A DNA stretch of 63,995 nucleotides, filler included, from Craspedostauros australis (taxonomy: Eukaryota), in NCBI GenBank assembly GCA_030167865.1. It is 12 parts of 12 records of this genome, joined end to end, with 100 filler letters (N's around TTAATTAATTAA, not from the genome) between each part and the next. Parts side by side here need not be neighbours in the genome. Positions count along the whole stretch, not along the records: positions 1 to 10,443 come from JALAGF010005882.1; 11 more parts are not named here. One strand, given 5' to 3'. The notes under the pieces are model-generated. The model was given only the letters and a program-made list of their open reading frames with translations. It was not told where the DNA came from and did no database searches. The position numbers and the translations under genes are program-made. This document shows positions 1 through 63,995 of the stretch, piece by piece (positions within the stretch are counted from its first letter, which is position 1; each line of letters begins with the position of its first letter).

Positions 1-1474
1 CACGATTTGCCCACGAATGGAAATTGTGCTGTGTTTATGGAGTCGGGACTGTGTTGCTGCTGTTGGTTGTTGTTGTGCGTTTGGTCTGGGCGAGAACGCG
101 CCAAATGAAGGACGCGGCGAACATCGCGGTTTTCGAAATTGTGATGATGTGAACAAACAGCAGAAATGCGATGTATGCCATCAAACAGTGGATGTGGCTG
201 CAGATGAAGCAGGTGCCTGAGAGACACCCATCAAGGTAGAACGCAACAAGCGATTTAACATCGACCAGCTTGTCGATTGCTGCAATGACAGCGCGAAAGG
301 AGAGCTCTGCGTTGTTGTTGTGATCACTTTTGTGATGCCCATTTTTGAGGTAAAAAAAGTGACCATCAGGGAGGCCGAAGTAGGCTGGGCTGATTGCTTT
401 CCATGCTTCATTGAGGCTGGTGTGGGTGTTGATGGGCGTTGGGCGGCTGCCAAGGTTGGAATTGCCATTCAGATGGCGATGGCTGGAAGCTGCTGTTGGC
501 GATGCGTTGTGGCGGAGGAGGTGACTGCCATGTGCAACCGAAGACGAAGAGGGAGAGACAGCGAATGACATGGCTTGGTTGGTGCCTGCTGCAGCATTGC
601 TACCGTGGTGCAAGGAGGAGCGAGATGGTGGAGGGAATCTCATGTTGACAGTTGTTGCGGAGAAGAGACTTGTGGGCTCTCTGATCCGTTACGATGTGAC
701 TGCACTGCTCAAACGTTCGCAGCAAGCACCAAACAACGCGCGCGGCAAATCACAACGCAGCAACTCGGCTTCATTGGTACAGAAGACAAATTCTAAACAG
801 ACGCAACAAGAGAGACTTCATTGTAACTAAAGCATCAGCACAACTACGCATTCACACACACTAAGAGCTGATTTGAACGAAGTATCGTACCAGAATGGCG
901 GAGTCTACTATTCCAATTTGTGAAACAAGCGCGATTTTGTGTGATGACGCGGTGTGTGTTGATTGTGATTCTGCGGACAAATCGGCAGTGGCGCAGACGC
1001 ACGCACAGCTCTGTTGCGAGGAGCGAGCACACAGAGTCGCGAATGATGTGCGCACAACCCGCCACGATCAATTTTGTCACCAAGCAAAACGGGTCTCAGC
1101 AACAAGCAACTGCACTCAAAACACGACGAGCTCGGACCAGTCCAACACGGACCTCGCCGACCGTCCTGCGGTCACCCGCGACGACAAAGCGCACGTAGTT
1201 TCACCGTGCGCGTCTGGAACAACTCCGAACAACGCGCGAGCATGTCGGCCATTTGCCGGTTAACTCAAGGTTTGATTTTCTGTCGTAGCATGTAATAGCG
1301 AGTCCTGCCAAGACAAAACATCTAACGCTAAAATAACGTCTGAGGTCAAAATATTTCGCATGATGCAATTGTGATGCAGCTGAGGTCAAAATAAGTCGCA
1401 TGATGAAAAAAATCGCACTGCAAGTTTTGCACGACCCATCGTGACTTACCCCGAGTCCAAAGGGTGGAGGTCAT

Positions 1475-4400
1475 TGTCGGTGAATATCGACGCCTCCCCA
1501 TTAAGTACAATAATATCAATACGACTAGAAGGCATTATTGGAATGTGATAGAAGAGTTTGGAATGATCTGGACACGACATCCAGATAATTGCGACGGAAC
1601 TTGAGTTCGTGGATTCTTCAGTCCGATTGGTCGAATTGACCACTCCGACCACTTTTACCAGGTGTCCCTGCACAGCACAAGGCAAACAGCAGCAAAGGGG
1701 CGAACAACAACAACAAACACGCAAACAAGCAAAAGAGCACAACAGCTCATAATCTTGTGTAAACTATCTGATTACACCACCCACATCAATCACACTGCTC
1801 TGCCTCTGGTCTGTCGCTTCGGTTTATTGCCGGGTTTGGACTGCTGCAAGAGTTGTTGTTATAACATAGTTTACACAAGATAGTGCTCTATTGATACGAT
1901 GAGCAAAGACACCAAAGCCAACACGACGAAGCCCAAGGCCGGAGCCGGGAAGGCAAACAACAAGCCCAAGCGCCATCCAGTTGCGAGGGCACCCAAGTTC
2001 CATGGGACATGCGACGGGCTCAAGGGCAACGTCTTTGACTGCAACCCATCCTGCAGCAAGCAAACAGATGTGTACGCCAAGACCCTCGCCGCTCTGAAGG
2101 TCTACACTGGAGTCAAGTACGGCCCGGACGTCCTCGACGCCCTCGAGAACATGGAGCCAACAACCTTCATGGAACCGCCGGCTCCCGATGCGGATGCTAG
2201 CTACGCCAAGAACCACAAGTGGAAGAACCAATACGACAAGTGGGCTAAGTGCGCAGACACCTACACAACGAACATGAAGGAGCTCTACTCCCTCATTGTG
2301 GGACAGTGCTCCAACCTCATGCTCAGCAACGTCAACAAGTCCAGCGAGGCAGAGGCCCTCGAGAAAAAGCAGGACGCTCTCAAATTCCTCAAGATCATCC
2401 AGACTGTCTCCTACAACGTCACTACAACCGAAGAGATCGTCGTCGCCTCGTACAGAGTCGTCAAGAGCTTCTACGCACTCTTCCAACACCCAAACGAGAC
2501 CCTCCTCAAATACCTTGACAACTTCAACAATTTGGTTGAGGTAGCCGACACCATTGGGGCGAACCTCACTGGGCACGAGAGCATCAACGACACCGCATTG
2601 AAGGAAGCAGGTCAGGTCACGATTGTTGGCAAGTTCCGCTCACGGTAACCTACGATCGTGGAAGATGATGTTGGTTGATAGTCGTCTGTTTGCTATTTCA
2701 TTACGTTGGCTACTCCGATCCTCTTGGTGTACGCCCGTTCTCTTGCCCGATGCTCTCGGTGCTTCAATCTGTTTCGTAGATTCGGTCTCCGACTATGAGT
2801 CGGTACGCGAGATGCTCTCTCGCTCCTCTCTGTATTCTCTCTCTTTCTCTCTCTACATCGTGTGCTCGTGCTACACGATCCTCCGTGTTTGATGCGTACT
2901 CCGCATTTGACACTCTGTTCATTCAGTACTGGCTTCTACTTCATGAGTACTCGCCATTTGAAGTTCACCTTCAGTATCCATGATGCTGATCCTCTTCGGT
3001 CATCGGATCTTCGCCTCCTGCTCTGACTTGGGGACAGNNNNNNNNNNNNNNNNNNNNNNNNNNNNNNNNNNNNNNNNNNNNNNNNNNCGGTCATCGGATC
3101 TTCGCCTCCTGCTCTGACTTGGGGACAGATGTCGACGTGGTGACACGATGACATCCTGTTGACGTCAGTAGTTGTCCTTCTGCTCTCCAGATGTCATATT
3201 TCATTGGTGATGCAGCAGCCTGTCAGATGATATCGTCATCTGAGGTTTAGTTGGGAAGTACCTCGAGATTCTCTTGGTACCATTGNNNNNNNNNNNNNNN
3301 NNNNNNNNNNNNNNNNNNNNNNNNNNNNNNNNNNNNNNNNNNNNNNNNNNNNNNNNNNNNNNNNNNNNNNNATTTCCACTGTAATTCTGACGAATCACAT
3401 CATACTATTGACACGAATGTAGTTATACCGTCCAAGTGCGTATGAGAGAATAACGGGTGAACGATGCACATATACTCGTACATCTCGACATATACTCACA
3501 TGTACATCTCGACACACGATCACCGAAATCAACAAGGATGAGGTCCACGCAATCCGGCGCAACAGGTTCCTCGCCATCGCGTTCATCCTCGGGGCTGACA
3601 AGCACAGGTACGGCAAGCTCATTGAGGAGCTCCACAACGACTACCTCAAGAAGCAAACAACTATCCAGCCAACGTCACAGATGCCTTCAAGCTGCTCTCC
3701 AACTACCAAGCTGAGGCAAAGAACGTCCCAGGACAGCACACTCCACGCAGCGGCGGCATGGCATTCGTCAACACCAAGGATGGCGACAGCAAGCCCTCGA
3801 GTCACAACAGTCACAACAGTCACACCCTTGTCACCGCAACCGAACCCTACGGCGCCTACAGTGACAAAGAGCAGGATGCCTACGGCTTCTTATTCCTCCA
3901 GGCCAACAGCATCGAGTCAGAAGGGCACGCCTACAACCAGTCGTCCAACCCCATCCCTGACACCTGGATCCTCCTTGACAACCAGTCCACTGTCGACATC
4001 TTCGCACAAGGGAAGTTCCTGGACAACATCCATGAGGTTGATGACACCCTCACCATCCATTGCAACGCTGTAACAGCCATCACCAACCAGAAGGGAACGC
4101 TCAGCGGATACGGCGACATGTGGTACCATCCTGCAGGAGTGGCCAACATCCTCTCCCTCAGCAACGTGAAGGACCGCTACTGCGTGACATTCGTCAGCAC
4201 CGGTGGCAACCAGTTCATCGTGCACAAGCCTGATGGCACCACACAGGTTTTCCAAGAATCCACTACCAGCCTGTACTACCTGGACACAGCAGCCAACCTC
4301 GGAACCGTCCTGATCACTACCGTATCTGGTAACAAAACTAAGTTCTCGTCTATCGATTACTCACGTGCTCATCTTGCTCGTTCTGTACAGCAGCGTATTG

Positions 4401-6229
4401 GTCGTCCATCAACTCGCAACTACATCAAGTACGTTCGCAACAGCATGATCCAGAACTGCCCAGCCACAGCCAAGGACATCTGTAACGCCGAACTCATATT
4501 TGGTCCTGACCTTGGAGCGCTCAAAGGCAAGACGGCGCGAACCACATCTCCGCAAGTGACCGTGGAGATTGCTGCTCTACCTTCCTCCGTCATGAAGGAG
4601 TATCAAGACGTCACGCTCTCAGCTGACGTCATGAAGGTCAATAGCATTCCATCGCGAAACACATCAAGTTCGGAACCGTCGCCAAGCTAGACTCTGAGTC
4701 TGGTGCATCCATCACAAAACAGCTCCTGAGTGTCATCAAGCTCTACAAACAACAAGGATTCAAGGTCATCATGGTCCTCACTGACAACCAGTTCGAATCC
4801 ATTCGTGGCAATCTCGCAGCAGCAGGCACAGGCCTCAACGCCACATCCCGTGATGAGCACGTCCCAGAGGTGGAGAGATACATCCGGACCATAAAGGAAC
4901 GAGCCCGCAGCACGTACAACGCGCTGCCATTCAAGCATTACCCACTGGGACTCATCACCAAAATGGTGTTCAACGCTGTCTACTGGCTGAATATGTTCCC
5001 ATATCACGACGGAATCTCAAAGCGAATGAGTCCAGCCGAAATTGTGGTTGGACGCAAACTCGACTTCCACAAGCACTGCAAGGTGGAATTCGGAACATAC
5101 GTTCAGACCCATGAGGAGCACGACAACAGCATGCAACCCAGGACTGTTGGAGCCATCGCTCTGCATCCATCTGGAAACGACCAAGGCAGGTATTATTTCC
5201 ACAGCCTCCTCACCGGAAGGCATTTACATCACAGAAGCTGGACGGAACTGCTGATGCCCGATGCGGTGATCGATCACGTCCGCGCTCTCGCCAAGAAGAC
5301 CAGAGGCAAGAGGAACATGATATTCACTGACGCCTACGATAACATCGTGGCACCAGCATGCCGCGGCAACAACGATGGCGGCCCCAACGACTCAGATTAC
5401 GATCCTGATGACAAATCTGAGGCCAGCGAGGAATCGTTGGATCCCGATAGCGAATCGGATGACGATTCCGATGGGGACGATGACGATGATGGGGAGAGCG
5501 AGGAGAGGTACGAAGAGGAGGAAAAGGAGGAAGACGATGATGATGACAGCACATATGATCCAGATGGAGACGACGACAACGGCAGCGACGACAGTCACGA
5601 CGGCGACGACAATCTGGGTGCTGAGGCCAACGTACTCGACCCAATCGAAGAGGTTGTGATCGAGCCAGTGGAAGCCAACACACTCGAGCCAGCCGACGAG
5701 GCTGCGATCGCGCCAGCGGAAGCCAACATACTCGCGCCAATTGAAGCAGTCGTAAACGAGTTCATTGACGAAATCAACGCCAGGCCGGGGAACTCGATGA
5801 GCCAGAGGATCCGGCCGCCGCAGCAGAACCGAACGCCGTCGGTGAGCAGGATCCGGAACAACAAGGCCGGCGCACTTGCGGCGGACCGCGACCCGACTAC
5901 CGCCACCTGCACAACCACGGTACCACCGAAACACAAACCACAATGGTGCAGATGTCGATCAACCCGGAGGATGAAGTCAAAGAGGAGACCATGGCATGCA
6001 CATTCCTCACTGACCAGATGAATTGGAAGCAAGACCTCAAGCTGTTCAACGAGCGCAGAGAGGATGCCATCAGCAAGGAGCTGAAGCAGGTGCATGATAT
6101 GGAGGGATTTGAGCCAAAGCATTGGCATCAACTCTCCAAGGACGAGCGTCGCAAGGCACTGCGTTACCTCATGTACCTCAAGGAGAAGCGCACCGGCCTC
6201 ATCAAAGGACGCGGATGCGCTGACGGCCG
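1475..6229 (+). mobile_element. Ty1/copia LTR retrotransposon, degenerate (gag-PR-IN, start of RT), interrupted and truncated by insertions
   Basis: gag 1899-2623 resumes at 3521 (..LAIAFILGADKHRYGKLIEELHNDYL..). Protease WILLDNQST in ORF 3758..4690. Integrase LTDNQF..HVPEVERYI in 4771..6021, then an acidic linker and the RT start KEKRTGLIKGRGCADGR ending at 6229. Several frameshifts. A possible 5' LTR (~1475-1660, start uncertain) is followed by PBS-like GGTGTCCCTGC. Confidence 0.9.
2624..3514 (-). mobile_element. ~795-bp LTR-like element, copy 1 (solo), 6-bp TSD CACGAT
   Basis: Termini TGTTGGCAAG...ATCTCGACA on +. CACGAT at 2618-2623 and 3515-3520. Host copia gag reads through when the insert is removed. 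Strand inferred from the PPT-like flank of copy 6. Confidence 0.9.
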
Positions 6230-6806
6230 TGTTGGAAGGCTCCGCGCACAGAGAATCGGTAGTAGTCAACACTCTTTCTCAAAGTGTGTCTGTTATTGTT
6301 GCTGTTGTTGCTGTTGTTGCTATTGATTGTTGATGAGCGAGTGTGGGGAATGAGATGATCAAGATGCTCTCTTGATCCATCTCTTCCTTGCTCTCATTGC
6401 TTAGTGCAATCCTCTTGCGCCTCCATGCACATTGCTCTCATGTTGCTTGTTGATGTTGACTTGATCATCAACGTTGTCGTTTCTCTCTCGTTGTCTCGTC
6501 GTTGTTCCGTTCTCGGGTTTTGTTGAATCTGATGATTGATCGAATCTGATGGAATGTTTACAACATATTTCATTCCTGTAGACCTGGTAGGTAAGGTCTT
6601 GATGTGACGTCACGTGTGGTGGATACTGTGGTATCCGCTGGTGTCGCAGTACTCTGTCATCGTAGTATCGCAGTATCCTCGTGGTATCGCGGTGGTGTCG
6701 TTGTGACGTCATAGTGTTGTGTCGTGATTCCGCCACCAAATAGTCTAGATGGAGGCAAGCAAGTGTGACTGATGCATACACATCCAAGTACACACACAGT
6801 CCGACA
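6230..6806 (-). mobile_element. LTR-like element related to the 795-bp family
   Basis: Starts TGTTGGAAGGCTCCGCGCAC (compare TGTTGGCAAGTTCCGCTCAC) exactly where copia RT homology stops, and ends CAGTCCGACA. No TSD, and the right flank is unrelated sequence. Confidence 0.55.
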
Positions 6807-7990
6807 GGCATGCCTTATGGCCTCCCACGACAGCTAGAACATGAGAAATGCATATGTCACTTTTTCTCATTCAATGTTGATTCATGGATGACATTGAGTG
6901 GTATACTAGACAGTCACAGAGGCCCCCTACACAAGCATGTACAACATGACCATCAGTTGGCTACTATTGGCAAGATGGAGTGAGACACAGGTGGCTAAAT
7001 GATTATGTTTCACTGGGTTTGTTGCTATCTTTGCATTCTAGGTCAGCAATGATCTTCTCCATCTTCTCTTTGTGCATTTTGAGCATGTTCACCTGTGCTG
7101 TTACACCTCCAGTGTCTTTCAGGACCTTTTGGAGGTCTGTATTGTGTTGTTCAAGGCTTTCACTTTGCTCCTCAAGTCTCTGGATCTTTCGACACTGTCT
7201 TCGGATGGTTTGTTCCATGTTTTCACGTGTTTTGGGGGCTGCAGACATGCTGGAAATCTTTCTGGAACGATTGGCAGCCCTGGTTGCTCTTGGGGATTGT
7301 TTCATTGGAGATGCAGGGGGTGAAATGATGCCACACAGTTTGCCACCACCCTTCTCACTTGATAGAACACAGATGAAAGTGGGTACTTATCTCAAAATTG
7401 GGAGTGATTAAGTCCGTCAATGAAGTAGAGTGAAACTGTGTGATAGCGTTGTTGTGCTCTGAGTGGTTAATTGATGTTAGATGGTATGTAAGCTGGCCCA
7501 ATTCAGAACTGTTGGAGTCTGAATTGTGAGCAGATGGAGATGAAATGATGAAAATGATGCTGAGGCAACATGTGTTGCAACACACAGCAGAACATGAAGT
7601 GCAGTGCATGAATTGCAGTGCATGAAGTGCAGAGCATGAAGGTGTTGTCGAATTTGCAAGACTGAGGAGGTTCATGGTGCCTCCAATACTGATCTTGCTT
7701 CTTGGAACAACAATGATGCATGCAACAAATCCGATCATTGCAGAAATGCGATCTTGCCAAATTTGGTGGGATTGCTGAGCTCGTATCTGAGCATCTTGGC
7801 TCAGATACATTCACTCAACAAGACAGTAAACATGCCCTGTGAAGGTGGATTCGCAGGGATTCAGACATACATGTTCAGGTGCACATAAGGAGGATGACAG
7901 ACAGGGCCTGACATCCATCCTTCAACTCATTACCATCTTCAGATATGAAAGAGCACTATCGAAAAATCACAAGGGGAGAGCAAAAGCAAA

Positions 7991-8061
7991 GTACCATGCC
8001 GGGATTCGAACCCGGAACCTCAGTTAGAATTACTGGTGCTCTACCGTTGAGCTACAGGCGA
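7991..8061 (-). ncRNA. tRNA-like Pol III cassette in TRIM 3' LTR
   Basis: A-box/D-arm TAGCTCAACGGTAGAGC and T-arm CCGGGTTCGAATCCCGG are intact. The acceptor stem is poorly paired and the anticodon loop is non-canonical. TATAAA lies 30-35 nt upstream and T4/T5 runs lie downstream. Confidence 0.8.
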
Positions 8062-8446
8062 TGCGATTGCTGANCCGAACACAAGTGAAATTTATAGATA
8101 GTGGGGGCTACGGGAGTAACGTACTTAGCACTATTCGGTTTTGTGCTGATACTCCCCTACGCTACGACCGTGGACCACCTGCTCAAGAGCACTATGACGG
8201 AAAGTTGTCATCTCCCGCGCCTCCCCACAGCGGGACACCCTCAAAGCTGGGCGGCTAATAGTGCAGACGAAGTTGGGAGTGCTGCCGTAGCAGACAAGTG
8301 TGAGACTGGGTCGAAATCCGGCGATCGCAACGCGCCCACGAAGGCGTGTTGTGCAAGGTAGTCCTAACTCAGCGATGTAGAACTAGCTGCGACTGTTAAT
8401 CTGAAAGAGCACTATCGAAAAATCACAAGGGGAGAGCAAAAGCAAA

Positions 8447-8517
8447 GTACCATGCCGGGATTCGAACCCGGAACCTCAGTTAGAATTACTGGTGCTCTAC
8501 CGTTGAGCTACAGGCGA
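8447..8517 (-). ncRNA. tRNA-like Pol III cassette in TRIM 5' LTR
   Basis: Identical to 7991-8061. Confidence 0.8.
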
Positions 8518-8695
8518 TGCGATTGCTGATCCGAACACAAGTGAAATTTATAGATAGTGGGGGCTACGGGAGTAACGTACTTAGCACTATTCGGTTTTGT
8601 GCTGATAAGATACCAAGACAGGTATCTGAGGTCCGTCGGGAGTTGCGGGAAATGAGGTCAACAGAGAAAGAGAAAACGGTTCATGACGAAAAGTC

Positions 8696-10432
8696 TCATG
8701 TGGACCTGATGCAGTCTACGGAGAACAAGATTAGACATAGGCTAAGGTGAATATAGACTTTTGATCTGATATCACTGTCAGTATCATGAATTTCTATCAC
8801 TTCATGGATGGCCTCATGTGAAGGTGCAGACACATTGCTCATATCAATCACCACAGACTTGCTTTGATGATTTGCATCAGGGGAGCAGCCTGTGGACTCA
8901 TTGTCAGAATCAGGATTCCAAGTTGCAGCAGAGTTGGATGCTGACTCCATATGCACAATCCACTCCTCCTTGTCTGTGCAGTTGTCCCCTTCACTTGAGG
9001 AAGACTCCATCTCATCACTGCTGGTGTCCTTCTCACACCTGGACTTCATGATCTGCTTCTGTTGGGGAGCATGCTTGGATTCTGGTGCTTTGGCAACACC
9101 CTGACTTGGCTGCTTCATGTCATCATCAGATGAATCCCATTGAGGTCCTGCAATGGATTCAAGAGCTGCCCTTGATGCTCTGGCAAAAGCAGCATCTGCC
9201 AGTGGTGTCCCCAGAGCTGAAGGGGTAGGTTTGGGAGCTCTGGCAAGTGTAGGAGCTTTCTTGGGTGACAAGGTGAAGGTAGGTAGCTCTCTGAGGACTG
9301 CAGGGGTTGGCTTGGGAGTGATGGCAAGTGTAGGAGCTGTGTTGGGGGAAAGGGTGAAGGGAGGAACTTCTTTGCTGGACCTGGAGATTGAAGAAGTTGT
9401 CAGTGTTGCTTTGGCAACATTCTCTTCCTCCTCTTCCTTCTCATCATCTGAAGACTTCCATCCAGGCCCTCCTTCACACACTCTTAGCGGCTCCTCATGA
9501 TCATCCTCATCTGAAGACTCATAGATAGGGGCTCTGGCTTGCTCAAGATCCTCTTCTTCCACATCCTCTTCATCAGAAGACTCATACACAGGTTGCTGTG
9601 TCTGGTCCTCCAGCCTGGCATGTGGGCCTGCTTCAAAAAAGACTGCCTCATCAATATCCATAGCATCACACTTGGCCTGGTCAATCGTCATCACTTGGGC
9701 ATCTGACAGTTTGATTGCATCATATTGGGTGGCCCCAATCATGGCAATTCCCTCAGCACGAATTGAGAGCCTGCCCTTGGCTGCCTGGATGAAGAGCTTC
9801 ACATTTGTTGACTCCAAGACATCAAACTTTGTCTTGGGCCTGGATGAGAGTTGCCTGACCTCCTTGTAGTGAAGCCTTGGCAACTGGAAGTAGTTCTGCA
9901 TGTGGTGACTGGCTTCAAATTTGGCACCTTCTGCAAGCTTGGAGAGCTTCTCGATGGTGAGCTCTCCAGTTGCAAGCAGGAGCCTGAGTCCTCTGCCAAT
10001 ACCCTGGTTGGAATGTCGTTCCTTGGGTGAAGCCACTGCTCTTCCAATGGCAAGGATGCCGTCCCCAAGAATATCCATCTTCCTCATTCTCCTGGATATG
10101 GTCACAACCAGATGGCAGGGCAACCCTTCTCCCTTCAGCCCCTCAAATGTGATGCTGGTTGGCTTCTCTGGGTCCAACCAGTTCACCATGTTGATGACCT
10201 CCTTATTCAACTCATCAAAGAGTGCACAGGAGCTCTTGGTCATGTATGGTCTCACAATTGGCTCCATCTTTCCCTTCAACTCTGGGTGTAGTTGTTCCAC
10301 TGTAAGCTCCTGCATGGAGTCTATCTGTCCCACATACATATCAGCCCTGTCCGACAGGCTTCTGAAGTATAGCCTCAGGGCATTGGAAGTGGTAGTGTAG
10401 TCGCCAATGATCCTGGCATTTGCAGGGCCCAC
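8696..10432 (-). CDS. Hypothetical protein (578 aa, probably 5'-truncated at scaffold end) with acidic/Pro-rich repeats
   Basis: Long open frame with a globular-looking N-terminal half and internal repeats (YESSDEE/DD x2, FTLSP..APTLA..PKPTP x2). No recognised domain. Confidence 0.45.
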   Translation of the reverse strand: MGPANARIIGDYTTTSNALRLYFRSLSDRADMYVGQIDSMQELTVEQLHPELKGKMEPIVRPYMTKSSCALFDELNKEVINMVNWLDPEKPTSITFEGLKGEGLPCHLVVTISRRMRKMDILGDGILAIGRAVASPKERHSNQGIGRGLRLLLATGELTIEKLSKLAEGAKFEASHHMQNYFQLPRLHYKEVRQLSSRPKTKFDVLESTNVKLFIQAAKGRLSIRAEGIAMIGATQYDAIKLSDAQVMTIDQAKCDAMDIDEAVFFEAGPHARLEDQTQQPVYESSDEEDVEEEDLEQARAPIYESSDEDDHEEPLRVCEGGPGWKSSDDEKEEEEENVAKATLTTSSISRSSKEVPPFTLSPNTAPTLAITPKPTPAVLRELPTFTLSPKKAPTLARAPKPTPSALGTPLADAAFARASRAALESIAGPQWDSSDDDMKQPSQGVAKAPESKHAPQQKQIMKSRCEKDTSSDEMESSSSEGDNCTDKEEWIVHMESASNSAATWNPDSDNESTGCSPDANHQSKSVVIDMSNVSAPSHEAIHEVIEIHDTDSDIRSKVYIHLSLCLILFSVDCIRST

Positions 10433-10443
10433 TGAGATTGGCT

Positions 10444-10543
10444 NNNNNNNNNNNNNNNNNNNNNNNNNNNNNNNNNNNNNNNNNNNNTTAATTAATTAAN
10501 NNNNNNNNNNNNNNNNNNNNNNNNNNNNNNNNNNNNNNNNNNN
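10444..10543. other. Artificial scaffold linker N44-TTAATTAATTAA-N44 (first of 11)
   Basis: Identical six-frame-stop 12-mer at 10488, 15274, 17759, 20276, 23279, 26671, 29953, 42709, 54570, 59613 and 62727, each embedded in N runs. Confidence 0.97.
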
Positions 10544-10796
10544 CTTGCCATTGTCTTTTCACTGCATGTGTGTGGAAGTGTTGAGCCAATGAGTGACTTG
10601 GAATGTGTGACACAGCAGTGGAGTAATCACCATTTCCACTTTGCACCATCACCATCACTCCAACAAATCGACTTGCCCAGTACCCTTGTCTTCATCCATA
10701 ACCTTGCACAACTCCATCATGGGCATTGCAATGTACTCATCATCAAATCTGTGGTTCATTGTTCCACCATGACAGAGGGCATGGATGTCTCCCATC

Positions 10797-11630
10797 TGTT
10801 GGCAAGTTCCGCTCACGGTAACCTGCGGTCGTGGAAGATGGTGTTGGTTGATAGTCGTTCGTTTGCTATTTCATTACGTTGGCACTCCGATCCTCTCGGT
10901 GTCCGTTCGTTCTCTTGCCCGATGCTCTCGGCGCTTCAATCTGTTTNNNNNNNNNNGTCTCCGACTATGAGTTGGTGTGCGAGATGCTCTCTCACTGCTC
11001 TTCATATTCTCTCTCTCTCTCTGTCTCAGCATCGTGTACTTCGTGCCACACGATACTCCGTGTTCGATGTGTACTCCGCATTCAATACTCCGTTCATTCA
11101 GTACTGGTTCCTACTCCATGAGTACTTGCCATTTGAAGTTTATCTCCTGTATCCATGATCTTGATGCCCTTCGGTCATCGGATCCTCGCCTCCTGCTCTG
11201 ACTTGGAGACAGATGTCGACATGGTGACATGATGACATCCTGTCGACGTCAGTAGGCGTCCTTCTGCTCTCNNNNNNNNNNNNNNNNNNNNNNNNNNNNN
11301 NNNNNNNNNNNNNNNNNNNNNNNNNNNNNNNNNNNNNNNNNNNNNNNNNNNNNNNNNNNNNNNNNNNNNNNNNNNNNNNNNNNNNNNNNNNNNNNNNNNN
11401 NNNNNNNNNNNNNNNNNNNNNNNNNNNNNNNNNNNNNNNNNNNNNNNNNNNNNNNNNNNNNNNNNNNNNNNNNNNNNNNNNNNNNNNNNNNNNNNNNNNN
11501 NNNNNNNNNNNNNNNNNNNNNNNNNNNNNNNNNNNNNNNNNNNNNNNCCAAGTGCGTATGAGAGAATAACGGGTGAACGATGCACATATACTCGTACATC
11601 TCGACATATACTCACATGTACATCTCGACA
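10797..11630 (-). mobile_element. ~795-bp LTR-like element, copy 2 (gapped, no TSD)
   Basis: Same termini and body as copy 1. Flanks CCCATC and GCTGTG differ. Confidence 0.88.
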
Positions 11631-12696
11631 GCTGTGTGGTTTGCACAGATCCTCACGAACGATGTACATGTGCCCTCTGGACATCACTGGGGTCACCATG
11701 ACCATTGCCACCTTTCCTGGTGCGAGAGGTCCATCACGTTTGATGGTAACGCCCTCAACATTCAGCTTCATCAGCGAGTGGACATGACACACACCAAGGT
11801 CATGAACCCTGCCATGTGAGTCCGTGTGGGATGTCACCTTCACATAGTCACCAGCGAGCATCATGCTTGCGAGCTGAAGATCACAGTGATTGCAGGATGG
11901 TGTGTGCTGTGTTGATGGAGGCTGCAGTTGAGTTGAAAGGCGCGTCGCAACACACACCAGAAACACGAGGACAGCAACACAGCGCACCGCATCATCAGCC
12001 GTCGAAGCACAGCACAGCACAGCACAGCGCATCACAGAGGGCATGGGCAACATGGGAGGACAGTCACAAGGTGCATTGTATCATCCGCTCTCTCCCATGT
12101 GGAGGGTCATAGTCATTCTACATTGTTGTACAAACTATAACTACAAGCATCACAGAGACAGGAGCAGCTGGTTCGAGATGCGCAGTGTTTCCGTTGTCCA
12201 CTTTGTGAGGATAGTTTTTGGTGTTGTGGAATGGAGCCGCAATTCGGGACTCGCAAAGTGTTCTCATTGATGGGCACATTTGGTAGAATTGTGGTTAATC
12301 TCCATGGCCCCCAACAGCAAAAACTGAATGAGAACACCAAACACAACACAACAACACGACAAGGGAGACACACAACAAAACTCCTCAAGCGCCGTCGAAC
12401 GGCATCATCGGCGCTGCGATAACCAGCGGTCCAGTGCAAGATCTGAGCGTATTGGCGGAACCGCCATGGAAAAATTGGTGGATGAGCAAGAGGGGTCTGT
12501 CGGAGTGGTTTGATTTGGGACCGTGGCAGGCCCATGCGCAACCGACACGATTTGGAGGAGAATCCGCTGGTTGGATATGGTCTCTGCCTGGAATGCACAG
12601 GCGATTCCAACAACTATTGATGGGCAAGACGCATCCAGGAGGATGATATGAAGGTGGCCACGAAGTTTGAGGGTCGGGGGTGGCCTGGAAGGTTCC

Positions 12697-13593
12697 CTCC
12701 GCAAGAAACAAGTGGAGGGCAAGAGTGTTTTGGTGGGTGGCAGCAGACACATCACGTGGCTTCGCTGGTGATGGGTGCCATTCACAAGTCACCCAGATCG
12801 CCAAGCCACCCATACAAGATGTGTTTGTAATCAAATGAGGAACAAGGATATGGAAGATATTCCGAGTTGGATTGTCTGGAAGAGGCTGCAAGGTGGGATG
12901 CACACAAAATGGTTTGTTTGGGGTGTGTCAAAACAACTCCATGGTGGCATCATCACATGGAGATGTAACTTTGGAGGTATGAACTCCCACCCCATTCTGA
13001 ACACATCAGTGTGTCGCCAGAGAATGTGGGAACGCATGAGGGGCATGTGGAGGAGCTGCAAGGATTGTATCGACAAGATACGGATCCAAATATGAATGGC
13101 ATCCGCGTCGAAATCGGGTGTTCAAAATTTCTGCGTTTCAGCGCAGGGAGGCTTTGGGGTGTGCAATGCACATCCAACACGGAGAGCTTCATGGAGTGGA
13201 TAGATGGGGCGTATATGGAGCCAATGTGGTGCGCATATTACGAGAATGCCAGGATGATGATGATGATCATGGGTGCTGAAGGTAGGGCAGCATGGTGCTG
13301 TTGAGAACTTTTTGCGGCATTCACCACCTGACAGACAGCAAGCCAAAACGACATTAATAATAAAGTTCATACAAATTTAACTTCAATATTCAGAATAAGC
13401 GATAGCTAAACGTCCGGATACACTGTCTAGTTTTAATTTTCAATGGCGTGGTGTTGAGATATAGCATCATAAGCAGTTGTTTGGATGGTATTGGGTGTGC
13501 TCTATTTTAGTCTACTTTAACACGACTCATCACCCACAACACTCAACAACACTCCACAACTAGCGTTATCGTTGGTGCATCAACTACGATCTG
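12697..13593. repeat. Dispersed repeat (unclassified, probably a decayed DNA transposon); inverted homolog at 16822-17714
   Basis: Reverse-complement similarity over ~900 bp, ending sharply at ...GTGCATCAACTACGATCTG versus CAGATCGCAGTTGATGCAC. Confidence 0.75.
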
Positions 13594-13708
13594 CAGCTCG
13601 TATGCCATTCGGAGCTTCCATTCATCACAACAATACCTTACATTACATTGCATTACATGGCATTGCACAGCATTGAGTAGAGCACTATTCTACATAGCAC
13701 TACATATA

Positions 13709-13751
13709 ATAGCATCACATAGCATCACATAGCATCACATAGCATCACATA
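13709..13751 (+). repeat. Minisatellite (ATAGCATCAC)x4
   Basis: Direct read. Confidence 0.9.
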
Positions 13752-13790
13752 CTCAGGCATACTACTGCGACTGATCACAACAGGACAGGC

Positions 13791-14684
13791 ATGACGACAA
13801 TGATAGAACCTCTCTCAGTGTTGACAATGTTGGACACTCCCGCTGCACCACCGCAAATGACTGGAATGGACAGCAGCTGCAACGACAGCACTCATGATGC
13901 TGCGCCGCGCACATCGCTGCACAAGAGCGATCGCAGGCAGCAGCGCGGCTTCGTCTTCGAGATGGACGGTGCTTACGATTGCAAGCACTCCGCATCGCTG
14001 TCGTCCATCGAGACGTTGCCNNNNNNNNNNNNNNNNNNNNNNNNNNNNNNNNNNNNNNNNNNNNNNNNNNNNNNNNNNNNNNNNNNNNNNNNNNNNNNNN
14101 NNNNNNNNNNNNNNNNNNNNNNNNNNNNNNNNNNNNNNNNNNNNNNNNNNNNNGTGGCGATCGGACCGCCGCTGACGATGCAGTGGGAACCGAGCCGAGA
14201 GTACACTGCTGTTCTCAACGACTCCTCGCGATCGCTGCCGCGCCGCCGATCCTCGGTGCTGTGTTCCATGACGACGTCGCTGCTCAACAATAGACGCAAC
14301 ACGCTGCAACCACTGACGCCGCAGCAACGGCATGTGCGGTTGCGCCAGAACGGCATCACCGTGCAGGAGATTCAGAGTGCCATCGCCGTGTCGCAGCTCA
14401 TTCTGCAGCAGCGCATGAAGACGCAGATGAANNNNNNNNNNNNNNNNNNNNNNNNNNNNNNNNNNNNNNNNNNNNNNNNNNNNNNNNNNNNNNNNNNNNN
14501 NNNNNNNNNNNNNNNNNNNNNNNNNNNNNNNNNNNNNNNNNNNNNNNNNNNNNNNNNNNNNNNNNNNNNNNNNNNNNNNNNNNNNNNNNNNNNNNNNNNN
14601 NNNNNNNNNNNNNNNNNNNNNNNNNNNNNNNNNNAGTTGTCCATTGAGCAACTACACTACCAGACGACTGTGTTCGTGACATGA
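13791..14684 (+). CDS. Hypothetical protein resembling a diatom-type family (GPPLTMQWE...RLRQNGITVQEI motif), gapped
   Basis: ATG start, GC-rich coding character and motif resemblance. Two N gaps prevent confirming the frame. Confidence 0.5.
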   Translation: MTTMIEPLSVLTMLDTPAAPPQMTGMDSSCNDSTHDAAPRTSLHKSDRRQQRGFVFEMDGAYDCKHSASLSSIETLXXXXXXXXXXXXXXXXXXXXXXXXXXXXXXXXXXXXXXXXXXXXXVAIGPPLTMQWEPSREYTAVLNDSSRSLPRRRSSVLCSMTTSLLNNRRNTLQPLTPQQRHVRLRQNGITVQEIQSAIAVSQLILQQRMKTQMXXXXXXXXXXXXXXXXXXXXXXXXXXXXXXXXXXXXXXXXXXXXXXXXXXXXXXXXXXXXXXXXXXXXXLSIEQLHYQTTVFVT

Positions 14685-15146
14685 CTTGCTTAGGACTCTC
14701 ATGTGTACTGCTGCAGCGTACGAATGTTGATGTGGTAGGAACATATATAGCATGTTATTACGATAGGTCCCATCCATTGACAGTATCTTTCATGGTGGAG
14801 ATCAAAAGGAAAAGCAGAGTGCGGTTTGAGGATGGCGAGATGGCGAAGGAACCACATCGCAGATACCGACACTGAATGTAACCCTATGTTAATGGTGGAA
14901 ACAAGCAACCCATGTTCACAACTGCCAATGGCGTTACTCGCAACAGTGTATACCATTCAATGAGGTAGATAATTACCTCCCGATTGATCCTCCCTCGATT
15001 CGCCTCTATCACAATCAAACACTGGTTGTTGTCCGCAAGCAGCGTCGCAAGAGCCATGTTATCGCGTGATTCGGGCCTCTTTTGTGCCCTTCGTGATACA
15101 ATGCACCGACAAAACTCTCACATGTGTATGAGTGAGATTTAGAAGG

Positions 15147-15229
15147 TAATAGAGCTAAACTAGTAACCACCTTAGCGAGAGAGACTACGAATCATCCGAC
15201 TCATCAGCATTCCAGTAGATCGAACGGAC
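15147..15229 (+). mobile_element. 5' end of TA-terminated LTR (same family as 48379-48907), cut by scaffold end
   Basis: TAATAGAGCTAAACTAGTA...CAGCATTCCAGTAGAT matches the sequence from 48379 onward. Confidence 0.8.
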
Positions 15230-16555
15230 NNNNNNNNNNNNNNNNNNNNNNNNNNNNNNNNNNNNNNNNNNNNTTAATTAATTAANNNNNNNNNNNNNNN
15301 NNNNNNNNNNNNNNNNNNNNNNNNNNNNNCAGAGGCACACTCCGAGCGTGAAATTGAAGCAGGCCACACTGGCACCATCGAACAGTATCCCAGCAGAGTA
15401 AATCATGAGTGAATCCTGAACAAGTTGATGGGATGAATCATTGCTCGGTTGCGCAAGTTGCTCGCAGTCATGGCTGCAGACAAAAGAAAGGGCAAGAAAC
15501 AAAAGGGAGGCACGGAGACAGCGACCCACAACACTGATATNATTCCAGCAGGCGGGTCAGCCGTCGAAGATGGCGAGATGCAGCCACNGGGATGCCCCGA
15601 GGACCGTCAAAATAAAAAGGAATGCTTGCCAGCCTATCCACGATGGATCCCAAGGAGGAGATCAAAATGACCAAATGATTGCGGCAGGGTGAGCATGCAG
15701 CAAGGTACTGTCCAGATGTGAGGAGAACCTGTGTTGCCTGTTCAGTGTGTTGACACTGGATCTGTCCAGGATGCAACTTGTATGCTTGCTGATACATTGA
15801 AGCTGACAAACAGGAGTGGCTCACGACATGTGGCATTACCCTAACCATGGCATTAACAAACATCGCAAAAGGAGCGGACGCAATCATTGTTCACAACTTA
15901 TGTCATCGAATTGTGCACAAGGAGCCTGTCGAATGGGTAGAGAAGGTGAAGGCCCAGCATCAATGAGAGAAGCCACCACAATGAATGCCTTTATCAGCGC
16001 AAACACAGATGAGACAACCGCCAAAGCTACAAATGCAGCAACAGAGATAGCAAGAGAGGTGAGCAACGAAAGCAATGACAACGCCGACGGTGAAGCCACC
16101 ACTGCCAAGGCACATCAAACAAACACGGCCACAATAATTAGCTCAAGGGTGCCTGTCCTGAATCTGGAAGCAGCAATACAAGCTGCGCACAAGGCAGACG
16201 CCGAAGCCAGGATCCAGAGCAGAGATACAGAGGTCATAACTCACGGTCTGCATGGAAGGAAGCAGAAACGATGATATGCAATACGAATTATGTACACCAA
16301 CGTTTTCCACGCACAAGAGGCTTGCAAGGATGACTGTAGCATAACAGTAGAGAAAGACAATATAATGCAGAGTAGAGTCAGTGTTGATTGCTGTTATTGT
16401 GTAAGGAAAGAACAGAGGAGGTGCGTCTCAACGCAAAATCGCTGTGTGCACAAGTTTACACGCAGCAACACGAAGCATCCAAAAAATGTGACAGGTTGGG
16501 GTGGTCGAAGTAGTCTTTTCTCAGATGAGCGAAATTCGACTACTTTTTTTGTGGT

Positions 16556-16645
16556 CGTAAGTGGACTCCTCAGTCCACTTACGAAACAACAAAAATGGTA
16601 AGTGGACTGAGGAATCCACTTAGCCGTAAGTGGACTCCTCAGTCC
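16556..16645. repeat. Three alternating copies of palindromic motif CGTAAGTGGACT-CCTC-AGTCCACTTACG
   Basis: 16556-16583 is a perfect 12-bp inverted repeat, 16598-16622 a reverse copy and 16625-16645 a partial copy. Confidence 0.85.
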
Positions 16646-16821
16646 CGAAAAATTCCTTACGGATATTCTCGGAACCGTGAGTGGTGTTGGATGTTGTATG
16701 GTAGATCATTTCTTTTTGGTGTGACGTCACGTCACGCGGCGCGGCGCCCAGCGGCGTGTGCCAATCGCTATCAACGTTCAATCCAGTAGGCAAGCGCTCA
16801 CTCTTTCTACTCTACGAGGTC

Positions 16822-17714
16822 CAGATCGCAGTTGATGCACTCACGATAACACTAGTTGTGGAGTGTTTTTTGGGTTTTACTCGTGATGAGTCGTGATAAA
16901 GTAGACTAAAATAGAGCACACCCAAAACCATCCAAACAACTGCTTATGATGCTATATCTCAACACCATATCGTTTAAAATTAAAAATAGACAGTGCATTC
17001 GGACGATTGGCTATAAGTGATTCTGAATATCCAAGTTAAATGTGTATGAACTTTATTTTTAATGTCGTTTTGGCTTGCTGTCAGTCAGGTGGTGGGTGCA
17101 AAAAATTCTCGATGGCACCATGCCGCCCTACCTTCAGCACCCATGATCATCATTATCACCCCTGGCATTTTCACAATCCGCGCACCACATTGGCTCTGCA
17201 CACCCCCCATCTATCCACTCCATGAAGGACAGAAAAATCTGGGCGCATTGGATATCCCAAAGGCTCCCTGCACTGAAACGCAGAANNNNNNNNNNNNNNN
17301 NNNNNNNNNNNNNNNNNNNNNNNNNNNNNNNNNNNNNNNNNNNNNNNNNNNNNNNNNNNNNNNNNNNNNNNNNNNNNNNNNNNNNNNNNNNNNNNNNNNN
17401 NNNNNNNNNNNNNNNNNNNNNNNNNNNNNNNNNNNNNNNNNNNNNNNNNNNNNNNNNNNNNNNNNNNNNNNNNNNNNNNNNNNNNNNNNNNNAAAAAATC
17501 CCTTTTGTGTGCATCCCAGGCTGCAGCCTCTTCCAGACCTTTGTTTTTTCTGGCGCTTCATGAACCGATCCCTGAGTTAATTCTGAACACATCTTGAATG
17601 GGTGGCTTGGCGATCTGGGTGACTTGTAAGTGGCACCCATCACCAGCGAAGTCACGTGATGTGTCCGCCGCCACCCACCAAAAAACTCTTGCCTGCCACT
17701 TGTTTCTTGCGGAG
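16822..17714. repeat. Dispersed repeat, inverted homolog of 12697-13593
   Basis: See 12697-13593. Truncated by the scaffold end. Confidence 0.75.
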
Positions 17715-17814
17715 NNNNNNNNNNNNNNNNNNNNNNNNNNNNNNNNNNNNNNNNNNNNTTAATTAATTAANNNNNNNNNNNNNNNNNNNNNNNNNNNNNN
17801 NNNNNNNNNNNNNN

Positions 17815-18946
17815 GGTGGTGACAGCGGACGAGGAGGTGGTCGAGGAGGAAAGCAACAGGCCAGGAGCTCACCAGCAAAAAGACGTCGCCAACTTGTCTC
17901 ACAGAGGATGAGAACTGTTGGATTTGGAGCCACCAGCTGGAGCGAAAATGGGGTGACATCCTCCAGGAACGCAACCTGCTGATCAGAGGGTCTGAACCCT
18001 TTGTGCACACGATGAGGGAAGAAGGCGCTATGGATGAAGTACTGGCATTTGTGAAGGACCTGGATGAGGCCCTGAAAGAGGGCGCCTCTCTTGATGACTC
18101 AACGGGCATGTTTCACGATGCGTACTTCAACAAGATGTCNGCAGACATGAACCTACGCATGGTCAAGCTGATGGTCAGACTGGTTGCCACCTCCAACAAA
18201 TTCTCTGGAGGGCTGTGGAAGTCCAAGCAGATCAAGGAAACACACAAGACAGCAGCATGGATTGGCGTGAGGATGGCACCCATGATGGTCAAAGGCATGC
18301 CTCTGGACAACAAAAAAGAAGAACAGGTGAAATTCCCCAACCTGGTGGCAAAACAAGAAACAGCGAAAACTAAGACACAAGGTTGTGACGTTTCCGCACA
18401 AGCAGCCAAAACCGCAGGGCCTCCACAGTGTGAATGATGTGCTCAGCAAGTACCACAAGATGTTCTTTGACGTCCAACTCCCCATGAAGCGTGAAGGCCA
18501 TGACTCCCCGCTGGTGCAGGTTATCGCCGGTATGAACGCCCTTCGTGCATTCATTTTCAGGGCGGACTCGAAGGCGCAGATCATTGCGTGGCATAAAAAC
18601 AATACAATGCTTCCATGGACCTCCACTGACGTACCATGGTCCACAAGGGAGACCCTGAAACAAATTGTGGAGAGTCTCTATNNNNNNNNNNNNNNNNNNN
18701 NNNNNNNNNNNNNNNNNNNNNNNNNNNNNNNACAAGGGAGACCCTGAAACAAATTGTGGAGAGTCTCTATGCAAAGACGGGATCCATGACATACAACAGA
18801 CTGCGGGCTGCTCATGAGCAGGAGATTGAAGCATTTGACAATGACAGTACCCTGAGCATGGCAGCCATTCATTTTCGCAAGTCAGATATCCAGGAGCACA
18901 ACATCATTGCAGCCAGCTGGTTGTTTGGGAGCCACAGCACTACCAA
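17815..18946 (+). pseudogene. Frameshifted coding remnant, possibly a LINE ORF1-like protein, truncated by 795-bp element
   Basis: Consecutive ORFs 18003..18437, 18385..18747 and 18636..19001, ending IQEHNIIAASWLFGSH at the insertion. Family assignment is tentative. Confidence 0.3.
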
Positions 18947-19741
18947 TGTTGGCAAGTTCCGCTCACGGAAACCTACGATCGTGGAAGGTGGTATTGGTTG
19001 ATAGTCGTTCGTTTGCTATTTCATTAGTTGGTTACTCCGATCCTCTCGGTGTACACCAGTTGTCTTGCCTGATGCTCTCGGCGCTTCAATCTGTTTCGTA
19101 GATTCGGTCTCCGACTATGAGTCGGTATGCGAGATGCTCTCTTGCTCTTCTCTCTCTCTTTACTCTCTCTCTCTCTCAACATCGTGTACTTGCGCTACAC
19201 GATACTCTGTGTTTGATGCGTACTCCGCATTCGACACTCCGTTCATTCAGTACTGGCTCCTATTCCATGAGTACTCACCATTTGAAGTCCATCTTCAGTA
19301 TCCATGATCTTTGTGGGTCATCGGATCTTCGCCTCCTGCTCTGACTTGGAGACAGCTGTCGACGTGGTGACACGATGACATCCTGTCGACATCAGTAGGC
19401 GTCCTTCTGCTCTCCAGATGTCACGTTCCATTGGTGATGCAGCAGTCTGTCAGATGATATTGTCATCTGAGGTTTAGTTGGGAAGTACCTCAAGATTCTC
19501 TTGGTGCCATTGATGGATGGACGGACGATCTTTCAATTCTCTCAGAAATCGTCGATTGCAAATTTCCTCCAGAAATCTTGCCCCTTTTCATGTGTTCCAT
19601 TTCCGCTGTAATTCTGACGAATCACAGTATACTATCGACACGAATGTGGTTATACCGTCCAGGTGCGTATGAGAGAATAGCGGGTGAACGATGCACATAT
19701 ACTCATACATCTCGACATATACTCACATGTACATCTCGACA
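18947..19741 (-). mobile_element. 795-bp LTR-like element, copy 3 (complete, ungapped, no TSD)
   Basis: TGTTGGCAAG...ATCTCGACA. Flanks TACCAA and TTCTCA. Confidence 0.92.
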
Positions 19742-20050
19742 TTCTCACGATATTGGAAGAGCAAAACCTTGAATTCGACTTGTTGGCTGTGCTGTCGGCT
19801 GTCTGCTGCCTGCTATGTGCTGCTGTGTGATGATTCCCAAACTTGTTGTTGCAGGAGTGTGAGAATTGGAGCGTAAGCAAAAAGAGACATCGAGTCAAAC
19901 AAGTCAAAGATATCACGATTAGCACAGGAGGTACAAGAGCACAGGAAACACAGAGGATGACCAGTGAGGACAGGTCAGCCACTGACATCAACAGCAACAA
20001 AAACAAACACAGGGGCGGCATCGACGCTCATGATCCCAATTGGATCACAC

Positions 20051-20081
<31 letters not shown>
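20051..20081 (+). repeat. Microsatellite (CAT)10
   Basis: Direct read. Confidence 0.95.
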
Positions 20082-20331
20082 TGTAGCACCACATTCCAAG
20101 AGTGAAAGCTCTGTCTTGCTTGCTATCAACTATTCCTTATCACACAAGCAACTGCTTCCATCCGAGTACTGCAAGCAACAGCAAACATCAACCATCACAA
20201 TTGATACGAATACAACAACCCTCATTGCCCTNNNNNNNNNNNNNNNNNNNNNNNNNNNNNNNNNNNNNNNNNNNNTTAATTAATTAANNNNNNNNNNNNN
20301 NNNNNNNNNNNNNNNNNNNNNNNNNNNNNNN

Positions 20332-23234
20332 CCAGGATCTGATTCTCCGTGTGATGTGGCTACCAAGTCAGATAGTGCATGCACAACGGGTTGTCTAGGT
20401 TTAGGCGTGCTGTCACTATCGAAATCATCTGGATTTACGGTTTCGCTAGCTTCGTCACCCACGTCACCCTCCTCCCCAGAAGCAGGCAGGGGGTAGTCCG
20501 CCCGAAGGTTTCGCGCGTCATCAGACACACGTCGGATGCTCGAGCGTGGCAACAGCCGTTGCGTTGCATCATCCAGTACCCAGAACGTCAGTTCGTCACC
20601 CTTGTGCTCGCACGGTCCAGCCCAGCGTCCACGCCGTTCCTGCGTGGTGCTCGGGAAGGCAGCATTCCCAACCTTGTAGTACACTGGCTCCCACCAGTGG
20701 AAGTTGAGGTACTTGCTCACGTCGGGACGTTGGCCAGTGGCGGCTTGGATGGGTGTGATGTGACCGGCCGTGGACTGTGACAGATGGTTGAGCAGTCCCA
20801 CGACGTACAAGGTGCAGATGAGCCAGAACCTGGCAGGGGTGCCAGTNNNNNNNNNNNNNNNNNNNNNNNNNNNNNNNNNNNNNNNNNNNNNNCGCTCGAC
20901 AGGATTCTGATGTTGGTGGTGTGGTTCGGACTGGTGGTCTGCGATGCAGTACTGCCGGAGGATGTCCTTCATCTTGCCTCCGAGTTGTGCTGTGGCGTTG
21001 TCAGACATCAACACGTCCATGGCACCATGCTCCCGAATGAAGTCCTGCACAACATGGGGAACATAGGATTCGCTTGCCAGAGGGTACGCCGCTGTGAGGC
21101 GCGTGTTGGATCCTACAAACACCTGTACCATGGTACATCCACCGTGTCCNNNNNNNNNNNNNNNNNNNNNNNNNNNNNNNNNNNNNNNNNNNNNNNNNNG
21201 ACACACGTCGGATGCTCGAGCGTGGCAACAGCCGTTGCGTTGCATCATCCAGTACCCAGAACGTCAGTTCGTCACCCTTGTGCGCGCACGGTCCAGCCCA
21301 GCGTCCACGCCGTTTCTGCGTGGTGCCCGGGAAGGCAGCATTCCCAACCTTGTAGTACACCGGCTCCCACCAGTGGAAGTTGAGGTACTTGCTCACGTCG
21401 GGACGTTGGCCAGTGGCGGCTTGGATGGGTGTGATGTGACCGGCCGTGGACTGTGACAGATGGTTGAGCAGTCCCACGACGTACAAGGTGCAGATGAGCC
21501 AGAACCTGGCAGGGGTGCCAGTNNNNNNNNNNNNNNNNNNNNNNNNNNNNNNNNNATCCTGGATGCGTCGCTCGACAGGATTCTGATGTTGGTGGTGTGG
21601 TTCGGACTGGTGGTCTGCGATGCAGTACTGCCGGAGGATGTCCGTCATCTTGCCCCCGATCTGCGCCGTGGCGTTGTCGGACATCAACACGTCCATGGCA
21701 CCATGCTCCCGAATGAAGTCTTGGACAACNNGGGGAACATGGGACTCGCTTGCCAGAGGGTACGCCGCTGTGAGGCGCGTGTTGGATCCTACAAACACCT
21801 GTACCATGGTACATCCACCGTGTCCGGGGACTCCGTCATGGTGAGCAGGCGTGTCAGAGAACAGCGTGTCCATGGAAACAACATCGTGTAGTCGGTTGAC
21901 ATTGGCTGCGGGGAATCTAGACTTATAGTGCTTACGCATGGGATAACGCTCAGACATGCGATACCACTGGGTAGTACATGCAAGAGTGTCACGCACGCGG
22001 TCTGCTGGAATCCACCCGAAGTACGGCCGTAGCGCATGGAAATCGGGCGCTTTACCCACGATGTTGCGTGGCCCGGCCTTGGTTGCCTTCTCCCCATCCC
22101 CGATCGTTGCAGCGGATTGAACGTACTGAACACACTTGGAGATGGTGATGTCGATGTCGTTGTCGTCGCCTTCGCCGCGTTCGGTTGCGGGAATGTTGTC
22201 CAGATCAGCCTCCCCGTCCAGGACAGATGGGTCCCACTCTTGGTCGGAAGTGAAGAACACGTGTGGCAGATCGTCTAGCTCTGCCTGAGTTGGCCTGTGC
22301 ATGTCCATGTATGCGAGGCCTTGACGCACGGTGAGTGGGATGATGAATCCGTCTGGCGTGACGATGGTTTGCCGACCGCCAGGGAGGTTCTTGGGTCNCT
22401 CNTTGACATCCAATCCAAACGCNGCGAGTTGNTTGGCAGAATGGATGGTGCGCCCTTTCCCGTAGTTGGCGTACTGATGGAACCAACCGATCACCGGTCC
22501 TGAGGTGGTCTGGATGACGGCAGTGGCTGTGACCAGTGCCAGATCCTTGATCTCTGCGTCACCGATTCCAGAAACATCAGCGCGGTTGGACGTGGACTCC
22601 ATCACCAGCATGTCCTCACCAACAAGACCGCCGTTCGCACCTCCATCCACCAATGCGCCTTGCACAGTCACGTTCGTGTTGTTGAACTTGTACGATACGT
22701 TCGTGTGANNNNNNNNNNNNNNNNNNNNNNNNNNNNNNNNNNNNNNNNNNNNNNNNNNNNNNNNTTGCTGTTCCAGCGGTAGAACTAGACTCGTTATTGT
22801 TACTACCATTGTCGTTGGTCTGAGTGTCCTGTTGGTCGTTCTGGTTGGTTGTGGATCCACTGCGGTTGGTGTTGTTGGCGGAACGCCTAGGCTTGTCCTT
22901 CTTACCACGTCCAGACTTGGCTCGCCGGGCTTGGAGGAAGTCGCTGCGTTGCTTNTCNGNCAGNTTCTGNAACTCCTCTCGCGGCAGCCGTTCTCGTGTC
23001 TCCTTGCTGTAGTCCTTGTTGGGCTTCCAGAGATTGGGTCCGTCGTCCTTATCCTTCCCGCGCTGCTTGCGCTGGTCGGTGTTGTTGACTTGGCGCGGCG
23101 ACTTTGGCTTGTTGGCGTCGTGGCCATCGAGCTGGACAGCGTAGGATCGAACGAGCTCAACGAGGGTATCGAACTCCATGGTGGTCGTGGACGTGCCGGG
23201 TGAGTAGGCCAGAATTGCGGTCTGCAGGTAGTCA
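20332..23234 (-). mobile_element. Ty1/copia (CoDi-like) internal fragment: gag end, protease, integrase
   Basis: Protease ALVDGGANGG and integrase MDTLF...SDNA...HQNPVERRIQD. The integrase segment is duplicated across a gap. Close relative of 54626-56853. Confidence 0.9.
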
Positions 23235-23334
23235 NNNNNNNNNNNNNNNNNNNNNNNNNNNNNNNNNNNNNNNNNNNNTTAATTAATTAANNNNNNNNNN
23301 NNNNNNNNNNNNNNNNNNNNNNNNNNNNNNNNNN

Positions 23335-25802
23335 ACGTTCTCTCCGGCATTGTCAGCACGAATGTACTTCAGTTGGCCTCCTGCACGTTGGATGTCGAGT
23401 GAGACTTGCTCCACATGCGAAGACATCTCAGTCTTGTGTGAGCTGTAGTATACCCAGCTGTATCGGGTACAGTCATCGACCATCACGTATGCATACCGAT
23501 TGCCTGCGATCCCAGGTGAAAAGGGTCCAGTGGTATCGACGAAGATTCTCTCCCCTTTGACAACCGATCGAGTTGCTGTGGACTTAGGCACGTTCTTCTG
23601 CTTGCCTTTCATCAACCCACATGCGACGCATGCCTTCCACTCTCCTGTCAACTTGATGTTGAACTGCTGTGCAGTCTTCTCAAGGAGACGGCGGCCGATG
23701 TGTCCGAACTTGTCATGGGCTTCGTTGATGTCCATGTGTTTGGATCGGACTGGGGTGACGTCGTTTGGTGTTGGTACATCCTTCGGTTTGTTCGATGGGT
23801 CATCGGTGGGCACATCATGGGGTGGTACCATGTTGGGATCATCGGTAGGAACATGTTCAGTGTTCATGGTGGTATCAACCTCCTTCGACATGGTAGTCGC
23901 TGGGTTGGTAGTGGTCATTCCTGCCTGGTGGTATCNNNNNNNNNNNNNNNNNNNNNNNNNNNNNNNNNNNNNNNNNNNNNNNNNNGTGGACTTAGGCACG
24001 TTCTTCTGCTTGCCCTTCATCAACCCACATGCGACGCATGCCTTCCACTCTCCTGTCAACTTGATGTTGAACTGCTGTGCAGTCTTCTCAAGAAGACGGC
24101 GACCGATGTGTCCAAACTTGTCATGGGCTTCGTTGATGTCCATGTGTTTGGATCGGACTGGGGTGACGTCGTTTGGTTTGTTCGGTGGGTCATTGGTAGG
24201 AATGTCAGCCGGTGGTACCGCGTTGGGGTTTCTCGATGGATCATCGGTGGGAACACCTCTGGGTGGTACCATGTTGGGTGCATCGGTGGGAACATCATGT
24301 TCAGTGTTCATGGTGGTATCAACCTCCTTCGACTTGGTAGTTGCTGGGTTGGTAGTGGTCAGTCCTGCCTGGTGGTATCGAGCTCGTGCCGTAGTGATCA
24401 GCTGGGCACAATGTGCTTGGTCCAAGTCAGGGTTGAGGTAGTACATGCCATCCTCGGCAGTGGTACACTTGAAGGCTGTCTTGTCTGATGCCTTGTGAGT
24501 GACAATTGCGACGTCGTCATCGAACTCCACCTTGTATCCCCCTTGCTTCAACTTCTTGATGCTGATGAGGTTCTTGGTGAACTGCGGTGCCTTGACCACA
24601 CGGATGCGGATTGGGTTGCCAGTCTCGGCATCAACCATATCCACGAATCCTTCGCTTTGGGCCACGACGCATTCTCCATTCCCAACTCTGATCTTGTGGG
24701 AGCTTGGCTTCTCATCGATGAGTGGGGTGTCGGATGCACAAATGTTCAGCGTAGACCCGCTGTCCAAAAGCCACTTTCGATCGGTAGGATCAGGATCTGC
24801 TTGACAGACAAAGTCCATCGGATCCTTTCCATTGGTGCCATCATCACGGATATCCTCCGCCATGAGGACGTACGCGGTAAGTCCTGTATCACTGTCCTTC
24901 TGTGGGCACTTCTTCGCGTAGTGTCCCATCTGACCGCATCGGAAGCACTTGACATGGCTCTTGTCTTTGCCACTTCCGTTGTTGTTGTTGGTGGTGGTGG
25001 TGTTGTCTCCGCGGTCCTCATGAACAGTCCCCTTCTTCTGGTCACTGGCATGGCTGCGGCACACTGCTTTGGTATGTCCCTGCTTTCCGCAGTAACGGCA
25101 GAACACCTTGGTCTTCTTGGTGTGGTTCGTGTAGAACGCCTTCTCCGTGTCTCCTTTCTTGCTGCCGTAGAGATCAGTCCAGCGGTCATGAAGCTCCTCC
25201 ATCAGATCGTCGAGTCCCATGGTAGAGTCACGGCGAGCGTTGCGCTTGATAGCTTCGTACGCGTCTGGGATCATAGCGAGGATCATGGCCTTGAGTTCAG
25301 CCATTGGCTTCGCCTTCTTCATGGCACGGAGTTTCTTGTTGACGATGAGGATGTTGTTGATGACGTCCTCCGGGTCTTCCTTCTTGGTCATGGTACACGC
25401 CTTGTTCATCTCCTCGAGCACACGAACGTATGCATCGTCGGAATCCGGCTCGTACTTCTTGCACAAAGCCTTCCAGCCGAGGTGAGCGTCGTGGCGATGC
25501 ATGTCGGGTTCGTAGTCAGCCGATCCGTTGAGGTCCAGGATGATGAATGCCTTGTTGGTACAGACGACGGTGAGGTAGTTGCGTGCTGCGTTGTTCATCT
25601 TGACCTCCTTCAGTTGACCTTCTTCGAGCTTGGTAGTCTCGATGGCGCTGTGAGACATGTCCGTCTCTAAGGCTTCTGCCCATCCCCTGTTGTGGGCAAC
25701 CGACATCACCTTGCTCTTCCACTCGTACCAGGCTTCGGTCTTCTCGCCTGAGAACTCGAAGTACTTGGTGGAATGCTCCTTGATGGTCTCGTCTTCACTC
25801 AT
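23335..25802 (-). mobile_element. Ty1/copia gag-pol fragment (two CCHC knuckles, protease, GAG-pre-integrase, integrase start)
   Basis: CRYCGKQGHTKAVC, CFRCGQMGHYAKKC, WLLDSGST, HDKFGH..CVAC, IFVDTTGP..IRADNAGEN. Confidence 0.93.
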
Positions 25803-25895
25803 GGTAGATGGTTGGCTTTGGGGTTGTTGTTTGGTAGGTGTTGGATAACGTGGTAGTTTCATAGGACGATTTCAGACTAATCGTTTGATCAAATG

Positions 25896-26413
25896 TGTTG
25901 AAATGTCCGGGTGCTGTAGACTTGTTGGTAAAAGTAGACTGTTTCTGTTGAGGGTTGGTAACCTTTTCTCTGTCAGTATTATGAGCTCTTCTATTTCCGA
26001 TTCTGCTCTCTCTCTCTGCTGCTCTGCTTATCGTGATCTCGTGTTGTACATCAGCCACTCTGCTGATCTTATCTTGTATATCCATGTTGCTTCCGGCTAT
26101 GGAGCAATCCCATTCGTACTCGGAACCATTGGTGCATTCTTCTGTGATTCCATCTTGCTCACAGATTGCAATGTTGATGTTCCGAATCTGAACACATAAG
26201 GACACACATGGGGAGTCCTCCAATGTCAAGGTGTTTGCAAGTGTCATGTTCAATCTTGCATTCTGCACACTGGGGTAAAGTATTGAGACCACTACATTTG
26301 GTCACAGTTTCGGTCGTGGTACAGACACACGATTCATCTGACCTCCGCGAGTTTTCAGTATCGATTCGAGTCCCGTCTTCGTCTGGTCGGTGACGTCATG
26401 CCAAATCTCGACA
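25896..26413 (-). mobile_element. Probable 5' LTR (~518 bp) of the 23335-25802 copia
   Basis: On the minus strand TGTCGAGAT...TTTCAACA lies just upstream of gag. It starts with the same TGTCGAGAT as the 795-bp family. Confidence 0.6.
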
Positions 26414-26518
26414 TCCTCCCTCCGACCATGATCGAATCAGTCAACACCAACGCAAACCGCCGAGGCAGAGACCAGTGACGAACTTGGCCAGGGAGTCAAC
26501 GTAAAAGTCACAAAAAGA

Positions 26519-26626
26519 GTTAGGATTCGAGCGTAGGCGTCACGAATCGGTGGAGAATGCCTCGTGAATCTGCCGGCTTCGGGATAGCCGTGTGATGCAG
26601 TTCAAGAGAGGTGTGCTGTTTGAAGA
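26519..26626. repeat. Dispersed repeat; inverted homolog at 40750-40859
   Basis: GCCTCGTGAATCTGCCGGCTTCG and its flanks match in reverse complement. Confidence 0.75.
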
Positions 26627-26726
26627 NNNNNNNNNNNNNNNNNNNNNNNNNNNNNNNNNNNNNNNNNNNNTTAATTAATTAANNNNNNNNNNNNNNNNNN
26701 NNNNNNNNNNNNNNNNNNNNNNNNNN

Positions 26727-29511
26727 GTTCACTCCACTCACGAAACCGCTATGGGTTGCCATGAGTCTGTCGAACGTGATGCGTTGCCCGCGCTTCTCCA
26801 AGCTCATCACAACACCTTGGTTGCTGATGTCGAAGCCGTTCTCGAGAGCTTTGTTGATGCTCAAGAGGTTCACCCACAGGTTGGGCACGAACTTCACTTG
26901 CTTGAGCACNNNNNNNNNNNNNNNNNNNNNNNNNNNNNNNNNNNNNNNNNNNNNNNNNNNNNNNNNNGTTGCCTTGAGGTATCGGCCGCTGCCGATCTTG
27001 ATGGAGTGGTTGGCCACTCGCACGTTAATCATTCCCTCTTCGCTATTGGTGAGGTGGCATGAGGCACCGGAATCACCCAGCCACGTGTTTGCCTCGTGGT
27101 GGTCGGGGGCGATGGTGTGACGGAGTGCGCTTGCATCGTCGAGGTCACCGATCACCATGGCCATGTCTGGTTGAGCATCAGCCGCTTGGTAGATAGGGAG
27201 CTGGTTGAACTCCTCTGGGTCTCGTACTCCTTGGTCACTTGGATGATGCATCCACATCAGCATCTCTGCGGCATGCTGAACCAGGCTGTCGATGAGCCCT
27301 CTGTGGATGNNNNNNNNNNNNNNNNNNNNNNNNNNNNNNNNNNNNNNNNNNNNNNNNNNNNNNNNNNNNNNNNNNNNNNNNNNNNNNNNNNNNNNNNNNN
27401 NNNNNNNNNNNNNNNNNNNNNTCAGGCTTTCTCCTCCTCCTTCGGTGTACGCGTGCGCCGCGTCGCAGCACAGTAGGGCGAGCTCAGAGCGCACTTCATC
27501 AGCAACCATCATGTTGCTTAGAGAGTATCTCATTGCGACATGCAAAGGTCCTGCAGTCCAGAGCTTCTGGCGGCGCGTCATGATGTCTTGGATCGTTGTT
27601 GGCNNNNNNNNNNNNNNNNNNNNNNNNNNNNNNNNNNNNNNNNNNNNNNNNNNNNNNNNNNNNNNNNNNNNNNNNNNNNNNNNNNNNNNNNNNNNNNNNN
27701 NNNNNNNNNNNNNNNNNNNNNNNNNNNNNNNNNNNNNNNNNNNNNNNNNNNNNNNNNNNNNNNNNNNNNNNNNNNNNNNNNNNNNNNNNNNNNNNNNNNN
27801 NNNNNNNNNNNNNNNNNNNNNGTCGACTCCAGGCATCGCTACTTCATTCTCCATGATGTCTCCGACGTTGAGGGGTTCATCCTCGTAGACGATCCCGTCG
27901 AAGAGATTGTCTTCGTCGGTGTAATCATCTTCGTCGCTTGATGGGAAGTGCTCGCGGTTGATGGTCTCAACTGCAGCAACTGGGGGTCCGTAGTATCCGT
28001 ACACACTCGGGGTGTGGGCCTCTCGTTCCTCTTCAGAGTACTCGACCTCTTCTTCGAGGTCAAGTCCGGTCATGTCTTCATCGGTGGTTGCGAGGGCCAT
28101 GTCGTTGATGAACGACTCGTAGTGCGCCATGTCGGTGGTGTTGATTGTTTGGTTTTTCTTGATGTTCGTGATTTCGTCGATTGTCACGATTCTTGGNTTG
28201 GTCACATTTTTNACCTCAACNGGNTCGNTTTCGAGCTCNTCGGTGGGGAAACACACCAATTCTTCGTTGTTGACCGACTTGTCTTCGTCAGGTAACCACA
28301 TTGATTCATCGGTCATCACGAGATCGATTTCGTCTTCTTCGTCGATAGCGGGCATCCACATGGGTTCATCTACCACGACGAACGCGGCGTTGTCTGCCGC
28401 AGTGTCTTCGGGTAGCCACATCGGTTCCTCGACCATCACGAGGGCGACGTCGTCTGTTCCGTCCATACTGTCGGTGGCCACGTTGGCGGCGTCGGCTGCT
28501 CTCATCGCTGCCTTCAACTTGAAGCACTCGAGGATCTTGTGTCCCTTCTTACCGCAGTACTTGCAGTTTCCGTTGAACTTAGTCTTGTCCTCAGTATCAC
28601 TTCTCTTGTTCTTCTTCGGGGGCTTGCCACCTTTGTTCTTAGGCGCAGAGCGGCAGTCTGCCTTCTTGTGCCCGTAGGCGCCGCAGTTGCGGCAGTAGCC
28701 CTTGAAGCCACCAGTGGCGGCGAGTGCCATTTCTTCCTTGCTATGGTTCTCGCGCTTACTACCTCCTTGCTTGATGTGGCGTGCGTCGTAGGTTGCACTC
28801 ACGGCTTCGCGGATGTCTTCGATAGTCATCTGCTTTTCGATGTTCTCGAACTTGAGCTCGATGAGCTTCACATCCATTTCGTAGTCCCTCCCGAGAGCGT
28901 TGAGCACGAGCATGTGGTATTGCTCCATGTCCATGTTAACTCCCGCGTGCTTGAGGCGGTTGCGGATCACCTCCATTTCGGTGAGGAAGGTATCCGGATG
29001 TTCGCCTTTCTTCAATCGCATCCCGTTGAGTTGAGCCAACAACTTTGCCTTCATTGGCGCAGTACGTTGCTCGTAGATGCGCTCGAGAGCCTTCCACGCC
29101 TTACGAGGGTCTCCACCCTCGTAGATGTTGCTCTCGCATCCCAACACAGCCATGAAGGCGACATCGCCTTCGGTAGTTTCATGGTTGATTGCCATGGTCN
29201 NNNNNNNNNNNNNNNNNNNNNNNNNNNNNNNNNNNNNNNNNNNNNNNNNCCAGAGCCATCTTGTACTCCGCCTTCTCGTCGGGAGACATGGCAGATAACT
29301 TCGAGGCCTTAAGCTTCTTCTCTTCGCTTCCCGAGATGGAGGCGAGAGGAGAGGGGTCAAAAGCCTCGGTTTTCACAATCACTTCACCCAAGTCCTTGAG
29401 ATACAAGTCTCCATAACCCTTGCGGTTGGCGCGGGCGAGGAACTTCGCACTCCAAGCTTTCCAGGAGGATCGCTTGCCGTCGAACATGATCATGTAACGA
29501 TCGGTCTTACC
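26727..29511 (-). mobile_element. Ty1/copia gag-protease fragment with long gag-PR insertion
   Basis: gag N-terminus FDGKRSSWKAWSAKFLA, two CCHC knuckles (CRNCGAYGHKKADC, CKYCGKKGHKILEC), protease WLGDSGASCH. Many gaps. Confidence 0.9.
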
Positions 29512-30008
29512 NNNNNNNNNNNNNNNNNNNNNNNNNNNNNNNNNNNNNNNNNNNNNNNNNNNNNNNNNNNNNNNNNNNNNNNNNNNNNNNNNNNNNNNNN
29601 NNNNNNNNNNNNNNNNNNNNNNNNNNNNNNNNNNNNNNNNNNNNNNNNNNNNNNNNNNNNNTTCAGAACTGTGAGCTCATTCTCTTCAGCTCCTTTGCCT
29701 TTCGTTTCTCACATAGCATCTCCTGCAGCAGCATCGTGTTATACTGTTGCATTCATGCATCTCATCATCATGAATCGTCGCTTGCATACATGAGATCGCA
29801 TCCGCAGGCATCCCTTGTCATACCCATCGTCGTGCATATCCGTAGGCATTCTTTCCATGCACCTTGTCGTGCATATCCTTATTCTACATTCCCTGCGGTA
29901 CGATTCCANNNNNNNNNNNNNNNNNNNNNNNNNNNNNNNNNNNNNNNNNNNNTTAATTAATTAANNNNNNNNNNNNNNNNNNNNNNNNNNNNNNNNNNNN
30001 NNNNNNNN

Positions 30009-32892
30009 CGATCCGCAGTGTCTGGATGAGGTGATGGAGTTGGATGCTGATCTTCCCTTCATGCGCCTCCTCGATGATATGCGGTTGCAGTGCGCGACAG
30101 CATCATCGGGACCGATGAGGACGATGACGACACCATATACCGACATTCACCTGCAGAACTTCAGCAAAGAGGCACTACGCGACTGGGTGTCGCAGCTGTT
30201 TGATCAGGACGATGATGTCGTGGATGAAACCACCAAGCTCCTGCACGAACAGACCGCAGGCAACATCTTCCACACCATCCACCTGCTACAGGACATGGAG
30301 CGCACCAAGGCTTTGACATACAGCCGCATCACGTTCCAGTGGGAGATCGATGCTTCCCGGCTCAGTTGCACTCCAAGCAACAACAACACCAACAACCACA
30401 ACATCAGTGATGGCATGGGCGGCAGCAGCCACGCCGCAGCAAACGGTGTGGTCCAACTCATCACATCCAGACTACGATCTCTGCCTGTTCCATTGCAGAG
30501 AGCACTCGTGCTGGCGTCGTACATCCGATCCTCGTTCGAGCTGGGCGTACTACAAGCGGTGTGGGACTACGAAGCACAGCACAACTCCACCGGCGGTGAC
30601 GTCCTTGCCACTCCTGGAGGCAAAGTCAACGAGGCGGACGCTGGCAAGTCGCTTGCAGAGTGGTTGGAACAAGCTGTTCTGGAGGGCCTCCTCGCAAACT
30701 CCATCGGCGCTGCAAGCTATCGCTTCGCACACGACCGCATCCAACAGGCAACGCGTGATCTCGTGCCGTTCGGAGAGGCGCGCATGAAGCTTCGTCTGCG
30801 GATCGGGCAGTGTCTGTGGGACTTCTGCACAAACACCACCAGCAGCAGTGGTGGCGGTGACTCGCCCAACACAGTCACTGATCGAGGAAGCGACAGCGGT
30901 ATCTTCTTCATCGCAGCCGACCATCTCAACTGCGCCCCAACCAAGGATCATCTGACATCGACTCGGCGCAATCTGCAAGTCGGCGAGCATGCACTTCAGA
31001 TCGCCGCTTTGGCGCCTGCTGCGACATACCTCCAGCTTGCGAACACTGCACTACGCAAGGTGAAAGGTAACCTGTGGCAAGACTACTACGATCTGACGAT
31101 TCGATTGATGCGTGCTCGATGTGACGTCGAGCTCTCTCTCAGCCGATTCGACTTGGGATATTCGTTGGGAAACGCGGTGCTTGAGCATGCACGTTCTGCT
31201 CAGGACAAGCTCCCTACGTACATTGCAATTGCCAGTGCTCTCGGCAGGCAAGATGACCATGCGAAAGGGTTACAGTTGGCCCAAGAGGGTGCCCAGATCT
31301 GTGGCGAGTATCCCAAGCGATGGTTTGCGTTCCATGGCATATCGCAGCTTCTTTCTGTCAGAGCCTACTTGAAGAGGACAACAGTGAAGCAGTTCTTCGA
31401 ACAAAATCCGATCACCGACAACCCACAAACATTGCTCTCAATGCACCTATTGAAGGAGCTTGGCATACGAGCGTATTCATGTCAAGACATTATGGCATGG
31501 ATGGTGGCAACCATGCGAACGATGCAGATGACGAGGCGAGATGGCATCTGCGAGTATTCTGCTGGCGCCTTGATTTCCTTTGCCATGATCCAAGCAGGCT
31601 TGGGCGAGTTTGCGGACGCACGCAAGTCCGCCGAACTTGCAAAGGAGATGACACTTAGGGTGGGCCGTGGGACGAGGACAGAGGGATGGATATATTACAC
31701 CGTCGCCATGTATGTGGATTCGTTCTTCAAGCCATGGAGTGAAGTCTCCCAGGACTTTCAATATGCTTACACGTCGGCCATGGCAGCTGGCGATGTCGAG
31801 CTCAGCGTGCTAATCCTGAATGCGAACGTAATGTTCTCGTTCTTCGATGGGCGCCCCCTCCCCTTCGTCGTACCGGCCGCAAGGTCTCTCTTCGAGCACA
31901 TGGAGATATACAAGGTCGATGTATTTCGGGGTACACGCGATGAATTGTTCTTGTTATGCAACTGTATGCAAAACACGATCGAAGTGGAATGGGAGACACT
32001 CATGGATGTCAACAAATATGAACACACGAACCCATTCGAACGAACCTCCGCTTATTGGGGTCGCCTCTACATCGCGGTGTACTTCGGCAAGTTCGAATAC
32101 GCGGAGAAGATGGATCATCTGCTCACGACGAACGGCCTGGACGACCAAAGCTTTCCTTTTGTGACATCAGTCCCTTTCCTCTGTGGGTTGATGGCTTCTC
32201 ATCGATACCGACAGACAAAGAAGAAGAAGTACCTCAAGATGCTCCGGCAACGCAAGCGGGAGCTGAAGAACATGTGCGACCAGAAAGGAATCAGTGTGCA
32301 CTATCTGTACTTGATTCTGCGCGCTGAATGGAAGGCCATCAAGGTTGGAGCCACCAGCTCTGCCCTCGTGGACACCTGCTACGACAATGCCATCATGCAT
32401 GCCAGAGCCGGAAACCATCTTGACTCAGCAGGGCTCGCGAGTGAGCTGGCGGGCAAGCAGCTGCTGAGGAGAAGCGGCGGCAAGGACCCTCGCATCCGTG
32501 GCTACTTCACCCAGGCGTTAGGCTTCTACGAGAGATGGGGCTCCGTCCCCAAGGCCAAGAGTTTCCGTGAAGAGTACGGTGACTACGTTGATGAAGATCG
32601 TGTGCGCAAGATGAAGATGGACAACAGCCTCGTCGGGCAAATCAAATCCATCGATCTTCGCGATCAGTCGCAGGAGCATCACAGTCATACGGGCCACACC
32701 CAAGATCTGATGTCACATGGAACACCAGGCAATGGACTTGCCCAGTCTGTTTCCGACATGATTTCTAAAGGGCAGGCAAGCAAAGATCCAACAGCGAGAA
32801 CGCCGAGCGATGACAACGCGAGAAGCAACGAATCGGCGGAGAGTGCTGTCGATGATGACAACATGTCTCAGCTGGCAGATTCATCGCAGTAG
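30009..32892 (+). CDS. STAND/AAA-ATPase-associated helical protein (C-terminal ~950 aa, 5'-truncated), resembling the ATPase/TPR-like core of multidomain Ser/Thr kinase-ATPase-histidine kinases but ending without a kinase domain
   Basis: Motifs TAGNIFH, YRFAHDRIQQA, FFIAADHLN and AxGFYERWG..KA in a 953-aa open frame. Confidence 0.8.
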
Positions 32893-33803
32893 ACAGAGGA
32901 AACGAGTATAATTGTCAAACATGTACAAGTAACTACGGAAGACGTATTGGCCCGTTGTTGCGTGCCCTAGTCGGAGCTCTTGTTGATTATTTGTGAGTGT
33001 TGTCCGAAGACAACCCCCCAACCAGTATTTGACTAATACGATTAGTAAAAGAGTATGAAGTAAGGAATTCAGTGAGAATTGTCATGCCCCTTGATCTCGT
33101 GGTAAACCTGCATAGAACAGAGTTGTGACAAATGATGTGAGTGCTGGCTTTGCCAGCGCCTTTGTGAGCATATCCGCAAAGTTCCGTTTGGATGGGACAT
33201 AGACTGGAACAAGGACTCCAGCTCCCACTGCTTCGCGGACTCTGTGGAATGAGACTGCCACATGCTTCTTTTGTAGCAAGCTGTCTGCAATGGTCGTGTT
33301 CGATATCACTGCAGCATTGTCGCCGAACGTGATCGTTGGCGCTTTGGCTGTGACTCCCAGCGATCGGAGTGCGTATTGGAGTGCAATGATTTCCTCGGTA
33401 GCCGAGCGCATTGCATTGAATTCTGCTCCGTACGTTGATGTTGTGACTGATGTCTGGCGTTTGCTGGAGAAGTGCACTGGGGTGCGTCCCAGGAATATGA
33501 TGATGCCGGTGTTCGATCTCCGCATGACCAGATCATGTGCATGGTCCGCATTGACGAAGGTGCACATTTGGATCTCAGGGTATATTGCTGCCGGTGCCTG
33601 ATCGTCAATGTCCTCGGCCGCTTCAGGGTACTCTTCCTTCATCTGTGCAACCATCTCTGGGTTGGGTGATTCTGGATTGAAGTTCTTGAATGCGATGGGC
33701 TTTGAGTCGATCATGGTTCTGAGGGTTGATTTGTTCTTGAGGTATCCCCATATCTTAAGTGCTCGTGTGAGATGCCCTTTTCGTGGCATCGATGTGAAAC
33801 GTG

Positions 33804-34634
33804 TGTCGAGATGTACATGTGAGTATATGTCAAGATGTACGTGTATATGTGCATCGTTCACCCGCTATTCTCTCATACGCACTTGGACGGTANNNNNNNN
33901 NNNNNNNNNNNNNNNNNNNNTGATTCGTCAGAATTACAGGGGAAATGGAACACACGAAAAGGGGCAAGATTTCTGGAGGAAATTTGCAAATAACGATTTC
34001 TGAGAGAATTAGAAATCTCGTCCGTCCATCCATCAATGGTACCAAGGAATCTTGAGGTACTTCCCAACTAAACCTCAGATGACGATATCATCTGACAGAC
34101 TACTGCATCACCAATGGAACGTGACATCTGNNNNNNNNNNNNNNNNNNNNNNNNNNNNNNNNNNNNNNNNNNNNNNNNNNNNNNNNNNNNNNNNNNNNNN
34201 NNNNNNNNNNNNNNNNNNNNNNNNNNNNNNNNNNNNNNNNNNNNNNNNNNNNNNNNNNNNNNNNNNNNNNAGACCATGGATACTGAAGGTGAACTTCAAA
34301 TGGTAAGTACTCATGGAGTAGCAGTCAGTACTGAATGAACGGAGTGTCGAATGCGGAGCACGCATCGAACACGGAGTATCGTGTAGCACAAGCACACGAT
34401 GGTGAGAGAGAAAGAGAGAGAGAATACAGAGAGGAGCGAGAGAGGATCTTGCGTGCCGACTCATAGTCGGAGACTGAATCTACGAAACAGATTGAAGCGC
34501 CGAGAGCATCGGGCAAGAGAACGAACGGACACCGAGAGTATNNNNNNNCCAACGTAATGAAATAGCAAACAGACGACTATCAACCAATACCATCTTCCAC
34601 GATCGTAGGTTACCGTGAGCGGAACTTGCCAACA
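33804..34634 (+). mobile_element. 795-bp LTR-like element, copy 4, 6-bp TSD AACGTG, inside copia RT
   Basis: AACGTG at 33798-33803 and 34635-34640. RT reads AFATSSLSR|FTSMPRKGH when the insert is removed. Confidence 0.93.
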
Positions 34635-36198
34635 AACGTGAGAGAGAAGAAGTTGCAAATGCGACGTCGAAACGTCCGAGCTGTACAACCCAGTTCAGCA
34701 TGCCAATGAGCTGCTGGAACTGCTGTTGCTCGCCAGGTGTTAGTAGTGGCGTATCATCTGTTTCTGGATGATCCTTGCTCTTCATGGGTACATGTTGATC
34801 ATGCAGTTCCCCATGGAGCCGTTCGATCTTGTCCAGCGCATTGGAAATGTATTTGTTGCATCCGACACTCCATTTTCCTTTTGCGTTCCTGGAGTAATTG
34901 TTGCCAAGATAGTACTTCGGTGGTCCAATGTCTTTGACAGTGTAGACTTGTTGGATTGCTTTCATGTACTGATCTGGGTCTTTGGCGACTATCTTGAAGT
35001 CGTCCACATGGGTGCAGATGTAATCGTATCCAGAGTCATCTCTGTGCTGGATCCATACATCTTGGTCATGCCGGGATGGCGTGAATCCCATTGATGAGAG
35101 AGTGTTAGCGAAGTGTGCATGGAATCGTTGAGCGCTCGACCAAAGACCGTACAGTGCTTTCTTGAGCACAATGACTTGTCCTTCTTTGTCATCAAATGCC
35201 TTTCCTGCTGTTGTGTAGATCTTCTCATTGGTATACGCATTTACGAATGCGTTGCCTACATTGCCACATAGCTGTTGCAGGTTGTTTGCATCTGCTATCG
35301 CATCGAGGATGCGGACGCTTGTCGACTTGACGGTTGATGAGTAGACTCGGATGTTATCAGCCAGCTCGATGAGGTGCCCGCCTGCTACCAAGCGCCCCTT
35401 GCGTCGCAGGTCTTGCTTGACCACGAATATGAGTCAGAGTTTCGTGCTCTGGTAGTCTGCTGGTGGTTGGTATGTCGATGGGTGGAATTTGAAGCAGTCG
35501 AGTTCGATCAATGCGTCGATCTCTTTCTTTGCCGCGCCTCTCCATAGGTGGTTCCCATTGGCTTCATCCAGTTGCAATGCATGTTTCATGTTGCGTGGGA
35601 CCTCGACACCGTATTGGTATACAGTGGCGAAGTAGTCTCTTTTCGGCTTCTTCTTGCCTGGACGGATTCGTCTGGTGATGATGATGTTGTCATTCTCATC
35701 CATTGTGAAGGCTCGAGTCTGCTCGATTCTGCGGATTCTGCGCCTGATGGCTCGCAGTGCATGTTTTTGCCCACTTGAGTAGGACTTGCGATTGTCGATT
35801 GTGTCGACCGTTGCGTTGTGGTTTGTTGTCGATGATGTACCTTGCTACCATTTCGGGATGGTCTGCTTGAATCACGTCATATCGGAACCATTGCGTTTCA
35901 GTGTTGGACCATTGTACGTTGAAGTGCAGATGTCCGTCTCTGAATGCATGGCTGAGGATCGATTCGATTGCCAAGTCGTCAGATTTCTTGTTTTCGACCT
36001 GATTTCGGAACAGCTCGTCATGCTCTCTCTCGATGAGAGAGGACTCACGCCCCTGAGAGCAGTGCTCCAGAGGATCTGGCATTGCTGTGACTTTGGAGTC
36101 ATCGTTCTCCTCAGAGATGTTACCTGTGGATGCGTCGCCGTCGTCATCCGAGATGACGCCGTGTGCAGTATGCTTTGTCGGATTGCTGTCGTTGGGTA

Positions 36199-36769
36199 TG
36201 ATATTTATTAGCACAACGCTTTATTCACCTGATTCGTTTTCTGATTAGTCTGTCCTTGTATGTGCTGAAACGATGCTTTACTCCGACACATGATTTTCGG
36301 CATAAGAGGGACACACTAGGGAGAACATCAGAGATTCGGTCTGGCCATCGCCCGGCAAACATGTGATGCCCAATTCGATCTGATATACTTCCCAACTAAA
36401 CCTGAAATGACAACACACTCGATGACCTCAAGCATCATCAATGGAATGTGGAATCGACAGAGCCATGGAACGGTGATAAGTGACGTCGACACAGAAGACA
36501 TCATCGCCACATCATGGGTCATCTCCACATCAGAACAAGATCGGATTCGAGGTGCAATGACTGAGAGCTGACCTTGAAGACANNNNNNNNNNNNNNNNNN
36601 NNNNNNNNNNNNNNNNNNNNNNAGAAGTCACTCAACCCAAACAGTGTCTTCACTCACCAGCTTGTCACCCTCGTCCTGAAAGACTTGATCTCTCTTGAAG
36701 GACTCGTGTGATTTCGCTGTGTACAATAACGAGATAACAATATTGGGTTGACCAAACCATCGGTCAGCA
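36199..36769 (+). mobile_element. Insertion in copia pol, diverged relative of the 795-bp family (boundaries uncertain)
   Basis: TACTTCCCAACTAAACCT..ATGAC and CATCA.CAATGGAA..TGACGTCGACA blocks at ~36386-36490 match the 795-bp element. It interrupts the pol frame. Confidence 0.5.
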
Positions 36770-39700
36770 GTGCCTGCTGGCATGTTATGATCGGATACGC
36801 CCCTGACCTCCTGTGTCTCCGGCTCCGGTGGACCCGCCGCTGCCCCTGATTGCACAGCAATCGCGTCGATGGCCTCGCGGACCTGTCGAGCGAGCTCCGC
36901 CGGCAATGTCTTGGTTCGGGTGCGTTCGCCGGACTCGCCGCGCGTAGTGGTGTGGATGATATCGAGTTGAGCGATTCGGTTGATCTCCGCGTCGGTGATG
37001 CATGGAGGGATGGCGTCTTCGACGACACGCGGCTTGACGATGTTGCGCACAAGCGCGGTGCCCTTCGTGATGTCATCGCCTCGTGGCGACCAAATGTTGT
37101 AGGTGAACGGATCGCCATGATTCCATGCGATGCCAAGGAAGTACCCTGGCTTGAATGGATGGTTGGGAAATTTGGTCATTGGTTCGAAGAACCATACGAG
37201 TTGGAAGAACGTGAAACGAAACATCGATATGTCGGGAGTGTTGCCGCGAAGAATCTCAATCGGAGTACGCCATTGGAGGCTTGCCTTCGCCGTATAATTC
37301 CAGACGTCGATAGCGTGTTGCACAGCATAGCACCAGAATGAGAGTGGCGCCGAGGCCGCCCACAGTAGCTGGTATGCATGCCACTTGACATCGCCGATTG
37401 CCCGTTCCGCGTGGTTCTGGTTCTGATTCATTGGCACAGTGAATTGGTGTTTGATGAGATATCGTGTCGTCACCGCCTTCCATGCCTTGCCCGACTGCAC
37501 CTGCGAATTGTCTGATACGAGTAGATCCGGAGCGCCGATGCGGACGATGAAGTCCATGAGCGCCCCTGGCGCCATGGCCTCGCGGCTCAGTGGCTTCGCC
37601 CAGATGAATTTCGATTGGTTGTGTGAGAAGAGCTGAAAGCATTTGTAATGCTGGATGGATTGAACCGTATAGAAGATCGTGTCCGTGTCAACTCTGCCAT
37701 TGACTCGCGTGGGTTGTAGCACTCCTGCTCGCTGCGCTCGATATTGTCGTGGGATGAGCCTTGACTCTGCCTCGATCGGAGTATCCGCCAGCTGAGTGGA
37801 TGCCGCCATGGTTTTCTCCACCACGTGTGGTGGAAGGTGTCGGAATATTTGCTTGAAGTCGATCCGACCCGTGCTGCGTCGTAGACGCTGGTGTCTGTCG
37901 CATATGATGATATGCCGCGCCGTCGCCATCTCGTGGGCTGTTGGCTTTCTGATGGGAATTCTGAGCGTGTTGCCGTCATGGTTGTCCAGTGGTATGCTGA
38001 TATCGCCCGATGAGACCCGCTGCTGTCCCTGATGTTCAATGAGGCGATCGTAGACGTTCAGTCCGGACGCGCGCATATGATGTGTGTTAAACAGTGATTC
38101 TGTCTGCTGTGGATGCTTGTCGAGAGCCACGTAGCTCGCTTTTATGAGGATCACGCCGCCTGATGGGGGCTCGTATGCTGCCACCGCGTCGACCATCTGG
38201 AATGTCTCGATTGGTGAGTCCATTGTCGCCCCTCGGGCACGAAACTCTTGTTGGTGTGTGTGGGTCACCTCCCAGCCCGACGCATGAACGATGTCTCCGT
38301 CCGCCCCTGAGTCTAGGATGATAAAGCCTTGGCTATTGTTCGTTACTCTTGCCCTTCGGATGCAGTGCTCTACTGTCGGGTGGGTTGTGCACGGATGGGA
38401 CTCTTGTGGTGCCTCCGGACGTGCACGTCCGGGCATTCCCGCTGCGGTCGTCACGCTCGCCCCCCTACAGTCGCGGGGTTTGAGGTGGATGACAATCTCC
38501 GACTGATGGCGAGTTGTGCCCGTCTTTGATTGTCAAGAACCGACGTTCCATGGTCCTTGGGTGCTGGGTTGTCCGGTCTTGTGGTCGCCCGTGCGAGGCC
38601 TCTTGGGCCCTTGCTGGGTCATTGGCAACTTGAGGTTGCGTGCGTACTCTGTTGGCTTGTTGCGCTTGAGGGTGTCCTCATCAATTGGTTTCCCAGTGGT
38701 GCGGAAGTGACGAGACGCTTCGACAGGGAGCACTTGAGTGCTCACCGGCATGCGACGGAAGACGGAATCCGGCAACCGAAACGATGCGGCACCCTTGCGA
38801 TCTCACTTGGAGGATTCGCGTGGCCTCTTGCGGTCGTCCTTGTTGTCCTTCTGCTGGTAGCGACGGTTTTGCTTGGGAGAGTAGTGTCCTTCCGACTTTG
38901 TGAGGAGCGCGTCATGTTGCATGAACGCCTCGCGGATCGCGTTGAAGGATTGTTCCGTGTTACGGAATCTGGACATCTCGCTCGTGAAGCGATCCTCCGT
39001 GATGTTGCGAAAGAACTCCGCGATCTTCTGCTGATCGGTCATCTGCTTCCCGTTCTGCTCCATAACGCGGATGCATTTGGAGAAAGCATTGACGAATACT
39101 GGGAAGGGTCCGGACCCGTCGTAACGGAGTTCGGCGATCTTCTGTTCTTCCTCTGCAATGGCCTCAGCTTTGTGGTCAATGGACTCGTACGTGCGTACGA
39201 GCGCCTGGAACGCATCATGGCCGTTGGGGTCATGTGCTTCCATGATGAATGCTGCGCATCCTTGTTCCGTCTTCGTGTGCAGGGCAGTGTACAGCTGCGC
39301 GTCGATCTCTGCGCTGAAGTGCGATGGCTTGTCGGCGTCAAGGTATGTTGCGTATCTGGATGTGACCAGCTGGCGTTTGAACGAGATCTTCCAGTCATAC
39401 CAGTTGCCTTTGATCCTGGTGAACTTGGGTGCTTCTGGCATGCTGATCTTGTTGAACTTCCATCCTGATGGAGTTCTTGGAGTTTGTGGTGGTCGGGCTG
39501 TGCTTGCCACGCGGTTCGGGGAGCTGACTGTGATTTCTCGACCTGTTGCGTCAGTGATCTCCACTGCTGCTGCTGCCTCTCTGATTGCTACTTCCGATCA
39601 GACTTGAGCGGCTGCGTTCGCGACTGTCGTGCTGACTTCTGGCGGCACGTAGTTGTTCGCTTCGTTGAACGTGTCGATTTCGTTCCAATCGGCTCGCGCG

Positions 39701-42020
39701 TTGATCGTGTTGGATCTCGCGTACGCGAAGATGCGGAGGATGTTGCTTATGTTGATTGATGACAGTGTTGGCGAGAGCGCCAATGCCGCCACGATGGTAA
39801 CGTCCGGATTGCGGATCGCACGATCGATTCTTCCGAGTTTCTCGCTGAGGAACGCCGTCTCTTTGTCATCGAGCTGAACCAGCTCTTGGATGATCTTGTT
39901 GAAGGTGTTGATGTTGGTTGGACGGTCCATGGTGATAGCTCGTAAGATGGCAAAAGGTGGTGTGGTGTTGGGTGTTGCTCAGTGTTGGTAAGCACGACTC
40001 TTAATCTGTCAAACATGTACAAGTAACTACGGAAGACGTATTGGCCCGTTGTTGCGTGCCCTGGTCGGAGCTCTTGTTGATTATTTGTGAGTGTTGTCCG
40101 AAGACAACCCCGGACCAGTATTTGACTAGTACAATTAGTAAAAGAGTAAGAAGTAAGGAATTCAGTGAGAATAGTTGAGAATCAATAAGGGACAGACTAT
40201 TATCGGACACGGTATCAACCTGATGGGAGAAATTCTTGTTTTGGCGCGAAATCTTCCGACTTGATTGACCACCAAATCTTTTCTCCTCCTTTCTCTCCTC
40301 CATTCACGAATCCATCATGACTCAAGCATGACCGACCTGATTCACACCTCGCCTTGGGAACTATATGCTCCTCAGATCCTTTTTACTACAACATACCTCG
40401 ATTCCCTCCATGCTGATGACTACTGCACCACTGCCGTAGTCTTGACGCGTGTATCCAACCTGCTTCAACTCGAGCAATGGAATCCGAGGGTCAGCTCCAG
40501 CCACAGCCACTGCTTCATGACTGTCACTGTCAAGTGTCACGATCTACACTGCAGTGTATCTACATGTATGGAGAGCAAGGCACTGTAATGACCACCTGCC
40601 CTGTAGCACTGAACCAAGTACATCAGTGCAGGGTCTCGCCAAGTTGTGTAGCATCGTTTCTTCACCCTACTAACACTACAAGCTAACTCATAATAAACAG
40701 ACAAGGATTAGCTACAACGCACTCTTCTACTCATCGCTACAGTAACAACTCTTCAATCAGTACACCCCTCTTGAACTGCATTACATGGCTATCTCGAAGC
40801 CGGCAGATTCACGAGGCATCCTCCACCGCTTCGCGCCAACTACGCCCGAATCCTAACTACAGGCTACATTGCGGTGCACGACTAGTTGTCAAATGATGTG
40901 GGACACGCTACAAGGTGGTCCGAGTGTGATCATTGAGAGTTGATTCTACTGAGCCGTGATTGATAGTTTTGGGGGTGCGGCAATTATTGGTATCTTGACA
41001 AAGTCGTACCCTCGATTCCTGACAAGCAAGCTAGTGAAAATGGCCACCAGAAAGCAGGGGAAGAAGACCATCACGGAGACACCACAAAGGGGTATCAGCA
41101 AGCCAACGAAGTACGCTATTACACAGACAGAAAGAATGGGCAACGCACAGACCCAGAAGCCACGAGACACTAGTAGGAGAAGGTAGCGAAGCCTAGAAGA
41201 AGAAGTAGAAAAGTATTAGCACCAAGGGAATTCAGGTAGAGAGGGGACAGGTGTGATGCCATAAGATGATGATGGGTGTTGGTATTGGTATGGTGTGGTG
41301 TGTGGTTCGACAACAACACAATCCGCTGTTGTTCAGTTTTGTGAGTTGCGATCAGCGACATCACTGACCACGTATTGGGTTTTAGAACCTACCATACGGT
41401 GTGAAGAGCATTGCCGATACTCCCGGGATCATCTAGCTGTGAGTCAATCTGGAACAAAAAGCAGCGAAAACTCTGCAACTGGTGCTATCGGTTTGCAGAG
41501 CGATCGAGGTGGAGTGTCCAGTCACCTCATTCAGCCTTTGCCATTTTTGCGCACAGGCAGCGTGGAGCAATACCCGCACAACCTGCAACATGATTTTCGC
41601 CTCTTCTGATGTCCTTGCGCAAAGCGACATCGACTTGTGCGGCAGAAGCAAAGACGAAGAATTTTTCTGATGTATTCACGTTGGAATTGGAGCGCGATTC
41701 TTGTCCTCTTCAGCGAATGAAACAGAGAACAAGAGAGAAGGGACCAGGTCGAACAGAGTGCGCAACTCCAGGCGCTGAGAGGCATGTGTGGAACCACATG
41801 TGGCCAGCCTCAGCGGATGTTTGCGTTGCTGAATGGATGTTGCCTCGCTTCCTCCGTCCGCCCTGGTGACTTCCAAAGAGGAGGTGGAGTCATGATGACG
41901 CGAAGATCCCATTTGTCCATCCTCTGAGCCACTCGGACGTTGCATATTCTGCACGAGTAGAACACTCACGGCCACGATAACAGCAGCAGAGTACCAACAC
42001 GAGCATCCAACACCAATGGT

Positions 42021-42664
42021 ATGGCATCTCACCGCTCTTTGAGGACCACCGGAGTACTCCCTATGACATCAATGAAGTCCAGTGCCTCCCCAACATCCGC
42101 TGCGGCGATGGGATCAACAAGCAACATGACATCTCCTTCCACTTCAGCCACACCACGATGCAGTAGGGCATCGCTTCGCCTTCACGATAGCGTCTTGACG
42201 TCAGGAAATGACTTCTACGATGATGGATACAACGAAGTCGAGCTCGACACAGACCTGCCGAGCTCGCTCTTCAGCAGTCGCCGCAGTGGCAGCGATGATG
42301 GTAATGATGGTGATGATGGCAGAGATGGAATGTTTGGACGTGAGGAGGAGCTGCGAACACTCCATCGCACATTCAAGCAGATGATACACAATTCCAAATC
42401 AAAAAAGAACAGGAAAGGGACCGCCCAGAAGTCCTCCGTGAATACCACCCTTCCGTCTCAGACATCTATGGATGTGACCACCGATCGATCCTTCGTTCCA
42501 GCCGCCTTCGTTTGGGGTACCAGCGGTACGGGCAAGTCCAAGCTCGTCGACGTCTTCTGTGATCAGTTGCTCGAAACGATCAATACCCGCAAAGGCAGAG
42601 GAGTCCGTGTGCTGAAGGGCAAATTCCAGGAGCATCAGCAAGGCAATCCCTTCTCCGCCATCAC
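42021..42664 (+). CDS. N-terminal part of STAND/AAA-ATPase (AAA_16-like) gene, cut by scaffold end
   Basis: FGREEELRTL, Walker A FVWGTSGTGKSKLV, GKF...PFSAI. Confidence 0.8.
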
Positions 42665-42764
42665 NNNNNNNNNNNNNNNNNNNNNNNNNNNNNNNNNNNN
42701 NNNNNNNNTTAATTAATTAANNNNNNNNNNNNNNNNNNNNNNNNNNNNNNNNNNNNNNNNNNNN

Positions 42765-43129
42765 GGCATCAGCATCATGGATACGAAAGGTGAACTTCAA
42801 ATGGCGAGTACTCATGGAGTAGAAGCCAGTACTGAATGAACGGAGTGTCGAATACGAAGTACGTATTGAACACGGAGTATCGTGTGCGACGAGTACACGA
42901 TGTTGAGAGAGAGAGAGAATACAGAGAAGAGCGAGAGAGCATCTCGCGTACCGACTCATAGTCGGAGACTGAATCTACGAAACAGATTGAAGNNNNNNNN
43001 NNNNNNNNNNNNNNNNNNNNNNNNNNNNNNNNNNNNNNGAGTAGCCAAGTAATGAAATAGCAAACGAACGACTATCAACCAACACCATCTTCCACGATCG
43101 TAGGTTACCGTGCGCGGAACTTGCCAACA
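42765..43129 (+). mobile_element. 795-bp LTR-like element, copy 5 (partial, scaffold edge)
   Basis: Reverse complement of the TGTTGGCAAG end. Confidence 0.88.
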
Positions 43130-43939
43130 AGTGATTGCGTCGAAGCCTTGGTCGGCCTTAGCGCGGAGTAATTGAAAAGCCACAGCATAATTGCATTCGT
43201 TATATAATATGATTCTTGAGCTTTCCAGCAGTGTGCTCTTGCGAAGGCAACCCATGACTTCAGTATGTAATGTCATTCGTGTCGGCTTTGATGCTCTCAT
43301 TTTGGTTCTTCCACGAAACAGTGCTGTTGCTGCAGACGTATTCTCTCGGTTGGGTGGAACACCTTCCCTCCATCACATTCATGTTCCACTCGTTTGACCC
43401 TCTCAGTGAAGTTTGGTGTCTGACACAAATAGATAGAGTACACGTAGATAGATGCATAGATAGTTGTCGCGGAGATGGTTGTAGTTGCCCTCTGGGTGCC
43501 ACTCTGGATCCCACATGAGGGGTCTTGGTGGTTTTGGAACATGTTCGTACTAGTCGAAGATACAGATCTTCGCTCAAAAACTCGAGAACCCAACAAGAAC
43601 TGTGCGACCTCCTTGCCACATCCAAAAGAGCAACAGACTCTGCAGCGTCGCTCAAGTCAGATCGAATGGTGCCGTCGTGTCGATTGATGATTCAAAACAG
43701 CTCCTTGCATGGATCGGGGTATCTGAATTGCATGTACGTATGATCAATTCAATTCGCAGCATACCCTCACGAGAGGCTGTCGTCACAAAGTGAGTGTACT
43801 CTACTATACTCCTGCTCCCGTTTGCTTGTGCGTCCTTTGCTCGTCTGCCCAAAGGGTTCGCAGTCACGGGACCGCATACCAATTCCAACAATGCCACTCC
43901 TCCACACTCACACATGTACAGCAACAAACTGAATCCAAC

Positions 43940-46900
43940 ATGGACTATGAGCTCCACAAGGCTTGCTTTTATGGCAACGTATCCAAAGTGCAGGAACTCA
44001 TCGCAGCCGATGATACCATCGAGCAGATCAGCGCTCAAGATTACAACGGCTACACTCCACTGCATGTGGCTTGCGAATTTGGGCGCAGAAACATCATCTG
44101 GCGTTTGCTGGGGCTGGACGCAGGCAATGTGTGCGTCAACATCCAAAATATCGACGGCAACACACCCCTCCACCTGGCCTGCCGCAAGGGCTACAGGGAC
44201 GTGGTCAATGCGTTGATTCGTTCCATCCACAACAACAGCACAACCAACGCAGCCACCAGCATCGACATCAATCTGAAGAACAACAACGGTTGGACGCCGC
44301 TGCATTACGCGTGTAGAAAGCGACACACGGATGTGGTTGAGTACTTTCTGCACCTCAATCGCAGCGACAGCCATATCCATGCCGATTTCGACACCAAGGA
44401 CCACCTTGGCAAGACGCCGCTTGGTCACGTTTCAGCAGAACGTGACGAGGAGTGGATCCGTTCTTTGGTCGCATCCTGCCTGGTCAACCAGGAAGGACAC
44501 ACGTCGTTCGCTGGCAAAGATAGGACAAACACCGCGCTCCACCTTGCCTGTCTATCGGGGCTTCTGGACGTGGTGCGCGCCCTCGCCAAATCCACCAACA
44601 TCTCGGTTGATGTCAACGCCAAGAACAACAAGGGGTTCACCGCGTTTCACTACGCCTGCCAGAAGGGGCACACAGATGTGATCAACTACATGCTGCAATC
44701 CAACAGTGTGGGCAACAAGATGGATCTTTCCATCAAGAACACGGATGGAGATACGCCCCTTCATCTGGGTTGCAGGCACGGGGACGAAGACAACATCGAA
44801 CTCCTGTTGGCAAGGAAGCGACAACGAACTGACGTTGATGTCAACGTCACCAACAACAGAGGCAATACGCCTTTGCATGACGCTTGTTGGCGCGGGCAAA
44901 CGGGTGTGCTGAAGCGACTGGTCGAATCAGAACCAACCAAGATCAACGCAAATATCCAAAACAACGATAAAGACACGCCGCTTCATCTCGCTTGCCGGCG
45001 CGGACACAAGGACGCGGTGGAATACATGGCAAACTCACAGACAGCCAAAGTGAACCTCGAGGTCCGCAACAAATACGGAAACACGCCATTCCACGTCGCC
45101 TGCGTATCCGGACGTGAAGATCTCGTCAGGTATTTGGCGAATTCGCAACAACTCAACGTTGACACCAAAGCGAAGAACAAGAACAAGAGTACGCCGCTTC
45201 ACAGTGCCAGTCGCCGGGGGCACGATGGCGTTGCCGACTTCTTGCTTGAGCTCGACCAAAGCACCAACAATGGCGGTGGCAACGCACCCAACAACAACGA
45301 AAACACACCACTGCATGTTGCATGCCGGCGTGGCAAGAGGCATGTGATCTATCGCATGCTGAAGAATCATCGAGAGAAGGTGGACGTCAACGCCGCAAAC
45401 AACAACGGGAACACGCCGCTGCACGTCGCCTGTCGCCACGGACAGGTGAATGTGGTCCAGGACTTGATCCAATACATGTTCGAATGCAACGATAGACAAC
45501 CTGTTGATGCCAACACCCAGAACAACAAGGGATACACACCGCTTCACTACGCCTGTCGATACGGTCACATCGACATTGTGAAACACCTCATCGAATCAGC
45601 TCAAGCCGACGTTGACGTCAACACCCAAGACGAAAACGGCGACACGCCAATTCACCTTGCTTGTCGCAAGCGAAAGAGGGACGTTGTGGAATACATGGTG
45701 GAATCCGATCAAGCCAAAGTTGATCTCAACATCAGAAACTATCAGGGTCGCAGGCCGCTCGAGGCTGCTTGCAAGAACGGGGACGCGGATCTTGCCGAGT
45801 ATCTCGTCACATCAGATAGAGCCGGGATTGATTTCGAGCAAAACAAACCACTGCATGCGGCCTGCCGACATGGGCAGACGAACATCGTCTATCGTTTCAT
45901 ACCATCCAAGCAGATTCACATCGACATCAACAAGCAAGACGAAGCTGGCTGCGCACCGCTCCATTATGCGTGTCAGTACGGCCAAAACGACATCGTCGCA
46001 TTCATGGTTGGATTTGGTGAGGACATCATCAAGTTCAACGTCACAAACACCAACGGCGATTCGCCACTCCATCTGGCATGTCGACACGGCAAACTCCGCG
46101 TCGTTGAATGCATGATCAAGTCGGATCTGGACGGCAGAATCAATTTCAGCATCCTCAACAAAAGCGGATGCACACCAATCCATCTTGCATGTGGCAATGG
46201 TCGTCAAGCTGTGCTAAAGTGCCTCATGGAATCGGATCGCAGCGACGTAGATCCAAACATACAAGACGACGATGGAGACTCTCCACTTCATCTGGCATGC
46301 CGCTTTGGCCAGGAGGGAGTGGTAGAGTACTTGGTGAAGTCTAATCGGATCAACATTGATGCCACCGCTCGTAACTCAGATGGAGACACAGCACTCCATG
46401 TTGCTTGCCAACACCAACACGCCAAAGCGGTGCAATGCATTGTGCAGTCAACGCAGGCAAACGTCCACGCCAGTGTCAACGTCAGAAACGCAAACAATGG
46501 AAACACACCATTCCATGATGCATGTAGTTCTACACAAGGCAACATCGTTCAATGTTTGGTGGAATCAGAGACCACCAACATCGATGTCAACGCCCGCAAC
46601 GGCAAAGGCGAGACAGGACTGTACCGCGCCTGTTGGTTTGGAAATATCGAGGTGATTCAATATTTGATGGGATTGGGCACTACGGTTGACATGACCATCT
46701 CCAACAACGATGGACGCACGCCATTGCATATTGCATGCCAGCAAGGTCACATGCGCGTGGTCAAACTCCTCGTGGAATCCAACCTGGAGGCTGTCAACAC
46801 CCTCATCAACAGCCAATCTGAGCTTGGCCATGCCCCCCTTGACCTCGCTTGCCAACGCAGACACAAGGACGTGGTCGAGTACTTGACAGGTCCGCTTGGT

Positions 46901-48378
46901 GACGGCATCAACGTACAATATGAGAACACGCCTCTACACCATGCGTGTTGCCGTCGCCAATTAGAGACCGTTCAGCATCTCATCGAGTCTGTTGGCTTCA
47001 ATCCTGGTCTCACGACCAAGGATGGCAGAACTGGACTTCATTGCGCCGCGCGATTTGGACGACACGAGACCGTAAGGTACTTGATCGACATCACCAACAT
47101 CAATATCAACATCAACGCTCAAGACAATGATGGGAATACCCCCTTGTATCTTGCCTGCCGAGAGCATGATCCGGGATTCGTCGACGGCCATTGGGAGGTA
47201 TTCAACATACTCTTGCAACATCCACAAATCGATGTCAACATCCCCAATCACCATCATCAAACGCCGCTGATCGAAGCATGCAAACAGTACACATCTGAGA
47301 GCGGATACAACGTTCTCGTCGAAGGACTCGTGGAAGCATACGCGGATGCCAATGTCGCGGACAATCACGGCAACACCCCATTGCACATCATCATCAAGGA
47401 CGGACACTTCGAGATGTTCAAGTACCTGGCTGATAGGGAGGACAGCCAAATGAATGTTCGGAATAACGCTGGCCAAACGCTGTTGCACGTTGCCTGCAGC
47501 AAACTAATATTCTCGGATGATGGAGATGCGCAGCATCATGCCATCATCCAGCATCTCCTGGCGGAAGAGCAGCTCGACGTCAATCAGCAGGACAACGAGG
47601 GCAATACGCCACTGCATCTCATGTGCGCTGCAGACTGCACGCATGCTGATGGCATTCGGTATCTGGTGGACGTGTGGAGAGCCCGTACCGACACTCCCAA
47701 CAGCGCTGGCCAAACCCCATTGCATTTTGCGAGCATGCAAGGGCATCTTGAGGTGGTGCAATACTTGAGTGGACAGACCAATACCGGCGTCAACACCCTC
47801 AACACCGCTGGCCAAACTCCGCTGCACTTTGCGTGTGCAGGTGGGCGCCTTGAAGTGGCGAAACATCTGGTTGAAGAGGCACAGGCTGATATCAACATCC
47901 AAGACTAACAAGGCTACACGCTGCCAAATGCCAATGTCAACTTGCAAGATGCGCTCGGACACACCCCGCTGCACTTTGCATGCGCTGGTGGACACGATGA
48001 TATGGCGGGTCATTTGACCGAGATCGCAGGCGTGGACGTGAATGTCCAAAACAGTGAGGGCAACTCTCCATTGCATCTTACAGTCCAAAACTACGGCGAT
48101 GGCAACGGCGGGCACTGGGATATTCTCGACATCTTGTTCGAGATGAAACAGAGCAATCCCAACCTGACCAACATGAAGCACGAAACTCCGCTGCTCATCG
48201 CGTCCACAATGTCCGCGGCCGGCAATGGCGCTTACGAGTCCGTCATCGACGAATTGTTGGAAAGAGCTCACGCAGATGTGAACATTGCCGATGTGGATGG
48301 CAATACGCCTTTGCACGCTTTGTGCTGGTACGGGCGTCTAAAGACGGTGCGTGATTGGCTCGACACACCTGATGTCGA
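43940..48378 (+). pseudogene. Giant ankyrin-repeat protein gene (~40 repeats), in-frame TAA at 47906-47908 and 3' end cut by LTR insertion
   Basis: About 36 G.TPLH.AC repeats from ATG 43940 to the stop. Four more follow in the same frame (47942 onward) until the LTR at 48379. Confidence 0.88.
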
Positions 48379-48907
48379 CAATAGAGCTAAACTAGTACCC
48401 ATCTTAGAGAGAGAGACTACAAATCATCCGATCTGTCAGCATTCCAGTAGATTGAATCAATACTTCACCGGCCCCCACGTTTGGGGACAGATCCAGAACA
48501 TTGAAGCAGATCTTTGGAACCTGTGTCAAGGAACCAGTAGGGTTCCGAGAACCAAGTTTCTGACACACCCACCATCGCCAAAACGCTGACACATGGAAAC
48601 AGAGCCCCAGCAACGCGCATCATTGCCCATTGTCTCTCACGGAACTCAGCCAACGGATCTCGACCCACGGTACTTGGGCTACACGACCCATACACACTGT
48701 CATTCAGGACACCACAGGAGATCCTCCCTGCAGGGAAGAACCATAGCACTAATCTTATAATCCGCACGTTTCTTCACCATCTACCAGTATTCTCAATTGA
48801 CTACTTGTGGAACAGACGACTCACGTTTGGACCGCTTGCCAATCAAACCTCTGCCCAAAGCTATCAAAAGCCAACAAGACAACAGCCACTACGTTTGGGC
48901 TCTATTA
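48379..48907 (+). mobile_element. 5' LTR (529 bp) with (T/C)AATAGAGC...GCTCTATTA termini
   Basis: Start defined by the homolog at 15147, end by the inverted repeat and the adjacent PBS GATTAACAGTCGCA (48908-48921). Confidence 0.8.
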
Positions 48908-51900
48908 GATTAACAGTCGCAAAAGATTGTCAAGCTCTTAGACCTCTGCAAGATGACCGTCACCCAACGCCTCCAACTCTCCAACCGGCCACCTCCCAAG
49001 AGGAGCCCAGGAGACAGGACCAAAGCCTTCGAGACCCTTCCCGCGGACCCGAAGGACCCAAGCCTCTCTGCCATCCTTGATGGTACACCAGGCTACCCAA
49101 CAACTGGGCCATCTTCGCTCTCCTTTGTGGACATCAGAGTTGACTTCATTGAGGTCACCTTCCGACACCCCATCATCGTGGATGCATGGAACCGAAAGGA
49201 AAGAACCAACGAAACCAAAATCGTGCACCACGTCCACAAGACTACCTGGAACGCGTTCACAGAACTCAAGCAAGAGTTCGGGATCAGCATCGAAACCGCC
49301 ATGATCTTTGATCTCTTCCCACCCAAGACCCTCGCAGAAGAGAAGACCATCTCCCAACTATTGATCACCATCCATGAAGAAGCCACCGACATGAACCCGG
49401 CATTAATCATGTTCAACCTCAAGCACCCGGACGACGTTGCAAGGAACTACGAGACAGGACTCCTCATCTACCACATCGGAGAATGGATCAGATCCATCGA
49501 AGTTGAGGATGAATCCACTCTCGAATCCACCCTTGACGCGATGTTCGCCGACACGACCACCACCGCCAAAACCATGGCAGACTTCTGCCATTCCGAAAGA
49601 TGCGGCAAACGCCACCACAGTAAAGCGTGGTTGGATGCCATCGGAGAACACAAGAAGGCACTCTCCAACGCATCCGCGACCAGCGTCTCATCTGGGTCAG
49701 AAGCATCTACCCATAGAACCGGACGCGACATCGATAGCCACCCAGGAGGAACTCCATCTGGGTTCTCCCTCCTGATCGGTGGGAACACCCCGCACCGTAC
49801 TCCACCCGACTTCCAGAACGAAACCCAACTCTCCAGCATCGCCAAGCAAGGATCACAAAACATGTCACCAGTAGCCATCGACACTCGCGGTACCACTCCG
49901 CCCAACGATAGTACTGAACCAAGCACCGACTACGACCAACACCCTGGTAACGACGATACCGCAGACTTACCCCCGGCAACCGCGGCCCCACAGGAAGGAA
50001 CAGACTTTTCCCCAACGTGGACCCAGCAACGATCGGTGACTACGACCGCAACCCAACCGGCGCCAAGGCAGTAGCCTTCGCCCCCGAAACAACCACCAAA
50101 GGTCTAGGAGGTACCAACGCACCCCGGGTGAACTACCCAGAGAATGACGAGAACCATTCACCCCACGATCGGAACCCGCATCCCCACCATGGTATCGCGG
50201 ATACATCAGCCCCACATGGCGCGGGTAACTATCGAGGCAACAACGGGCACGAACCCGTAAACCGAAACCCTGCCGGTAACCCATCCGCGAACCATGGCAC
50301 AAGCCACCCGCACTGTGACAACCATGGACCTCCAAGCAACCATGGACACAACGGCAGCAACCCTTATGGGTACCCCCCCCCAACATGGGAAACCAATTCC
50401 CTCATGGCCCACCGCTTCCGATGTATCACGGAACCCACCCAGGAGGATTCCCGCCCATTGGAATCCCTATCCCCATGGGCCATTTTCCCCCCGGAACCGG
50501 AGGCTTCCCAGTACCACAAGGAACCTTCATCCCTGTTGGACACCCTCACCCCGGGTATCCACCACGACCACCCGCGTATGGGTACCGCCCAACCGGCCCC
50601 AATAGAGGCTTCGAAAGGCATGACCCACACAACATGGGCCCGAACAACCCACACGGGCAACACGAACCCGGGTACGCACCCCATCGAGGATCCACCTGCA
50701 GCGAACCACCAGTCGCCCAGGCCAAGCTGACGAAGCGACGCCCCATCCCTGACTCCGTCAAATTCACGAGCGATGCGGCTTCCTTCCAAGTGGTGAAACA
50801 CCAAATCCACGCTCATCTCCTTGGAAACGACATGGCGTACCTGATCAACAACCGGTTTCGGCACAAGTATCATTCCCAGGGAATCCACGCGATCAAGGAA
50901 TACATCGACTCAGTGACAGGAGTGCCAACAACCATCTCCCCAGAGCAGGTCGCAAGCGACGTCAGGACCTTATTTGCAGGACTATACTCCGTCTTCGCCG
51001 GCGGCCCCGCACATGGACTTGCCACCAGAGGACTCCTCACCAAGGACGGCGTCCTATTCTGGAACGAGCTCCTAAACACCTACGACAACGACTGGATCAG
51101 AGGAATGGAAGTCGACTCTCTGATGAAGAGAGTGCACGAGTTCAATCCCAGCAGGCAGGACCTGGGATCCTACGTGAAAGAGATCCAGGACATATTCGCA
51201 AATGTGAATTTCCTGGCAACCAACCCGGACCAACAGGTCTCCGACGCGCAACAACGTCGTACGCTCCTCAACCACCTCATCGGTTGCGACAACATCAACG
51301 TACGCACCATGGTCCGGAGCATCGAGCGAAGTCCGGACATGCAGTCGATGGGAACCACCTGCATGTATCTCATCTCCGAGTCCGCCAGAGACACTGCGGT
51401 AGCCAACAACCAGCGGGGATCAAGGTCCGGCAAGCGCAGGATTTTCAAGGCAACCACCGAAGCCAGTCAAGATCACGGCGAATCCAACACCGAGATGGTC
51501 ATCAATGCCATCTCGAAGAAGCTACAGGAAGATCCCACCTTCATCTCGCAAGAGGTATTCGATGGACTACCCGAAAAGGTCCGTAGGGTGATCATGAAGC
51601 TCCGCAGCTCCCTCCGTTGGGCCCGCCGCAACAATGACCGGAACGGATCCGGATTCACCCGCGTCGAGAGCAAGAAGGAGCAGGATGAACCCAACCCACC
51701 TGCCAGCGCGAAGCCCCCAGAGAAAGGAGAGGAAGTCAAGCCAAACAAGCAGTATGGAGGCGTAACCCATGCGAACCTGGCCAGGTACACCCCAGGATTC
51801 ACCGAGGGATCCGATTCCCAGGGCGAGGATGGATCGGACCTATCCTCGATTGACGCTTCGGAGCTTGCCAAGTTCCTGGTGGATTATGGAGGGTACGAGG

Positions 51901-54525
51901 ACAATGACAACGATCGGCTCGTGAAGATGATCACGATGAGTGATTCATCCGACGCGACAGACCCCGTCGATCCGCCAGCATCCCAGCAACGCCAATCAGT
52001 ACCCGAACAACTGATCAACCTCGCGACCTTTTCCCCGCAGACATACGCAGTATGCGACGGCGGTGCGCAATGCTGCGTCATCGGGAACAAGGACCGAGTC
52101 TGGAAGATCGACTACGTATATCCACATCGGACGTACAACATCGTCGGTGCCGTTGCAAGCACGATGAGGAAGAACAACCTCGCGGTGGTAGATGCGAGCA
52201 TCAAGGCCAGGACCAAGGAAGGCAACGAAGTGATCCTCCGGATCTACGAAGCCGCCCTGAACGTTGACAGCCGGGTAACGCTGCTCTCCGACCATCAAAT
52301 TCGGGCCAGTGGAACCGTCCTCGACACGGTTTCATCGGAACACCGGGCATCGTTCTCGACACCAGGCACAGGTCGACAATGCCTGATGCCTGACAAGGAC
52401 ACAACGATCAACTTGGAGATGCGAGACGCGCTGATGACGTTCGACGTTTTCCCCATCATGGAGAACGATGAGGATCTGCCCACCCACGACATCACCCCAA
52501 AGCAAGGATGGAACCCTTCGGATCACCAAGGAGGACACGTATGCAACGTGCCCATGGGTTGCTACCTTACCAGGGACCCAATCGGAGGAGAGAAGGCAGT
52601 TGATTGGGATGGCCAACCTGACGCACCGCATGATGCTGGAGCAATGGATCTAAGCGCCCACAACGCATCGACGGATACCATGGAACCAGGGATACGCCGG
52701 ATCAAGGACGGCACCCCGGATAACCCGACAGAGGGACGAGAACCCATGGACCCCAACGCCCGTCATCCGGATGCGCACGCCACGGGAGACCCAAACCGTG
52801 CAAACCAGGAGTACCCCAAAGTGGACGCATTCCTTGACACTCTCAGCCTCGAGGAGCTCATCGGAATGTCACATGCAATTGACACGGCAACGTTCGCGAA
52901 ATCGGCCACCGACACGGCCATCTCGATCCAAGGCACCCTCTTCGACCTGGTGGACAATCTCTCTGCGGGAGACATCGTCCACCTATACAGGGAGCTAGGC
53001 ATCGATCGCAAGGCCAACGCGGTAGGAACGGACCAGAAGGGATACACCGGGTCAACTGATGTATCACCGATAAAGGTACCAAACCAGGATGATGAGGCAG
53101 GCAGTGCCATCTCATCCTTACACTCGGTAGGATCCGAACCGGCGTTCCAGAGAAATCGGGAGACATTTCGCATCCCCAACGAGATCGGCGTGACCAAGGC
53201 AACATGCGCCGACACCCTCCGGGGAAACCCACGGGCTCCCGAATACCATAGGCACACCAAGGGCGAGAACCCCGTTGGGATTGATGATCTGGGAAAGGAC
53301 AACCCCATGGACACCATGGATCGACACCCCGCAGAAGCCATGACCGAGTACAGCCACCAAGGGTTTCCTTTCCGAGCTAAATGGAAGTCCATCGACCTCC
53401 ACAAGATCCGACCGTACCTCGGGTACCTACCCACGCACGTGATCAAACAAACCCTCGCCAGAACCACACAACTCATGCAGGCAGTGATCACCTACCCTAT
53501 GCAAAGACACAAGAAGTCCAGGTTCGAGTGGATGCGACGACAGCGTATCAGGGAGATTGTGGCAACAGATACCATATTCTCCAACGTCAAGTCTTTTGGA
53601 GACGGATACTCCATGGCGCAAATCTTCTACGGAACATCCTCCCACATGATCAACGCGTACGGCCTGAAGAAAAAGGAGGGGGTTTTCGTTGCCTTCCAGG
53701 ATTTCATCAGGACAGAGGGAGCACCATGGGCTTTCCACAGCGACAACGCGAAAGAACAGACCGGAGAGAAGGTCCTCAAGCTTCTTAGAGACCTCCACAT
53801 CAAATCAAGGCTGACAGAACCCGGCCGAGCACAACGCCATCCTGTACATGAAGCGATGTGTCACGACACTCATTGATCGGACAGGGGCACCGCCAAAAGC
53901 ATGGTTCCACGCTTTCCGATACATGTGCTACGTGCACAACCACACATCAGACCCGTCCCTANNNNNNNNNNNNNNNNNNNNNNNNNNNNNNNNNNNNNNN
54001 NNNNNNNNNNNGACAGAACCGCACAACCAGCAACAGAACCCGGCCGAGCACAACGCCATCCTGTACATGAAGCGATGTGTCACGACACTCATTGATCGGA
54101 CAGGGGCACCGCCAAAAGCATGGTTCCACGCTTTCCGATACATGTGCTACGTGCACAACCACACATCAGACCCGTCCCTACGATACGCAATCCCATACAC
54201 CGTACGACACGGAGANNNNNNNGACATCTCTGCGCTCTTGACTTTCCAATTCTACGAGAAGGTCTTGTACCATGACCCCAACGCTACCTTCCCGAACTCG
54301 AAGGAGAAGTCAGGATACTGGCTCGGCGTGGCAGAATCCCATGGGGACTTCCTCACCTACCACGTGCTGGATGACGAATCTCGACGCGTGCTAGTACGGA
54401 GCGTGGTCCGCCCCTTCAGGAAGGGTATAAACAACAACAGACGTGTCACCTTCGACCAAGACATGGACCCCGAGGCGGATAACCCCAGCACACGGACCCC
54501 GCTGGAACTGTCCGGTACCCCACAA
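48908..54525 (+). mobile_element. Ty1/copia (CoDi-like) internal region: long frameshifted gag, protease, integrase
   Basis: ORFs 48953..50074, 50017..50730, 50385..53876 and 53848..54573. PR AVCDGGAQ, IN VATDTIF..HSDNAKE..QQNPAE. Confidence 0.9.
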
Positions 54526-54625
54526 NNNNNNNNNNNNNNNNNNNNNNNNNNNNNNNNNNNNNNNNNNNNTTAATTAATTAANNNNNNNNNNNNNNNNNNN
54601 NNNNNNNNNNNNNNNNNNNNNNNNN

Positions 54626-56853
54626 TGACGTACTGGGTGCAGATGAGCCAGTACTTCGATGGTGTTCCGGTGCGATCCATGATTCCATTCGTAGTTCGCT
54701 TGATGTCTTCGATTCGGCGTTCAGCACCATTCTGGTGCTGATGCTCCAGCTCGCTCTGATGGTCCTTGACAGCATACTGTCGAAGAATCTCCTGGACCTT
54801 GGAACCGACCTCAGACCTCGCGTTGTCCGACATGAGTAAGTCAGGCGCGCCGTGACGTCGGATGAAATCCAACAACGTGCTGGCGACCTGCTTCTCCGAG
54901 GACATGGGAAAGCCTGCGGTGAATCTGGATTGGAGAGCNNNNTAGACTTGAATCATGGTGCACCCGCCGTGTCCAGGCACGCCATCGTCATGTGCAGGGG
55001 TGTCCGAGAACAGGGTGTCCATGGCCACAACCTCGTGCAAGCAATCGACGTTGGCTGCCGGAAAGCGGGTCTTGAAGTGCTTCCGCATTGAGAACCTCTC
55101 TGCGGTGCGGTACCACTGCGATGTGCAGCGAAGAGTGTCTCGCACACGACGAGCAGGGATCCACCCGAAGTGTGGACGGAGTGCCTCGTAGTCAATAAGC
55201 GAGGGGCGTTGTTGGATGCCGCCTGTCGGGACGATGGAGTCGTCCGCAGATGGGCGTTGGTCGACGACGAAGACATCGATGGCATGGCTGCGATCATCCA
55301 ATGGAGTTTCTGGATCTTGTGGAGCGACGTCGGTGACATCAAGCTCATGGTCAAGTGAGGAAGGGTCCCATTCATCATCGGCTGTGAAGTCGACGTGAGG
55401 GAGCTGATCAAGTTGGGCACGAGTCGGAGGAACCATGTCCATGTACGACAAGCCTTGGCGGATTGACAAAGGAATCACATGACCACCAGGGGTCACGATG
55501 GTCTGTCGGCCGCCAGGCAGATCACGGGGACGTTCGTTGACATCCATGCCAAAGGAGGCGAGCTGATTGGCGGAATGAATTGTCTTGTGCTTCCCATACA
55601 GCGCGTATTGATGGAATACGGCGATGATTGGTCCGTCGGTGGTCTGGACGAGTCCAGCAACAGAACTAATGTCGAGGTTGCCGATGGCCGAGTCTCCGAT
55701 GCCGTTGACATCAGCGGTGTGTCCGGTCTTGCATAGCACCACGACATCATCCCCGGCGAGACCACCATTGGCTCCACTGTCGACGAGAGATCCGTGCAGT
55801 TCCTTGGATGCCTTGTGAAATTCGTAGCGAATCACAGCTTGGTTGGCGAGACGCCAGGTTTGCCCCTTGTAGGACAGGACAGGCACGTCAGATGATCCGG
55901 TTGTCTTGGCGTTGGCGAGCATGCGGCTGATGGCGTCGCCTGGAGGTGCACGTGGCGCAGTGTCGTTGGCCGCAGCATCTCCGTTCTCAGCTGCTGACTC
56001 AGATCCGGCCTTGAGAGCAGTCTTGTCTGCCTTGTTGACAGAGCGATTGCGGCCGCCTTTGGCACGGTTGGGATCCCACTTCCCCTTTGCTTGGAGGAAT
56101 GCTTGGCGTTGGCTCTTGTCCATCTTCATCCACTCATCATGAGGGACACGGGGACGAGGATCCTTCGAATAGTCTTTGTCCTTGCTCCACGAATGTGCAC
56201 CAGAATTGGTGCCAGAGTGCTTGGCGTTGTGGACCTTTCGATTGGTACGTCCACGCGGCTTGACATGATCCAAGCGCTGCGCATGACTGCGCACCAGCAA
56301 GAAGATCTTGTCGAAATTGAGGGTGAAGTCTCTGGAGACTCCGGCAATGCTCATGGCATCAAGGGACGCCTCAAGGTACTGAGACTCGAAGAGTGCTCGG
56401 TACAGCTCGGCATCCTGGGAGATAGACTCCTCAAGCCAGTCGCGCTTGCGCTCAGGGGACACGGTGTGATCTTGGATTGTCTCCAAGTCGCGAACCTTGT
56501 TGGACCAAGCATCGAGGAAGGACTCCTGGGTACCTTGCCATTCCTTGTCCAGCTTGAGGGACTCGAGGGATGTGCGAAGTGCCTTCGCAGAGTTGGCAGC
56601 TGTCACACCAGAGGTGTACTCTGTGAGAAGAGTGGCGTAGGCAGCCTGGCCATCCATGGAATCCTCGAAACGACGGACACAACCTTGATCCTTCTGAGTC
56701 TTGAGGCTGAGGACGAGAGCACCATAGACAAAGATGTTCTGCTCATTGAAGAGGGTTTGATCCTCAGTTGGCGGCTTGTAGTCGGGGTCCAGGACATTGG
56801 ATACGCCTTGGGATGCGGCGACAGTCGCGAATGTGCGTCTGAAGGACAGGAAG
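54626..56853 (-). mobile_element. Ty1/copia (CoDi-like) gag-PR-IN fragment, interrupted by LINE
   Basis: Frame open from the LINE junction (FLSFRRTF..) through SLVDSGANGG and MDTLF..SDNA..AERRIED. Confidence 0.92.
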
Positions 56854-58740
56854 TAATAATAACTCAGAGATTACGTTACGTGCCACTACGGGCTTTACCC
56901 TCGCCTAGGCGGGCCCCGCTAGGACCCGCTGTCGAGCGAGCTGTCGAAATCGCGGTTAAGGTCGGGTGAGCCACGCGGCCATGAGCGAGCGTTCCTGTTG
57001 CATGGACTGCTGTCGCTGCCTGGCCCGTGCGTCCCGCCTGACCTTTTGCGCCAGTTCGATCCATTGTTTGACCTGTTGTTGAGAGCCAGTGTCTGCCACC
57101 ACCCCTCGCTGAAGTATCTGCGCTTCACGCAGTGTGAGGTCGGGGGGTTGAAAGGAGCGGAGTCGCCTCGCGAATTCTCGCGTGCGCGCTGCCTCGGAGC
57201 CTGGCTCTTCATGTTTTCTGTAGTTCCTCGCGGTCCAGACTGACCAGGGAATCTTCCAGATGCGGCGTATCACGTCCGCTGCCCAAGCTTCCGCCGTGCG
57301 GTGCTTCGACAAGTTGTCTTTCATCCAGGCTGCTTGCTGCATCCTCCAGTCGACATGTAGGAACCCCTGTAGCAGCGGGAGCCACCCCACCACTCGCTTC
57401 GGTCCTGCCGGCTTAATCTTCCTCCTCCACCTTTGCATGCCTTGGCGCATGCCTCCCACCACTCGGGGGCATGTGCCCACTGCGACCATGTAGTCCAGCA
57501 ACTCCGTCACTGACTCTTCCCACGCTTCCTCATACTCACCACAAGTAAGAAGATGCGTCACTGTTTCCTCCTGTCGGCAGCTCGGGCACTCGGAGCTCTC
57601 CTGCTGCCCTGTCTGCTTCATCTTGCGCCCTACCGCCATGAACCCGGTCGAGAGCTTGGTCGTGAACTTGACGCTGTCACGGGCCGCGGAAGACTTGCGC
57701 GCCTTGGAGTACGACGCCCAGTCCACCTGGGAAAGCACCTCGCTGCTCCACCCGTGCTTGGCCTGCCAATATGCATCGATATCCTGCTGCTGCGCCACCG
57801 ACTCCATAGCGACGGAGTCGAGGTGAGAGTAGGGGTGGCCGGACCAGCCGACCCGCCACACATCGGCGGACATAGTCCACTTGTCGATAGCTGGGAGCCG
57901 GGAAGCCGTGACCCAATGCCGTTTCGCTGCTGCGTCAGCACGGATGTTGAGCCTCGCCCAGATGTCAAGTGACGACGTGGAGTCGTCCTGGTGGCCTTTC
58001 ACCCACTTCCACTTCAGAGAGCACTGAATTTTGCTCTTGACATGCTCGATCTCTGCGAGCAGGTCCCAATCCTTCTGCGTGGGCCGGGGATTACCGTCCC
58101 TAGCCTGGATGAGCGCCTGCCTCCCGTCGAGAGCCAGGGTCACCGATGGAATGGTCACCTTGTGCTCGAGCCAGAAGATATGGATGAGTGAGGCCAATAT
58201 GCCCATGAGCTCGCTGCGGTAGGAGCTCTGCATCTTTGGGACTCCGGGCACCGTAGCCAAGACCACCACCGATTTCTCGGATTGGGTGTCGTAGATAATC
58301 GAGGCGGATGTGCCACACCCTGCTTTGAAAGATCCGTCGCTCACCGCTATCAGGGTGCCGTCGATGGACGCCCGGTGGGCATCATGGCTGGTAAGATTGC
58401 CCTCTGTGCTCTGAATATACGGAAACCGCTCAGGCTCGTGGAAGGGGATATCATCGTAGGGCAGTTGGTCGCCCGTGCTACCTTCCCATGTCACGTGGGC
58501 GTCCCGCCGGGTGACTGAGACACGCACAATGTCGTCGGGCACCGGTGTTGAGACCGACGCCGGATGATACCTGACTCGCCGCGTCTTCCGTTGGCCTCGC
58601 GCCCTGCGATAGGCGATGATTGAAGGCGTGCGGATCTCGAAGATTGTGTCGGTAGGTTGGTGCAGCCACCATCTCCACTGATGTTCGTCGATGTGCCACG
58701 GCCCCAAGGGTTGCGCAAGAGTCCGGCCTGCCCGAACCAG
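56854..58740 (-). mobile_element. Non-LTR retrotransposon (Ambal-like) 3' end: RNase H, CCHC finger, 3' UTR, (TTA)3 tail
   Basis: RNase H1 motifs AVSDGS, SYRSEL, ALDG, WVKGHQD, NIRADAAAK. Zinc finger CPSC..ETVTHLLTC. Stop at 56956, tail at 56862-56854. Confidence 0.88.
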
Positions 58741-59523
58741 TGTTGGCAAGTTCCGCTCACGGTAACCTACGATCGTGGAAGATGGTGTTGGTTGATAGTC
58801 GTCTGTTTGCTATTTCATTACTTGGCTACTCCGATGCTCTCGGTGTACGTCGTTCTCTTGCCCGATGCTCTCGGCGCTTCAATCTGTTTCGTAGATTCAA
58901 TCTCCGACTATGAGTCGGTACGCGAGATCCTCTCTCGCTCCTCTTTGTATTCTCTCTCAACATCGTGTGCTCATGCTACACGATACTCCGTGTTCGATGC
59001 GTACTCCGCATTCGACACTCTGTTCATTCAGTACTGGTTCCTACTCCATGAGTACTTACCATTTGAAGTTCACCTTCAGTATCCATGATCTTCATGGGTC
59101 ATTGTATCTTCGCCTTCTGCTCTGACTTGGAGACAGATGTTGACGTGGTGACATGTTGACATCCTGTCGACGTCAGTAGGCGTCCTTCTGCTCTCCAGAT
59201 GTCACGTTCCATTGGTGATGTAGCAGTCTGTCAGATGATATCGTCATCTGAGGTTTAGTTGGGAAGTACCTCGAGATTCTCTTGGTACCATTGATGCATG
59301 GACGGACGATNNNNNNNNNNNNNNNNNNNNNNNNNNNNNNNNNNNNNNNNNNNNNNNNNNNNNNNNNNNNNNNNNNNNNNNNNNNNNCTGTAATTCTGAC
59401 GAATCACAGCATACTATCGACACGAGTATAGTTATACCGTCCAAGTGCGTATGAGAGAATAGCGGGTGAACGATGCACGTATACACGTACATCTCGACAT
59501 ATACTCACATGTACATCTCGACA
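58741..59523 (-). mobile_element. 795-bp LTR-like element, copy 6; possibly the 3' LTR of a larger element
   Basis: Same termini. On the minus strand it is preceded by the purine run AGGAAGGG. No TSD. Confidence 0.88.
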
Positions 59524-59668
59524 CCCTTCCTGTGTGCATTCAGTCATTCGAATGTTCTCGATGTGTCANNNNNNNNNNNNNNNNNNNNNNNNNNNNNNNN
59601 NNNNNNNNNNNNTTAATTAATTAANNNNNNNNNNNNNNNNNNNNNNNNNNNNNNNNNNNNNNNNNNNN

Positions 59669-62600
59669 GAGACAGCATAGGCATGTTGTTCGATGTTAGC
59701 CCACGCGTGCTCTGGAATGCATGTTGCTGTGTCCAGGATGGACGATGGGTCGACTTCAAGTGTCGATTCGATTTTGTCGGAGACACGCGTTAACGGAGCC
59801 ACCTTGAGAGGCGCAGTGTTGGTTTCGATCATCCCTTGGACGAACTTCTCGACTTCGAATTCACTTGGCTGTGGCCATGGCCCTGGACGGATGGTCGTGA
59901 CTTGGCGACGGAGTAGTTCGAAAGCGAGACGATAGTGATGATTCTCAGAGATGGCGTTCCACACGGAGCGAGTTCTTTTGAAGAAGGTGTTTCCACTGAT
60001 TCTGGCTTCGGGAGGAAGAAAGCCTTTCATCATCAAATATTCCGGATCCTGGTTCGACCATGGCTCTGGTTTGGCCAATGACATGTAGTCAAAGGCATCG
60101 AAGCTGGGGTTCATGATGCCGGTTCGAATGAAAGTGCTCAGTTTGTTGACGAATTGGCCGACAGCGTAGTCAGTCGCTTGTCTCCTGAGGTCGTCGCAAC
60201 GAATCTCGCAGTGAAGATCGACTTCGAAGTGTCTCTCCATGTCCGAGTAGAAGTCTTCGTAGACGTCTTGGAATGGCGTTGGTCCTTCTTCGACCATGTT
60301 GTCTGGATCCGGCTGCCACCAATCGACCATGTTGATGTTGGCCTCTCTCGTTTCAGTCGCCTTTGGCGCAAATGTTGGAAGGACGACTTTGGTTGGTTGC
60401 GGATTCAAGGTGTTGAATCGAAGTCGAAGTCTGCGCAGTAGGTAGTTGGCATCCACCTTGAATTGGTGTAAGTCGATGGAGAGAGAGTCGCTGCCTTCAC
60501 GTTGGNNNNNNNNNNNNNNNNNNNNNNNNNNNNNNNNNNNNNNNNNNNNNNNNNNTCGAAGTCTGCGCAGTAGGTAGTTGGCATCCACCTTGAATTGGTG
60601 TAAGTCGATGGAGAGAGAGTCGCTGCCTTCACGTTGGAGCGGTTCGATTGTGTGCAAGCAGTCGACGACAGCTTGTGAGAATGTGATGATTGATGCAGAA
60701 TCAGGGTGTAGTTCCCTGGTTGTTGCCTCCTGTTCATTTTCTTCCATGCTGGCCACTGCGGGACAGAAGTAGTAGTCATCGGTATCTTCGTCGTCTAACC
60801 ATGCGGCTTTGCCTCCCATGCGCGCATACGTGAATCGATTTGGTTGTTTGCGACTTCTCGTGCTTCGAGGTCTTGCTGGCATTGATTCGAGCTTAGGCAT
60901 GGTTGGTGTTATGGAGCCGGTTTCAGTTGGTGTTGGATCTGAAGGTGGTAATGGAGTTACCGGTGCCGAGATTGGTGACTCTCGGAGAGGCGAATCCAAT
61001 TGTGGTTGAAGTGTTCGCTGGTCCGGTGACTCTATAATAGGATCAGGTTCTGGTTGCTCATTAGCAGCTCCCTCTGTCGAAGACATTTGCCTGTTGCCTC
61101 CCTCTGAGACTGGCATTGGAGGGGCGAGAGTGTCACTCATGAGATCCGGGATCTGTTGTGTCAGTGGTTGCGACCTTTTAGCCAATACCTGTGGCACTCT
61201 ATCACGAATGGCTTGTTGGTTTCGCGTCTCAGTTGCTGGTGGTGGAGTATGGTCGTCGTTGCGTTGTAACCGGTTGTGGTCTCGCGTGTCTGATGCGAAG
61301 ATGTCTTCCTGCTCCATTGATTCCACATCGTCGTCGTCGAATGGGTATTGAAAGGTGGTGTCACTGAACATGCGAGTCCATTCTTCCGATTGATAGCTTG
61401 GAAGTTGCTTCAAGTCGGTAGCAATCGTTGCGAACCAGTCATCGAACACAACATGGAACTGAGGTGTGATTGAACCTGTCCGTGGTGATAGGACCANAGG
61501 TACGGTTGANGCATGCTTCGTGGATAGACCCATGTTCACGTATCTTTCTCCTCTTGGTTCCCATCGAGGTATCTTTCGTCCGTCGGCCAGTGCTTTGTTA
61601 AGGACATAGACTGGGCTGCCCCATACGTGCAGGTTATGAAGTTGCTTGAGGGGGAGACGAATGCGTGAAAGAACATCGTAAGGTGTGAGGCCTGTGGCGG
61701 GGTTAGGCACGCGATTGTAGATGTACGCTGCGTGCACTACGGCCATTGGCCACAGTTGAGCGTCAAATATGGTTGGCCAATGGATGCTTTGGTGCATCAT
61801 CATGGTTCGAGCCATTGAGACAATTGTTCGAATACTGCGCTCGGCGATTCCGTTGTGATGATGTGCGCCGACACCTGCGAATCGATGGACTTGATGGAAT
61901 ATCTCAAGGTGCTTGGAGTATTCGGGCGAGGTGAAGGTGGTGGCGTTATCCGATAGATAGGATCGCACGGGGACTCCCACATCTCGGCACATCAGTTCGA
62001 ACCGTTCCTTGGCTTCGAGGGTAGTGTGCGTGGTCAGCGCTGCTACTGGTTCCACATGAATGTATCCGGAGGCGTGATCGACGAAGATGGCTCCGCCTTT
62101 GTACATTTCGTTTGGATCACCTTTGCCTCGTCCTGAGAAGAGGCGTCCTGGTGTTCGACCGGCGAAGTGGTCCACTGACACTTGTTGTCCTGGGAACAAG
62201 TGGTCGGTGCGCAAAACTCCTTGTTTGTCACGAATGACATGTTGGGTTATTCCTGGTGAAGGTCGACGGTGCAGCTTTCCGAATTGACATGCGGCGCAGA
62301 GTGGAAGGCTCGTGACCTTTGCCGCAGCTGTGTGCATCTTTCTAGACGATTCTGACCCAGTGAGTGCACCCGAACGCAGCAGGAACTTCACTCGACTGAA
62401 GGATAAGTGTCCTAGACGATAGTGCCATCGAAGAAGTTCCTTTTGCGGTTGGGTGAGATTCACATTGTGGTCCGATACGGTAGAGACGATGGACGTTAGT
62501 GCAGCTGGCACATCATGAATGTTGTCGGCGCTGTAGCCAACGGATGTTGGCAACCTTGTGGATTTCTTGTAGTTCGCTACGATTGCATTGCGATCGTTGC

Positions 62601-62682
62601 TTCCCAGGATTCCGCTGAGTTTGCAGGAGGACTTGTCGAATACGATCGTTTCTCCCTGATACTCTTCGAGAAGACTGGAAGT
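59669..62682 (-). mobile_element. Ty1/copia pol fragment: GAG-pre-integrase, integrase and long downstream linker
   Basis: WHYRLGH..CAACQFGK, VSVDHF, LSDNA, HHNGIAERSI, SITPQFHVVFDDWF. Confidence 0.92.
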
Positions 62683-62933
62683 NNNNNNNNNNNNNNNNNN
62701 NNNNNNNNNNNNNNNNNNNNNNNNNNTTAATTAATTAANNNNNNNNNNNNNNNNNNNNNNNNNNNNNNNNNNNNNNNNNNNNTTGCACGCGTGCTGTTGT
62801 GCTCTATCTGGGGAGCCCGTAGTTCACCTTGCGCTCAACACGAACAATCATGGACATACAGCCATGAATAGACAACATCGGACCGCGCACTGTGGTGGAG
62901 TCTTACCCTTGTCGTGAATCGGTCTTGTCCTAG

Positions 62934-63467
62934 TCGTGCTCACGTCGTGCTCACGTCGTGCTGAAGTCGCGTCCCTTGCTCGTCTCCTTGCTCGTCCCTT
63001 GCTTGTCTCCTTGCTTGTCACTTGCACGTCCCCTTGCTCGTCGATTTCTGAAAAATCGACACCTCCCTTACCGCACTTTACTTATAGAGAGATGTCGCAG
63101 TATCGTAGGTGATCAGTCTGGAGTCGCCGCGATGCAAATCTCTGTTATCAACTGTGTTTCAGAATGATGTTGCAATCAAGATCGAATACGTGTGCTACCA
63201 TGGTATAGATCGTACGCTTGCATTCATGCATTCTAATTTTTGAAAAGTGCACTCTATCGCCCTTGAACATACAACTAGACTAGACATGGTAGTATGGCCC
63301 ATTTNNNNNNNNNNNNNNNNNNNNNNNNNNNNNNNNNNNNNNNNNNNNNNNNNNGTATGGCCCATTTCGCAACATGTCGCACCGACAAAACCGCGGTAAT
63401 TGCGAGAAATTTGGTTGTAACTTGCGCGTCCCCTTGCTTGTCACTTGCGCGTCCCCTTGCTCGTCGA
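62934..63467 (+). repeat. Degenerate short tandem repeats (CGTCCCTTGCT-like) in two blocks
   Basis: TTGCTTGTCACTTGC.CGTCCCCTTGCTCGTCGAT at ~63011-63045 and ~63433-63467, plus (TCGTGCTCACG)n. Confidence 0.6.
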
Positions 63468-63995
63468 TCCGGTCCTCTGTCGTGTCTGTCGCATGTCCAT
63501 GTCGTGCTTGTCGCAGGTCGATGTCATGTCGGTGTCTGTCCNNNNNNNNNNNNNNNNNNNNNNNNNNNNNNNNNNNNNNNNNNNNNNNNNNTTGGCTCCC
63601 CACCAACGAACTCCCCATGTCGTTCCTCACGAAACACATGGCAACGTGCCGACACGCCAGTGTACTTACATGTGTATACTCCGAGAGAGTGTCGCACACG
63701 ACAGAAGACCCATGTTTCTCCACCATGGTCGACTAACAGGACCAAATCAAATAGATACGTTGAGCGTTGAATCTAGACCAACGCTAGATATACACTTATA
63801 CTTGTAGGGGTATAGTGCTTTATGCTCTAGGAAACATCTATGTTCATTCAATGCATACATTTATTAGACAATAAATATAGCAAAACCGATGTACTATTGG
63901 ATATTCCAGGAAAAACGGATGCGTTGAACTATAGTAGGGCAGCGTAGACGTCTACGTATCCCGTGTTTTTGTGTTTCGCATTATCACGCTGCAAC

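Follow-up and report, generated by a model that had tools for sequence, protein, structure and literature searches.

A probable Helenus-type miniature LTR retrotransposon with a tRNA-derived unit in each LTR, and its candidate Copia-like partner, in a genome assembly of Craspedostauros australis

Background

What kind of element carries the same tRNA-like sequence twice, in the same orientation, inside two identical repeats, and which polymerase would make the RNA by which it spreads? The question arises at positions 7946-8607 of the window, by which we mean the whole stretch of DNA analysed here, 63,995 nt from a genome assembly of Craspedostauros australis in twelve parts joined end to end by filler. 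An earlier note, made from the sequence alone, had read the locus as a miniature LTR retrotransposon (TRIM) resembling Helenus and Cassandra, and knew of no such family from diatoms or other stramenopiles.

Helenus (TRIMp3) was described in 2024 from fungi, animals and one plant, out of Repbase-driven screens, and its transcription by polymerase III was never tested (Kojima 2024, PMC10886601, a source drawn on throughout by passages of its main text and supplement). According to those passages its members are 311-1263 bp long with a TSD of 4 or 5 bp, and the fungal ones combine 5-bp TSDs with priming from the anticodon loop and dependence on Copia (PMC10886601). What the earlier note said of Helenus and Cassandra agrees with this account (PMC10886601). 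Its impression that diatoms and stramenopiles lack a described family of this sort also holds for the literature covered: in the main text and supplement of Kojima 2024, diatoms, stramenopiles, oomycetes and protists receive no mention (PMC10886601); the consulted portions of Maumus 2009 (PMC2806351) contain none of the terms 'tRNA', 'TRIM' or 'non-autonomous'; and a literature search, with bioRxiv supplements and non-open journals outside its scope, found no TRIMs or tRNA-carrying LTRs in diatoms or stramenopiles.

Results

Two direct repeats of 206 nt each occupy positions 7946-8151 and 8402-8607 and are identical at all 205 comparable bases, an N at 8074 being the sole difference between the copies. 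The 5-mer AGATA exactly flanks the outer repeat ends on both sides (7941-7945 and 8608-8612), as a 5-bp TSD would, and by our estimate a match of this kind would arise by chance about once in 1024 cases. Between the repeats lie 250 nt of unique, gap-free, non-coding sequence (8152-8401, GC 0.58, with no T run of at least 4 on the sense strand), for 662 bp in total. The LTR pair, TSD and tRNA-derived unit described by the earlier note are thus all present, and together they support its reading of the locus, which is strengthened by a primer-binding site (PBS) common to a Copia-like element and to fungal Helenus (see below). We consider it likely that we have here a TRIM of the Helenus (TRIMp3) type, non-autonomous and with its sense on the minus strand, its 5' LTR being at 8402-8607 and its 3' LTR at 7946-8151. 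The plus-strand orientation was rejected: it would call for a PBS after 8151 and a purine tract before 8402, where neither is seen, and would make the tRNA unit antisense.

Read in sense, each LTR has the termini TA...CA and consists of a U3 (1-90) with a TATA motif, the tRNA-derived unit from position 91, the runs T4 and T5, and a short U5 with CA at its end. The stretch GTAGCGTAGGGGAG (8152-8165, minus strand) abuts the 3' LTR on its upstream side in sense, in the place expected of a PPT, and its short 7-purine core AGGGGAG (8152-8158) may serve that function. The earlier note had mentioned a PBS and a PPT without giving their positions; the PBS stands, as a 14-nt site of the anticodon-loop type, and the PPT comes down to this short core. 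The identity of the LTRs at 205 of 205 bases, which allows coarse dating only, suggests that the element is apparently young. This copy lies 88 nt past the stop codon of an ORF. For a neighbouring ORF, Bacillariophyta was the commonest phylum in 2 of 10 Atlas rows among the matches listed, which is a lead only, and ORF 8699-10441 had no usable Atlas match.

A covariance search of the LTR, which the earlier note had suggested, placed the Rfam tRNA model on the minus strand of both LTRs, at 7997-8056 and 8453-8512 (35.4 bits, E 2e-05, against a gathering score of 29), and these are the only two Rfam matches at gathering score in the whole window. The alignment spans model positions 6-65 of 71 and leaves the acceptor stem unmatched, in keeping with the sense tRNA-like unit with intact A and B boxes and a broken acceptor stem that had been described. 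From these matches and the motif positions, and in the 5' LTR also from the fold, the unit is placed at 8445-8517 in the 5' LTR and 7989-8061 in the 3' LTR. Its A box TAGCTCAACGG at sense LTR 98-108 (8500-8510 and 8044-8054) and B box GGTTCGAATCC at 140-150 (8458-8468 and 8002-8012) fit TRGCY...YGG and GGTTC, motifs that are conserved in Helenus as presented in the supplement and text passages of Kojima 2024 (PMC10886601). Upstream, TATAAA at LTR 56-61 (8547-8552 and 8091-8096) falls at -35 to -30 from tRNA position 1 (LTR 91; window 8517 and 8061), and downstream of the unit come T4 at LTR 167-170 (8438-8441 and 7982-7985) and T5 at 186-190 (8418-8422 and 7962-7966), all on the minus strand and all matching the promoter and T-run layout given in the earlier note.

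The centroid fold of the tRNA unit is cloverleaf-like: D, anticodon and T arms form, whereas the acceptor stem is weak, and the energy is no better than that of shuffles (z -0.10). As read from the sequence, the acceptor stem forms 4 of 7 pairs, and the loop AAUUCUA has neither U33 nor a purine at 37. ARAGORN called no tRNA in the whole window; on the LTR alone it called none at default, -ps or -ps80, and made one dubious call at -ps70, whose Leu isotype is implausible for the parent tRNA. The LTR unit is, judged by these sequence features, a decayed tRNA gene and not a functional tRNA. When 7700-8900 was searched against Rfam with E allowed up to 10, the eight matches included neither 5S rRNA, the mark of Cassandra and Ajax, nor a hammerhead ribozyme, a retrozyme feature. 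Beyond this locus, tRNA-like matches from such elements inflate tRNA gene counts, and the elements themselves scatter polymerase III promoter boxes near genes.

The PBS, GATTAACAGTCGCA (8388-8401, minus strand), immediately follows the 5' LTR with no spacer. It is complementary to positions 27-40 of a tRNA-Asn(GUU)-type tRNA, that is, to the anticodon stem-loop with loop CUGUUAA; a canonical PBS, the complement of a tRNA 3' end (TGG...), was looked for downstream of the 5' LTR and is absent there. The 14-mer occurs twice in the window, whereas by our calculation about 0.0005 chance occurrences would be expected for a 14-mer in 128 kb (both strands). Its second copy, at 48908-48921 on the plus strand, again directly follows a similar LTR end (48892-48921, 25/30 identical, PBS 14/14) and lies directly upstream of a Copia-like gag-pol with ORFs at 48914-50071 and 50319-53873. 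The integrase region of this Copia-like element is homologous to other Copia ORFs in the window and gives a weak rve match (E 0.016); the element is incomplete in the window, with no reverse transcriptase before the gaps and linkers. Because the same PBS 14-mer stands beside a similar LTR end upstream of a Copia-like gag-pol, we regard the element at 48892 as a candidate mobiliser of the TRIM, or a member of its autonomous partner lineage. Apart from its terminal 16 nt, the TRIM LTR shows no similarity to the 1 kb that precedes the Copia-like PBS; compared with this 1 kb part by part, it did not outscore shuffles, of which 260/300 reached the observed score for U3, 213/300 for the tRNA unit and 74/300 for U5. 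A protein search with a Copia gag-pol ORF returned four matches at 28-37% identity, all of them unnamed. A search with ORF 30010-32889 returned five at 20-36%, whose only names were 'predicted ATPase' and 'diguanylate cyclase (GGDEF)-like protein'.

A PBS of this type recurs within the window and outside it. In a second Copia element, with LTRs at ~32913-33082 and 40007-40175, the corresponding PBS is GATTAAGAGTCG, which stops at the same position of the tRNA, and the pattern GACTNTTAATCTG has four matches against 0.25 expected, a number reached by none of 100 shuffles. In the supplement of Kojima 2024, GATTAACAG occurs seven times, each time at the start of the internal part of a Helenus family from a rust fungus; the core GATTAACAGT begins the internal part in all seven, six of which have the full GATTAACAGTCG, and each of the seven LTR ends beside those PBS cores has a T4 run after the T arm of its tRNA-like unit and before its terminus.

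Is the repeat itself real, and is it a transposon? The element has one copy in the window, with no further copies beyond 7946-8607, and reads were available from one public run (X1, share 0.15), small, uncertain as to RNA or DNA, and possibly not independent of the assembly. Contigs from X1 bridge both LTR-internal junctions (8002-8227 and 8278-8432), contain two variants of 8198-8307 (2 differences as against 9 differences and 2 indels), and join the LTR end to two other sequences, one a loose end before 8400 with no counterpart in the window and the other a joint 7555/7950; depth was 0 over the unique flanks 7609-7869 and 8653-9600. Given the two internal variants and the two other LTR-flank junctions, the element is, on the testimony of this single small run of uncertain type, probably multi-copy and not an artefact of assembly. 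A 26-mer of the LTR had no match in metagenome contigs and a 30-mer of the tRNA unit none in metagenome, prokaryote-genome or viral contigs, collections that may lack the organism.

We accordingly weighed two accounts in which there is no LTR element at all. It is very improbable that misassembly, or the simple duplication in tandem of 456 bp, gave rise to the repeat. The assembly does contain near-identical short-range duplications beside gaps (20524-21149/21200-21825, 23578-23769/23986-24177, 53814-53961/54033-54180 and 60424-60505/60556-60637), its contigs are joined by artificial linkers and one LTR copy has an N within it; but no gap separates the two LTR copies here, an exact 5-bp TSD surrounds the whole element, one junction coincides exactly with a PBS and the other has a purine tract, and that PBS is identical to one at a Copia-like element, in addition to the bridging contigs, further junctions and variants of X1. 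Each repeat, with its tRNA-derived head, A and B boxes and T-run terminator, also resembles the head of a SINE, and two tRNA-derived SINE copies or tRNA pseudogenes might have come to lie by chance 456 bp apart in direct orientation. This seems to us exceedingly improbable: the identity takes in 90 nt that precede the tRNA unit and breaks off abruptly at the termini TA...CA, a single TSD encloses the pair where each copy should have its own, there is no A-rich or LINE-like tail, and the inner junctions bear a PBS and a PPT-like tract.

Discussion

If the element is a TRIM of the Helenus kind, we propose that transcription would start at or near tRNA-like position 1 of the 5' LTR (window 8517), pass the oligo-T runs of that LTR, continue across PBS, internal part and PPT, and end at the oligo-T runs of the 3' LTR, yielding an RNA of ~540-560 nt with a terminal repeat (R) of 80-100 nt. 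Reverse transcriptase and integrase from a Copia-type element would copy this RNA in trans, the primer being a 5' fragment of tRNA-Asn(GUU) whose anticodon stem-loop (27-40) would pair with the 14-nt PBS, and integration would generate the 5-bp duplication. Both the transcript ends and the mobilising Copia family are what we infer from these landmarks.

We regard it as an even call that polymerase III makes the genomic RNA, and as rather unlikely that polymerase II does. Since T4 and T5 separate the tRNA unit from the PBS, polymerase III would need to pass two terminator-like runs to produce a PBS-containing template, and the TATA at -30 would suit polymerase II just as well. A TRIM driven in the ordinary way by polymerase II would use the TATA at LTR 56-61 with a start ~30 nt downstream, and its tRNA unit would be a passenger, left for instance by a SINE or tRNA pseudogene once inserted in the LTR, with at most a short polymerase III RNA of ~80-100 nt ending at the T runs of the same LTR. 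We find this account doubtful, for all that TATAAA and the predicted start are spaced as is classical for polymerase II, that T4 (167-170) and T5 (186-190) would stop polymerase III before it had made a usable template, that the tRNA-like unit is no functional tRNA, and that promoter function in Helenus is unvalidated, as stated in passages of Kojima 2024 (PMC10886601). Against it, the A and B boxes still agree perfectly with consensus while the acceptor stem has degenerated, a pattern suggestive of selection for the promoter and not for a tRNA, and the order of tRNA unit, oligo-T and LTR end recurs in 7/7 of the fungal Helenus LTR ends examined in the Kojima supplement passages. Such a recurrent layout fits a polymerase III start and stop that define R, as in the account of Cassandra given in the introduction of that paper (PMC10886601). 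A weaker point is that the sense strand of the element has T runs of at least 4 only as the T4 and T5 of each LTR, where ~0.8 others would be expected by chance.

We rate at somewhat below even the prospect that this is the first Helenus-type TRIM, with a polymerase III promoter, from a host that is neither fungus, animal nor land plant but a diatom or other poorly sampled protist, and that it represents an independent and convergent design tied to a Copia partner by its 14-nt PBS. The convergent design meant here is a tRNA unit and oligo-T in the 3' half of a ~200-nt LTR, a 5-bp TSD, and priming from the tRNA-Asn anticodon loop. Finding a clean and apparently young copy in a different eukaryote, one that is poorly sampled, would extend the range of TRIMs with small-RNA promoters and support their repeated, convergent origin. 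The PBS identical to that of a resident Copia-like element also offers a concrete TRIM-helper pair in which a polymerase III origin of the replicative RNA can be tested, the question being whether polymerase III makes that RNA despite the terminator-like T runs before the PBS. If our reading is true, the pair would be a tractable one for learning how polymerase III-made RNAs enter the Copia replication cycle.

How does the element compare with known systems? The tested features of Helenus are present: 662 bp of non-coding sequence, two LTRs, a tRNA unit with its boxes, a PBS and a 5-bp TSD. The fungal Helenus of the Kojima 2024 passages likewise have one tRNA unit per LTR with the A and B boxes kept and the tRNA decayed, 5-bp TSDs, an anticodon-loop PBS, and LTRs of ~200 nt in whose 3' half the tRNA unit lies, with T4 before the LTR end, and Helenus-2_UVF shares the PBS that follows the LTR without a spacer. 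By contrast, when compared by eye in the supplement passages, the tRNA-like sequence, the rest of the LTR and the internal sequence look unrelated to those of the fungal families, and the LTR of our element begins with TA, not TG. The host, too, is probably no rust fungus, since its proteins have no close named match (29-36% identity at best). As Helenus is described in those passages as having arisen several times, the element is likely of independent origin.

Cassandra is a plant TRIM whose LTRs, in the passages cited, likewise contain a polymerase III gene with promoter and terminator, and whose transcript is proposed to begin in the small-RNA unit of the 5' LTR and finish in its counterpart in the 3' LTR (PMC10886601); Cassandra LTRs carry 5S rRNA, whereas the element here has a tRNA-derived unit and no 5S Rfam match. 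The tRNA-derived SINEs (SINE2) resemble it in their tRNA-derived head, internal polymerase III promoter, shortness and lack of autonomy, but SINEs rely on LINEs and lack LTRs, PBS and PPT, whereas this element has the LTRs, a PBS and a putative PPT. Ty5 and Drosophila copia are primed, as we propose for this element, by the anticodon stem-loop of a tRNA and not by its 3' end (cited in PMC10886601), a trait of the Copia superfamily; they are autonomous and use initiator tRNA-Met, in contrast to the non-coding element described here, which fits a tRNA-Asn(GUU)-type loop.

Structure of the element and its tRNA-derived unit

A repeat search of the window identified direct repeats at 7946-8151 and 8402-8607, spaced 456 nt apart, that constitute the 3' and 5' LTR, respectively, of a 662-bp miniature LTR retrotransposon (TRIM) oriented on the minus strand. 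The two 206-nt copies are identical at 205/205 comparable bases, the sole difference being an N at 8074 in the left copy, and AGATA is present immediately outside both repeat ends (7941-7945 and 8608-8612). The intervening 250 nt form a unique, gap-free stretch with no further match anywhere in the window.

The Rfam tRNA model matches the minus strand of both LTRs at 35.4 bits (gathering score 29), and these are the only gathering-level Rfam hits in the whole 64-kb window, in which ARAGORN called no tRNA. Because the match is confined to model positions 6-65 of 71, the acceptor stem lies outside it. In sense coordinates of the LTR (minus strand), TATAAA occupies 56-61, that is, -35 to -30 relative to tRNA position 1, which is LTR position 91 (8517 of the window for the 5' LTR); these are followed by an A box, TAGCTCAACGG, at 98-108, a B box, GGTTCGAATCC, at 140-150, a T4 run at 167-170 and a T5 run at 186-190. 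The centroid fold of the unit contains D, anticodon and T arms and a weak acceptor stem, with a fold energy not better than that of shuffles (z -0.10). The earlier note had described a tRNA-carrying TRIM from these features, and base-by-base comparison, Rfam and the motif positions together place every item it listed (repeats, target-site duplication, tRNA-like unit, boxes, TATAAA, T runs) in the sequence; its broken acceptor stem is likewise borne out by the truncated Rfam match in each LTR.

Two further occurrences of the LTR-end motif ATAGTGCTCTT were observed: a third, partial copy in the internal part (8183-8197; sense 410-425 of the element) and a shorter version, ATAGTGCT, near the LTR start.

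Assembly and copy number

An artefactual origin of the LTR pair had to be considered, since this is a draft assembly with 3,378 N and 11 artificial contig linkers (N44-TTAATTAATTAA-N44) in the window, where several near-identical duplications adjoin gaps. Yet no gap lies between the two repeats, the 5-bp duplication encloses the whole element, and the landmarks of reverse transcription sit at the inner LTR junctions. Contigs from a public sequencing run (X1) also span both LTR-internal junctions (8002-8227 and 8278-8432). Together these observations make very unlikely the assembly duplication that the earlier note had named as a possible undoing of its claim.

Copy-number data derive from run X1 only (share 0.15, library type guessed), compared with 7000-9600, where 16 contigs matched: nine at ≥99% identity, six at 95-99% and one at 90-95%. 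Their depth is 18-70 across 7950-8456 and 0 in the unique flanks (7609-7869 and 8653-9600). Two versions of the internal stretch 8198-8307 are present, with 2 differences in one and 9 differences and 2 indels in the other, and all 11 substitutions listed fall within 8228-8360, none in the LTR. In one contig of 224 nt, the LTR end at 8400 continues into 167 nt that do not resemble the window; the 30 letters of this sequence that are printed have no match there with up to 3 mismatches allowed. Another contig, of 157 nt, carries a stretch 97% similar to 7491-7555 and a further 20 letters, joined to the LTR from 7950, with a shorter side at the joint of 28 letters, below the 31 required for bridging; we read it as an LTR end variant (...CTCTAACA) beside a paralogous flank. 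These data, one small set possibly not independent of the assembly, indicate that several copies or subfamilies of the element exist. Part of the left flank of the TRIM, 7435-7608, is present in X1 at depth ~14-16 and 97% identity, where its junction with an LTR lies at another point, and the flank is therefore part of repeated sequence.

Primer-binding site and associated Copia elements

On the sense strand the 5' LTR ends ...GTGCTCTTTCA and is immediately followed by the primer-binding site (PBS) GATTAACAGTCGCA, from 8401 down to 8388, and a short polypurine-tract-like stretch, GTAGCGTAGGGGAG, immediately precedes the 3' LTR. Pairing of the PBS with a tRNA 3' end was ruled out (no TGG, no fit). 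Its complement instead reads as an anticodon stem-loop, with TGCGA as the stem and CTGTTAA as the loop before a final TC, so that from its sequence the PBS would pair with tRNA positions 27-40, the tRNA being one of anticodon GTT (Asn). This reading is supported by the agreement of a Copia-like copy, a second Copia element and the supplement of Kojima 2024.

The same 14-mer is found once more in the window, at 48908-48921 (plus strand), after an LTR end similar to that of the TRIM (11/16 identical; 25/30 with the PBS counted) and with Copia-like gag-pol ORFs (48914-50071 and 50319-53873, +) directly downstream. The C-terminal part of this gag-pol is homologous to integrase regions of the window's other Copia ORFs (31-36% identity, E 4e-11 to 4e-20); Pfam barely recognises the ORFs apart from a weak rve match (E 0.016), and neither a reverse transcriptase nor a 3' LTR was found in the element (48600-53873, +) before the gaps from 53962 on. 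The second Copia element (32913-40175, minus strand) has ~170-nt LTRs (~32913-33082 and ~40007-40175, 95% identical) enclosing gag and RVT_2 (ORF 34549-35433), an integrase-like ORF at 36631-38532, and no clear target-site duplication. Its PBS, GATTAAGAGTCGTGC, adjoins the 5' LTR and complements the anticodon loop of a tRNA-Lys(CUU)-type tRNA; at the place equivalent to the TRIM's PBS the element has GATTAAGAGTCG, the complement of a CTCTTAA (Lys-CUU-type) loop with its cut at the tRNA position found for the TRIM. Across the window, the pattern GACTNTTAATCTG with at most one mismatch has 4 matches versus 0.25 expected, a number reached in 0/100 shuffles. At 8756-8768 (+), 150 nt from the TRIM and within an ORF at 8696-10495, GACTTTTGATCTG is one mismatch from the anticodon-loop PBS plus LTR-start pattern; this match may be chance.

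Sequence context

Divergent Copia elements abound in the window, and the best protein matches of the ORFs tested have 29-36% identity and uninformative names; with close matches absent, a rust-fungus host seems unlikely. The sole pointer to a lineage comes from the ORF at 30010-32889, for which two of ten Atlas rows displayed had Bacillariophyta as the most frequent phylum. The eleven artificial joints are identical (44 N, TTAATTAATTAA, 44 N; 10444-10543, 15230-15329, 17715-17814, 20232-20331, 23235-23334, 26627-26726, 29909-30008, 42665-42764, 54526-54625, 59569-59668 and 62683-62782), with TTAATTAATTAA providing stop codons in every one of the six frames. It follows that the window consists of contigs strung together, whose order and adjacency across joints may not be real. 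Short-range near-identical duplications (20524-21149/21200-21825, 23578-23935/23986-24379, 53814-53961/54033-54180 and 60424-60505/60556-60637) adjoin N runs within Copia coding regions, and look like gap-closing or haplotype artefacts of assembly. A dispersed repeat of ~0.4-0.9 kb, often beside Copia ORFs and perhaps a solo LTR or some other element, has six copies at 74-95% identity, four on the plus strand (2617-3556, 10788-11672, 18942-19783, 58736-59565) and two on the minus strand (34641-33804, 43130-42765).

At 41961-47905 (+) an AAA_16 ORF precedes, with gaps in between, an ankyrin-repeat ORF of 1393 aa (Ank_2, 751 bits, 21 stretches), and a second large ORF (30010-32889, +) has relatives that carry AAA_16; both loci resemble STAND/NLR-type genes, in surroundings rich in transposons. 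Two overlapping long ORFs at 3626-6018 (+) have no Pfam match even at E 1. By reading only, the second appears to contain a DDE-integrase-like stretch and then a long acidic tail, by which the TRIM's contig (3372-10443) may belong to a larger old element.

Transcription and a proposed replication cycle

Judging from the motifs, there is about an even chance that polymerase III makes the replication template. Both promoter boxes are perfect though the tRNA has decayed, the order of tRNA unit then oligo-T recurs in 7/7 of the fungal Helenus LTR ends available, and the layout of Cassandra parallels it. Against polymerase III, the T4 and T5 runs lie upstream of the PBS, so that most of its transcripts should stop after ~80-100 nt, and the TATA could serve polymerase II as well; a polymerase II template is considered the less likely of the two. 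Whichever polymerase makes the template, each LTR probably also yields a short polymerase III RNA.

The LTR maps onto a U3 of positions 1-90 with the TATA, an R that begins at 91 and extends as far as the T runs, and a U5 of the last 16-36 nt. We hypothesize that the most likely cycle begins with transcription from near 8517 that would pass through the T runs of the 5' LTR and terminate at those of the 3' LTR (7962-7985), yielding an RNA with an 80-100-nt R. Minus-strand synthesis would be primed by a 5' fragment of tRNA-Asn whose anticodon stem-loop pairs with the PBS, followed by strand transfer via R and by plus-strand priming from the purine tract. The 5-bp duplication would be made by a Copia integrase, the trans-acting proteins being supplied by a Copia lineage whose PBS is identical. 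The Copia-like copy at 48600-53873 is a candidate partner only: it is incomplete, sits in a different contig of the linker-joined scaffold, and has no LTR similarity to the TRIM beyond the terminus. Kojima 2024 (PMC10886601) describes a like case, in which LTR-1_PTrit and Copia-9_PGr have common internal-portion sequence and dissimilar LTRs.

Relation to Helenus and other families

Cassandra and Ajax were ruled out as there is no 5S match in Rfam, and a retrozyme as there is no hammerhead match; a SINE was rejected as the identity of the element, and a functional tRNA gene as that of the LTR unit. Helenus (TRIMp3) elements are TRIMs with tRNA-derived LTR sequence, and according to Kojima 2024 (PMC10886601) anticodon-loop priming as in Ty5 and copia characterizes the majority of fungal Helenus, one lineage of which uses tRNA-Asn-GTT. 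GATTAACAG occurs seven times in the supplement of that study, each time at the start of the internal part of a Helenus family from a rust fungus, 6/7 of these openings reading GATTAACAGTCG; from the anticodon, we infer that the seven families represent the Asn lineage. One of the seven, Helenus-2_UVF, has no spacer between LTR and PBS, as in the TRIM.

The terms diatom, stramenopile and oomycete have 0 occurrences in the main text and supplement of that study (PMC10886601), nor does protist occur in its main text. The earlier note knew of no such family from diatoms or other stramenopiles, and our literature search, which covered openly accessible journals, agreed in finding no tRNA-carrying TRIM from either. 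Structurally, the element is a TRIM in the size range reported for Helenus, with a tRNA-like unit with conserved box motifs in each LTR, a PBS and a 5-bp duplication. It therefore belongs to a known kind, Helenus, and may be the first of its kind from a new supergroup of eukaryotes; the new points are the anticodon-loop tRNA-Asn PBS and the candidate Copia partner. In PBS type and layout the element is like fungal Copia-dependent Helenus, whereas a comparison by eye with passages of the supplement suggests no relationship to fungal Helenus in the sequence of the tRNA-like unit, the LTR or the internal part.
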